Assembly (NCBI GenBank): GCA_964016885.1
Contig: OZ024740.1
Coordinates: 192,758,001 to 192,822,000 of the forward strand
Reading direction: 5' to 3'
DNA from: Eledone cirrhosa
Taxonomy: Eukaryota
Length of the DNA stretch: 64,000 bases
Shown: in pieces, positions 1 to 64,000 of the stretch
How positions within the stretch are numbered: the stretch's first letter is position 1
Layout of the letters: each line of letters opens with the position of its first letter
The notes under the pieces: generated by a model
Seen by the model: the letters and a program-made list of their open reading frames with translations, nothing else
The model's database searches: none
Told to the model about the DNA's origin: nothing
Position numbers and translations under genes: made by a program

Positions 1-33
1 GGCATATTGTTGAAATAATATTGCCTGAAATAA

Positions 34-220
34 TTGTTTCTACTTTAGGCACAAGGCCAGCAATTACCCAGTGCATTACTGGTACTTTATTGTATCGACC
101 CCGTAAGAATGAAAGGCAAAGTCAACCTCGGCGGGATTTGAACTCAGATCGTAAAGGGACGTAACTATGCTGGAAAGCTTGGCGTCCGACCCTCCACCGA
201 TACTGCCAATTCACCGCCCT
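34..220 (-). mobile_element. tRNA-derived SINE (family A)
   Basis: Minus strand has A-box-like TGGCAGTATCGG, B-box GAGTTCAAATCC and an ATT tail. CCTGAAATAAT flanks both sides (TSD-like). Related copies at 15.7, 29.2, 38.3 and 59.1-59.9 kb. Confidence 0.85.
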
Positions 221-239
221 TATTTCCTGAAATAATAAC

Positions 240-1180
240 AGAACACGCTCGCTGTTTGGGTGGTTTCCGCTTCTGTATCTTTTATATTTCCATAGTTAAT
301 TTATTTGGCACTCAATGTTTATCATTGATTGACAAACGGTTAAAATTATAAATATAAATATACATATAGAGTCTATCAAAGTTCTTTCGTTGCACATCTG
401 CAACATCCTCAGTGGTACTATTATGTTCCCTCCTATTCTATTGTATTGTAATGTCTACGCCATTTTTATTTTATTTATTTATTTATTTATTCTTGTCTCC
501 TGCGCATGCGTTTGCGTTTGTGTATAATGGTTGGTGTGTGTGTTCGCGTTTGAGTGTGTTGTTGTTTTTGTATTCTATCTTTGTTTACTAGTGTCTGTTT
601 ATATGTGTTTGTTGTTATGGTATATGTGTATATATGTATTTATTTATTTATTTATTTATATTTCCCTTAAGTCAGTATTGTTTGTTTGGGTATGGTTGTT
701 GTTATTACATTCATTTTTTTCTGTTTAAGTTCATTTTTCGTATAGTACTGAACAGGTTTTATTTTTGTCCTTTTAGTTCCCCCCAGTGTTGATCTATTCT
801 TTCTCTTATTCTTCGAGCTGTCTCACCTATGTATGTCATCGTAATGTTTCTGAAAGTACCCTCTGTACGTCTTATGCTATAGACTACATTTCTAGTTTTA
901 CAGTTTATCTGGGGGTTCAATTTATATATAATACATTTCTTAGTACAGTGGGTTTCTTAAAGGGGTAAAGTATAGACCAACACTGGGGGGAAATAAAAGA
1001 CAAAAAAACAGTTCAGTACTATACGAACACACCAGTCAAAGATATGACGGTAATATAGACAACATAGAAATTAAAATAATATCTAAACATAGAAATGATT
1101 CAACAGGGAAGCAAATGAGAGAAGCAACTGAGATAGAGATAAGAAGACTAAAGTTAAACAGAAAACATGAATAGAATAAC
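240..1180 (-). mobile_element. Degenerate PLE 3' remnant with inverted segment
   Basis: 738-800 is an inverted copy of about 970-1027. A REATEIEIRRLKLNR-like GIY-YIG C-terminal remnant lies near 1120-1160 (+). Degenerate HHR at 370-419. Confidence 0.45.
370..419 (-). ncRNA. Degenerate type-I hammerhead motif
   Basis: Minus strand reads CUGAGGA, stem II GUUGCA-gaug-UGCAAC, GAAA. Stems I and III are imperfect. Confidence 0.5.
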
Positions 1181-1189
1181 AACGTGGTT

Positions 1190-1405
1190 TTTCTCACAGA
1201 TGTGAAAAAAACCACAGACCCTCCATTTCAACTCTACTTATTAAAATCAGAACTGTGAGACCGGTAAAGGAATCAAATAAATATATATATATTTTTTAAA
1301 TAAGACTCCAGTTGCATTTTCGGTTTCATCTTTTTTTCTTTATACATTCACTCGTGTAGGACACCTCGATTATTTTTCATTTTGTAAAAAGATACCCACT
1401 TTCTA
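1190..1405 (+). mobile_element. Fragment of the Neptune-type PLE pseudo-LTR
   Basis: Similar to 45985-46200. Its HHR is decayed. Confidence 0.75.
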
Positions 1406-1599
1406 ATATATATATATATATATATATATGTGTATATATATATCTATATATATATATATATATATACATACAATAGGATTTCACTTCAAGCATAGCTTTA
1501 TATAAATTGTATAGAAATTTCGTATTTCCAAAGAGACACGGTTTTAGGAAGCCGTAGTTATGCAAACACCAGGGCTAACTCCGCCTGGTGGTATCCAGT

Positions 1600-1653
1600 G
1601 GGACAACCGTATATGCATTTCAGGCCTGACTGGCCTTCTTCAGTACGTTACCC
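1600..1653 (-). ncRNA. Minimal type-I hammerhead ribozyme
   Basis: CGUA-CUGAAGA-AGGCC agtca GGCCU-GAAA-UGC-AUA|UACG. Stem III is the palindrome AUGCAU. Confidence 0.85.
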
Positions 1654-1919
1654 ACACCGTTTGCGACTGGTGGACTTGAAAACAGTCGAGAATATATAGT
1701 TTGCTCGTCTGTGTAAATGAGGTGATTAACCTCATTTGCATAGGAATCTGCATATGTTGGCTCAATTTATAATAGAAAAGAAATAGGATTTCGCTTCCAG
1801 TATAACTTTATACAAATAAGTATAGAAATTTCGTATTTCTAAAGAAACACAGTTTAAGAAGCCGTAGCTATGCAAACACAGGGGCTAACACCCTCTGGTG
1901 GTGTCTATCAGAAGCAAGG

Positions 1920-1972
1920 GGGACAACCGTCTATGCATTTCAGGCTTGACTGGCCTTCTTCAGGACGTTCCC
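1920..1972 (-). ncRNA. Minimal type-I hammerhead ribozyme
   Basis: CGUC-CUGAAGA-stem II-GAAA-UGC-AUA|GACG. Stem I shows a compensatory change relative to the 1600 copy. Confidence 0.85.
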
Positions 1973-2345
1973 TCCAACCGCTTGCGTCTGCTGGGCTTGA
2001 AAACAGTCGAGAATATATAGTTTTCTCGTGTTTGTAAATGAGAATCTCATTTGCATATGAAGCTGCATAAGTTGGCTCCACTTATAATAGAAAAGAAATA
2101 GGATTTCGCTTCAAGCATAACGTTATACAAATATGTATAGCAATTTCGTATTTCTAAAGAAACACGGCTTTCAATACATATTTGTATAAAGCTGTGCTTG
2201 AAGCGAAGTCCTATTTCTTTTCTATTATAAGTTGAGCCAACTTATGCAGCTTTATATGCAAATGAGATTAATCGCCTCATTTACACAGACTAAAAAGCTA
2301 TATATTCTCGACTGTTTTCAAGTCCATCAGTCGCAATCGGTGGGA

Positions 2346-2397
2346 GGGACCGACCTGAAGAAGGCCCGACAAGCCTGAAATGTATAGACGGTTGTCC
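2346..2397 (+). ncRNA. Minimal type-I hammerhead ribozyme (inverted unit)
   Basis: CCGAC-CUGAAGA-AGGC...GCCU-GAAA-UGU-AUA|GACGG, with one stem I mismatch. Confidence 0.75.
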
Positions 2398-2565
2398 TCT
2401 TGATTCTGCTGCACAGCACCAGAGGGTGTTAGCCCAGGTGTTCGCATAGCTAAAGCTTCCTAACACCGTGTTTCTTTAGAAATACGAAATTTGTATACCC
2501 CCCCCCCCACATAAATATATATATATCACATAAGAAACGGAGAATCAGTAGTGCGAGGAATAAAA

Positions 2566-2785
2566 TGTATTAAACATATTACACTCGTTTCTCTGGCGAC
2601 CCGCTCGAGGCATGATCGATGCAATGATCGAACCCGACTCTGAAATCGCAAGGTCCTCTCATAGGTCTTGATTCTTCGAAGCAGAGTATCGCAAGGACCT
2701 TGCGATTTCAGAGTCAGGTTCGATCATTGCATCGATTGTGCCTCGAGCTGGTCGCCAGAGAAAGGATTGTAATATATCTAATAAA
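2566..2785. repeat. Fold-back inverted repeat (about 100-bp arms)
   Basis: CTCTGGCGACC...CGCAAGGTCCT pairs with AGGACCTTGCG...GGTCGCCAGAG around a spacer of about 27 bp. Confidence 0.85.
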
Positions 2786-2789
2786 TTGA

Positions 2790-5700
2790 TAGGTTTTTAG
2801 AGAAGTAATTTGGTTGGTTGGTGAATAATTATAATAAATTTCGCGCCAGTTCGCGTTACAAAGTTCTTATAATATTTGCCTTAAAAAAAGAGGGGTCTCA
2901 GGTTTTTTTTCATATATGAGTGAAGTTTGGTTGGTTGATGCAGTCGCGTGAATAATCACATTAGCTTTCGCACTAGTTTGTGTTTGAATTTCTTTTTACT
3001 TACAAAAAAGGTGGCTCACGAAGGCTTTTTTTTTATAAATGTAATTTGATTGGTTATAAATAACATTATGACTGTCACGTGAAAAAGTACATTAAATTCC
3101 ACGCCCGTATTTGGGAATTTATTTTGTAGCCTTTTTGAGAATTGTGTGCCAAACAAAAGATAATGGTCAAGAAAAACGGGATAGGGAGAATTGTTCTGGT
3201 TCAGTGAATATGGCTGGTGTGTCAAAATTCAGACTTTCATTGAAATAAAGAAAGTAGAGATATGTATGTTTATTTGTGTGCTGGTGTTTGTGTGTGTGTG
3301 TGTAGGAAGATGATTCTATTAGTAGAAATGGGGGAGGAAGATAGTGTGAGAGTGTGTGTGGGAGTATGGTTAGCATGTTAAGATGGAGAGAATACTTATA
3401 TTTTGTGTGTGTAGGAAAATGATTCCGTTAGTAGAAATGAGGGAGGGAGTTATGTGTGTGTGGGTGGGGGTGGGGGGGGGGGGGGGGGGGGTAGCATGTT
3501 AAGGTCTGAGAGTATTAACATATGTTAAGGTTTATATAGTTCTGATTTTTATTTTCTAAAATAGTAGGTGTTATGTGTGTGTGTATGTATGTGTCTGTTT
3601 GCATGGTTAGCATGTTATGGTGTTGACATAATGTATATTAAACTATAATTAATGCTGGTCTATATTTTTGAATAAACATATTTTCCTTATTTATTCATAT
3701 TTGTTCTGGTGTATTGTCAGCGCAAAGCTAAAATGGTAAGACTTGGAATGTGGGTGTCTTATTTATTGTGCATATGTCTAGATGTGCACTGTGGTATTTG
3801 CCTTGTGGTAGGATCTCGTAATTAAGGCGATGAACTGTCATTCTGTTTCTGAGTGTGAGCTTAGTTTGTCCTATATAATCTTCATTGCATCTTTTACATT
3901 TAATGGCATGAAGTAGATTTTTTGATGACAAGTGAAGTGATATTTTACAGCAAAATGTTGTCCTGGTTGAAATGTATACGTGTTGCCTTCAATGGGGTGA
4001 GTGCAGGTTCCACAAATAGAGCGACTACATTTTTTGACAGTTGGTTGTGGGTTGGTGGTAGGTAATTTGGCATTGGTGAGTAATGTTTTTAGTGATTTCG
4101 GTTGTCTTTTGCTTTTGATTATTTTGTGTGTTTCAAGGTTTTTTTTTCATTATTGGGTCTTGATTCAGTAGTGGGATGTTCTTGTGAATAGTGTTGTAAG
4201 CTTCCGCATTTCTTGGGTTGTGTGTTGAGATATGTGATACAATATTGGACGTACCTTGAATTTGTTTCTGTTCTCGTAATTCATCAATGCCTATTGCTTT
4301 ACTCCTTTCTATTCCATTATTTATTAGTAATCGTGGGTACTGTCATTCGAGTAGAATTTCCTTTAATTGTTGAAGTCTTTTATTTTGCGTTTCATAGTTG
4401 GAGACAATTGTGCAAATTCTTCTTGCCAGGTTAAAAGGGATGTTCGTCTTCGTGTGATTTGGGTGTTTGGAGGTGAATAGCATGTATTGTTTGGAATCGT
4501 TTGGTTTGTAGTGTATGTCAGTTTCAATATGTGTCTTTTTTTATGATTAAGATGTCCAGAAATGGGAGTTGAGCTTGGCTGTATTCCATTGGGAATTGAT
4601 GTGGTTATTGATGCCGTTAATTACATCATTTAGTTGGTTGAGTGTGTGAGACCGAAGAATTAGACAATCATCCAAGTAGCGTTTCCAATTCTCTGATAAA
4701 TATTTGGGGAAGTTCAATGCGTATTTTGATTTGGACTGTTCATATATCTGGACTTCCAAGTATGCCATGACTAAGTTGGCATACGTTGGAGCGACTTTTG
4801 TACCTATCGCAGTCCCCGATATTTGCTTGTAAGTACTGCCATCGAAATAAAAAATGTTGTTCTGTAAAATACAATATAATCCTTCGGTGATGAAGCTTTT
4901 TTCTATTCTGCCAGGTATCTCATTGGGATATTTCTCTAGCCAGAATCCTATTGCTTCTAGCCCGTATTGTTGTGGGATCTACATGGAAAGACACAATAAT
5001 AGTGTCGTTGTTGACATGGTTGTGGAGGTGGTATCAGAGGTCCAGATCATCCATTACAAGGCTTGGTATGTATATGAGAATTGGTTTTAGTAGTATGTCT
5101 ATAAAGTTGCTTAGTCTGTGTGTTTCACATTGTGGGCCCGCATACAATATGTCTTAATTTAAGCTATGTGGGGTATTGTGTCTTCACGCAGGTTGAGGTG
5201 GTTGTTTATAGGCATCGTTAATTATTTTACACTTGTGGATCTTCGGAAGTCCGTAAAGGTTGCTGGTGTTGTATTCAAAATGTGTTAAATAATCGCGTTC
5301 CTTTTTAGTTAAGTCTTCGTGGTATCGACAAATGAATGTGTTTAATCTGGTCATTGTTTTTGATTGATCGTAGTGTTTTACTCTTTCATATTAGTTAGTA
5401 TCTTGTAATAGAGAGAACATAGAATTGTTATATCGTTCAGCATCCATAATGACGACAGTACTTCCCTTGACCGCTTTTTTAATTATAATGTTAGTATTAG
5501 TTCATGGATAATCTCTCATTCCCTTTCGACTCGTGTTCGGTTTGGGTTTAGGTTGCGGTATGGGAAAGTTGTTATGTGGTCACAAAATGTTCCAGATCTC
5601 TTTTCCTACTCTTTGTTGGGTTGTAGCTACATTTATTCCGTACAATTGATTAGTTGTTATTCTCCTTGTCAAAAAATTCCTCTGTGAGACGTAATTTGTT

Positions 5701-5880
5701 ACACAAGTGTGAGATATCGTCATTTATCTCAATGTGGTTAGAGTATTGCGGTATTGGTGTGAATTTCAGTCCTTTGGAGAGAATTTTAATTTATTGGGTT
5801 GAGATGATTGTATTTGAAAGATTGATTGTTTTCGGGTTTTTTAAATCGGTTTGTACCACCAGGTGTCATTGGTCCTGTAG
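2790..5880 (-). mobile_element. 5'-truncated, degraded Neptune-type PLE (RT + GIY-YIG)
   Basis: ORF pieces WKRYLDDCLIL (RT) and HAIKCKRCNEDYIGQT (GIY-YIG). Colinear with 40.4-43.8 kb. Confidence 0.92.
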
Positions 5881-5895
5881 ACTTATATATCTATA

Positions 5896-5934
<39 letters not shown>

Positions 5935-5935
<1 letters not shown>

Positions 5936-6298
5936 CATAACCTTGATCACCTTGACCTACCAGAGTGCCGGGCGCCATTCAGTGCCGCTGGTGACAGCAC
6001 GTGCTGCTTTAGCCATATGACGACGCCATCCCACCGGCTGGGCGGGCAGGCCGTAAGTTTAAAGCCTGTCTTAAGCGAGAAGGCTCATTTGGCCGCTGCT
6101 TATCCCGATTTCATGGTGTGAAGACTCCTCCCTGGACAGGATGCCAGTCCATCGCAGGGTTAAACCTCAAATAAACTGGAGCAACGTGAAATAAAGTGTC
6201 TTGATAAAGGAAACAACACATCACCCGGTCCGAGAATTGAACTGACAACCTTTCGATTGCAAGCCTACTGCTCTAATCACTAAGCAATGCGCCTTCAC
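5935..6298 (-). mobile_element. tRNA-derived SINE (family B)
   Basis: Minus-strand head GTGAAGGCGCATTGCTTAGTGATTAGAGC...CAGTTCAATTCTCGG carries A/B-box-like motifs. Confidence 0.7.
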
Positions 6299-6299
6299 T

Positions 6300-6399
<100 letters not shown>

Positions 6400-6446
6400 A
6401 ATTAATAATAACAGGTAGACATCATAAAAAGGTAATTTATTCCGTG

Positions 6447-6558
6447 TGCTTACGAATGTTTCCACGGTGGTAATACAGCCTAGTTATGCTATGTGCAAAT
6501 TTACAACTATTTGCAGGACTCAAATATCAAATGCTGTGACCACTGTATCCTCAGAGCA
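6447..6558 (-). ncRNA. Type-I hammerhead with long stem II, in a PLE-like 3' fragment (6397-6780)
   Basis: UGCU-CUGAGGA-UACAGUGGU...ACCACCGUG-GAAAC-AUUC-GUA|AGCA. Confidence 0.75.
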
Positions 6559-6781
6559 GAATGGTTAAAATGTACAATGTAAATACCCTTAAGTGAGGTT
6601 ATTGGAGAAGATAGAGTAGAAAAGGAAGAGAGAAAAGTAGGGGAGAGAGGGAGAAAATATGCAGGGGTTGGAGAAATAGGAGAGAGTGGTTTGTAGATAT
6701 CTTAAACAAAATGTTATGGTAGGGGTTTTATTATACTGGTTACTTTTAGAAAGATGCGTTGATAGTCGAGGTTGGAATTAT

Positions 6782-6836
<55 letters not shown>

Positions 6837-6893
6837 TCCAAATAAATCCATTTCTCTATATATTAAGAACTATTTCAAGAGTAACTTACTCAC

Positions 6894-6952
6894 TATTTTG
6901 AAAATTTGGACTGTGAACAAGGTTGCACTTACCAATGAAACGATCGTAAATA
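6894..6952 (+). ncRNA. Hammerhead, U3:A8 core variant (5' pseudo-LTR)
   Basis: UAUU-UUGAAAA-uUUGG...CCAAu-GAAAC-GAUC-GUA|AAUA. Confidence 0.7.
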
Positions 6953-7183
6953 CCTAGATAAAATCATTCTCTTAATGCTTACCTGTGTTTTCTCTTTTAT
7001 ACTTTATACTCCTAGATTGAACGGAATTATTACAAACTTGTGGAGTTACCCCTAACCATACGTTGAAACCATACATGAAACTGGCTTTCTTAACTACGAA
7101 CTGGATCACAAAAAGCAATTTTCTGCTTCCCTAACTACAGGCTCTTCATCGCTCGAGCAACCACCTAAACATACGGTACTACT

Positions 7184-9560
7184 ATGGAAAATCATTACAT
7201 AGGTATGTCCCTAAAGAACATTCCTATACCTCTGAGAATAATATCCTCGGGATGATACAGAGAACAAACAAATTTATACGTAGAGTTAGATGGAAAACTT
7301 TCCATTTCGACAAAGGACGTAATGGTCTAACCGTGGAATACAACAAGGAGACATACGGCTTCAAATCGTTTAAGAACCCACCTACCAACCCTCAACTGGA
7401 TGCCTTTGAACAGGACTTACTGAAGATGATTATGAATATCAAATTCAAAATGCGGAAGAATAATAAACTCCAGAATGACATAAATACATTCCTAAAAAAG
7501 CTGCGAACCACCAATGGAATTATTGTCAAAGCGGACAAAACCTCAAATGTGTATACGATGGATGTTAATACATACAATAGCTTCAGACGGAAAGAATTAC
7601 ATAGGAAATACAAAAAAAATCTAATGAGGCGGCACTGATAAACATCAACAACGAGGCACACAATATAGTCAAACACCTAGGAATAGACGACAGAACGGAG
7701 CCACTTAGGCCATGTACCCCCACATTTAATCTCGAGGACCACAAGGTGAATTTTGATTATAACCCCACAATTAGATTTATATGCCCGTCCAAATCGGACA
7801 TCAGGAAAATTAGTAAACATATATTAGACAGAGTGATAGTACAAATGAAGAATAAACTGGTGATTAAGCTATGGGGTAACGCTACCGAAACAGTTAAGGC
7901 GTTTAACAATATAGCTAACAAAAAAGTATCTAAATTTATACAATTTGACATTAACGACTATTACTCCTCTATATCCCCCAACACCTTGGATAAAGCCTTA
8001 GCATTCGCCAAAGCCAATTCTGACCTAACAGACGACGAGATAAAAATCATATTAGCTGCTAGGAAAACAATAATTAAATTTGAAAACGCCTATTGGGAAA
8101 GTAAGGATAGATTAAAAAACTTTGACATCACGATGGGGGCTAACGACTCGGCTCAAGTCACAGATTTAGTAGGTATTTACATAGCCCATAGTTTACAAAG
8201 TGAGTTTAGCGACATTCACGGCGGAATCTACAGAGACGACGCCCTTCTCCTAGTTAAGAACCTAAATAACCAGAACATAGAAAGGCTCCGTAAGAATATT
8301 AGAAAGACTCTCGGGAAACTAGGCCTTAGCATAACGCATGAGTATAGCACTAAAACAGTTAACTGTCTAGACGCGACTCTTAACCTAAATACGGGACTTA
8401 TAAGACCTTTTCATAAGATTAATGAAAACTTAGCATACATCAACTGTAACTCAAACCACCCACTATCCATAATTAAATCCATTCCAGACAGCATATCCCT
8501 TAAGATCTCCCGCCTCTCGTCTAACCGACAAATCTTCGAAGAACATGCAAAATACTACAATACCACATTAGACAAGGCAAGCCACTTAGATAGAGTAGAA
8601 TATATAGATGAAAACCTCCGTAAAACGCACACGGACACGCATAACACAAACTCCTGAAACACACGCATACACGCACTTACGCATAGAAGTACAAAGTATA
8701 CGGTAAATAGAAATACAACATCGAAATCAAACAAGTCACGCAGTAGAAAATATATTTGGTATAACCCCATATTTAACACCTGTATTAGTACTAACCTACC
8801 CTCTACCTTCTTTATAATAATAAATAAGCACTTTCCAGATTCACATAGATACAGCAAAATCCTTAACACTAAATCTATTAGACTATCTTACTCCACGGCA
8901 CCAAATATGGAGGCACACATTAAGATGCTTAACGCTAAAAAGATACATAACAACACCAGAACAAAAATGTACAACAATAACAATACAATCACCATTGAAC
9001 ACAACAGAATATCTAATACACAACCACCCACTAATAGGCACACAAAACGTAACACACTTGTACAGGCATCGCAGCCCACCAATAATGCCAAGGTTGCTCA
9101 TGATAAGAATTGTAACTGCCACCTACCTGAAACCTGTCCATTATATAATGAATGTACGCAGTCTAACCTGGTTTACCAATGCACAGTGGAATCAGACAAC
9201 CAGAAATGGTATTACATCGGCGCGACTGGGAATACATTTAAAGACCGTTGGTATACACACCGTTACGCAATGAAACATTCCCAGCTTCGTTATGTAACTA
9301 CCCTTGCAAACAAGACCTGGCAACTGTGGGAAAGTAAGCATCAATACACCCTGAAGTGGAACACATTATCGAACGCGCCCCCATATCGGAGTGGCATGAG
9401 AAACTGTCGATTATGCGACCTTGAGCTGTTCCACATTTAGAGATCGAAGAATAAGTTACTCAACAATAAATCGAAAGATCAATTTATTGTAACCATAGAC
9501 TCAAAGAGAAGTTTTCGCACTACAAGTGCAAATCGAACCTTAACCTCTTACTACCAACTG
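7184..9560 (+). pseudogene. PLE RT-GIY-YIG polyprotein, frameshifted
   Basis: Motifs SLKNIPIP, IVKADKT, FIQFDINDYY, ITMGANDSAQ, IYRDDAL, CNCx5CPLYNEC, LVYQC...YYIGAT and CRLC are spread over ORFs 7252, 7746 and 8907. Confidence 0.92.
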
Positions 9561-10107
9561 ACAAACTGCATATACTTAGACTTTATACCGTCTTGTTGTA
9601 TCTAAACCCTTTTAATTACCCACAAAAACCAATACCTATTCCCCCTCCTTCTCCTTCATTCCTCTTCTATTTCTTCGTTTTCTTCCTTCCTTCCCTCCCC
9701 TTTTTGACTATCTTTTCTTTTCTTCTTTCTCCCACTTCTTTGCTTTTATTTTTGTCATTATTATCTTTATCTTTATTTTTTATATATATATTTATCTCTT
9801 CATATCCCCCCCCCCTCTCTCTCTATCCATCCCTCCTACTATGATCAATTTAATTCTATTTAACTCACTACATTCCACGACATGAAGTCTACATATCAAA
9901 ACTGATCAAGGAATCCTTCCACCTCTACCCCTCCCTCCATCTCAGTTTGTCACACTACATCCTAACTCTTCCCCCTTCCTCTCTCTCTATACTATTCCGT
10001 TTGTTCCCCCCACCTTCTGATTCCTCTCTCTCTATACTAGTAAATACAATTCCAAATAAATGTTTTTCTCTATATATTAAGAATTATTTCAAGAGTAACT
10101 TACTCGC

Positions 10108-10209
10108 TATTTTGAAAATTTGGACTGTGAACAACAATTGTAATTGAGTGGCTGCTATTTGCAGTATAGCAACATAAGGTTGCACTTACCAATGAAACGG
10201 TCGTAAATA
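10108..10209 (+). ncRNA. Hammerhead, U3:A8 core variant (3' pseudo-LTR, longer stem II)
   Basis: Same core and stems as the 6894 copy, with about 43 nt more inside stem II; ends GAAAC-GGUC-GUA|AAUA. Confidence 0.7.
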
Positions 10210-10394
10210 CCTGGATAAAATCCTTCTCTTACTGCTTACCTGTATTTTATATTTTATACTTTATACTCCAAGATTGAACGGAATTATTACAAACTTGTGG
10301 AGTTACACCTAACCGTACGTTGAAACCATCCATGAAACTGGCTTTCTTAACTACGAACTGGATCACAAAAAGCAATTTTCTGCTTCCCTAACTC

Positions 10395-10471
<77 letters not shown>

Positions 10472-10513
10472 TTCATAATATTTAAAAAAAATAGATATTA
10501 TTGTGATCAAGTA

Positions 10514-10580
10514 TATTTCATTATACATATTTCAGAGGTACTGAGTTAACTTCAACAGTACGTCCTCATCAGATGAAATA
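10514..10580 (-). ncRNA. Minimal type-I hammerhead ribozyme
   Basis: UAUUUCAU-CUGAUGA-GGacGUACUG...CAGUACCUCU-GAAA-UAUGU-AUA|AUGAAAUA, with a perfect 8-bp stem I. Confidence 0.85.
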
Positions 10581-13500
10581 AGATGATGTATGACATACCC
10601 TGACATAGTAGATGGTTAAGATTCAGTCATGGCATTGAGTAATATATGACAAAACTCAATATATATATATACCTTAATATTGAGAACATGAGAAAAATAT
10701 ATAATACATACAATAATGAGGGTGCGTGTGAGACAGCTTAAAAAATACTTGGCATCAATATAACTGTTAAACAAATTGGAATTACTGATGAAAGAGGAAA
10801 GAAAGGAAAGCATAGAGTTAGAAACAGCTGATGGGATAATATAGTTAGTACAGGCCTCGAAAAACAAAAGATAGTTGATTACAGAGAGAGAATCAAAGAG
10901 GAATAACTTATGTTCAAGTTTTTAGACAATTATCCATATATACAATATATATCTAAACTTATTTGGTTGACCGTTAATATAACAAAATATTTCATTTAAG
11001 TTAGTTCAGAGTTATGAATAATATTTTAGGTTTTAAAAGTTAATAGGTATCTGTATTAATATTAAAGTATACTATCAACTTTAATTTCTAAAATCAAACT
11101 TTATGAAATAAAATTTAAAGGAATTACAAACATGAGAAAGAAAGCATAAAGTTTTTACAACCTCACGAAGGTAAATGTTACCAAAATTATTTATAATATT
11201 GACAACAGTTTATATAATATAATTTAGAAAATAATTACAGTTATAATTTTTAAAGAATTTATGATTAACAATTTGAGTGCCTAAAAATCAACAGGCCTTA
11301 TAATTAAACTTAAAGAGGTCTGAATTTTAAATTACATATATGTGTTTATTAAAAAAATACACGAAGATTATATTGTCTAAAGACTTAAGATGATACCTTT
11401 CAAATATACATAAGATAATACAATATAGTAAATACGTTACTGAAAATATTGTTAAAAATTAATGTTTTAGATCAATTATTGTAAAAGGATCATTTAATAG
11501 ATATATACTATAAATATATACGTCAAAACTACATGAGTCCTAAGGATAAGGGCTAAATACAAAATAAAAAATAAAACGTAAAAAAATAATGAATTGTTTG
11601 CGAAACATAAAAAAGCCCAATATTAAAAATATAGTTTAAAATGCAAGAGGGTTTTAATATATAGTAGACAAAAGAACTTCTAAAATGTCCAGCGAATGTG
11701 ATAGAAAAAGGAGCTAAATATTTGAAAAAGCCGAAGGTAATCTAAATTTAATTAAAATAAAGTAAATTAAATTAAATTAAGTAATAATCATTATATAATT
11801 TCGAACATCAATGGAATATCTAACACGTATAACAATAGAGAGTCATTTGAGTATCTAAATTACTTATAAATGTAGCTACGAGCATGTTATTACACTAGAT
11901 AAACATATTTGTACAACTATATAGAGAGTATTATAGGTATTAGTGAAACGATATACATATAATAAATAGATAATTATTATCATTATTAGTAATGCTATAA
12001 TTGTAGTTTTACGTCCAGTTCAGTGGAAAGAGAGACCAATATTTGTCGACTAGTATGGTTTGTTATATTTATACCTAGATATATATAAAAAAATATATAT
12101 GTGTAAATCTATCTTTCTGAGTCCCAAAACATATCCAAATTGAGTAAAATATATAAATGCATGAATGATCTACGGTTCAATTATAACCGGTAATCTCACA
12201 AGTTAAATATCCAAATTATATATTTAAAACAGAGCCAAATATATAAAAATCCGAATCTCAATTATAAATATCTAAAATAATTCAAAGGTGTGCATATTTA
12301 TCAAGAGAATAAGTTTACAAATAATATGTTTATATACCTAAACAGGATCCTTCATTCTAACATTAATTCTATCATAAATGATTAGAAAATAAAGTATTAT
12401 TAAAGTTTTATAAACTGTTATAACGTTTTAGGTCCAACAGTTGATAAGAGACGTCAGAAATTAAAACCTGTTTGTTTAGTGTTTTTTTTCTGACTTTTTT
12501 CGAGGCTTGGGATGTAGACAAAGCATTATGAAGGCAGTTTGAGAATAATTCACTTTTTTTGTTAATTAAGTTTCCATAATTAGTAATTATTAATAGGGTC
12601 TCCTTCGTGAAGAGGTTGCAGTTAGTTGATATAGACGAGTTCGAGTAGATTCTACTATTACAAAGCTTCGTCCAAAAAATCGAGTATTTAAAATGTTTAT
12701 CTTTTAATGACCATATAAGTTGTAATAAAGAACTCGAAGATTTCCTATTAAAATTCGAAAACGAGCTTTTGTGATTCGCAAATCTCGATTTAAATGTCGA
12801 AGAAGTTGCCCCTATGCAGTTGTATGTGTTGTTATTTGTTTTTACGGGGCATTTATACACTAAATTTCTATCCAGACAATTATTTTGCAGAGGGCAATCT
12901 GGTTTATTTTTACAATTACATTTCGATTTATTATTATTTATACTAACACTATTATTAACATCATTATGCTGATTTTGGTTTAGAATTCTACTATTTAGTT
13001 TAGCGATGTTCTGGACCATATTCATAGTTGTAGAATAAGAAAGCTTAATTGTGTGTCTATTAAATATGGAACAGTATTTATGTTGACTAGGGAAGGAATT
13101 ATCTAAAGCCTTAAAGAATAGATTAGCTAGTGGTGTACTTACTGCTAAAGAAGCAGGGGGGGGGAACCATATAACTGATTTAGTTCTGGTTCTTTTCCCC
13201 GATTTAATCACAGTACAGGTGTTTGACTTATAATTTTTAGAATTTCGTTTATAATGCCAGTCATATTATTATTATATTTATCAGGATTAAGATTCGAAAT
13301 ATTATTGTCTATATATTCTATATTATTTTTATAACCTGCCTTTCTTAGCGCATCATTGTAATATCCTGCTTTTTCATCAAACATTGATTTATTGGCAGGT
13401 ATTCTAGTTATGCGTTTCTGTACACTATTGACAATTGTATTTTTCACAGATTTAGGGTGATTAGAGTAATAACTAACATAATTTAAGTTTTCATTGGGCT

Positions 13501-13899
13501 TATGGAAAGGGTAATAAAAACCAGAGTTTAAGTTAAGTGTAACATCAAGGAAATTAACTATTTTGGTACCACTTTCTACCTATAGTTTAAGGTCGTAATT
13601 TTTAAAGAATTCAGTTATATTTTGTTTTTCGAGGCCCCTATATTATCCCATCAGCTGTTTCTTCCTCTATGCTTTCCTTTCTTTCCTCTTTCTTCAGAAA
13701 TTCAAATTTTTTTAACAGTTATATTGATGCCAAGTATTTTTTAAGCTGTCTCACACGCACCCTCTCTATTGTATGTATTATATATTTTTCTCATGTTCTC
13801 AATATTAAGGTATATAAATATTGAGTTGTGTCATATATTACTCACTACCATGACTGAATCTTAACCGTCTGCTATGTCAGGGTATGGCATACATCATAT

Positions 13900-13966
13900 T
13901 ACTTTATCTGATGAGGACGTACTGTTGAAGTTAATTCAGTACCTCTGAAATATGTATAATGAAATA
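13900..13966 (+). ncRNA. Minimal type-I hammerhead (inverted pLTR copy)
   Basis: Same motif as 10514-10580, with two stem I changes. Confidence 0.8.
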
Positions 13967-14122
13967 TACTTAATCACAAAAATATCTATTTTGTTAATAT
14001 TTTGAATTAAAATTAATAACTCTGGAAAACCATAACTGTTGAGTGCTTCCAATCTATTGTAAACTCATTATTTGATTTGTTCATTGAACCTTGTTTAACT
14101 TTTAAATATATTTATATATTTA

Positions 14123-14913
14123 TATATCATAAATCATGTCCATAGAATCATTAGATAAAATATATACACTATTTCCTCTCCCAATTAGCATAATTAATCA
14201 CATAAAAAATCAATTGAACCAGGCTATAATAGTAAAGGCTCCTACGAAGATATATTTGATAAATAACCGAAGCAGCCTCTTCGCGGCTGACCGCAATAGA
14301 GTATGTATCCAACATTTCAACAGCATGTAGAAATTGACTAAATATACCATACACAATTAGGTATAAATTTAAAGTTAGAAGAAATGCGTACATTCTTACC
14401 GTAATTATATCCCTACCATGGTTTCGTTCGTATTTTGAGATCTCCTATTATGGATAAATCTCGAGTATCGAACTCATCAGGAGACAAACTCAATAGGACA
14501 GCGATCTCCGCCAGAAATAGTTTTAAAAAATGGCAAAGAATCGTGACGTGGCAGCGGTCAAGTTGGAAAGAATGCGATTAGTTGCTTACGACGAGTAGGC
14601 TGGTTGCTATAAAGCGCAGCCCAATATCGCCCAAATTGCAGCTCAATCCAACGGGAGATTATTAAATATAAAGATTTACATATACACAAAGTCACAGATA
14701 TATATGTGGCAACCGCTCACGGTGTGGCTCAATGAAGAATTAATAAATTAAATAATCAGTGCAATATATCATAAATCATGTCCATAGAATCATTAGATAA
14801 AATATATACACTATTTCCTCTCCCAATTAGCATAATTAACCACATAAAAAAATCAATTAGACCAGGTTATAAGAGTAAAGGCTCCTATGAAAAATATTTG
14901 ATAAATAACCGAA
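14123..14913 (-). mobile_element. ORF-less HHR element: 642-bp unit with about 150-bp terminal direct repeat
   Basis: 14123-14271 is repeated at 14765-14913 (period 642), with one internal HHR. Confidence 0.75.
14408..14486 (-). ncRNA. Type-I hammerhead ribozyme
   Basis: UGUCUC-CUGAUGA-GUUCG...CGAAC-GAAAC-CAUG-GUA|GGGAUA. Confidence 0.85.
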
Positions 14914-14919
14914 ATTTAT

Positions 14920-14965
<46 letters not shown>

Positions 14966-14968
14966 GTT

Positions 14969-15028
<60 letters not shown>

Positions 15029-15032
<4 letters not shown>

Positions 15033-15269
15033 AGTAAGTATGTTTTGAAACAGTGAGCGAGTTTGAAATTAGAAAATATATAGCTTTCACCGTATTTTTA
15101 ACTAAAGGAATTTTAGCTTGATAACGGGGTTTAGAACCCTCAGATAAATGGAAACAGATGAGTATTGACGTAGATGTACGTCAATATTCATCTTTTCCCA
15201 TTTATCTGAGGGTTCTAAACCCCGTTATCAAGCTAAAATTCCTTTAGTTAAAAATACGGTGAAGGCTAT

Positions 15270-15282
<13 letters not shown>
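15029..15282. repeat. Near-perfect palindrome (about 105-bp arms) in (TA)n; same family as 57760-57992
   Basis: Arms 15069-15172 and 15177-15281, preceded by ATCAAGTAAGTATGTTTTGAAA. Confidence 0.9.
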
Positions 15283-15302
<20 letters not shown>

Positions 15303-15699
15303 CAGTAACCAATCTTAAAGAGAGAGGTGGAGATAGGAAAGGAGAGATTGGTGAATTAGTTAGAAGCCAAAGCGTAAAGGCATGTGTTCAATGTACAATA
15401 TGGAGTGGAAGGCAGCTAGGTGGCTGGGTTCATGCAGAGGTTAAGTGCACAGAGCTGGAAATATTCATTAGTTAAGCAAAACAAGACCACAAATTTCACA
15501 AGGAAGACATTATTAATAGATTGTCAACATATTTTAGTTTGATGTAAGGAATGTAGAGAATAATAATAATAATATTATTATTAATAATAATAATAATAAT
15601 AACAATAATAATAATAATGATTTCTTTATTGGCCACAAGGGCTGACATCAAGAAAAACATTACAGACGGCGCAGGACGGTACAGAACGGTACGATGTGG

Positions 15700-15792
15700 G
15701 TTTTGTGCTTGCAAATATTTGGGTCGATAAAATAAAGTACCAGTAATGCACTGGGTAATTGCTGGCCTTGTGCCTAAAGTAGAAACAATTAT
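15700..15792 (+). mobile_element. Truncated family-A SINE inside the LINE 3' UTR
   Basis: GGGTCGATAAAATAAAGTACCAG...GCCTAAAGTAGAAACAATTATT. Confidence 0.75.
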
Positions 15793-15899
15793 TTATATAA
15801 GAAAAGAAAAAAAAAGGACATAGAAACATATATGTATATAAACAATAAAAATGAAAATTGAAACAATGAAAAATTCCCCAATAGGGGGAAACCTCCGAG

Positions 15900-18800
15900 G
15901 GTTACTCGTGGCGAAAAACACACAAAAGGCCACGGCCACCCTGACCACCAGGGCAAGCGCCCTGTCTCAATTTTTCCATCTCTCAAACTACAGACGTATA
16001 TTCAGAGCGGTCCCGTTATCTCGGACCATCCTCGCTACATTCACCCACCTTTCAACAAACTTGCTAGAAGGCAGCACTTGCCTGTCCAGCCTGATTTACC
16101 TCTTCAACTGAAACTTGAAAAAGTTAATTAGGGATTCGCCGAAGAGGAAAGTGTCTGTCTTTAACCATTTCAACCTTGACCACTACACAACCTCTTCGCC
16201 ATGGCGACCAGGCAGGTGAAAACCGCCTGCCCTTTCTCCTCGAAGGAAGACGGCGAGATCATCTGCACAATGGACTCAGTCGATAACCGGATCAGTCCTA
16301 CACGCGATAGCAACTGTTCGACATAGCTCCACAAGTCAGCAATACTCGGGCACTGAACGAGTGCGTGCAAGACGGTTTCGTCGCTCTGCGCGCATCTCGG
16401 ACAGGCTCGGCTGATTGCACTTCCGTGCCTGTAAATCTTATCTCGAACCGGCAGCGCTCCCCGGTAGCACTGCCAACCCAGGGATTTTTGGAAGTTATCC
16501 ATAGGCACTGGGTTTGAAAGTTCTCCGGAAGAGAGCAAACAGCTGATCTTCTTCGACGCCCAGGATCTCTCCAATTACGTCGTCGCTCTCCCCCTCGACT
16601 AGTCCTCTGTAGAACGCTGAGGGGGATGTTTCACCGATACTAGTGCCCAGCTGGAGCAAAGGGCCGTGAGCGCCTGGAGACATTCCACTTTCCAAGCGCT
16701 ATCCCTCGGTATTTTTTTGACCCAGGACTGCAGCTCCGTCAAGGAGACGAGCTGTCGGAAAACTTGCCAATGAACGGCGACCACACCCGTTCACCGTCAA
16801 GGAAGCATGTTTGCGCATTATCATCCATGGCATGCCCAGTCCACCACGCAACGGGTGTTGACAGCAGATGGATCGTCTGACCATGGGAGCGCGTCCCTTC
16901 CACAAAAAGCGGAAGAGGAGGCGCTCCATTTTGGTGAGAGTTGAGCCGGGCAAGGGACGACGGTGAGGCGGCAGCAGATGACGGATGTGATGAACGCATT
17001 CGCCACCTCCGCCCGGCCTTTCAGAGACAGCTTCCTCTCGGCCCATTTCTGGGTGAGGGAGGCCACCCTGCTCGTCACCGCGTTCCAGTTTTTCTCCATC
17101 TGGAGGTCCGGTCCGAACCAGACCCCGAGCAATTTAATCGTTCCGTCCGTCTAACGCCCCACGACTCTGTCGGACGGCATGGACTTGCCTCTCCAGGTGC
17201 CGAGCTGCAAGCCCACCGACTTTTACTGGTTTATCTTTGCCGCTGTCACCGCTTCGTATTCCTTGAGAGCCGTGCCGAGCATCTGGACGTGTCTGCTGCT
17301 CGACAGCACCATATTGAAGTCGTCGGCGTATGTCGACTCGGATTTCCCGCATGCTAGTTAGCGTGGGACGCCCCTCATCGCCCCCAGTTTGTGCAGTAAC
17401 GGCTCGAGAGCCAACACGTACGAGAGGGGCGAGAGGGGACAACCCTGGCGGACTGAGCGCATGATGCTGAACGGCTGCGACAGGTAACCGTTTGCCCTCA
17501 CAACTGAGCAGATGTCGCTGTACATCGCTGCGATCCAACCCCTGAAAACGGGCCCGAAACCGGCTGCCTCGAGGACCAACGCCAGGTACCGATGGTCGAT
17601 TCTATCGAATGCTTTGGATTGATCCAACTTGATCAGGGCCCCACCCGTGCCAAGTTCCTTAACCACCCTCTCTATGATGTATCGCATGAGGTGGAGGTTG
17701 TCGTGTATGGATCTGTCCGGAATGGCGCATGTCTGCGCCTTTCCCAACAGACCCTTGACGATAAGCGCCAACCTCCTTGCTAACACCATGGCCATAATCT
17801 TGAACTCTGCGTTTAACAGAGTTATGGGCCTGAATTATCGATAACATCCCCCTTGTTCGGGTCTTTTCTCAGAACCGACACTGCTCCCCGGCTCACAAAA
17901 TTGCGAATGCACCCATTCTGCTGGCAGTTGCAATAGACGTCTGCATAAAGCTCGTAGGGCAGACCATCCAAACCTGGCGATTTACCCCTCGTGCACTTAG
18001 CCATCGCTTCCCGTATTTCACCGTCTGTTATTGACTTTTCGCAACACTGTGCTGCGGTCATCGAGAGCCAATGCAGTCCGTCGAGGTGTGCACGTCGAGG
18101 TGTCCATGCCCGATCCGAGCCGCCTCTGCTCTCGAACAGTTCAGCAAAGTGCTGCTGAAAAGCTTCACACATCCGCTCGGTTTCAAGCATCACGCACCCG
18201 TTTTGGTCAGACAAAGACCAAATTGTGGCTGTTTTGCCACGTCGCGCTTCTGCCACCCGGGCCCATTGGACGGCTTTTGTCCCCTCGTGTTTCAGAGCCC
18301 GCGCTCTTGCTCTGACAACGCAGCCTTCGTGTTTTGCGTTGAAGAATTGGTCGAGTACCAATCTCGCCGCAAGCACGTCGGTTGCGATGTCTGTCCTAAA
18401 CGCCTCTTCTAGCTTTCTAACTAGCTCTCCCTCTACTCTATTTTCCTCTATCACTACTCCTTTACTAAACCTAATCGACTCTACTTTAATTGCCCTTTTC
18501 AGGGCGAACCACCACCTGTTGATGACGACCGCTCCCGTCAACGCCCGCTTAACTAATACGCTAATTCGGTCTCTGTAGGCTTTGCGCGCCGGGAAAGACG
18601 CGTTCAGCTTCCAGTAACCAGGCCCTTGTCTATGAAGTCTGTCTATTTCGCTCTCACAGATCACAAATTCGTGGTGGTGTAGTCGATATTTTAAATTGTT
18701 GACAACTAAAACTAGCCTTATCTAGTTCTCTGCAGAATACTCTATCGAGATACGATCTGGATGACACGATGCGATTTGTCCATGTCCACATTGGCACATT

Positions 18801-19340
18801 CGGGTGATCCAGTCGATACCTGTCAGACAGTTCAAAACGTCTGAGTAGGTTTGTGAGGCTCTTGCACCGTCCTCCCCTATCCACTAGCCCCACACAATCC
18901 CAGCGTGCATCCACGATACCGTTCCAGTCGTCCACTAACACTAAAGAGCGGGACGTTCCAAGAAAGGTCTCTAGACGTCTGAAGAAATCTGGTCGTCCTG
19001 CCCCTGTTGGGGCGTAGGCGGCTACTCCCCTGAAAGCATTGTCTTCGCTGCCGGTCACGTCCAGCACCACCGACTTACCTTCTGGGTCTAGGAAGATGGC
19101 ATGTATGGCGAGAGCCACACCTCTCCGAAAAAGGACGGCAACCCCTCCCCCCGTTCCTGGACGGCTGGGAGATGCGTATACATCGTAGCCGCCGAAGATC
19201 GCTGCGAAGGCTTGTGCTTCGGAGATTCTGGTGTCACTGATGGCCACCACATCTATGTTTAGTTCGTTGAGCAGGTGACCCTGCTTCCAAGATGAGCCCA
19301 GGTCACGTGCATTTATACTTCCTTTTCTGAGTACGGCCAT
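15900..19340 (-). pseudogene. Tx1-like ORF2 (APE endonuclease, RT, zf-RVT)
   Basis: Motifs SINARDL, VAAYAP, YLDRVF, GPGYWKLN, KSPGLDGLP, LDQSKAFD, VRQGCPLSP, YADD (near 17320-17331) and CPRC...ETVLHALVQC, with many frameshifts. Confidence 0.92.
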
Positions 19341-19550
19341 GTTGGATGAGAAACGGAGCAAGTGAGAAAGGGTCACTTAGCTTGATCATGTGGTCAAGGG
19401 ACCGTAGAACCGTCCCTTTCGCTGTCATGGGTGTTTCCAAGAGGATGTCAGTGTATATCCTCTTGGTAACCGACCCGCTGAAATCTCCAACTGCGTTGGG
19501 GAATTTTTATTTTAAAGGTTTGTACTGTTCTATTGAGATTTCAATGATGC

Positions 19551-21457
19551 TTATGTTTGTTGGGAGAGTTCTTGGTCTTGGTGGACTAGTAGTTTTTTTC
19601 TGTGATGTCTGTGTGCTGCTTTATATATTGTATGAGTTCTTTTTTTGCCATGTTTATGGCTGTGTACTTTTTGGGGGGAGGGGTGATTTTGTTGCTGTTT
19701 TCTTATTGTTGCTGTTTGGTGTGTGTGTTTTGTTTTGTTTGCGTTGTTGGTATGTTTAGTGATGCTGATGATGGTGTGGTTGTTGTTGTCAGTAGTTCTT
19801 GTGGTGGTGTTGCTGCAAGTTTCCTGGTTGCCTTTACCCCTCTTTGTATGCCTTCGCTTTTGGAGGGTGAATCTAAGGGTTTTTTTTTTTCTTCTTTGTG
19901 GCAGACCGTTTGCCACTTCACTCCCGCCTCAAACTCCATGTCGGATTCCGTGGCGTCTGGGAGGAGTATGTTCTCCACGGCTGTTGGTGGTGGTAGTAGC
20001 GCCCTCTTCGGAAATTGTGTTGCTGGTGTAGCTACTTCAAATGTAGCTATTGGTGTGTCGTCACTGATACTGCTGCTTTAGTTGTCCATGGCCTTGGTAC
20101 GGGTGCCACGGACGTTGCCCTGCTACTCACCGTGGAAGGGGCTTCTGCGTGTGTAGCCTGCCCTGCTCTTGGTAGCAGCGGACCAGGTATTGGAAGGAGA
20201 GGGCCCTCTTCTTCGCTGTCTTCTGCGGGCAAAAGGCCCTGAGGTGACCCTTCGACCCACAGAGGTAACATTTTTGCCGTCTTCCTTCTACGCTTATAAG
20301 GAGTTGGAGTCCTTCCTCGATGTCTATGATATCGGGGATAGCGTCGATACATTCCTGGTCAGTTTGAATAAACATTTGCATGCATATAAGTGACCATTTC
20401 TTTCTCCCTATTTTCTCTACTTGCAGCATGGTCATCCTGTCCTCGATTCCAGCAAGGACAGAGGCGGCTAGCCAAGGTATGGGGACGTCGGGTGGGACCT
20501 GGGTCACTTTGACCCTCACAATTTTCTGCCCGTAGTAGGAGGGCACCAAGACTATCTCCTCACTCTTTAGGGTTTCCAAAGAGTGAGACTCTTTTACCTG
20601 CGAGTGGCAAAAAGTACGTCTACTGTGGCATACTTTCTGCCTCGGGTGAAGTGGGTTTTACGTGCCCAGACGCACACCAAGGCCTTTTGCATTTGAGCCT
20701 CCGTGGCTCTCTCCACACGATGTGAGATTTTGCTTACGGTGCGGTAAGTCACCGTCCGTAGCTGCTGGTCCTTGAAAAAATCGGGTGGAGGTTTCAGGGA
20801 GATTCTATTGGTGCTTCTTGTCACCATAGCCTTTGCGACTGCCATCTCCTCCTCTGTGACTAACACTGTCTCGATATTTCGGGCGACATCTGCAAAAGAA
20901 GTGGTCCCTTTTTCAGCAGCACCACTATTGCTGCCGCTACTGGTCTTACTGGTAGTGCTGAGATCGCTATTACAGGTATCTGTGTCATTGTTGTTGTTTT
21001 CGTTGGTACAGTTGTTGGTATTCTTGTTGTTGTTTTCCTTGATACTGTTGCTGTTGTTACTCTTATTGTGGCTGTTGTTATTATTGTAGTTTTTGTTGAT
21101 ACTGTTCCTACTATTATTGTTGTTGTGGCTGTTGTTATTGTCATTGTAATTGTCGTTCTCGACCTTACCGCTGTTATCTTTGTTATTGTCGTTCTCGACT
21201 TTACCGCTGTTATTTTTGTTGTTGCTGTTGTTATTGATGGTGTTGATGTTGGTGTTGTTGTTGGTGTTATTGTTGGTGTTGTTTCTGTTAGAAATATTTG
21301 TTAATTTTAAAGCTGTAACAATCTTCTTTTCCTTTGTAATATTTTCGTTTATATTTACGTCCGCTGGAATAGTGTCTTGTTGACATGCTGATAAAGTCTT
21401 CCTCTCTCTGTGTTGTCTGACAGCGCTCTCTCTGTTTCTTGTGTTATCCATGTTCAA
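19551..21457 (-). pseudogene. Tx1-like ORF1 with Asn-rich N-terminus and zinc knuckle
   Basis: ORFs 20594-21457 (poly-N, SFADVA) and 20127-20579 (CYLCGSKGHLRAFC), followed by a low-complexity tail with WQTV. Confidence 0.85.
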
Positions 21458-21807
21458 ATTTGTTTTTTCAAAAAGTATTTTTACACAAATACGACACCCC
21501 GTAAAGGGGTGCCGTATTATTTACGAGTGAACCCCTGTATTAGGTGGGTCACTTCTTCTAAACTTTTATCAAATTTAGAACTTGAATAAAAGGTTTAGAA
21601 CGGTTGGAAACGAGGTAAAACGTTGAAAAAAACTCTAAGCGATAAGAAGCGTGGCTTCACCAACAATAATAATAATAATTATTATTATTATTATTATTAA
21701 TATTATTATTATTATTCTCTACATTCCTTACATCAAACTAAAATATGTTGACAATCTTTTAATTATGTCTTGCTTGTGAAATGTGTGGTCTTGTTTTGCT
21801 TAACTAA

Positions 21808-21886
<79 letters not shown>

Positions 21887-21956
21887 GATCCTTTAAATGA
21901 GTATCTGCGGTTTACGTTCTTAAAGTAGTTATAATATATATATATATATATATATT

Positions 21957-24900
21957 ATAACGAAGGAAATGTGGTAAGGAACCAGGTGGACCAAAACGCA
22001 CCAAAGTACTCAATACTTACAGTAGTAGAGCGGGTAAACCCTAAACAGTGAAAGACAGTAATTTATTACTACCTTATTACCATTAAGATAAATAGCTCAA
22101 TGTAATAACATCAGTTGTTCTAATGAGCAGTTATATAGAAATCACATGAATCAAAGTTCTGTTCCAACCATTTATTAGCTTACAATTGTTTCGTCCAAAC
22201 CGAGGTTTGGAGTATTCGGAGCAATTTTTCAATGATTGTTTCAACATAAGAGACATACAGAAACATTTGTATATAACGATGCACAGTGGGGTGACATCCA
22301 TTATAATATTTTAGCATGGCAATTTACATTCAAAAATTAAAATCATATTAAAAGAAAATTAAAACAAAATTAACGTTAGAATACAACATCGGCAGTTTAC
22401 GAAGATAATGCAAGAGGATAGTTTGAAGTAGTTAGTGTATGCAATAGTTACACGTGGGGCATGCACGTGTGTCTTATTTATATAAGATTATTGTGCGGCA
22501 AGGTGTTATATGCGATACAAGCACTTTAAGCGGGTAATCAAGAGTATTATGGGGGTTGTATTGGTAAAGTATTTTTTATGTATGATAAAGAAGCTTGTGT
22601 GCAGAAAAATATTAAAAATGAGAAGTAAAATAATGTTATGGTTTTTGTATACTCCACCATTTTCACAATTCAGGAAACGTAATATATAGATTATAAGTCC
22701 TTCACATAATTAACGATGATTCAGTATTATATGCTTGATGTATTAGGTTAGATTATTACAGCTTGTTGTTCTTTAATCCAATTTTATAGAGCAGGTTGTT
22801 TTTGTTGCGAGAATTCACATCGTTTTATTTTCCGGAAGTATGTGTGTGATTAAGGGGAGTTAATGCGTGAGGGGAGGTAACTAGCTGATTTCTATAACTA
22901 AATTTATTATTCCAATGTACATTAAACGGTGTCCCAATTGAGTCCCTTACATATATGGTTATAAACAGTTTCTAAATTTAAGTATCCTATCTTTAAATTA
23001 CAGTCTAGTCTATCAAGAAGTACTAAAGGTCTCCATATTAGGATGATTACCCTCTATCATAGAGTGCCACAACTGAATATTCCACATGAAGAGTCAGATC
23101 TCCAAATCAATGATCTTCGTAAATGTAGTCTCCCCACAGAACCTGGCAGGGTTTTATTAGAACCACGTCTATATACAACCCCTGCTAAGCTCTGGGTCAG
23201 CGCATGTCTAATTGCATGGCAAAGTTAAATATCTCTAGGGTAGACCAGCGAGCAATTCTCACTTACAATGTCATTAATCTGTCTATCAAGTCATACATGT
23301 ATGTACAACTCATATACTACTTGTACATAATTCATTGTACTAAGCATATAGGTTATATAGCTCTTTTATGTTAATAAATTAATCTTCTATTTATCCAATG
23401 ATGGCACTCCATACACAGAACAACATTAGCACAAACAATTCAGTGTTTAAAGTTTACATTTAATTATATAGTGGTGTAATGTAGTCTAAGTAATTGAAGG
23501 CAAATATACTAAAAGTAGATGTACATGGGGGTATTTCTAGGGTATAATGTTCTAGATAGATGTCAGTAATTGTGTTAAGATAGGGTGGATCATTGAGTGT
23601 GGAGTTGTGGTGTAAGGTGTGCCCATGAGATGTGTTGCTGGAAGTGGTGATGGGTTCAAGTATGACATTGCTATATATTGGGTTTAAAGTTATGGAAGAA
23701 GTGTTGGAAGCGGTGCTGGCATGACGCGAACACTTCTGATTTTTTATTAAGGAGTTTATGGTTTGAGAAGATAATAGTATGGGTCTCTAGTAGACAGAGG
23801 TTACAAAATGTATTATGTGATTTGTACGATGCCGCCTTACCTATCACTTCCCATTTAAGTGTATAAGATTTAGTTTTAGTTTTTAGATAGTGTATGTAGC
23901 TAGATAGTGAAGTGGAGTTGGCTAGACTGTGTTTATTGAAAGAGTGGAGGTGCGAATTGTATCTGGTTTTGAAGCAGTTTGAAGTAGAGCCTATATAGGT
24001 TTCAGAAGAGTTGATAGTTGTGACGGTGCATGAGTATATGATATCCTTGATTAAGCATTTTTATCTAAAGGGCAGGTTCTATTAGATCTACAGTTACAAT
24101 TATTCTGGGTGTTAGTCTGCCGGTTATTATGTTGTGTAGAAGTCTGGATTGTAGCTGTAGGATTATGGTTATGGGGGTTGTCGTTCCCAGCGTTATTGCT
24201 TACACTAGTGCTATTACTATTATTACTATTGTTATCAGGGTTAGTTGATATAATGTTATTTTGAAGGTTTACCGCCTGTTGTGATTTAGTTTGTTGGAAG
24301 TAAGAATTAATTTTTCTTTTATTGCTACTAGCTATGTGGTATGCTATGTTAGGCGTAGTAGAGTAGGAGATTTTAATTGTGTTTTTGTTTAAAAGGCTAT
24401 GGTACTTGTGGCCAGATGGGAAGTTTTTATGTAGGAGTGAGAAGAAAGCCTTAGGTAGGTTTGTAGAGACGTTTAGTTAGAAAGGAGGGTTGAAAAATGT
24501 ACTATTTCTTCTTCTATTTTTGTTTTTTTATGTCTGGTGAGTTGTTTCTTTTTACGGTACTATGGTAACTTCTATGGTAACGTATTAGTGTGTGCGGTTG
24601 CTATTCTTATTACTAAATTTCCTCATGGACATATTGTGCGAAATAATGTTGTAGCTCTGTGTTTTTGTAGGTAGGAACTCGATCTCTATATTATGGCCTG
24701 ATCTAGCTAATGCCTTATTATAATATTGCGAGTTTTTGCTAAATATGTTTACGTCATAGGATAGATTAGAGATTCTATTGGATACTCCCTTAGAGATGGA
24801 GTTTAATATTGATCTAGGGTAGTTAGACTCGGTATCTACGTAAATCAGTGTTTCGTTAGGTTTATGGAAAGGTGTATATATATTTGAGTCTATGTAGAGG

Positions 24901-25497
24901 GTGGCGTCTAGGAAGTTAACGTTTTTAGTGTTGTTGTCTATGGTGATACTGAGGTTATAGTTTTTGAATGTCTTGTGCAATAGTTTTCTAGTTCTTTCTA
25001 TATTGAATTTTTTATAGTCTATAAGTAGAAGTGCATCATCGCGGTACAAACCAACCGTTGAGTTATGGAAGGTCCTTATGGATTTTGTTAAGTAAATATA
25101 GGCCGACCAAATCAGTGACCTGCGCCGATTCATTAGATCCCATGGTTATGTCGAAGTTGTTTTGCGTATCCTTGCGGGTCCATAATTGGTCTTCAAAGGT
25201 GATTCCGGTTTTACGGGCCGCAAGTATGACATCAATCTGGGGTCTAGTCAGGTCACTATTGTCCATGGCCATGATTAGTGCCTTATTTAATAGGATAGGG
25301 GAAATAGAGGTGTAGTATGAATTGATATCAAATTGAATAATGTTGTTATCCTTGTTATCCTTGATATCTTTGAACCATTCAATAACTTCACCCGTATTTC
25401 CCCATTGTTTAAAGTATATCTTGTGTTTAATATGTGGGATAATTTTATCTAAAATGTTCTTACTGATAATGCCAATGTCAGACTTGGAAGGGCATTC
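21957..25497 (-). mobile_element. 5'-truncated PLE (YRDD/CxC type)
   Basis: RT motifs CPSKSDIG, IIQFDINSYY, ITMGSNESAQ and LYRDDAL. EN remnant NCRSNRTCPL...TYIGSTS at about 23980-24100. Confidence 0.88.
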
Positions 25498-25920
25498 CTT
25501 CACATCTTCTCTCCATTTACCCCGCTTTAAAGCAAGCACTTCCCAGTTCTGACCTTCAAACTGTACATCTATAAGTTTGTTTTTCATGCAATCTTCATAT
25601 CTTTTTCTTGGTTTGTGCTGAGGGCGTTTCCCAGTGTGCAATTGACTGTAAAATAGATGATTTGGGAGTCTTTACCCATTCATGCACACAACATGTCCTA
25701 CCCAACGCGTTTAAGAGGATATGGCGGTAGATTCAATGCTCGTACAACCAGCTTCTACAAGGATGTGTGAGTCAGGTATTTTCTGTTGCCAATTTGATGT
25801 TTAGGATTCGTCCTAAACATATTTTATTAAAGTGTTCAAGTAAATTAAGGTGTCTACGATGTACAGTCTACGTTTTCGAAGAGTACAACAGAGCAGTGCA
25901 AATGCAGTCATTGTACACAA
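25498..25920 (-). mobile_element. RTE-clade LINE 3' fragment
   Basis: GKRPQHKPRKRYEDCMK...WEVLALKRGKWR resembles an RTE C-terminus; a WVGHV-like motif lies upstream. Confidence 0.7.
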
Positions 25921-26657
25921 TAATCCTGTTAGTTAGTAAATAAGGACAGAGGAAAACAGGCATTTCAAAATTATAATACTTCCATCTGTACAGGGTTTTT
26001 TTTTTCACTTTGAAGGCTTGATTGTTTTATATACTTATTCCACAAAACATAACTCGTTTGGATGTTTTGAAAAGATTGATATTAGGGCTGAATTGTGTGG
26101 TCGAACTTATTGTCTTATACCTGTCTGTAATCCCATGCTATGCTACACGTGTATCTAACCATTTTAATATGTTTTATAATGCTTAAATCCTTAAGCTTTA
26201 TTCTGAAATGTCTGTTTTCCTCTGTCTCCTTTCACTAATTTTTTTAGCACCAATTTTATCCCCAACTTTATATGATATATGTGTTTCTCTATACTTCATG
26301 TATCTGTAACCGTATGTAATTTATCTAACTTTATTTTACTTTATTTTATTACACTTTATCAGATCCTATTTTTCATGTTTCTTCCTCATAAATATTAATA
26401 CTTGCGCTTATCGAACCTCTTATATTATGAATCCTCAAAATATTCTTGTAACAAAATTTGATCTTATATTTGTGTTTAACTTTTCTAGTACTTCCAATGA
26501 TTCTTGCCGTGTGCTACCATGAATCGATTGTTAGTTATTAAATGTTTCACAGATTAAACAATTATTATTTACATTGTGTTTCGGCTCTTCTGTATTATAC
26601 GTTATTTTACAGCAAGCTATTTTCATACTTATAACTAAGTAATATTTAATAATACTC

Positions 26658-26732
<75 letters not shown>

Positions 26733-26734
<2 letters not shown>

Positions 26735-27035
26735 CAAAGTGAGGTTTATTTTTACAAAATGAAAGATAACCGAAGTGTACTACACGAGCGAAAGTATAAA
26801 GAAAAGAGGATGAAATCAAAAATGCAACTGGAGTCTGATTTTTAAGAAAATATATATATTTATTTGCTTCCTTTACCGGTTTCGCAGTTCTTATGCTTTT
26901 CAAAAGTAGTGTTGAGATGGGGGCTCTGTGGTTTTTCTCACATCAGAAACCGGTAAAAGAACCAAATATATATATATATTTTTTTTTTTAAATAAGATTC
27001 CAGTTGTATTTTGGATTTCACGTTTTTTTTCTTTA
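26733..27035 (-). mobile_element. Solo Neptune-type pLTR end with short inversion; HHR (U3:A8) at 26870-26907
   Basis: Similar to 44965-45180. About 26946-27030 is an inverted copy of about 26805-26884. Confidence 0.8.
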
Positions 27036-27039
27036 TCTC

Positions 27040-27109
<70 letters not shown>

Positions 27110-27137
27110 GGTGTGTGTGTGGGGGGGTGCATGTGTG

Positions 27138-27168
<31 letters not shown>

Positions 27169-27409
27169 AATATATACACACAATAATAACTTCAATAATC
27201 AATATATATATGCATTTATATTTACATGTATGTAGAGTATGTAACTATGCTGGTATGTTAAATGTATTGATTATTGAAGTTACCACCCCTATTAGCTTTC
27301 TGCTCTTATCATAAATTACGGGTTGATTTTTTCACAAGTGTTCAATTCATACATCTCAACATGACATGTTTGCTCAGAGGTATTCGTTCACTTTTTCAGA
27401 TAAGTATTC

Positions 27410-28260
<851 letters not shown>

Positions 28261-28857
28261 TTGATGAGAATTGGTGCAAGATTTATATTAACAATGTAAC
28301 AATACTGTATATAATATTGGGCAAAATATGACGTCCAATGATATCTCTTCTCTTGAGTTGTATGATGAATGACTAAATGAAAGTATTAGGAATATGGATT
28401 TTCTGTCAACTTTTAAGATTGTCTGAAGATAACTTATTTTTATTTAACATTTTCTTTTGCATTTCTGGTTTCTTAACTTTGAAAGGAAGTAGTTCTCGGG
28501 AACTCAAAGAATAAAAAGTATCAGCCCATCTAACTAAACTATTCAATATACCTAACAAATTTAGCACTGATCAATAGACATTTCATAGACATCTAGAAAA
28601 TGGAAACTAATAGAATATTGGCATTTGCATTTCTTTCTGTGACTATGAAATAATATTCAGAAAATCTATGCATTATTTTGACCTGAAGGTTTATGACATG
28701 CTATTGCCAAAATCTACCTAGGTTGTGTATTATAGAAAAAAACATGAATGAGCTATCAACACAAATATACAAAAACGATGACAACAACAACTATAGTAAT
28801 AACAACAATAATAATAATTATTATTATTTTGTTGTTGTTGTTGTTGTTGTTGTTTAT

Positions 28858-29027
28858 GAATTAGGCACAAGGCCAGCACTTTGGGGAGGGGGAACATCGA
28901 TTAAATTGACAGTGCATTATTGGTATAATATATATATACTATATATATATATGAGTGTGTGTGTATATATATATATGTATATATATATGTATGTATATAT
29001 ATATGTATGTATATATTTATATGTATG

Positions 29028-29060
<33 letters not shown>

Positions 29061-29083
29061 GTATGTATATATATATGTATGTA

Positions 29084-29129
<46 letters not shown>

Positions 29130-29281
29130 CTTTATTTTATCTACTTATATTTTATAGACCCCCGTAAAGATGAAAGGCATAGTTAACCTCGGCGGGATTT
29201 GAACACAGAAGATAAAGCTCGTAATTCCATTCCACAATGCATATTGTTCAACGCTCTACCGATACTGTGATCCACCGCCCT
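28858..29281 (-). mobile_element. Family-A SINE split by a microsatellite expansion
   Basis: TTAGGCACAAGGCCAGCA at 28861 and body at 29130-29281. Confidence 0.7.
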
Positions 29282-32226
29282 CATAATAAAAATAATAATA
29301 ATGATGAGTGATAATGTTGATGATAATGGTAATATTATCTTTATTGGGTACAAGTACCCAAAAACACAATTCAAAATATGCCATACAAAAGAGTTAAAAC
29401 TTATGGTAACATATGTAAATAAAAATGGAAGTGAGTCCAAAACGTAATAGAATATATTCCTTTAGTATAGAAAATGACTTAATGATTAAAATCGCTGCTA
29501 CCTAGGTATTATTAGGTTAACCCAGGACACTTACCACTTTCCACTCCAACCAAATAAGCCTTTCAAATTTGCCCACGACAATGTTTGCTTTAGTTCTTAG
29601 TTTTCTGAACTGAAAAGTGGGCACTTACTATTTTAAAGATTTACAAATATTTTAACTCACATCTAACATGTTTAATATAATCGACCTCTATCGCCATTAA
29701 ATAACACGGTTTTCCTTATTCTCTTTAATATCTTTCAGCCGTTCCATAAACAAATCTTTACTAATTTGATAAGTGATGTTCATATCCTCCCAGCGAATAG
29801 GTTACCTTTTGGGGGAGTAGGTTTCGTACTATTACGTGTCTATCTTATGCCGTTAGTATCTCCTGACATGAAATAACATAATCCGGAATCTTAGGGGCAG
29901 CATCGTCACATACATTGAGCATTGAATCCCGGTATGGCCTATTCCTTGCCATGTCTAAATATAACTGATTTCTTGCAGAGAAATTGGAGATAGAGTGGGG
30001 CGGGGGGGGGGGGGGGGGGCTAGAGAAAAGCCTGGAAGTAAATTCGAAAGAGGTATAGAGGAAGAATTGACGCAAGTATAGGACTAGTCCTGGATTTATC
30101 GATCACGAAAGGATGAAAAGCAAAATTGAAAAGTGCATATATTCTCAGCTGAATATTAGAACCAACAATACCGGATGGCTTCATCCTGTGATAGACTGAC
30201 GTCCAGCCCAGGGAGAGCCTTGTACTCCCAGTCACTTAACATCATGGAAACTGGACATGCATCGCCCTGATGAACCTCCGCACTCGAAACAGACTTAATA
30301 ATGTGTAGACATGTTGAGGTTATGTGAACCTTGGGTGGATAATTAATGTTTGTTTTTAAAGGTTTTAGAGGGAAGGCCAGTTACTAATTTTACATGAAAT
30401 ATTTCTTCCTGTGAACGAAAGAACGGCTAAAAATGATATATTGCCTCTAGTCTATTTTCATCTCAGTAGTAGTTCAATGAATGTCACTGATGATAGATTA
30501 AAGAATCTTGAAACAGCTGTCTAGCATTTTCAACGACACCGAGATATATATATATACAATGTACACAGAACAACAAAAGGCAGAAAATATTTTTTATAAC
30601 CAAAACATATTTTTTCTTGAGAATGAAGTTCTTGTATATTTATGGCATTTAAACATATATATGCCTCCATATATACCACTATCGTGCTTAATGCTATCTA
30701 AGTGGCACTGTCAATTATGTGTGTGTATATATATAATATAAAAGAAATTTATTGAAACTAATATTTCCTTTTCATAAAAACTTGTTACCTAAAGTACCAT
30801 TAATCTCTACTTCTTTAATGCAAGTCACCAAATTTATGAAGATATGTTAAACTTAATGGAGTTTTCAAGAGAATATATTTTAAATCGTTATACTTTATTT
30901 CCTAGAGTTTATTTCAATGTTAGTCCCAACTGACAATACGATACTTTTCCTTGTATAACTTTTCTACCTCTTTTCCCAAATGCATTTTGGCTTCATAATG
31001 TTTATTATTTTACATATTCAATGGCAAACGATGTTCTTGCAATGACATAAGAGATAGAGGAATATGTTTAGTTTATGACCAGTAATGTCAACACAACCAT
31101 TTTCTAAATGTATAAAATAATATTTTCGAGATACCCTGTCACGATACCTCTATTTTGTCGGTCTATCTTACAAGATAAAATAGTCATCAGTTACTACTGA
31201 AAGTAATTTAAAATGTTTGCAACGATTTCACTACCATGAATCTCTCAGGATAAATTTATTTTAAAATCTTATATATATACAAAAGATATTTTATTTACAT
31301 TTAAACAGAGAGTCTTCGTGAGAAATTGGTACAGAGATAGATCCAAAATCCGAAAACTTAGATTCAATATACGTAAAGTTCTTCTCCATTAGGAAACCAG
31401 TACACCAATGTGGTCAATCCACGTAAACCTTTATTATCTCCAATTAATACCAAGTTTTATTTGACAAGCTTTTAGAATAGAAGAATATGACAGGTGACTG
31501 AAATGCCCTTCTACCCAGCTAGGCCTTCTGCAAGATGTAAAAGGTGTATGGATTGCTCGCTGAAGAATATTTTTCTCTGCAGGAACTTTATTCGGGCAGT
31601 GGATATGAGTGGTAATGAGGAGAAATCCTATATGGAAAGAGTTGAGAGATGTAGTGCATCTCTTATAAAATGTTCCTCATTCTCAGATATATATATACAA
31701 GGGTTGTGAAAACATGAATGTAGTAGATATTCAATATGGTAATGACTCTGATACATCCAAACTTTCCTCTATGTGATTTTGTGTGTGTTATTCGAAATTG
31801 TGACAGGTCGCATGATCTCAAAATGCAGCTCCTCACACCATCAGATTAGGTTATAGGATTTTTCGCTCTTAATTGCCCTTCAGTATCAGAACACCCCCAA
31901 TTTGAGAAAAAAATATTAAAGCTGATTAGAATTGTTCACTCTCACCGTATTTAGAAGGCAAAACTATACTTCATACAGGGTATCCGCCATATACATGTTC
32001 ACATGTACAATTCACAAACGCACATAATTCCTCTTGTTTCCACTATATATATATATATATATCCGGGAGCTTCCAACCGACATGGTCGCATTCTTTAAAA
32101 TGTGTTTATAAAACTGATCTATATTATATGTTATCTAATGAAAGTGCACCATAATTTTCTTTGGTGTCCTTGAAATATGTATAATGAAATAAATATGGTT
32201 TTATAAATATAGTTTCTATTTGTTAA

Positions 32227-32299
<73 letters not shown>

Positions 32300-32441
32300 A
32301 AATTAAAAGAAGGTTAAAAAAGTTCCATATATTTTATAATGCGCATTTCGAAAACAACATCATTCTGGCACAAAATCTGTGTTGAGTGCTACTTATCTGA
32401 TATATACATAGTTTTATTGTTCTACAATATTACTCACCTCC

Positions 32442-32478
<37 letters not shown>

Positions 32479-33344
32479 TTGTCGTTTCGATTGGGACTGC
32501 CTTGGGCACGTAATCTTATTATGTAAGACGCTGTTTGATAAGATCATGGCACTGGGTACGCGGAATCGCCTGGCCACTGTCGTCATTGAAATATGTATCA
32601 CAGCCTTATCAATAAAGGACATTAACATCTGAAACTACATCGCATTTTCCTATTCTATGTACATATTCACATTATCTTCACACACAGACAATTAAATACA
32701 CACACACACACCTACACAACTAATTGGTGTACGTGAATATATGTTAGTGAGTGTCTGTCTTAGTATATGTATGTGAGCGTATATTTGTGTGCGTGAGTGT
32801 ATGAGAGTGTATGTGTGTGTGAGAGTGTATGTGTGAGTGAGTGTATGTGTGATATGTTTTTATTTATTTTAACGTCAGGCTTCAGAGAATTAAACACACA
32901 CACACATCTACACATACAGATACATATGTGATGACAGACAGGTGCGCGTGAATGCATGTCTGTGTCTTAATATATGTAAGTGAGTGTATGTGAGAGTGTG
33001 TGTGTGCGCGTTCATTAGAAGCGTTATTAAATATACACACACACATCTACACATATGTAGCGACTGACTAAAAATGAGGAGAAAAGTTATACATGTGTCT
33101 GCGTGCATGTATATGAGAGTGTATGTGTCTGAGTCTTTAGCAACAATTTATTCATTTGGACACCAACAGAAAATTAAACAATGAATATTGTTTATCCAAA
33201 GGTTCTTCAAGATTGACAGATTTTCATTTCTAAATTCGTTTATCTTTACAGTTTTGATTCTTTTAAAATGAAATATAGATATTTTGAAATAATTATCAGA
33301 AAATAAAACATATCTTCATATTTATCGTTTACTAATCTGAATAA

Positions 33345-33384
33345 GAACCGCAGTAACCAGTGCAAGGCCGGGTAATTCAGCTAG
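33345..33384 (+). mobile_element. Helitron 3' terminus (imperfect hairpin + CTAG/T)
   Basis: ACCAGTGCAAGGCCGGGTAATTCAGCTAG|T. The 5' end was not located. Confidence 0.55.
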
Positions 33385-34109
33385 TATATATATATATATA
33401 TATACATAAATATCGTTGAACGAAAGTGACAGAGGTTATTAAAATCATAAAACCAATAATAGTTAAATATACATGCACACATCTATATACGTACGTACAC
33501 GTGCATACGCGAAAACACACGCCATGCATGCATATACATGAATGTACACATAAACATGTGCACGCGTACGTAAAACGGCGCAACACGTATACCCGCACAC
33601 ATACGAACGTATACACCAACTACACATATAAATATAAATATATGTGTACATATAATTATATATGTATAATTATATATATATAATTAAATAACCTCTCTCA
33701 TTTTCGTTCAACTAATTTATTTACATTATTCTTAACTGCTAAGCCGAGAATCATTATGTTTCCTAAATAGAATATTAGTCTAAGGACTCTATTTATACTG
33801 TAAACGTGGTTTTGTCTTTGCGTGTATTTGTCCTTATTGCTACACATAACGACGTATTATCTTCGGGGTTTTTTCGTTCATTGCCAGGGAACGTCTTCAC
33901 GAACCAAAGTATCGTCTTCCTGTTTTCCTTCGGTTGTGACGTTTTTCGAAATATTTACTTCTGCGTTCACAGATTGATATTTTTTCTTTTTAGTTTCAGA
34001 AGATCCCGTTAAGGGTGAAAGCAGCGATTCTTTGCTTAAACTTTAATCTGTTATTTTAATAAATTTACATGTATCCTCATCGAGCCCTCTTTGGATTTTA
34101 GTTTTCACA

Positions 34110-35330
34110 TTTATTATTATTATTATTTTTATTATCTTTCATTATTGTTTCTGAGATATATGCCGAGTGTCTTCCTGACACCAAGAGCAAATAAATTCAC
34201 AGTGTGCATTAGTAAGCCAGTTAATACAGCACATTGATTGTAATAAAAAAAAAATTTACACATGTGCATATGCATATGTAAATACAAGGAGGGATATCAA
34301 TCTTACAGAGATAGTGCTCTTCTCAATACGTGTGCAGTACGAGTCAAAACATTTTTTTGCATCTCGTGCAGAGAGGGTAAACCAGGAAACATTCGCAAAT
34401 ATTGTTCTGTTCCTTTCTTTATCATTCCCAGTCCTCCCAGAATCACTGGTATTGTAACGGCCTTGAGGTGCCACATTTTCTCAATTTCAATAAGCAGATC
34501 TTTATATTTTCGTAGCTTGTCAATTCTTTTGCCGCGATATTGTGATCACATGGGATGCTCATATCTATCAATAAACAGACCTTGTTATGTTGATCTTTTA
34601 CAATGATGTCAGGGTTATTTGCTTTTATTGTCCTGTCAGTATGTACAGGAAAGTCCCACAGAATTGTTACTTTTTCTTCTCCAGTTACAGCCACAGGGTG
34701 ATGATTGTACCACTTGTCTTCAGCTTTGATTTTCTAATGCTGACATATTACCCAGTGTAGATATTGGCCAACTCTGTCATGTCTATATTTGAATTCTACT
34801 GGTGCTAAAACTTTACATCCAGAGACTAAGTGATCCACTGTTTCAACCTTCATTGCAGAATCGGCACTTTTGGTTTATTCCGTTTCTCATCACATTGGCC
34901 TCGTAATTACGAGTTAATAAGCTTTGATCTTGGGCAGCTAAGATGAAGCCTTCACTCTCCGCCTTTAGCCCGGAACTACGTAGCCACTGATGGGTGTGAT
35001 TTTGGTCAACATCAGCTTGTTTGCTACGGGCCACATATTTTCCATGCAGAGGTTTCTGCTCCCAATTTGATGCTAATTGTCCTTGCCCCTTTGCTTTTGC
35101 CAGTGATTTTGTGCCTAGCAGCATCAGTTGCAACAGTTTCTTTAGTCTATCCAGCCTGGATATCAAGCATGAGATCAGTAGCATATTTTTTGCTCTCCTT
35201 CAAGATAGAATGAAGCTTCTTACTTCTCTCATGCTTTTCAACAGGTTTCAGCATACAGTTGTTAGATGTTTCAAGGTACTTGGCCAGTTCAATGACGGAG
35301 GTCTATAAGCAAGTTCAAATTGGATCAGGC
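34110..35330 (-). mobile_element. R4/Dong-like non-LTR retrotransposon 3' part (zinc finger + restriction-like endonuclease)
   Basis: KPLHGKY, ILAAQDQSLLTRNY, CRFC...HLVSGC, HDRVG and ILWDFPVHTDR...NNPDII...LIDMSIP. The 3' end lies in a (TAA)n tract. Confidence 0.85.
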
Positions 35331-35388
35331 CACGGCTTCCTTGAGTTCTTGGAAGGTAAAGACGATCCACATCTGCTTTTGGGTGGTT

Positions 35389-35460
<72 letters not shown>

Positions 35461-35559
35461 TGTAACTTGGAGTTACTGCAGGTGCACCCGGGTGAGCACT
35501 CGATATTTAGGTTCACTTATGTGTTGAGGTGTAGAGCTATACAGAGTGTAATATATTGA

Positions 35560-36996
35560 AAGGATAACAAGGATGATTGGTTATACCTTCATTACATTTA
35601 GTGGTAGGTGACGTGCGTTTCATCACTAATCAGCTCAATGTTCGATCTGTATCGATCTTACCTGACTATATAATCGGCAGCTCGACGGACCATTTAAAAT
35701 GCTATTAGAAAAGGAATACATGCCATATGATAAAGACAGAAGTTCATATGTTGGTCAATATGGGTTGTTTTGATTGGTGGAATGGATCATAGGGATGTTT
35801 TCGCCTGTAGTGGATGTGGGGTGGATGTGATGATAAGATGTTGGTGACGGCCGCTGGCTGGGGTGGGCTGTCGTGTGGGGGTGGTGGTTTGACTTTCGCC
35901 TGCAGTGTATATGGGGTGGATGTGATGATGATGGTGACTGTCGCTGGTTGGGATGGGCTGTGGTGTGGGGGTGGTGGGTTGTCGGTAGACAGGTTGGCGT
36001 ATATCTGTGGTTGATTTTTGTTTGAGGTGTGGGTGTGGTGTTGTTGTTTATGGTAGTGGCGCTTATGGTTTTGTGGTCGATGTGGAGTGTCATTTGGGTG
36101 GCGTAGTACATAGATAGAGGGATGGTGAGGGCCAATGTAGATGGCCTTGTACATATAATTATACTTACACTCAGACACACACACTTGCGATGGTTCGGGA
36201 AGGTATTTGTTGGCGATGTTAATGATGTTAATGATTGTTGAGGTATGGAGTTGTGCCTTGTGGTGGTGGTGGGGTTGTGGGTGACTAAAAATATACAGGA
36301 TCGAATAATACGATGTGTTACAGGTTAAAAAGGTGACATAGTGAACACAGGGAAAAGAGTTTGTGGACGTATAGCGATGTTTGTGGTCATGCTGGTGGTC
36401 GTGGTGATGTGGTGATATGTTCAACAATATATTTACATGAACAGATGATATTGTGGTAAATCTGACAGAGATGGCAGATATAACACAGTCGTTTTAGGAG
36501 TGAGGGATGATATGTGTTGGGGATTGAAATGATGTTACTGACTGTTGAAGTATGGAGATGTATCTAGAGATGGCAGTGGTGGTGTGTGCAGCACATACCT
36601 TCCCGAACCATCGCAAGTGTGTGTGTCTGAGTGTAAGTATATTTATATCTACAACGCCATCTCCATTGGTCCTCACCCTCCCTCTATCTATGTACTTACT
36701 ACGCCACCTCAATAACACTCCACACCCCCTATCTCTCTATATATACACAATCGAGCATGCATATATGTGTGTGCGCGTGTGTGTGTATGTGTATGTGTAT
36801 ATATATGTGCATATATATATATAGAGAGAGAGAGATAAAATAACAGGATGTTGGACTGGTGTAAATCCTTGAAACGTTTATTATACTGTGATCATTTAAA
36901 TGACGGAGTTCCGTATGAATCCGGTGATATCATCAGGTATTCGAAATATAACAAGGAATATATAAAATCCATCGGTGAACGAACAAACCTAAACAA

Positions 36997-37046
<50 letters not shown>

Positions 37047-37855
37047 TTGTGTGCGTGTGTATGTATATGTGTGTATATGTGTGTGTGTGTATATGTCTAT
37101 ATATACATGTGTGTGTGTATGTGTATAGATATGTGTATTTATATGTGTGTGTGTATGTATGTGTATGTATAGATATATGTATGTGTGAGGGTGCGTGTAC
37201 GTATATATATTGTGTATATGGATGCATGTGTGTATATATGTTAGTATATATACGCATGTATATGTATACAACGTTTCTGTCACACTAAGACTGTCTAGGT
37301 ATCTATCTCCCCATTGGTTTGACACCACCAACACATCCACCAAACCACCATAAGCACCACTACCATAAAGAACAACACCACACCCACAGCACACACACAA
37401 ATCAGCCACAGATATACGCCACCTGTCTAGCGACGACCCCCCACACCACATCCCATCCCAACCAGCGACAGTCACCATCATCATCACATCCACCCCATAT
37501 AAACTGCAGGCGAAAATCAATCCACCACCGCCACACCACAGCCCAGCCCAGCCAGCGACCGTCACCAACACCTTTTCATCACACCCACCCCCACCTACAC
37601 CACAAGCGAAAACATCACTATGATCCATTCCACCAATCAAAACAACCCATATTGACCAACATATGAACTTCTGTCTTTATCATGTGGCATGTATTCATTT
37701 TCTAATAGCATTTTAAAGTGTCCGTCGAGCTGCCGATTATAGAGTGGGTTAAGATATATACAGATCGAACCTTGAGCTGATCAGTGGAAAAACGCGCGTC
37801 ACCTACCAATAAATGTAATGAAGGAGTAACCAATCGTCCTTGTTATCATTTCACT
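35560..37855. mobile_element. Large inverted-repeat structure, probably a PLE 3' end with inverted pLTR
   Basis: About 35562-36180 is inverted at about 37280-37850. A further inverted piece lies at 36590-36725. Arms contain internal ~75-bp CA-rich subrepeats. Confidence 0.7.
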
Positions 37856-38073
37856 ATAGAGAGAGAGAGAGTGAAAAAGAAGCATGACGTTAGAAAACAT
37901 TCTACACAGATGACTTCATATAAGGAAAATGATAAAAATAAAATCCAACCAGAGACATCAGGCTTTGCTAGCATCAATTATTTATACATGTTATAAATAT
38001 CTTTTTTCATATATATAGCAGGTGCGCTTTCAAACTGTTTCTTTATCATTTTCCTGATATATATATATATATG

Positions 38074-38119
<46 letters not shown>

Positions 38120-38259
38120 ATAGAGAGATAGACAGAGAGAGAGAGCTTTTTCCTTCTAACCAAATTACTAAGTAACATGCTTCACTAACAAGATATGAGA
38201 TCGAAACATGCTCTTAGCTTTCATTCCAAAGGTACTTGAACAAACTCAGGCTAAATAAT

Positions 38260-38445
38260 TGTTTCTACTTTAGGCACAAGGCCACCAATAACCCAGTGTA
38301 TTACTGGTACTTTATTTTATCGACCCTATAAGGATGAAAGGCAAAGTTAACCTCGGCGGGATTTGAACTCAGAATGGCAAGGGCCGTAACTCTATGCGTC
38401 AAAGCTTGGCGTCCGACCTTCTACCGATACTGCCAATCCACCGCA
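38260..38445 (-). mobile_element. Family-A SINE with 17-bp TSD
   Basis: AACTCAGGCTAAATAAT on both sides; A/B boxes on the minus strand. Confidence 0.92.
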
Positions 38446-40103
38446 ACTCAGGCTAAATAATGTCTTCCACTGCTTGTTCCTAATTATCTGAACCTCCCTA
38501 AAGAAATATTCCGATTTGAAATTACAAGGTTAGTCTCAATTGTTTTATTATTTTTCATTCATCATATTAAGAATATGCTTTGGTGCTATAATAAAATTTA
38601 CGCAGTTCCCCCTGTAAGAGTTATTGATTGAACCATGATAAAATAAACCCAATGCACTCTCTGAGGTGGTAGTATAAAGCCATAGTAAAAAGCATCCAGT
38701 ATATTCTGTAAATTGGTATTGCCTGCACTATAATAGAATTCACCCTGTATACTCCATAAAGAGTCTATGATAAATGCACCTAGTACTCATAACATGGAAG
38801 ATCCGGTTCACTGTCAAAGGGCACCCATGACATTCTGTACAGTTTTGGGGCCAGTTCCATAATAACATTTTCCCAGCAAATGCAGTAAGTTAGATTTAAT
38901 TAAGGACATCCAACCATAGAAAATAGGCCAAATATGATCCGAAATTCACCCGACCTCACTTAATCAATGACGAGATAACCCATCCAACTTATGCCAGGAA
39001 GAGACGGACATAAACGGATACCAATGATGATGGTATTGAGTGTGATAAAATGTGTTATGATTGATAAAACAAGAATATGTTGAGACATGCTACATTAACT
39101 TTTACTTGCATTTACTTTCATTATTATTCCATTGGTTAAACTATTGATCAAAATCACTTTTCCTATATCATTGGTTGAGAGCTGCAAACTACCCTCTGCA
39201 CATTAATTCCAGACTTTGATATGAAGAGAATTCATACATACTGCTTACGTGTGCATTTGCTTTGCCGCTGATAAAATATATATTGCTTTTGTGTTCTCTT
39301 GTTCTTTATTGATTGCTTGAATTCTTTGAATTTAGAATCCAAAGGCGAACGCATTCATTGAGCTTTTTATTTTGAAATTATCACATCCTTTATGAAACCA
39401 AACGTTTAAGTGCTATCTGGTATATGAACCTTTTAACATAGAAACGTCGACTGTACATGTGGTCTCAATACATGGAGTAGTTTCATATCTTCTGGGATAT
39501 AATGTTTAATTTGGAGCTGTTGTATAAATATATATATATTTACAGGTTTTGGACAGCAACGAGCCAGGGCGTGTGTACGTACATATACATACATATTTGT
39601 ATGTATTTGTACATATATACATATGCATATATGTGTAAATATATATAAAGATATATATTTCTCTCATTTCTCATCTTCTACTTTAGACCCTCTTTCTTTC
39701 ATTCTCTCTTCCTTCTTTTCTGACTGACTGTTCTTCCACTCATGAGTTTATATTTTAACATGACTTATGCTTAATAGCAACTGGTTGTTTTACAGCTTAT
39801 TCCACGAGTGTGATTCCAACAATTTCATGAAAATTCATATGTATTGGTTTACTCAATAATTTCATTAACCTTGTGGGTTACACAAAGGGGTACCGATATT
39901 AACACTCAATGACCAGGCAAATTCCATAAATTTAGGATAAAAAGACGAAGTTTCATATTAATTATCAACCAATTGCTTACATTTCAGAGATGATTGGTTC
40001 AATATCCATATTTGTATTATAGACCTGACTCCAGCATCAATCAATATTGACACCCGCAACAATATACATGTCTCCCTCTCACACACTCTCTCTCTCTTTC
40101 CTC

Positions 40104-40220
<117 letters not shown>

Positions 40221-40291
40221 AAAAAGAGATGAAATCGAAAATGCAACTGGAGTCTTATTTTTAAAAAAAAAATATATATATTTATTTGGTT

Positions 40292-40329
40292 CCTTTACCG
40301 GTTTCGCAGATCTTCTGCTTTTCAAAAGG
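40292..40329 (-). ncRNA. Minimal hammerhead, U3:A8 core variant
   Basis: CCUU-UUGAAAA-GCAGA aga UCUGC-GAAAC-CG-GUA|AAGG. Confidence 0.8.
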
Positions 40330-41072
40330 TGAGTTGAGATGGAGGGTCTGTGGTTTTTCTCACACCTGGTTGGTCTCTGAATGTTACTTGTTTTATATGG
40401 AAAAAGTTGCTCGAAATGCCAGGTTTTTCGAGAAGTAATTTGATTGGTTTGTCAATAATTATAATAAATATCGCGCCAGTTCGCGTTACAATAGTTCTTC
40501 AAATAAGAGGGGGGGGTTGTCACAGGTTGTTTTTTTTCATATATGAGTGTTTGAATTTCTTTTTACTTGAAAAAAGGGGCTCACGAAGGCTTTTTTGGGG
40601 TTGGTTATAAATGAAATTATGGCTGTCACGTGAACAAGTTTTCATTAAATTTTCGTGTCCTTATTTGGAAATCCATTCTGTAGCCTTTTTAGAGAATTTT
40701 GTGATAAGTGAAAGATAATGGTCAAGAGAAAGGGATGGGAGAATTGTTCTGGTTCAGTGAATATGGTTAGTTCGCTGTGGTGTCAGAATTCAGATTGTCT
40801 ATTGAATAAAGAAAGTAAAGATATGTATGTTTATTTGTGTGCTTCTGTGTGTGTGTGTGTGTTGTGTGTGTGTGTGTTTGAATTTCTTTACTTTAAAAAA
40901 AGGTGGCTCACGAAGGCTTTTTTTTAATAAACGTGATTTGATTGGTTATATAATGGGATTGGGAGAATTGTTCTGGTTCAGTGAATATGGTTAGTTCGCT
41001 GGGGTGTCGGAGTTCAGATTTTCTATTGAAGTAAAGATATGTATGTTTATTTGTGTGCTTGTGTGTGTGTGT

Positions 41073-41132
<60 letters not shown>

Positions 41133-41580
41133 TGGAAGATGATTCTATTAGTAGAAATGGTGGAGGGAGTTGTGTGTGTGTGTGTGCAAGTATGTTAAGA
41201 TGGAGAGAATATATATTTTGTGTGTGTATATATGTGTAGGAAAGTGGTTATATTAGTAGAAATGGGGGAGGGGAGTTGTGGGTGTGGGGGTTGGTATGTG
41301 TGTGTATGGGTGTTATGTGTGTGGGACTATGGTTAGCATGTTAAGATGAAGAGAATATATATATATATATATTGTGTGTGTGTGTGTAGGAAAATGATTC
41401 CTTTAGTCGGAATATTTTTTAATGAACATATTTTCCTTACTTATTCGTATTTGTTCTGTTGTATTGTCAGTGCAAATGTATGTTAAGGCAAATGTATGTT
41501 AGTTCGAGTTTTTATTTTCTAAAGTAGAAGGTGTTATGTATGTGTGTGTATGTCATATTATGGTGTTGACATAATGTATA

Positions 41581-44500
41581 TTAAACCTTATTTAATGTTG
41601 GTCTATATTTTTGAATAAACATATTTTCCTTATTTATTCGTATTTGTTCTGTTGTATTGTTAGCGCAAAGGTAAAATGGGAAGACTTGGAATTTGGGTGT
41701 CTTATTACTTGCGCAAATGTCTAGATGTGCACTTAGTGGTATCTGTCTCGTGGTTGGATCTCGTAATTGTTGGCGATGAACTGTCATTCTGTTTCTGAGC
41801 GTGAATTTAGTTTGTCCTATATAATATCCATTGCATCCTTTACATTTAATGGCATAAATTAGATTGTTTGATGAGCAAGTGAAGTGATTTTTTACAGTAA
41901 AATTTTGTCCTGATTTAAATGTATACGTGTTGCCTTCAATGAGATGAGTGCAGGTTCCACAATTAGAGCGACCACATTTTTTGATACTTGGTTGTGGGTT
42001 TGTGGTAGGTAATTTGGCATTGGTGAGTAATGTTTTCAGTGATTTTGGTTGTCCTTTGCTTTTGATTATTTTGTGTGTTTCAAGGGATTTTTTCATTCTT
42101 GGGTTTTGTTTTAGTCGTGGGATGTTCTTGTGAATAGTGTTGTACGCTTCCGCATTTCTTGGGTTTTGTGTTGAGATATATGATAGAATATTGGACGTAC
42201 CTTGAATTTGTTTTTGTTTCCGTAATTCATCAATGCCTATTGCTTTAGCCCTTTCTATTCCATTATTTATTAGTAATAGTGGGTACTCTCTCTCGAGTAG
42301 AATTTCCTTTAGTTCTTGAAGTCTTTTATTTCGCGTTTCATAATTGGAGACAATTGTGCAAATTCTTCTTGCTAGGTTAAAAGGAATGTTCGTCTTCGTG
42401 TGTTTTGGATGGTTGGAGGTGAATAGCAGATATTGTTTGGAATCTGTTGGTTTGTAGTGTATGTCAGTTTCGATATTGGTGTCTTTTTTTAAGATTAAGA
42501 TGTCCAGAAATGGGAGTTGATCTTGGCTGTATTCCATTGTGAATTGGATGAGGTTATTGATGCCGTTTATTAAGTTTTTGAAATCCTTCAGTTGGTCGAG
42601 TGTGTGGGACCAAAGAATGAGGCAATCTTCCAAGTAGCGTTTCCAATTCTCTGATAAATATTTGTGGAAGTTCAATCCTTATTTTGATTTGGACTGTTCA
42701 TATATCTGGACTTCTAAGTATGCCATGACTAAGTTGGCATAAGTTGGAGCGGCTTTTGTACCCATCGCAGTCCCCGATATGTGCTTGTAAGTATTGCCAT
42801 CGAAATCAAAAAAGTTGTTCTGTAAGATGAATTTTAATCCCTCGGTGATGAAGCTTTTTTCTATTCTGTCAGGTATCTCATTGGGATATTTCTCTAGCCA
42901 GAATCCTATTACTTCTAGTCCGTATTGGTGTGGGATCGTTGTGTAGAGATTCACTACATCGAAAGACACAATAATAGTGTCGTTGTTGACATGTTTGGGG
43001 AGGTGGTTTAAGAGGTCCAGATCGTCTCTTACAAGGCTTGGTATGTGTTTCAGTATTGGTTTCAGTAGTATGTCTATAAAGTTGCTCAGTCTGTATGTTT
43101 CAAATTGTGGGCCCGCTACAATTGGTCTTAATTTAAGGTCTGTGGGGTATTGTGTGTTCACGCAGGCTGAGGTGGATTGTTTCAGGCATCGTTGATTATT
43201 TTACACTTGTGGATCTTCGGAAGTCCGTAAAGGTTGCTGGTTTTGTATTCAAAATTTGTTAAATAATCGCGTTCCTTTTAGTTAGGTCTTCCTGGTATCG
43301 ATAAATCAGTGTGTTTAATTTGGTCATTATTTTTGATTGCTGGTAGTTTTTTACTCTTTCATAGTAATTAGTATTTTGTAAGAGAGAGAACATATAATTT
43401 TTATATTTTTCAGCCTCCATAATGACAACAGTACTTCCCTTGTCCGCTTCCTTAATTATAATGTCATGGTATGGGAAGGTAGCTATGTGGTCACAAAATT
43501 TGTCCAGAACTCTGTTTCTACCTTTTGTTGGGTTGTAGCTGCTTTTATTCCGTACAATTTATTCGTCGTTATTCTTCTTGTCAAAGAATTCCTCTGTGAG
43601 ACGTAATTTTCTACAGAAGTGTGAGATATCGTCATTTATCTCATTGGGATTAGAGTATTGTGGTGTTGGTGTGAATTTCAGTCCTTTGGAGAGAATTTTT
43701 ACTTGTTGGGCTGAGAGGTTCGTATTTGAAAGGTTAATTATTTTCGGTTTTTCAAAATCGGTTTGTGCCACCGGGTGTCGTGAGTCCTGTAGCCTTGGTC
43801 TAAAAAATGATTTTTCTTGAATGTTTTTTCAATGGTATTATTATATCTAATGGTATTTCCCCTGTGTTTGTGTGGTCTTGTATAGAAGTTTCGGACGTAT
43901 TGAGGTTCGGTTTGTTGATAGTCCGGGCTGTAGATTTTCTTCCTTTGTGTGGGTTGGGATCTACGGTTTTGGAACAGGCTCTGTGTGGGCAGGGGTCTAC
44001 GGTTTTGGAATAGGTTTTGTGTGGGTTGTGATCTGCGGATCAGGTCCTGCCTTGTGTTCGGGGATCTTTGGTATTTGTTAGTAGGGTTATAGTTTTGTCT
44101 ATGGTTTCTGGGATTATCGTTATAGTTTTGTTGGGGGTGTGTTGGACGTTTTGTTACTTTTTTTGTTATTTGTTGTGCATGTGGTGTGTGAGTTTTAGTT
44201 TGTTTTAAAAATGGGTTACCTGTATGTTGTTCCTTTTTGAAGTCCATTTCGTAGTTGTTGAACCAGGTGGAGTTTTTTCCCATCGCTGGGGGGATGTTAG
44301 TTCTTCATCCTCACAGTTTTCTTTCCAAAGTTTTAGGGTTTTCTTGTAGAGTAGGCCTTCAGAGTGCTTTGAGATTTCTGTGTCCATATGTTGGTCGAGT
44401 GACTTGAATTTTTCTTCGTTGGAGTTGGCTCTTAATCGCAACAGTTCTATTTCTGTTTTAAATTTTGCCAATGCCATCTTTTCCCTAAGTCTTTGTTGGT

Positions 44501-44940
44501 TTTCTGGTTCATTCGGGATGGGTTTTATTTGAAGTGTTTTGGGGAGGATGATTGGGGTAGAGTTTAGCCACTTTTCATATATGTCTGCCTTGCCATTATT
44601 TTTTAGGAGATTCCAAAGGGCGAATTTGCGGGCTGTGAGCTTTTGAGTCCATATGTTGATTAGGGTGTTTTTTCACTGAGTGGACATCTCGTATATTGGG
44701 TTCTAACGGTTGTTCCAGCTTTTGGAGCATTGCTGTTTCAATGGTTTCGATTAGCTTAGTTAATACTGGAGTAATATTCGTCTTTTGGGTATTTTCTGTT
44801 TCTTTGTGGAGTCCTTTTTTATAGATGTGTATTTGGTCCACTTTGTTGGTCAAAATTAAGAGTTTAGAGGAAATCTCTTTGAGTTCATTTAAGATGTCCT
44901 GGTTCAGTGAGTTGTTGTTTTGTTCAGACTTTGGTGGCAT
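41581..44940 (-). pseudogene. PLE polyprotein: long N-terminus, RT, CxxxxCxxC linker, GIY-YIG with CCHH; several frameshifts
   Basis: LSKGLKFTPTP, LRPIVAG, SFDVVNLYT, GTAMGT, WKRYLEDC, LPFLD, HYKPTD, CGRSNCGTC, LIYAIKCKGC.YYIGQT and HR...HL. Confidence 0.95.
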
Positions 44941-45106
44941 TTTCGGTCTTCGTGTGGTGGGTATATATTAGAAAGTGAGGTTTTTTTTACAAAATGAAAA
45001 ATAACCGAGGTGTCCTACACGAGTGAAAGTATAAAGAAAAAGAGATGAAATCGAAAATGCAACTGGAGTCTTATTTTTTTTTTTAAATATATATATTTAT
45101 TTGGTT

Positions 45107-45144
45107 CCTTTACAGGTTTCGCAGTTCTTCTGATTTTCAAAAGG
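45107..45144 (-). ncRNA. Minimal hammerhead, U3:A8 variant (5' pLTR)
   Basis: CCUU-UUGAAAA-uCAG...CUGC-GAAAC-CU-GUA|AAGG. Confidence 0.72.
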
Positions 45145-46024
45145 TGAGTTGAGATGGAGGGTCTGTGGTTTTTCTCACATCTGGTTGGTCTCTGAATGTT
45201 ACTTGTTTTATATGGAAAAAGTTGCTCGAAATGCCAGGTTTTTCGAGAAGTAATTTGATTGGTTTGTCAATAATTATAATAATTTCGCGCCAGTTCGCGT
45301 TACAATAGTTCTTCAAATAATCATTGTCATAACATTCTCTATGAAGGCTACAGAATAGATTTCCAAATAAGGGCGAAAAAATGTAAAGAAAACTTGTTCA
45401 CGTGACAGCCAAATTTCATTTCTAACCAATCAAATCACGTTTATTAAAAAAAAAAGCCTTCGTGAGCCACCTTTTTTTTAAGTAAAGAAATTCAAACACA
45501 CACACAAGCACACAAATAAACATACATATCTTTACTTTCTTTATTCAATAGAAAATCTGAATTCTGACACCCCAGCGAACTAACCATATTCACTGAACCA
45601 GAACAATTCTCCCATCCCTTTCTCTTGACCATTATCTTTCACTTATCACAAAATTCTCTAAAAAGGCTACAGAATGGATTTCCAAATAAGGACACGAAAA
45701 TTTAATGAAAACTTGTTCACATGACAGCCATAATTTCATTTATAACCAACCAAAAAAAAGCCTTCGTGAACCCCTTTTTTCAAGTAAAAAGAAATTCAAA
45801 CACTCATATATGAAAAAACAACCTGTGACAACCTCCCCCCCCCCCTCTTATTTGAAGAACTATTGTAACGCGAACTGGCGCGATATTTATTATAATTATT
45901 GACAAACCAATCAAATTACTTCTCGAAAAACCTTGCATTTCGAGCCACTTTTTCCATATAAAACAAGTAACATTCAGAGACCAACCAGATGTGAGAAAAA
46001 CCACAGACCCTCCATCTCAACTCA

Positions 46025-46062
46025 CCTTTTGAAAAGCAGAAGAACTGCGAAACCGGTAAAGA
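46025..46062 (+). ncRNA. Minimal hammerhead, U3:A8 variant (inverted pLTR)
   Basis: CCUU-UUGAAAA-GCAG aagaa CUGC-GAAAC-CG-GUA|AAG. Confidence 0.75.
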
Positions 46063-46194
46063 AACCAAATAAATATATATATATTTTTTTTTAAATAAGA
46101 CTCCAGTTGCATTTTCGATTTCATTTCTTTTTCTTTATACTTTCACTTGTGTAGGACTCCTCGGTTATTTTTCATTTTGTAAAAAAACCCTCAG

Positions 46195-46240
<46 letters not shown>

Positions 46241-46479
46241 AGTCCATTTGTTTGTTAGAAAGCCATACAATGCCAGTGGGTAAATTGCCAATGTTATACG
46301 TTAGAAGGGAATTGAGAGAGAAAGCCCGAATAAAAGAAAGGAAGAGTGTTTGAATGTTACCTTAACAATTTAATATTTAAATATTAAATTGCTATGACAA
46401 ATTTCAGTGATTTTTTCATTCCTTCCTACATAACCATTTGACAGCTATTCCACATCAATCGCCCTCAAAGCAGCAGTAA

Positions 46480-47230
46480 GGACCATTTGGGATTTTGTTG
46501 ATGAGTTTTTACATCAACAAGATATCAGCAAAACTATTTTAGACCTGGTGTTTGAAACCACACTCACACTATACACAATATTATGGTGGAAACAACTCTT
46601 CTCTCAGACCACGACATAGTTTTCTGTAACCCTCTGAGACTCAACCAGCCGGATGTGAAACCCAGTAACCTCTTTCCATCTCACAAAGTTGATAACATGC
46701 ATTTTCATAGTGCCAACTGGCATGCAATCACTAATGGTCGTTCTCACCCATACACCTCCATTAATATCAAAACTTCTTGGCAGATATTTGTAGACGTTAT
46801 TACAAATATATGAACAAAACTAAGTGAAGAGTCCCTAAAAATAACACTCTCCCCGATTATGCTAAAACCATGTATGAGATACCTCAGAAAGAATACAGGT
46901 CTGTTTTCAAAAATCCTGATATGGTTGATTTGGAAAATATCAGTGACATAACCACCACCAATCACCCAACATAACATATCTGACAATGTATGGTGTTCCT
47001 GGTCTGCTATGTTAGCAGCAATACGCAAAATAAACAACCCAACAGCAGGCCCCGATAGGTTTCCTCCTAGTGTCCTGAATAATTGCTGCCATCAACTTGC
47101 ACCCCTCTTGCTAATATCTAGAGAAACTCACTTGACATATGCTATATTCCTGAACATTTCCTGCCCCAGTCTTCAGAAATGGAAACAAGTCCCTTGCAGG
47201 GAATTGCCAATCGTAATCAGCTCTCATATT
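46480..47230 (+). mobile_element. Old LINE fragment (CR1/Jockey-like)
   Basis: Remnants ILDLVF, LSDHDIV and AGPDRFPPSVLNNCCHQLAPLL. Confidence 0.6.
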
Positions 47231-48194
47231 ATCAATGCTTTGATTAATTCAATAATATCATCTATCATCATTTTTAATAGTTTGAGGTGTTTTTGCCTCA
47301 AAAAAGTCATTTAAGGATTGTGTGATGCTTTCATTCTGATCTGACATTTAATTTTTTTTATGTGGAGCAATTCATTGTTCCAATTTTTATGATTATGAGA
47401 GAACGAATGAGTTTATGATCAGACCATGTTTCTCTTATTGAAAGAGCACGAGGGAGACTTATATGATGCATGCTTGTCTGACATGCAATTATATAATCAA
47501 TTAAATGATATTGATGAGATCTTGGGCTTTCGCAGCTAGTCTACAAATGATCTTGGAAGTAATTATAAGATTCAATTCTGTATAAAGTGATAGCAAAAGA
47601 AGGCCTTTTGAGTGAATTTCTACAATACTATGCCCGCGTTTACGGAAACAGGAATACAATTCTTATTTAGGCTTAAAGGACGAGTTTTGTGTTGGGGCAG
47701 AGCAACTGCTCGTTTCTCCTATTTTCACGCAAAGGGTCAGAATCCAATAATTGATACCTTATAGGAAGAGATTCAAGTTGCTTTATTGAATCACTTCTAA
47801 TAGTATCGTATATATATCTTTTTTTTCAAAACTAAGTGTGAATTATCTGTTACCCACGTGGTATGTTACTACACTATCCATTTATGCTTCTGTGTGGAAA
47901 TAGGTTAATTTCAAATAAAATTATTAGAAACCTCACTCGCTGGATGAACTATCAAATATCAACCTCAACTATATGATTTCAAAAATTCTACATCCTGGTA
48001 AATTTGATAGGATGTAAATCAGACAGTGTAGATATGGAATTATTTCTGTTTTATATTATGCCCTGGACTTTTGTAAGATTATGTAAAACATTTTAAGAAT
48101 AAATAATATAGGTTTATGTATATATATATATATTCGTATATATAATTAGAGACAGAGATTTGCAAAATCCTGCAAAATCCAAGTTGTCTCCGTT

Positions 48195-48243
<49 letters not shown>

Positions 48244-48724
48244 TACTACAGAACAATTTTACTTTGGGTTAACATATAAAAGCATTTGGTGTAAGACGAT
48301 CATGTATTTATGCATAAACATTATTTAAAATATTATACCATACAGTGGTAACATGAAAGTGAAAACATGAGGTTAGGTAGGGAAATACAAATTCATGCCC
48401 GCTATGTTGGTTGCAAATTATGCAGCCTCATTCTTTTGGTGTCAACCTATATTTGTCCCATACACGTTTGTATTTAATGTCTACAAACTTCATTAACATT
48501 TATATATGTGTCTATGTAACGTGATGTGATCGATAGTACTAAAGCTTCATGGACTGGAACTCCATCGGTTTCAACAAAGCAGTGTCCTGTTGTTCGATTA
48601 ATATAACACCCTTTTCATAATATGAATTTTTAAATAGCTGAGTATTTCAGACCATTAGATTTAGGGAAATCAAACATAACAATGTGACACAGACAAGCCT
48701 TTTCAATTACAGATACAATACTTC

Positions 48725-48870
48725 TGATGGTTTTCCAACAGTTTCCCTCAATCCAGATTCACTCACAAAGATTGGATCGATTCCGGGCTAGGGTAAATAA
48801 TACTTGCCCAAGATGCGGCACTGTGGATCAAACCCAGAACATGGTGATTGCAAAGTAAACTTCTTACCCC
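48725..48870 (-). mobile_element. Degenerate SINE with CORE-like CTTGCCCAAG
   Basis: ACTTGCCCAAGATG...GGATCAAACCCAG (reverse B-box-like). Confidence 0.45.
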
Positions 48871-51480
48871 TTCTTCATTCATGCTGTGTCCAATAAATCT
48901 CAACATTAGATAGCTATACCACATAATCTGTCATAAAATGAAAATATTTGACGACGATCAAGCTTATATTAATTAATATACTCATTGTTGCAATTTTCAT
49001 GGCAATATTTCAATGTTGGTCAATAGGGCTTGACCTCAAAAGTTTAAGCATTAACTCATTACACTTATATTTATTTCAGAAATTATTCTAATATCAAACA
49101 ATAATTCAATATAATTATTTATAATCTGAACAGAGCAGAAAATAGTGTGAATCTGATTTATTTATTAGCAAAAATAACAAGAAACATTTTCAATACATTA
49201 ATCAAAGGAAAATACACATAAAGCCTTTTTTCCATAATTTTAATAACACTGATTACATAGATTCATTGACTGTTGCCCATCAAAAGTATATATATTATGC
49301 ATCTTGATGTTTTGACTCATTTAATATGAACAATTTCTTAAAAGTTAATTGCATTCAGTCATGTGGCTAGTACTTATTTCATATAATGTATCACCATTTC
49401 TATCGCTTTGAAATTGTTGATGGAAATAAATAGCGTTACTAATTTATTAAATCATTAATAATTTTTCAAATTTTATGAAAATGAAAATAGATAGTAAAAT
49501 AACATGAATATATTTAAATGGTTCAATGATAGTATCATTTGAATACAAGGTAATATGTAGCAAATCAAGTTGTTCATGTATTCCTCAAATTTTCTTGAAC
49601 AATAATGACCACATTTGGTGACTACTAATCAGCGGTACATATTCAGCCTTATTTCATAGGTCAATACCAATTATTTGACTGCTGATTATCTGCTGCTTAT
49701 TTTATATACTTCAATATGAAAATGTGTATTATAATTAATTATAAATAATATATTATAATATTTAATAATTAATCACAAATATTGAGTTACTTTTTGAAAG
49801 CAAAGGATCACAAAATTAATCTGATATTATTGTAGTAACATACAGGAGCCTAGAAAAAAATCAGCTGTACTCCAAATATGGTAAGTTTTGATGTTATAAT
49901 TATAATGTATGTGTTCATAAAATTTATCATATATATATATATTCATTGTTACAGTACTTTAAGATATAAAGAAACATTATTACTAGAAAATTATTATATA
50001 TCTGTAAATAAATATGTAATCAGAATCTGAATATTCTTAAAATGAATTCCTATTTAAAAGATCATCTAACGACATGAACTCATAGGCAGGTCGGAGTGAA
50101 TCTCTTCTATTTTGATACCCTTTACCTGACAGAGAGTTATGTCCCCAGGCTGTCTGTAGTAATTTATAGTACTGTAAATCATGTTCAATCACTAGAATTA
50201 GAGGTGTATTGTACTCGTGGGTCTAAATTTTGTGTCCAATGAAGTAGTATGTTTCTTATGTGTTTCTACATGTCAAATCCAGTGTTTTCCAAATTCCTTT
50301 GTCACTCAGGTTTTTGTGCTCCAAAAAATAATGGCTTATTATCAAAGCCAATAAATAGAGCATCAAAAGCTGATACCAATTAATTAGCAAAATGCTTGAT
50401 ATGCCCGAGACAGATTATCTGCCAATTAATCAGTACAACCCTAATTGAAATAAAACAATAACAAAAAGGACATATTTGCATCAAAACAATCAGTATAATT
50501 GAATTTAGATCCAAAATCTACATTTTGTTTAATAAGCCTTACAATAAATATCCCGCCTACTCCAGCAAAATCAACCAAAGTCTCCAGATAAATTTCAAGC
50601 ATACAATAAAAGTCTAGATGCCAGTATGTGTGGTATGTTATATGCCATCGGCTGTGTATCTCTATGATGCTAAATGATAATTTTACTGCACCTGTAAATA
50701 ATTATTTCATTTTATTTTACAAAGTTATTTATACAAAAATTAAAACACACAAAGAGGAAATGAAAAGAATTACAAGAAAAAAAGCAAGCAACGCATGAAA
50801 AGTGAGTGTAGGAGGGACATGCACATGCAGTGCCTCATCTGTGTCCTACGGATAAAATGACAAAGGTATTCCCTCGGCAACAGCAGCCCTAACACAAGGG
50901 GATTTCGCCTCACATGGGCCACCATCTTTCAAATTTTATAGAAGAAAATCAGTAATGAAATGTCCAAGGACATCAGTACAGAGAGGAAGCATCGTTAAGG
51001 ACTCTTTCCATTAAATGAGAATGATAGGTTGCAGTAATATTTAAGTTAGTCAGGGGAAATTAAGCAAACAGTGCCAAAAGATACAGACTTGTCAAACCTG
51101 CAACAAGGGTGTGAATTGGGAATGGATCAAGGCCTGGTCCTTTAGGAATTTCCAGAAAATTCAAATTAATTGAATATAATCTTGTGAAGTATAACCACAA
51201 AACATGTTTTCCTTTTTTAATATGGAATATAGATACACAGTAGTGAGAAAATGAAGAAATGTGTGGTTGTGATATTTACATTCTTCTCAAGAAACAGTGC
51301 AATGGAAATGATGAAGTAAGTTGACTTCTGTAATACAGGGTTAATTAAACCAATATATAAAACATCTGTAACAAAATAAACAGATTGACAGTTAGCTAAA
51401 AGTAAATACATTTTCAGTGGTATGTATATTATAATTACATGTCACAAAAAGTCTAATATTTCATTTGTTTATATTAATAA

Positions 51481-54045
51481 CTAGCAGTTTAGCCCGGCGT
51501 TACTCGGGTTTGTTCATTTGCTATGAAAAGTTACATACAGGTAAACGTGGTTTGAAAGCGAATAAGCTTAACAATTAAGTGCATAAAGCAGTTGAACCGG
51601 CTATTAAAAGTTCCGAACCAATTAGCATTTTGGCCAATCAATGGGTTAATAATGATGGGTTAATAATCCTCCAATAGCGAATTTAGTAGACCAAAGTTGC
51701 AAGATGGTGGCCCTGATGCCGCTGGGTGTCAGATCTGTCCGTCATGGGATACCCTACCAGGAAATAGTGTTCCAGACGGCATAGCTCCAACACCTGCACC
51801 AACATCTATAGCACCTCTTTGTAGACAATATTGCGTGTCATCCCTTGAGGAGAGTAAGCAAAAAGTCCATTCCTGCTCCCTGCGCGGGAACAGGCAACAT
51901 AAAGTTGGCCATGGGAGAAGCATGGCTCCTCCAAATGGATGCCCGCCACCAACAATGTTTGCCCTTGTGACTTGTTAATGGACATGGCAAAACATGGTCT
52001 CACCGGGAATTGGGATCGTCGGAAATCGAACGGGATATCTGACGACGAGGGGAAAAGGTTCATCCTTGGAATAAAAACATTCTCTCCTCTTCCGCACCCC
52101 GTTACAATGGTGGCCTCAATCAAGTGGGTGTCAGTGACTTGACGACCATGCGAGTACCGTTGCACTGCTTTGGTGGACGCAAGTTCCTTATTGGCATAAT
52201 GGGACAGCCAACCCTAAGCTTAATAATGTGAGGTGGGAGCCCTGGGGGCTCAAGGAGATTTAATAACTCAACCGGATAATTAACGATATCGTCGGGGTCT
52301 GATTTGAAGATGTGCTCTTTACCGGGAATCTTCTCAATCAGCTGCTCGTTAATAAAATTAACCATGGTACTTTTCGGAGCAAGGATGGCTCTTTCGCTGA
52401 GCCAATCTAGGTTTTTAAAGTTAGATGAGACATTAGGAAAAACTGCTTCCCAAATGTCAGAAGGGCTGTTCACAATGTTGCACAGGGTTTCGATTGCTAT
52501 GCCGCCCTTGTCATCCGCAGGGATCTTGCCCTCACCAAGTGCTAAAATGTTCTGTGCTGCAGACATGTTATCACCATACAAATGAGCACGCATATTTGTG
52601 CTCAGGTACAAACTATTCACCTGGAGCCACAACATGGACGACTTAAGACAGGCACGCACTTCATCAGCTCTTGTCCATTTGGGGATGACAGGCAGCGTTT
52701 TCCGAAAATCCCCTGATAGCAGAAGGGTTACGCCACCATAGGAGCCGTAGAATCCCTAATGTCTTTCCGGGCCATGTCCAATGCCTCAAGGGCACCCTTG
52801 TGTGCCACTGTGCACTCATCCCAAACAATATGCAACATTTTTTGAGAACCAGAGCTTTGTGTGAACTCTTGCTGATATTGCATGTTGGTGTCTCAGTTTT
52901 TATTAAATCCAAAGGGAGTTTAAAGGTTGAATGTGCTGTCCTGCCTCCCGGCAGCAAAGTAGCAGCGATCCCGGACGATGCAACGGACAACGCAACTTTT
53001 TTCTCCTGACGAATCTTAGCGAGAATCAAATTCGTTACAAAAGTTTTTCCGGTACCCCGAGGAGCGTTTTTTATTGGGGGATCCAGGTTTTTTGTTTTTT
53101 TTTTACCTTGAGGTATAACCAGTCAGTAGTTCCTTCAAAGGCTCTGGCGGTTCCGGAAGAGGGGGCAAGGTGACGTTACCGTTTAAGCAGCACCTTGCAG
53201 GTGGCTCCCCAGCCCACTTTGTAGCATTGCAGAATTGGCAATTGAAGCGCATCTCGCCTATATTTATGTCAGAGCGCATCGAGTAATTAACGTTTTGCTC
53301 ATACTTGAAAGCTCGTAGGTGCCAGTAAGGGCTGTTGGGGCTCGTCACACCGCGTGCAGCTTCTCGCCGTCGACTGTTACGCTTGAACGTAGAACATTGG
53401 TCGTGTGGTTGGTGGGAAGGTCTGGCAGCAATAGCAGAAGCAACATTTGCAATGCTAATGGACCCCCGTCTGCATCTTCAGAAGCCATGGAAGTAGTCAT
53501 AGCCGCAGCGTCCGTAGGAAGGCGAGCCGTCCGTTGTTTTAAACGTTCCAAAGACCTGGAAGCAGCATTAGTCGCAGCGTTTCTAGCCAGGCGCTTCGAC
53601 CTATGTTCACGGCTCTCTGAAGCCCTGGAAGAAGCTTGGTATGAAGCCATTTTGGCTAAGCATGCGGTGCGCTGTTGGAAACTTTCAGCGGCTCGACATT
53701 CTGCTTAACGTAAGGCTGTCTGTGAAAGTCTTGAAGCATTTTCCTCAGAGGACTCGTTTGCTATAGTAGCCTCTTGCGCCACTGCTGACCCGGTATGTCG
53801 ACTGAGGCGACTTCTCTTTTTAGGTGGCATTTTATGTGCAAAAGAAAAGGTGAAAAATTACTTCTACAGAAAAATTGACTTTGAAAGTCTACTGTCTCTT
53901 TATGAATATTGTTATAGTTGTTGTGATACAAATGTTAGTAAGTAAATGGGTATCGAAAAATAAATTGTGAAAGTTACTTCAACATAAAAATTGACTTTGA
54001 AAGTATAAGGCTGATAATTGAATGTAAAAAGATTGATAAAAAAGC

Positions 54046-54076
<31 letters not shown>

Positions 54077-54286
54077 AAAAATTTTTTTTACAGGTATTTG
54101 TGTGTATGTGTGTATTTTTATGTCGAAAAGAAAGGTTTAAAGTTACTTCTACAGAAAAATATGGTTTGAAAATGTAAGGCCGATGTGTGTGTAAATTAAG
54201 TGACAGGTATTTGTATGTATGTGTGTATGAAAGTGTAAGGCCGATGTGTGTGTAAATTAAGTGACAGGTTTCTGTATGTATGTGTG

Positions 54287-54318
<32 letters not shown>

Positions 54319-54350
54319 TGTATGTATGTATGTATGTATGTATGTATGTC
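51481..54350 (-). mobile_element. Internally deleted Helitron (RepHel remnant)
   Basis: 3' end CCCGAGTAACGCCGGG...CTAG|T at 51481 on the minus strand, plus PIF1 helicase motifs. The 5' boundary is uncertain. Confidence 0.88.
51806..53830 (-). pseudogene. Helitron RepHel: N-terminal region fused to PIF1-like helicase, Rep domain missing
   Basis: MPPKKR start, CQFC...CCLNG, GTGKTF, ASSGIAATLLPGGRTAHS, AILAP, CNGTR, QFPVRPCFAMSINKSQGQTL and FSHGQLYVACSR. Confidence 0.92.
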
Positions 54351-54949
54351 ACCAGTTGGTGCTACTGGTAACATGTATCCCAGTACAACCTGTCCCATGG
54401 TCGGGTTGTTGGCGACTAAACTGGCAACCCCACCAAGGTTTCTTGGTGAGGAGGGTGACTTTGGACATCCTGCAGGACTAAAAACAAAACCTGTCAAAGG
54501 GCAAAGGAGCTCTTAAGAGTCAATGGCCATCCAAAATCACCGGGAGAGATGACCCCTTAGCCTTTGTCAAAGCCGAATTCTAGGAGAAGGAAAACTCTGA
54601 CATAACACCTGCAACTCTGATGGTATCCAATGATGTTGACTTGTTCTTCTTTTTGGTAAATATCATCTTGGTTAAGAGAGTGGGACTGGCTTTGTGCAGT
54701 GCCTTTGCTTACTATAAAAGCTTCAGGGCACAGGCATTGCTTTATATCTGGAGATCTCTCTCCAGTTGTTGTCACATGGTACCATGGGCCCTGCACTGTG
54801 TCAATAATTGTCACAAGTGTAGTGTTTGTACCAGAGTTTTCAAGTCGCTGGATGGACTAAAAAGTCACACTCGTTCAGCGCATCGGTAGGGGTTCTCCTA
54901 CATGGATATAAAGTAGTGGCCGTACTCGAAAACGAGTTGGCAGCCACCA
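54349..54949 (+). mobile_element. Short non-autonomous RTE-like element inserted in (TATG)n
   Basis: A 5'UTR-like segment is joined to a C2H2 remnant (CSVCTRVFKSLDGLKSHTRSAH*) and a short 3' hairpin. (TATG)n lies on both sides. Confidence 0.6.
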
Positions 54950-55102
54950 TGTATGTATGTATGTATGTATTAAAGGTTGAAAGTTGCCAACGTATATCAT
55001 TCATTTTACAGTAAATGTTCATTGATAATTATTTTGACTAGCTATTTCTGACACATCCCGCACAAGGAAACATGACAGAAACACGTATGTATTACAAAGA
55101 CA

Positions 55103-55145
<43 letters not shown>

Positions 55146-55199
55146 TATGTATATATATATATATATATATGTATATGTATATATACACACACACGCACG

Positions 55200-55230
<31 letters not shown>

Positions 55231-55285
55231 ACGCACACACATGTGTATGTAATACATAATGTGTCTCTGTCATATAAATATATGT

Positions 55286-56251
55286 ATAAAAACAAATAAC
55301 GAAACGAAATTAAATTTCGTTTCGTTTGTAACTCACTTTTGTATGACTGACGCTTAAACAATTAAGTTAGAAGTGTACATCCACATATGTATATTGAAAT
55401 ACTAGTATGCATATAAATACACACACGTATACATATGTAGATGTACCGAGTTTTTCACTGGACACTTTACTGTGAGTGTTCAGCTAGTCTGTATGTAAAC
55501 ACACAGACAAACCGGTGTTTAGAGTCATACTGGTTTTCGAGGAAACACCTTTCCAATATTCCTGTCTGGCCCTCTGGAGAATAGAGGAAAGGTGTTTCCT
55601 CGAAAACCAGTATGACTCTAAAAACCGGTTTGTCTGTGTGTTTACATACAGACTAGCTGAACACTCACAGTAAAGTGTCCAGTGAAAAACTCGGTACATC
55701 TACATATGTATACGTGTGTGTATTTATATGCATACTAGTATTTCAGTATACATATGTGGATGTACACTTCTAACTTAATTGTTTAAGCGTCAGTCATACA
55801 AAAGTGAGTTACAAACGAAACGAAATTTAATTTCGTTTCGTTATTTGTTTTTATCGCCTCCGCTGAACCGGTACGTACTCACGCTCTATGCAAATTAGTC
55901 TGCCCACTACTAATTTTCATAGAAAAAGCATATAACGATATGTGCTTTTACGATTCTCTAGAGGGGCCGGAGGATGGGTAAATATTGCTGATGAGATGTA
56001 ACAACATCGAAACTAGTCCAATATTCCTGTCTGGCCCTCTGGAGAATAGAGGAAAGGTGTTTCCTCGAAAACCAGTATGACTCTAAAAACCGGTTTGTCT
56101 GTGTGTTTACATACAGACTAGCTGAACACTCACAGTAAAGTGTCCAGTGAAAAACTCGGTACATCTACATATGTATACGTGTGTGTATTTATATGCATAC
56201 TAGTATTTCAGTATACATATGTGGATGTACACTTCTAACTTAATTGTTTAA
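55286..56251 (+). mobile_element. Non-coding HHR element (retrozyme-like): inverted head + 465-bp unit + partial second unit
   Basis: 55554-55786 is repeated at 56019-56251. 55286-55553 is an inverted copy of about 55586-55854. Confidence 0.9.
55981..56025 (+). ncRNA. Canonical minimal type-I hammerhead ribozyme
   Basis: AAUAUUG-CUGAUGA-GAUGU aaca ACAUC-GAAAC-UA-GUC|CAAUAUU. All stems pair perfectly; predicted cleavage after 56018. Confidence 0.93.
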
Positions 56252-56265
56252 TATATGTACATATA

Positions 56266-57037
56266 TCTATATATATAAAACAGAGGATGTCTGTGTGTCT
56301 GTTTCCCTAAAACTCGAGAAGTACCCAACTGGTTTTTTTCAAATTTTATACATGTAACTCGTATGACCTCGGAAGTGTTTTGAGCAAAAACAATTTCAAA
56401 TTTTCAATGACCTAGGGACCGCATTAGGCGATTTAGCGATATCTTTCTCTTTCTCTTTTTAGATAGATACATAGATATGACGTCGCGCCTTCATAATATC
56501 TGTATGTATGCCTGACTGTCTGCATTACGTCATTATGACGCGATCAGTGTGTGTATGTATATATATTCTTATGCCAGGGAACGTCTTCACGAACCAAAGT
56601 ATCGTCTTCCTGTTTTTCAGATTGATTTTTTTAGTTTAAGAAGATCCCGTTAAGGTTGAAAGCAGCGATTCTTTGCTTAAACATTAATATGTTATTTTAA
56701 TATAGATATTCATGTACAGATATTTTTGCATACACAGAAACAAAATATAAACAAACAAGGCCAAATATTACATCAATGAGTCTTAGTGTATGTACTTCAT
56801 ACTGCTTTTAGGTAGAATATCCCGTTAAGGGTGAAAGCAGTGATTCTTTGCTTAAAATTTAGTCTGTTATTTTAATATATATATACATATAATTATATAT
56901 TTATGGACAGATATGTCTGCATACACAACAAAATATAAACAAACGTATTTATTTCACGAGGCTCGATAAGGATAAATATATATCAAATATATAAGAACCC
57001 TATAGCAAATCCCGAGCAACGCCGGGCCATTCTGCTA

Positions 57038-57038
<1 letters not shown>
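56266..57038 (+). mobile_element. Non-autonomous Helitron
   Basis: A|TCTATATATATAAAA start, hairpin CCCGAGCAACGCCGGG and CTAG|T end. An internal segment is shared with 33880-34070. Confidence 0.88.
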
Positions 57039-57116
<78 letters not shown>

Positions 57117-57701
57117 ATTTGTGTTTTCTTTTTTAAACCGCGATAATATTGCTTTTGCTGAACTTATATTGTAGAGTTTTTTACGGAATGTTTTGACTGT
57201 TGTTTCATGTAAACAGAGATTCGTCTCATTCTGACGTCACCAGCCCTGTCTCTCCATCTGCGTTTATTTTTATAATTACGCATGATGTTGAACTAGCCTG
57301 CTTTTAAATTCCCTTTTTGGCATATTATAAACAGTGGCACTTTGGTTATCGTGTCTTCGAGTTCTGCTGATGATCGGTTCCAACCGTGACCATCCCCACT
57401 GAAAGTTTCGTAAAATAGTATTTTAAGACTATACAGAGTATTTGTAGTTTTTCCAAATTGAAGGATGAGTATTTTAAACTTTATTTTATTCAGAGTTAAG
57501 GCTCTATTGATTTTTCCCTGGATTTCACCAAATTCTGTGGATTAATCTATATTCTAATTCTTTTTGAATTGAGTTTGAATTATTTTCCCACATCTTACGT
57601 TAACTATTTTTCCATTTTGACGCTGTAGTCACTTATATATTATGGAATACTGTTGGCTTCTTGCTACAATAATTTCTATACTTTTCGTTTATATATATAT
57701 A

Positions 57702-57758
<57 letters not shown>

Positions 57759-57762
<4 letters not shown>

Positions 57763-57992
57763 AGTAAGTATGTTTTGAAAATAGAATAGCTTTCACCGTA
57801 TTTTTCGACTAAAGAAATGTTAGTCTGATAATGGGGTTTAGAACCCTCAGATAAATGTAAAAAGATGAGTATTGACGTACATGGGAGTCGACTCCCATGT
57901 ACTTCAATACTCATCTGAGGGTTCTAAACCCCATTATCAGACTAAAATTTCTTTAGTCGAAAAATACGGTGAAAGCTATTCTATTTTCTAAT
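57759..57992. repeat. Palindrome of the same family as 15029-15282
   Basis: Centre CATGGGAGTCGACTCCCATG, with arms of about 100 bp. Confidence 0.9.
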
Positions 57993-58085
57993 ATATATAT
58001 ATATATATATAACGAAGGAAATGTGGTAAGGAACGAGGACCATAACGCACCAGAGTACTCGATACTTTAGGTAGTAGAGTGGGTA

Positions 58086-58242
58086 ATAGGAAAAGAGTCA
58101 GAATCCCGACGGCAGAGCTCAAGCCGTTTCGATAGCTATTTCTGGCGTCCAGCTCGGCTTGAGCTCTGCCGTCGGGGTTCTGACTCTTTTCCTATATATA
58201 TAAGGAAAGATTCAGAACCCCGACGGCAGACCTCAAGCTATT
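58086..58242. repeat. Fold-back repeat with a third partial arm, following a PLE pLTR end (58008-58085, similar to 21957-22037)
   Basis: ATAGGAAAAGAGTCAGAATCCCGACGGCAGAGCTCAAGCCG occurs with its reverse complement, and again at 58203-58238. Confidence 0.85.
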
Positions 58243-59135
58243 TACATAGAACTCATAACATTAAGTTCATATGTAGATATGTCACCATCTGTAAATCATT
58301 TTTTTGTATTTTATATGATGAGAGCGTACCAAAATACTGGTACCCTTGAAATATATATAATCAAATAAATATGGTTTTATAAACATAGTTTACATTTATT
58401 ATATATAATGAAAGAGGGCAATATCCATCGTCAGTTGTCTGCTAGGAATCATAGGTATTTCTTCGCTTTAGAAACAAAATACCTCACCCTAGGGCGAACA
58501 ATAACTAAAATAAGTTTTGGGGATAAAAAAAGGGGGTGGAGAAAAAATGTAAACAGACACGAAGTGTGAAGCAAGTAAAAGAGAGGATAAATCAAGTCAA
58601 CAACTCATTCGAACATAAGTTCTGACGGGTTTCACGAGTACAAAAGATATGTCTTCACTGTAGCGGTGTGAGCGAGAGAAGAGACTGCATACAGTGCCGG
58701 ACGATTGAGGCGGTGAGCTAACGGAGAGAGGGTGACTACCAGAGAGGGAGTGAGTGAAAGTAAGAGGAAGCGAGGAAGAGATAGTTATAGTGGCAGGCGA
58801 GCCGGAGACGGTGACTAGCAAAAAAGGGAGAAGGAGAGAGAAGGGCGAGAGACAAGGGGAGAGAAAAAAGACGGGTTACAGCGGAGAAGGAAACTATGTG
58901 AATAAAATGGCGAGCTGTGTGGTTTCAATTAATTATAATGAAATAGCTGGGAGAACTACGTCGTTATGTCGAGCGAGAAGAACAATTTCTTACAAAGACA
59001 ACATATTTCTGATATAAAAGAAATCATTAGATTAATATTCTATTTCGAATAACTGATATGATTTCCACCTCCGGAGTTTGAGAATAATGTAAATAAAATC
59101 ATTAAACGGAAATGACAGAGGTTATTAATAATAAT

Positions 59136-59490
59136 TGTTTCTACGTTTGGCACATGGCCATAATTAACCAGTGCATTACTGGTACTTTATTTTATCGACC
59201 CCGTAAGGATGAAAGGCAAAGTCAACCTCGGCGGGATTTGAACTCAGATCGTAAAGGGACGTAACTATGCTGGAAAGCATGGCGTCCGACCCTCTACCGA
59301 TACTGCCAATCTACCGTTAGGCACAAGGCCAGCAATTACCCCAGTGTATTACTGGTACTTTATCTTATCGACCCCGTAACGATGAAAGGCAAAGTTAACC
59401 TCGGCGGGATTTGAAATCAGAACGGCAAGGGCCGTAACTCTATGCGCCAAAGCATGGCATCCGACACTCTACCAATATTGCCAATCCACC
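59136..59490 (-). mobile_element. Dimeric family-A SINE within one TSD
   Basis: Two head-to-tail monomers; GTTATTAATAATAAT at 59121-59135 and 59491-59505. Confidence 0.85.
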
Positions 59491-59802
59491 GTTATTAATA
59501 ATAATAATAAAAGTAAATATTGATTAGAACATTAAAGCACTATTATAAGATTTAGGCCCGTGCATATATAGTATAAATGAAACAAAAGACTATGTGATGT
59601 TTGCACCGCTAAATCCATGGAAATACTCTACACCGACTAAATCTTAAACAAGACCTCCGAGGCAATTTCAGCTTGTAAAAACTAGTTGCATAAAACTTTC
59701 CTGTTACAGCCCGACATTATATCCTAACAGATAGCACGGACAATATGCTGACAATATACGTCATGATGTGGTAGCTAATTATATTTTATGTTTATACCAT
59801 TC

Positions 59803-59928
59803 GAGCATAGTTTCGTCCCTTTACGATCTGAGTTCAAATCCCGCCGAGGTTGAATTTGCCTTTCATCCTTACGGGGTCGATAAAATAAAGTACCAGTAAT
59901 GCCTTGTGCCTAAAGTAGAAACAATTAT
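59803..59928 (+). mobile_element. 5'-truncated family-A SINE
   Basis: GAGTTCAAATCCCGCCGAGG...GCCTAAAGTAGAAACAATTAT. Confidence 0.85.
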
Positions 59929-60417
59929 GTATTTGTATACGTATGTACAACTTATCCGTATGTTTGTATGTATATATGTATGTGTGCGTGTGAGTATATA
60001 TGTATGTGTGTGTGTATATATATATACACAGTGGCAGACTGCCCAATGGCAAATCGGGCGCAGTGGGCCCACGGTAGAATTGCAACAGTCCACAGTAGCA
60101 TTGCAGGACCTACTGTGGTATTTTAGGGGCCAATGCTTTGCGATGAAAAATACCTGAAATATAAGAGACAATAAAATTTCAAAAAAAGAAAAGAAGTAAA
60201 ACATTTAAGCAAAGCATTTGGTCAACCACATCCCCGGTGAATTACTAGAAACCAAAATATACGATAGTGGAAATAGCTGGAATCAGTGGTTGTACATTCT
60301 ACTGAATCTAAAGCTTAGTGTATTCATTGATGCATGCAAACATACATGTATAGACACAGACACACAAGCATATATATATATATATATATGCTTGTGTGTC
60401 TGTGTCTATACATTGTA

Positions 60418-60481
60418 ATTTGTCTGATGAAGGCATACCATATTTTAATTTGGTATCCCTGAAATATGTATAATGAAATAA
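60418..60481 (+). ncRNA. Type-I hammerhead motif (family related to 10514; decayed relatives at about 32130 and 58310)
   Basis: CUGAUGA-AGGcAUACCA...UGGUAUcCCU-GAAA-UAUGU-AUA|AUGAAAU. Stem I is weak and G-U rich. Confidence 0.65.
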
Positions 60482-60785
60482 ATATGGTTTTATAAATATA
60501 GTTTCCATTTATTAATATCGTATATCTACTCCAAAAACTTGTCGAGTGCTTTATATCAGTTATAAAATATTTACTTGTATCCCAACAATTTTAAATAGAA
60601 CTTTTGCATATGTATATATATATATATATATATAATTGTTTCTACTTTTTGGCACAACTGCATATATATATATAGAGAGAGAGAGATAGAGAGGGGGGTT
60701 CAACACTGGAAGGTAATATCCGTAGTGGTAGAGCATTCAGTCCATGGGACGAGTTAGGTAGAAGTGGTACACAACAGTTAGTTCA

Positions 60786-60836
60786 CCATACCGAAAACAA
60801 ATGTTTCACCTTAGCGGATCTTCAGCTCGTACTGGT
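60786..60836 (-). ncRNA. Degenerate minimal hammerhead motif
   Basis: CGAG-CUGAAGA-uCC gcuaa GGu-GAAAC-AUUU-GUU|UUCG. Confidence 0.5.
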
Positions 60837-61214
60837 CATGGTTATACGGAACAGGAAGAACAACCATATGAACGCGCATGCGCATAAACGGTCACTTCAC
60901 CCAAGCGGTGTAAAGCCACGGGCGAAAAGTGTAAGGGAGATAACTGCGAAAGTCCGGAAAAGATGTTCGAGTTGATAAGAAAATTAGAATGTTGCTGTTA
61001 TTCAATCAGGAGATTTGTACTTATGCAGGAGGGGTTTCCAAACATGTGTACAACGTGTACATATTGCGTGTATATACGTATATGTGCTTGTGTGTATGTG
61101 TATTTATTACCTTTGCAACTAGGAGAACGCACTTCTGCGTGTAGGTCCAGGTGTAGGTCCGCGTGTAGGTCCACGAGTGGGTCCACGAGTTGGTATTTGT
61201 GCATATACACGTGC

Positions 61215-61257
<43 letters not shown>

Positions 61258-61260
<3 letters not shown>

Positions 61261-61590
61261 GAGGTGTGTCAGAAAAGTTCCAGGACTGATGTCACAACAA
61301 ATTTATTTCAAACCCAAACTGCACTCTAAGAGTTTTCTCCTTAAAAGTAATCCCCCTGGAGTCTAATGCATATTCCATCCTTTTCTGCCACGCTTGCATT
61401 CACTCCTGCATGGATTCTTCCGGGATCCTCCGCAGTTCCGTCGTCACAGCCTTTTTGATGTCGTCCACGTCTTCAAAACCGGTCCCCTCCGGGTCGTACT
61501 CGAAGATCCATGACTCATCACCGGTGATGACTGTCGCTAGCAAGTCTGGTTCGGTTTCAAGACGCTCGAGGATGTCCTGGAACACTTGCA
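61258..61590 (-). mobile_element. Mariner transposon relic (one TIR + deleted transposase)
   Basis: TA-CGAGGTGTGTCAGAAAAGTTCC TIR. VITGDESWIFEYDPE is fused to GTGFEDVDDIKKAVT. Confidence 0.85.
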
Positions 61591-61684
61591 TGTGTGTATA
61601 AATATGTACGTATCTACGTGTGTATGTATGTGTGTATATATATATATATATATGTGTGTGTGTATGTGTGTGTATGTGTGTACA

Positions 61685-63980
61685 TTAATTATGATTAGAT
61701 TAGTTGTAGGCAATAGACTGCTGACAATTATCTCTACCTATGGTCCCCAAGCGGGCCTAAGTAAAGAGGAGAAGGGCTGCTTAGGTAACGAGACAGACAT
61801 GGTATCAAATACTAAGGTATAACCCGGGGAAGAATGTAAACACGCCCCACATAGGTTAATCGTTAGTGACATCTAAATAAGCAAGAGACAAAATGAGACA
61901 CACGGGAAGGTGTGGAAAAGGAAGGTCTGGAAATTAAAAGACGTTTCACTCAAATATAAATTTAGGAAAGCCCTTCAAGATATGTATGACTAAAAAGAAG
62001 ACAAGTTATAATCGTATGATATAGATGATAACTGGAGTTTCTTACGTCACGACTTACTTCAGGCTACTGAAGAAACTTGTGGCTAGGGCAGAGCTCCAGC
62101 CAGACAGAGGGTGACCTGGTGGTGGAGTAGCACGTAAGATAAAACCATTAAAGACAAGACACTAGCATGGAAGGCTTGGAAAAATGGTAGGTGAGGAGAC
62201 CGATACTCAGCTGCTAAAAGAAAGGCTAGACGTCAGGTATACTTAGCACGCAGGGAAGCTGAGAGTATGAAGATTGCCAATGTTCTATGACGAGAAGATA
62301 AGAGACGTGCGCTGTTGCGCATTGTAAGGCATTGTGTCAGTGTAAATTGTTGGAAATGATGCTGGTGCACTTAGTGTCACTGATACTCAGAAAAGGATGC
62401 CTGGAAATATCACTATGAGAGACTGATGAATGTTGAGAACGAATGAGAGGGAGCGAAACTTCCCCCAGGAAACCCAACAAAGGGACCAGCTATTGAGATT
62501 GACGACTATAGGGTCAAAGAGGCAATTTAGGAAATGAAAAGTGGTAAGGCCGCTGAATCGTCAGGGATAATTGCTGTGATCCTGAAGGCATCAGGAGAAA
62601 TAGGAACTAAACTGGTTGCACGCATCAGCAATCAAGCTATATATGGCGGGGTCATACCCAAAGACTGGTGCAGTAGTATTCTTATAAATTGCTACAAAGG
62701 TAAAGGGGATGCTCTGGAGAGGAGCAGTTATAGGGGCATAAAACTGATGGATCAGGTTATGAAAGTGGCAGAAAGAATATTAGTGCAACTAATTAGAGAA
62801 AGGGTCGAATTAGATGAGATGTAGTTTGATTTTGTGATTGGGATAGGTACAGCAGATGTCCTTTTCTTAGTAAGACAACTACAAGAGAGGTTCTTAGAGA
62901 AGAATTGGCCACTATCCTTAGCTTTTGTTGACCTAGAGAAGGCCTTTGATAGAGTATCTGTCATCTGGTGGTCCCTAAGGAAACTAGGTGTAGAGGAATG
63001 TCTTGTGAGGACAGTGCAAGCTATGTACAGAGGCGCAGTCAGTAAAGTGAGAGTAGGAACGGAGTTTAGTGGGGAACTCCAGATACAAGTATGAGTACAT
63101 CAGGGTTTGGTTCGCAACCCACTCTTATTCATTATAGTTCTTCAAGCCAGAACAGAGGAGTTTAAGACTGGCTGCCCATGGCAACTTCTGTATGCTGACG
63201 ATCTGGTACTTATAGCAGAATCAGTAGAGGAGCTAGCGAATAAATTATGGCTATGGAAACATTAGTTGGAATCAGGGAACTGGCCATCTTTGATATGTAG
63301 AAAAGGAGTTGGCATAAATTCGATAGAATGCAGTAAGTGCAGATTTTGTGTACACAAGAGATGTAGTGGGATAACAAGCGAAATAACAGGTATGGAAAAC
63401 TACATATGCAGTAGATGTTCAGAAAAATGTGACAGTAGAAATCACAGTAATAGAAACATTTTTCAAATGTAGGTAGGATCTATAGAAGTGGTTGATAGCT
63501 TCCACCAACTAAGTGATCAGATTAGCAAGGGAGGAGGGTGTTCCAAAGCCATAGTATCTCGAATAAGGACGAGTTGGCAGAAGTTTAGGTAGCTGCTTCC
63601 TCTAGACAAAGAAGGGTTTCTCCCTATGAATGAAAGGCCGATTATATGATGTCTGTGTGAGATGCATGATGCTGCATGCAAGTGGGACATGGACAGCAAC
63701 TGCAGAGGATATGCAACAGCTGTAGAAAAATGAAGCAAGCATGCTCCATTGAATGCATAGACGAGTTGGGAGAGAAACTGTGTATACGCTGTAGTGTGCG
63801 GGAGAGAAGACTCTGTTGGTACGGACTTGTGATGCACATGGAGGATGACCGCTGGGTAAAGAAATGCCAAGAAATCCAAGTAGAAGGAAGACACAGTAGA
63901 GGAAGACCGTAAAAACCATGGATGGAGGTGGTGAGAGCTGGTGATAAAACGGACTCACCCACATATAGAATGATATCATT
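61685..63980 (+). mobile_element. Degenerate RTE-clade LINE with Cys-rich (PHD-like) insert
   Basis: MKSGKA, YKGKGD...YRGIKL, FVDLEKAFDRV, YADDLV, CRKGVG.NSIEC..C...VHKRCSGI and RRLCWYG...GRP. Confidence 0.9.
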
Positions 63981-64000
63981 TAATTTTTATAATGTACTAG

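Follow-up and report, generated by a model that had tools for sequence, protein, structure and literature searches.

A candidate U6-type promoter ahead of the hammerhead ribozyme in several retrozyme families of Eledone cirrhosa

The systems closest to the one described here are a small and varied group. Newt satellite 2 carries an snRNA-type Pol II promoter that is internal to its hammerhead repeat (PMC2220036, PMC6765202), and the hammerhead repeats of schistosomes are built as a Pol III promoter followed by a hammerhead (Ferbeyre 1998, via PMC6765202). In the schistosome arrangement cleavage leaves the promoter at the 3' terminus of the RNA, and tandem copies are therefore needed. The newt promoter, studied by Coats, Zhang and Epstein in 1994, reportedly combines an octamer with a PSE and starts transcription about 47 nt before the cut, and the promoter of the schistosome repeats, which Ferbeyre described in 1998, is said to be an internal one of the tRNA type. 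As for retrozymes, it has been stated that they seem to harbour no promoters (in the available part of a 2020 review, PMC7761336), and the part at hand of a recent preprint, which ties animal retrozymes to Penelope-like elements, makes no use of the terms promoter, octamer or TATA (bioRxiv 10.64898/2026.07.22.740005). The non-LTR retrozymes of Cervera and de la Pena (2020, PMC7229834) are short tandem units with one type I hammerhead per unit, with strongly self-paired predicted circles and with Penelope-like elements in the same genome, all of which holds for the repeats described below; they measure 170-400 nt, whereas two of our families have units of 430-500 nt, and no promoter is named for them in the accessible text. 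The corresponding part of PMC13282606 mentions neither ribozyme nor retrozyme. A preliminary description of this DNA knew of no such promoter in retrozymes; in view of the newt (Pol II) and schistosome (Pol III) repeats that was wrong in general, but no U6-type promoter in a hammerhead repeat was found in the literature searched, which lay largely outside the subscription journals.

The DNA analysed, which we call the window, is a stretch of 64,000 nucleotides (positions 192,758,001-192,822,000 of its contig), and all genome-wide counts refer to the 3.0 Gb assembly. It contains insertions of two repeat families, A and B. The family A insertion, with a TA microsatellite adjoining its left end, has three modules, two of them on the minus strand; family A has 2279 first-look candidates genome-wide, of which 40 were scored, and its copies are about 90% like the window copy, while family B has 2070 such candidates, again with 40 scored, and its copies are 97-100% like that of the window. 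The features are as follows.

Family A, 1472..2498, no single strand: the whole insertion, about 2.2 tandem units of 315-320 nt (minus) and one plus-strand unit, with a head-to-head junction near 2165.
Family A, 1612..1742, minus: third module and hammerhead; octamer 1741-1734, core from 1643.
Family A, 1932..2057, minus: second module and hammerhead; octamer 2056-2049, core from 1963, hairpin loop shortened.
Family A, 2218..2221, plus: T4 run in the tail of the unit preceding the plus-strand module, 38 nt before the octamer.
Family A, 2255..2266, plus: proximal element TATGCAAATGAG, with the octamer at 2256-2263; the same 12 nt stand before host U6 (locus L046) and RNase MRP (L112).
Family A, 2276..2286, plus: degenerate inverted half, a predicted RNA hairpin arm pairing with the element; absent from host promoters.
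Family A, 2292..2298, plus: AAAAAGC, private to the window copy.
Family A, 2299..2306, plus: TATA box, 43 nt past the octamer start.
Family A, 2329, plus: predicted start, TATA + 30, with the distance taken from five host genes.
Family A, 2340..2400, plus: type I hammerhead with a short palindromic stem III; core 2355-2380, predicted cut after 2386.
Family B, 55286..56251, no single strand: the whole insertion, an inverted arm (55286-55561), then 1.5 units of 465 nt.
Family B, 55814..55852, plus: tail hairpin (55814-55842) and T5 (55848-55852), 40 nt before the octamer.
Family B, 55887..55898, plus: proximal element TATGCAAATTAG, with the octamer at 55888-55895; the same as the element before host U6 (L047).
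Family B, 55910..55920, plus: degenerate inverted half, a predicted hairpin arm.
Family B, 55923..55948, plus: TATA-like box, with TATAA at 55931 (+43) within a palindrome whose left arm is AAAAAGC.
Family B, 55960..55961, plus: predicted start, at the foot of an extended helix I.
Family B, 55970..56040, plus: type I hammerhead; core 55988-56012, predicted cut after 56018.

The positions first reported for these copies are all correct, with ATGCAAAT at 2256-2263, AAAAAGC at 2292-2298 (+36), TATATA at 2299 and the core at 2355 (+99) in family A, and with ATGCAAAT at 55888-55895, AAAAAGC at 55923-55929 (+35) and the core at 55988 (+100) in family B. The plus-strand hammerhead of family A in the window has private changes at 2353 and 2383, and the 465-nt units of family B begin at the hammerhead cut (55552 corresponds to 56017).

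Units measure 315-320 nt in family A, 461-469 nt in B and 430-502 nt in a third family, C, and they occur as anything from dimers to arrays of more than 20 (such arrays of family B are seen at L260, G000:C1:5.735-5.752 Mb, and at L259). Among distinct copies (24 from A, 13 from B and 13 from C), the pairing of helices I-III and the core is kept in most, and double changes are seen in the first two helices; the family B hammerhead is found by the Rfam model Hammerhead_HH9 at 31.8 bits (E 7.7e-06), which is under the gathering score, that of family A matches no Rfam hammerhead, and at the gathering score Rfam finds nothing in the 64-kb window. In a further family, D, the hammerhead was assigned by eye from the sequence. 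A 441-aa open frame that spans a family C array contains no Pfam domain (72 of the 181 long frames were scanned). With a hammerhead in each unit and short tandem repeats, the elements agree with non-LTR retrozymes in those sequence criteria that could be tested. Other very common families contribute type I hammerheads to the window at 13908 (+), 10572 (-), 60424 (+) and 14480 (-), all lacking the module, and the density of hammerheads genome-wide is about 55 per 950 kb.

What the families truly have in common is TATGCAAAT(G/T/C)AG, followed by a TATA box (+40 to +45) and by the core of a type I hammerhead (+88 to +100). Indeed, the order and spacing of octamer, TATA and hammerhead, on which the preliminary description had staked its proposal, are kept within and between families, the pattern having 31,421 matches genome-wide as against 9 for the reversed pattern, in a count that takes in tandem arrays and overlapping matches and whose events are not independent; a second pattern gave 30,388 matches, among which short and host-like spacings are not separable, TATATA matching in two registers. 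At least five repeat families, A to E, are present among the first 100 matches listed, and a diverged relative of the first, A2, was found additionally. From octamer to TATA the distance is 43 nt in A and in B, 42 nt in C, mostly 45 nt in D and 40 nt in E, with a TATA-like box in every family. AAAAAGC, which had been taken for a shared part, has to be dropped: it is present in 1/25 A, 65/67 B, 0/41 C, 0/5 D and 0/1 E copies (two unassigned matches excluded), the remaining family A copies read like GAGAAAAC in its place, and the independent run X1 has other letters at the three positions that create it (97%, 94% and 97% of the contig depth), so that in family A it is a chance feature of the window copy. 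Nor is the module general to hammerheads, since among 55 hammerheads in random DNA (95 stretches chosen by position, 950 kb) it accompanies five, the other 50 scoring at most 7.5 bits; shuffles gave 0-3 hammerheads. Two side observations belong here. Family D (L071, L114-L116) has two extra octamer-like copies in steps of about 27 nt upstream of its main element, and an octamer-like element also occurs in three other repeat families (L292, L296, L323, L124; L297, L305, L306; L316, L321), in some cases with TATA at a shorter distance; none of the three has a hammerhead where the module would place one.

The element has close counterparts in the host's own small-RNA genes. It lies at -76, -77 and -78 before U6 (three loci), at -77 before U6atac and at -77 before RNase MRP, and a TATA box lies at -30 in all five. 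For U6, where 26 of 48 listed copies were examined, element and TATA stand before two single genes and the C19 array (in one variant of which the element is displaced to -269), and the element is absent from 14 of 14 dispersed copies; for U6atac a variant of the element is found in the best-scoring of eight examined copies and in none of the other seven, and the one RNase MRP gene examined has both element and TATA. In the C19 array, every 1.8-kb unit also contains a second copy of element plus TATA that is not followed by U6 (L049, about 150-215 and 1980-2040), and many of the dispersed U6 and U6atac copies without promoter elements, often next to TA repeats, are likely retrocopies (L104-L111, L167-L180). 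The octamer had been introduced as a site of snRNA and histone promoters, and this is borne out by U6, U6atac and MRP only: no element is seen in 12 distinct U1 and 7 distinct U2 upstream regions (best 2.3 bits), and the exact octamer occurs in 0/37 host histone upstream regions, which gives no support to a histone-type octamer-TATA origin of the module. The U1 and U2 regions have motifs of their own that differ from the module, AATTA near -90 and TCAG near -57, together with a TATA-like box near -30 (L088-L103, L153-L166), in contrast to the TATA-less U1 and U2 genes of vertebrates. A TATA box is consequently no mark of Pol III in this animal.

How good is the match? A matrix built from the five host elements scores seven retrozyme representatives at 16.2-20.4 bits, with the host elements themselves at 11.8-18.7 bits on leave-one-out, and finds 1-5 equally good background sites in 718,992 positions. 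Resemblance by chance in AT-rich DNA might seem an easy explanation, given that the window shows no excess of the octamer by itself (7 matches where 5.6 are expected), that AAAAAGC in family A has indeed proved fortuitous and that sites of at least 13 bits are only mildly enriched in random DNA (34, versus 14-32 in shuffles). Sites of retrozyme grade, however, arise at 1e-6 to 7e-6 per position, or about 1e-4 to 7e-4 per 100 nt with the families counted as one event, and we regard coincidence as barely credible.

The resemblance to the host type 3 promoters (U6, U6atac, RNase MRP) extends to the same 12-nt element, its orientation and the TATA downstream of it; it does not extend to the spacing, which is 46-48 nt in the host and 40-45 nt in the retrozymes, that is, 1-8 nt shorter, in a comparison that spans U6, U6atac and MRP. 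A host gene with a spacing of 42-43 nt may exist, the survey having covered U6, U6atac, MRP, U1, U2 and histone genes. The module differs further in having an inverted half-copy and in lying inside a transcribed repeat, and it has no distal element: a motif like TTACCTCCCTT at a fixed position of about -260 before U1, U2 and U6 (L046-L057, L088-L103, L155-L160) is a candidate for such an element, and it is absent from the retrozyme units and was not seen before U6atac either. Because spacing and distal element both fail, we do not file the module as a standard type 3 promoter. We also note that the host variants of the element include ATGCTAAT and ATGGAAAT and occupy the position of a proximal element, so the sequence may be what SNAPc binds at the Pol III genes of this animal rather than a plain Oct site.

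Conservation among the retrozyme families bears on whether the module still does anything. Between A and A2 (one pair), 42/43 positions are identical from octamer to TATA, compared with 21/32 in the hammerhead, 71/109 in the body and 15/26 just upstream; between B and C (again one pair) the figures are 11/11 in the element and 62/100 in the body. By sequence comparison, then, the module is the best-conserved part between subfamilies. Alignment above shuffles is obtained in 10/10 family pairs for the promoter segment, partly by construction because the families were found by that very segment, and in 1/10 for the leader, which runs from TATA to core. On family A the contig depth is highest over 2230-2289, with 112,000-212,000 versus 1,000-68,000 elsewhere, and this fits a module common to subfamilies with different hammerheads, although likeness to the window copy also affects depth; such contig data are silent on start, strand and expression, and the fact that runs X4 and X6 gave nothing on family A is no proof of absence. 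In the contigs of run X1 the listed variants of at least 10% (24 sites) all lie outside the family B module, which is weak evidence (about P 0.07, reckoned by hand). One might of course suppose that a U6-type promoter was captured by an ancestor and has since been merely inherited, inactive, and it would suit such a relic that the spacing has drifted, that the distal element is missing and that some families are kin: B is related to C in both body and tail (z 6.7, in part through TA-rich sequence), and the tail hairpins of A and B are weakly similar (z 4.3), which made the earlier label of unrelated families too strong, even if it was right that there is little likeness beyond the module. Given this kinship, a single ancient capture with later divergence and a number of separate captures are equally likely. 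A module conserved far above its flanks and also above the hammerhead itself, with an element that can be aligned between families whose leaders mostly cannot, is nevertheless hard to reconcile with loss of function, and we consider a dead relic most improbable.

Taken together, the sequence comparisons suggest that the module is probably a promoter for one polymerase or the other, with all readings that do without a promoter being unlikely even in combination. Since signals of U6, U6atac and MRP genes stand just before the hammerhead, these retrozymes are likely to carry their own promoter along when they are copied. The internal promoter that the preliminary description had placed just upstream of the hammerhead is in this sense partly supported, element and TATA matching those of host Pol III snRNA-type genes, shorn of AAAAAGC, which is no part of the shared module, and of the hairpin, which host promoters lack. 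Our preferred reading is that the module is an internal U6-type (Pol III type 3) promoter, used by Pol III in several hammerhead retrozyme families, and we would give it a probability of roughly 0.45. In its favour, the element is found only before Pol III genes among the host upstream regions examined (U6, U6atac, MRP, U1, U2, histone), and each unit is closed by a hairpin and a T-run about 40-58 nt before the next element. Against Pol III in its plain form stand, besides the spacing and the missing distal element, runs of T5-T7 in the path of the polymerase. Before the next cut, each of 21 family B units has a minimum of one T5 and two T4 runs, and T6-T7 runs occur in 5/8 family C units; with human termination values we estimate that 2-6% of transcripts would read through in A and no more than 0.4% in B and C. 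Bodies free of T4 are not significant against chance (P 0.11-0.43 per family, 0.56-0.94 for one A unit), and the first run of T4 or more is often the tail run, yet in 26/67 B copies there is already a T4 or T5 at +344 to +346. A tRNA-type promoter, as reported for the schistosome repeats, is not supported as the origin of the module, neither A nor B box being found in any of 31 units (0/31, strict patterns), nor any tRNA (ARAGORN 0).

The most serious competitor keeps the promoter and changes the enzyme. The same two elements, at their shortened spacing, could recruit Pol II as in newt satellite 2 (PMC2220036, PMC6765202), with multimers cut into monomers by the hammerheads and the T-runs simply ignored; we think this a real possibility, with the odds nonetheless against it. 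The spacing in A, B and C is 3-5 nt under that of host Pol III genes, which is like the shift between Pol II and Pol III genes in the fly (for comparison, fly PSEB at 30-37, TATA at 34-41), and in insects the distance from element to TATA is tightly kept and 4 nt shorter in Pol II genes. The T5-T7 runs persist in young, successful families, and human type 3 promoters are able to recruit Pol II (PMC6023835). What weakens the case for Pol II is that in the host the element is seen only before Pol III genes, that the proximal elements of the host's own snRNA-type Pol II genes, the U1 and U2 motifs near -90 and -57, are different and are missing from the module, and that in three families the copy ends of one class gather at the tail T-run. 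In its element and in its TATA box the module also departs from the Pol II promoter of newt satellite 2, matching the host's Pol III snRNA-type genes and not U1 or U2.

The hairpin had been named as another shared part, and here the outcome is mixed, for it is predicted in A, B and C, where it is weak when taken alone (z -1.6 to -2.9; -0.4 in A2), and is absent in D and E and in host promoters. It is one among many hairpins of these units, whose predicted circular folds are hairpin chains with 57-69% of positions paired and with element and TATA each in a stem, and on this modelling we read it as a feature of the RNA fold rather than of the promoter; it may alternatively be a second, inverted binding site. 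One might go further and see in the octamer and TATA hairpins nothing but RNA, binding a Penelope-like protein or aiding the folding of circles, while transcription comes from read-through from outside, which is the mode held for retrozymes in the accessible part of the 2020 review (PMC7761336). The element does pair with its inverted half in the predicted circles (P 0.7-1.0 at most positions), the TATA does sit in a second hairpin, the units fold well (z -4.1 to -8.4) and there is one compensating change between A and B. Such a role leaves unexplained why 12 nt should be identical to host Pol III promoters and stand in the proper order relative to TATA, why D and E retain the element although they have no hairpin, and why 50 of 55 hammerheads in random DNA manage without the module, and we judge it improbable.

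Copy ends carry information about how these units move. In family B the 3' ends fall into two classes, at +355-364 (23/53) and +431-433 (27/53), as they do in family C, at +389-393 (9/39) and +437-447 (13/39), and in family A, at +236-256 (13/34) and +275-292 (17/34); in all three they are mostly joined to TA repeats, and the outer class coincides with the tail T-run (B 27/53, C 13/39, A 17/34). The 27 outer ends of family B lie 2-4 nt past the tail T5, one class of family A ends falls around the T4 run at 2218..2221, and inverted family B insertions usually have one 3' end of each class; relative to the cut, 8/53 family B 5' ends lie at +129 to +156, a figure biased by the choice of loci. Ends at the T-run may stem from start sites of the reverse transcriptase and from TA microhomology, not from RNA ends. 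Penelope-like elements have two reverse-transcription start sites and a tail (PMC11167929), which the two classes of 3' ends resemble, and further points of likeness are AT-rich targets, tandem and inverted copies and a hammerhead with a short palindromic stem III (PMC11167929, PMC2377424). Unlike them, our units appear to have no ORF. Two fixed 3' ends, inverted arms and an AT-rich target, all found here, are features of non-autonomous Penelope-like elements. The Drosophila Penelope promoter is described as TATA-less and LINE-like (PMC2377424).

Penelope-like elements are plentiful in this genome, and an autonomous partner was sought in 50 loci out of 10,596 GIY-YIG candidates. None of 30 short loci examined has the element, 2 of 20 longer stretches have a 12-mer, which is not tied to a pLTR hammerhead, and no sequence shared with a partner's pLTR was seen in these 50 loci, a small part of the candidates. 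One autonomous Penelope-like family (five loci: L240, L264, L265, L268, L277) has a hammerhead about 400 nt past its ORF and a TATA-like box about 80 nt before that hammerhead, and has no octamer element. With the element missing from this family and no pLTR link in the 50 loci, an autonomous Penelope origin of the module is unsupported. The window itself contains a broken Penelope-like element at 41584-44940 (-), with an RT-like region, a C-terminal GIY-YIG region (PF01541, E 2.6e-07) and several stops; a long palindrome (about 44960-46200) with a hammerhead-like motif, core CAGAAGA and no octamer module, precedes it, and a repeat akin to its ends adjoins the family A insertion (2760-3400; also 40700-41100 and 45300-45900). 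Fragments of a PIF1 helicase (Helitron-like, 52123-52755, -) and of an endonuclease (LINE-like, 18657-19376, -) are present as well.

If the module is used by Pol III, as we prefer to think, the life of a unit might run as follows. With the host distance applied, each of the seven representatives would have its start (TATA + 30) 16-27 nt ahead of the core, where helix I has its foot; Pol III starting there would make the ribozyme whole, and the hammerhead would then cut off a leader of about 47-58 nt, which is close to the 47 nt or so reportedly separating start and cut in the newt. Most transcripts would end at the tail T-run, and a minority would read through the promoter of the next unit as far as the next hammerhead, whose cut would free a monomer holding the promoter near its 3' end, much as the promoter is left at the 3' end of the cut RNA in the schistosome SINE-like repeats. 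The monomer would likely be circularised and then reverse-transcribed by a Penelope-like RT from two start sites, rebuilding the arrangement of promoter before hammerhead in tandem DNA, and a promoter that normally lies outside its gene would thus be inherited through RNA. Ordinary SINEs cannot keep a type 3 promoter because it lies outside the transcript, and it is tempting, if tentative, to suppose that the tandem array and the hammerhead together let a U6-type promoter ride in the RNA circle, folded into hairpins, and so opened to these repeats a promoter class unavailable to SINEs.

A promoter ahead of a repeat's hammerhead was, as we have seen, already known; what appears to be new is a U6-type version tied to host genes and common to several abundant families. 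It offers a concrete and mutable promoter candidate, linked to U6-class genes of the host, present in thousands of copies and provided with a predicted start site, and it would also serve as a candidate core U6 promoter for this animal, with practical use in small-RNA expression. The finding bears on the question of how animal retrozymes reach high levels of transcription, and a prediction that follows from it is that, from one species to the next, the promoters of retrozymes will keep step with the snRNA promoters of their hosts. If our preferred reading is true, the pairing of a hammerhead with tandem copies may be the trick that explains the high transcription of animal retrozymes, each of them matching the snRNA promoters of its own host.

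Follow-up and report, generated by a model that had tools for sequence, protein, structure and literature searches.

The window analysed here, a 64,000-nucleotide stretch of the Eledone cirrhosa genome, contains a PLE of the Neptune type that is composed of an inverted truncated copy, a 5' pseudo-LTR, a coding region and a 3' pseudo-LTR and is bordered on either side by (TA)n. The 5' pseudo-LTR (45030..45320, minus strand) starts 210 nt upstream of a predicted hammerhead cut and is 95.6% identical to the 3' copy, whose region (40214..40506, minus strand) extends for 79 nt beyond the predicted cut and stops in a (TA)n tract, the short end. The inverted copy, which is truncated at its 5' side and represents the 3' part of the element (45409..46207, plus strand), extends for 147 nt beyond the cut to the long or 'tail' end, again with (TA)n. 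Two reading frames occupy the coding region. ORF1 (43738..44940, minus strand) encodes 400 aa in intact copies, belongs to no Pfam family and carries two frameshifts in the window copy. ORF2 (41581..43828, minus strand, -1 frame) encodes an RT, a CX4CxxC linker and a GIY-YIG endonuclease; it spans 775 aa from stop to stop in intact relatives, with the first Met at residue 163, and is interrupted by two stops, a deletion and frameshifts in the window. The window element is a dead relic, and the single whole ORF that the earlier note had placed within a unit RNA gives way to two ORFs, broken in this copy. Both are open in 9 out of 20 fetched near-identical copies of the same family, referred to as family A.

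ORF1 and ORF2 overlap by 88 nt, and the overlap harbors the heptamer U UUU UUA in the ORF1 frame (43801..43807, minus strand), a predicted -1 frameshift site. This heptamer is found at the same place in the window, in 19/20 family A copies and in 2/3 copies of a related family B. In five of six ORF1 homologues, the protein terminates with F-L and then DTRW or DTGW. For ORF2, the 120 best homologues, sought between 640 and 2000 aa, all measure 641–788 aa; those with names come from bivalves or bivalve samples. Given the conserved heptamer, the F-L ends and these lengths, the two ORFs are likely joined by a predicted programmed -1 ribosomal frameshift. A search of the sequence after the slippery heptamer found no convincing candidate for an H-type pseudoknot shared by families A and B. 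All intact copies combine ORF1 with ORF2 in the -1 frame, and a lone ORF as in canonical EN+ PLEs was not encountered among them.

The ORF1 product is helical and has six homologues; its single-sequence fold reached a pLDDT of 43. Atlas hits pointed to gag-like clusters at scores of 0.85 or less, which is a lead only. In the intact locus L120 (ORF1 at L120:2559-3758), Pfam RVT_1 scored 26.8 bits, below its cut-off of 29.6, and GIY-YIG 27.6 bits, above its cut-off of 22.6. The linker reads CGRSNCGTC and is followed by a CxxC-to-C spacer of 24 aa; spacers of 23–25 aa occur in 76 of the 120 homologues, 43 others being unmatched by the search expression. By eye, this spacer resembles the Neptune and not the Nematis rows in the part of Craig 2021 that was available (Fig. 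S2). Together with the C-terminal endonuclease, the long spacer bears out, by the same visual comparison, the earlier assignment to a Neptune-type PLE pseudo-LTR. Several other elements lie in the window. The Neptune-type family has a second, older and truncated member at 2980-5884 (minus strand), which is 88% identical and whose hammerhead end is not in place. Other PLE remnants at 7135-9440 (plus strand), 12408-13265 (minus strand) and 24585-25671 (minus strand) display DKT, MGAND/MGSND and CxCX5C motifs and fit, by eye, the Hydra clade as described in the available part of Craig 2021 (PMC8557442), while Pfam gave no match at E 0.01 on the scanned pieces of these Hydra-like remnants. At 17358-21520 (minus strand) lie the decayed remains of a non-LTR retrotransposon, in which frames for an endonuclease and an RT can be made out.

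Within the 3' pseudo-LTR, at 40292..40329 on the minus strand, stands a type I hammerhead motif with a U3:A8 core, just where the earlier note had it; the sequence itself, the family count and fold and dimer energies speak for it. Read from 40329 to 40292, it consists of CCUU, the core UUGAAAA, GCAG-AAGAU-CUGC, GAA, ACCGGU, A and AAGG. The core comprises U3 (40325), U4, G5, A6, A7, A8 (40320) and A9; stem I is CCUU/AAGG (4 bp), stem II is GCAG/CUGC with loop AAGAU, closed by G10.1-C11.1, and stem III (A15.1-C-CG-G-U16.1) has two pairs and a CG loop within the palindrome ACCGGU. The predicted cut falls between 40296 (A17) and 40295. The general core N3-UGA-N-N8-A ... GAAA ... UH with a Watson-Crick 3-8 pair is thus present as U3:A8, and stems I–III and G10.1-C11.1 are in place; stem II covaries across families, stem I (2–4 bp) having weaker support. 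Folds displayed no helix beyond the 4-bp stem I, and the motif hence lacks the loop 1/loop 2 contact of canonical fast hammerheads. The motif is confirmed as a genuine hammerhead sequence in which U-A replaces the usual C-G core pair.

All four copies previously noted (26870, 40292, 45107 and 46025) do carry UUGAAAA. The same cannot be said of stems I–III, since only the 40292 copy retains all hammerhead elements intact in the window. The copy in the 5' pseudo-LTR (45107..45144, minus strand) is broken: G10.1 is changed to U, and loop III has become CU instead of CG, which destroys the dimer palindrome (duplex energy +1.6 vs -8.3 kcal/mol for ACCGGU). In the inverted, 5'-truncated upstream copy (46025..46062, plus strand), stem I is reduced to 3 bp, and in a solo 3'-end fragment of the same family (26726-26944) the hammerhead at 26870..26907 (minus strand) has 3 bp in both stem I and stem II. 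A fifth, decayed hammerhead copy that the earlier note did not contain lies in another solo fragment (1197-1412), at about 1236..1270 on the plus strand. An Rfam scan gave no hammerhead match at the four copies with E up to 5, among 150 of 152 matches listed, and folding z-scores of six folded stretches ranged from -1.5 to +0.3. With Rfam silent and the z-scores weak, the case for a hammerhead rests on comparison.

For this comparison, a 35-letter family A pattern with positions 3, 7 and 8 open was run over the 3.0-Gb genome along with a reversed control. It gave 11,680 exact matches, the control none, which puts the motif far above chance. U3:A8 is present in 99 of the 100 matches listed. C3 occurs in 39 matches, always with A8, and G8 in 19, always with U3; C3:G8 is absent from all 11,680. 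The family consensus is therefore U3:A8 and not CUGANGA, and the single changes C3:A8 and U3:G8 are at the level expected from post-insertion decay. In contigs from four other assemblies of runs from one study, no core position differs by at least 5%, and about half of the family A depth has a 3-bp stem I. Within family A, such uniformity is a product of recent copying and not of selection. The high number of motifs is explained by the position of the motif just inside the 3' end, so that nearly every truncated copy carries it, and by the many short copies that are broken off upstream of the cut and occur as fold-back pairs. In such short copies, most 5' breaks fall between -57 and -75 relative to the cut (1197 and 26944 in the window; loci L163-L202), at a near-palindromic stretch where the members of a fold-back pair meet.

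More informative are the sister families. A looser U3:A8 pattern, with family A excluded, gave 3,789 matches vs 36 in the control; these matches divide into families B, C and C'. Family B has stem II GAUGG/CCAUC and C17, and is a full-length RT-EN element; the motif lies in both pseudo-LTRs of its three fetched loci, just as it does in the window and in nine further loci. Family C has stem II GAUG/CAUC with N7 = U, or C in the variant C', and families D (GCAUU/AAUGC), E (GUCC/GGAC) and F (GCCC/GGGC, N7 = G) are each represented by a single example in the fetched loci. ACCGGU is common to families A–D. The related families keep U3, A8, G10.1-C11.1 and ACCGGU, with A, U or C at N7 and A, C or U at H17. 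Between families, only N7, H17, stem II and the loops vary, and stem II remains paired, with compensatory changes at three positions; as MAFFT family alignments failed to align stem II, a table anchored on the structure was used to read these pairs. No family was seen to have G17 as its state. In families B and C, stem I is down to 2 bp, and a stem I of 2–3 bp is weak even among PLE hammerheads. In most copies of families A–D, UCAA stands 3–8 nt upstream of UUGA, where it might base-pair with the core into another hairpin.

That U3:A8 is kept while stem II, N7 and H17 change argues for a selected ribozyme, and this cross-family conservation is the main evidence that supports a selected hammerhead; the 2-bp stem I of families B and C speaks against it. 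The idea that a chance likeness was amplified by transposition could appeal to the missing Rfam match at the copies and to a short, AT-rich motif; it deserves next to no credence, as it is refuted by the compensatory changes at three stem II positions and is also contradicted by the position in the pseudo-LTR and by the occurrence of this very heptamer among the PLE hammerheads published for S. mansoni (PMC4209133). A catalytically dead hammerhead fossil, which reached U3:A8 by two transitions in an AT-rich lineage and now serves as a structural or protein-binding element for dimerisation or RT loading, would fit the very short stems I and the predicted U3-A17 latch described below. Naiad elements thrive without canonical hammerheads (PMC8557442, in part), and functions other than cleavage are possible according to the available part of Cervera 2014 (PMC4209133). 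Yet the core letters are fixed across families with unrelated stem II and loops, where only N7 and H17 vary, as catalysis expects; G17 is missing as a family state, and U3:A8 recurs in a tandem family with a covarying 4-bp stem III. A dead fossil is thus unlikely, and we infer that the motif would be functional as a ribozyme.

C3 versions of families B and C number eight, all of them C3:A8, and CUGANGA with an ACCGGU stem III occurs twice in the whole genome. No C3:G8 members of families A, B or C were found in this genome, so that the core switch cannot be placed on a tree within it. A comparable CUGANGA pattern gave 9,927 matches (control 222), of which the 100 that were listed come without exception from a single group of ~467-bp tandem repeats. 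All U3:A8 patterns together, some of which overlap and which cover part of the hammerhead forms, gave about 16,000 matches in the genome. The swap that this note described as rare is indeed compensatory, but with about 16,000 U3:A8 vs 9,927 CUGANGA matches it is not rare here, and CUGANGA-based censuses can miss the larger share of motifs in one animal genome.

Part of this total comes from a further source of the U3:A8 core, a 316-nt tandem retrozyme-like family (family G) with the core UUGAUAA, C17 and a long stem I (L131-L160, e.g. G000:C1:6519942-6521556). It has 907 exact matches (control 0), and its arrays often contain an inverted copy. Its 4-bp stem III covaries between two sub-variants, ACAU/AUGU and ACAA/UUGU, and none of the 100 matches listed mixes the two. 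This family is predicted to cleave as a monomer, and retrozyme pipelines built on CUGANGA would miss it. No paper on a U3:A8 retrozyme was found in a literature search, which yielded Cervera 2014 only. Hammerheads of the usual core are also present in the window. A canonical CUGAUGA type I hammerhead at 55963-56040 (plus strand; Rfam HH9, 31.8 bits, below cut-off) belongs to the ~467-bp tandem retrozyme-like group, whose sub-variants differ by G/U:A-type changes in stem II. CUGAAGA hammerhead-like motifs with a palindromic AUGCAU stem III occur at 1643 (minus), 1963 (minus) and 2355 (plus) in a ~320-bp direct and inverted repeat, and CUGAUGA hammerhead-like motifs with a long stem II and a AUAUGUAU stem III at 10572 (minus), 13908 (plus) and 60424 (plus); the latter have relatives in five further loci.

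Folding offers a picture of how the family A motif may work. As a monomer, the structure in which a U3-A17 pair lengthens stem I is predicted at -6.8 kcal/mol vs -5.1 kcal/mol, a predicted gap of 1.7 kcal/mol. This 5-bp stem I register is the computed minimum, but it pairs U3 with A17 and was taken as an inactive form. In a 310 nt context, the pairing probability of stem I is 0.03–0.06. The palindromic ACCGGU region suits dimers, its duplex being computed at -8.3 kcal/mol. When two copies are folded together, the structure of lowest energy is the double hammerhead with U3-A17 closed. A C3-G17 pair is inhibitory in hammerheads. By analogy, the U3-A17 pair, which adds one more pair to stem I, would damp activity, and families with C17 or U17 would escape it. 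In the likely mechanism, two copies would pair through ACCGGU and thereby build stem III, a Watson-Crick U3-A8 pair would stand in for the tertiary C3-G8 pair, with A8 retaining its 2'-OH, and cleavage after A17 would be slow, confined to the dimer and probably assisted by a protein of the element.

Whether such cuts define the mobile unit can be judged from the ends of genomic copies. The earlier note had derived a unit RNA of about 4815 nt from cuts in the two direct pseudo-LTRs. The spacing is right, as the direct hammerhead copies 40292 and 45107 lie 4,815 nt apart; the linear mobile unit is not supported, with copies that do not end at the cut and a broken 5' hammerhead. An end map was made from 58 alignments at 40 loci from the first places of contig C1, using a pattern that needed 3 nt past the cut. 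Here, 55/58 alignments continue beyond the cut for more than 60 nt. Most of them stop at +79 or +147, both times at a TATA that leads into (TA)n, and none stops at the cut itself. Because the selection pattern needed these three letters, copies with another letter at +1 were also searched. There are 122 of them, the search covering flanks that start with a letter other than A. The 100 listed consist almost entirely of point mutants in which the element continues, and one enters a TA-like tract. At the other end, among 40 copies that bear ORF1, the 5' end precedes the cut in 28 and follows it in 12, and in none is it within 10 nt. Five of the 40 begin at +25 to +28, at an AT-rich inverted repeat; a start site, a pause or a trimmed end are possible explanations. 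No genomic footprint of cleavage was found in these surveys of 3' ends, 5' ends and +1 variants.

These data bear on the proposal that both pseudo-LTR hammerheads cut and that the linear 4,815-nt RNA is reverse-transcribed from cut to cut. Its arithmetic is correct, such an RNA would hold both ORFs with the ORF1 ATG at +169, and the 5/40 starts at +25 to +28 as well as the 12/40 starts downstream of the cut are compatible with it. But a linear cut-to-cut RNA cannot yield copies whose 5' and 3' ends lie off the cut, and this holds for 55/58 alignments running more than 60 nt past it and for the 28/40 5' ends upstream of it, with a single TA-like entry among the 100 listed +1 variants; for Anolis PAc, moreover, uncut RNA is given as the main substrate (PMC11167929). 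The 45107 copy is also a poor pairing partner (-2.3 kcal/mol), so that the window locus would not release the proposed unit. Taken together, linear cut-to-cut copying is very improbable.

The observed copies can be yielded by uncut tandem RNA or by a re-ligated circle. In the model of Cervera and de la Peña, both sites are cut and ligated, and the circular unit RNA is copied for more than one round, which builds the pseudo-LTR. A circle fits a cDNA start downstream of the junction that passes the junction twice, and likewise pseudo-LTRs of more than 1,200 nt, as seen in 5/40 copies, and lineage variants that the 5' and 3' repeats of one element share on either side of the cut (three fetched loci and the window). 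However, uncut tandem read-through RNA or template jumps account for the same data, the mean difference within elements (0.033) is about the same as between elements (0.036), and a circle leaves no scar visible in DNA. A circular template as the general route is therefore conceivable though on balance doubtful. Most RT templates would be uncut or re-ligated RNA, tandem or circular, and copying would begin from two start points (+79 and +147) at TATA microhomologies into (TA)n targets.

On the whole, we consider it probable that the locus carries an abundant hammerhead of Neptune-type PLE pseudo-LTRs with a U3:A8 core that likely cleaves after A17 slowly and as a dimer only, probably with help from a protein. 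In a wider view, U3:A8 would be the prevailing core in this genome for an entire Neptune clade with two ORFs and frameshifting and for a 316-nt retrozyme that standard CUGANGA pipelines overlook, and in family A the swap would create a U3-A17 latch that stays closed until a protein of the element opens it, so that the variant would act as a regulatory switch and not as a neutral swap; this appears quite improbable at present. As family A is young and abundant, with both ORFs open in the above 9/20 copies, it provides natural material for testing PLE hammerhead function, and natural A17, C17 and U17 versions of the U3:A8 core are on offer for such tests. The end map speaks against cleavage as the step that fixes where the copied RNA begins and ends, here in a second clade of PLEs. 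Besides this map, the more useful by-products of the analysis are the large size of the U3:A8 clade, the arrangement in two ORFs and the tandem family of 316 nt with its U3:A8 core.

In the literature, no study of octopus hammerheads was found. Lünse 2017 reportedly comprises about 150,000 PLE-linked hammerhead variants, and this family may already be covered by the data of Lünse 2017, Hammann 2012, Przybilski and Hammann 2007 or Nelson and Uhlenbeck 2008. The U3:A8 variant has already been published and is not new in itself. In the available part of Cervera and de la Peña 2014 (PMC4209133), U3-A8 is given for about 1,300 S. mansoni PLE hammerheads, and UUGAAAAA is listed among them. The motif described here resembles these Schistosoma mansoni Cercyon hammerheads in its core swap, with UUGAAAA in S. 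mansoni(4), in its type I form, pseudo-LTR site, palindromic stem III region and short stem I, and in the prevalence of solo copies. The same source says of its own first descriptor what the earlier note said of CUGANGA-based ones, namely that motifs of this kind would be missed. It describes PLE minimal hammerheads as lacking the loop 1/loop 2 tertiary contact and reports low activity, seen in dimers only, for a minimal hammerhead, and the slow, dimer-dependent, possibly protein-assisted cleavage proposed above fits these published hammerheads. A further trait of the published PLE minimal hammerheads is absent from families A–G, as it is from rows such as Marsupenaeus in that part of the source. 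Perreault 2011 (PMC3088659) cites C3-G8 to U3-A8 covariation in several natural ribozymes as active in vitro; the available part of that paper gives no multi-copy retroelement family, whereas in the present case a clade has become fixed for the variant.

With regard to the element, PLE clades are defined in Craig 2021 (PMC8557442), and what was available of the descriptions of Neptune PLEs agrees with an RT bearing GxKF and DKG, a CX4CxxC linker with a long spacer, a C-terminal GIY-YIG with C-C-H-H, pseudo-LTRs, an inverted upstream copy, an optional tail and (TA)n targets. The tail differs in length, being 68 nt here and 30–40 bp in the Neptune description. Canonical EN+ PLEs are described as single-ORF elements, in contrast to the two ORFs and predicted -1 frameshift of this family; the legend of Fig. 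1 in Craig 2021 mentions an ORF1 separable by a frameshift. For the Anolis Poseidon element PAc, Frangieh 2024 (PMC11167929) reports that cleavage is assisted by protein but dispensable for insertion, that RT starts at two internal points and that no reads end at the cut. The family described here is similar in its two discrete 3' ends downstream of the ribozyme and in its AT-rich targets, with no ends at the cut. In PAc, however, the core is C3-G8 and the ribozyme overlaps the start codon, whereas the cut lies 169 nt before ORF1 in the present family, and, unlike in PAc, both of its ends have TATA microhomology to the target.
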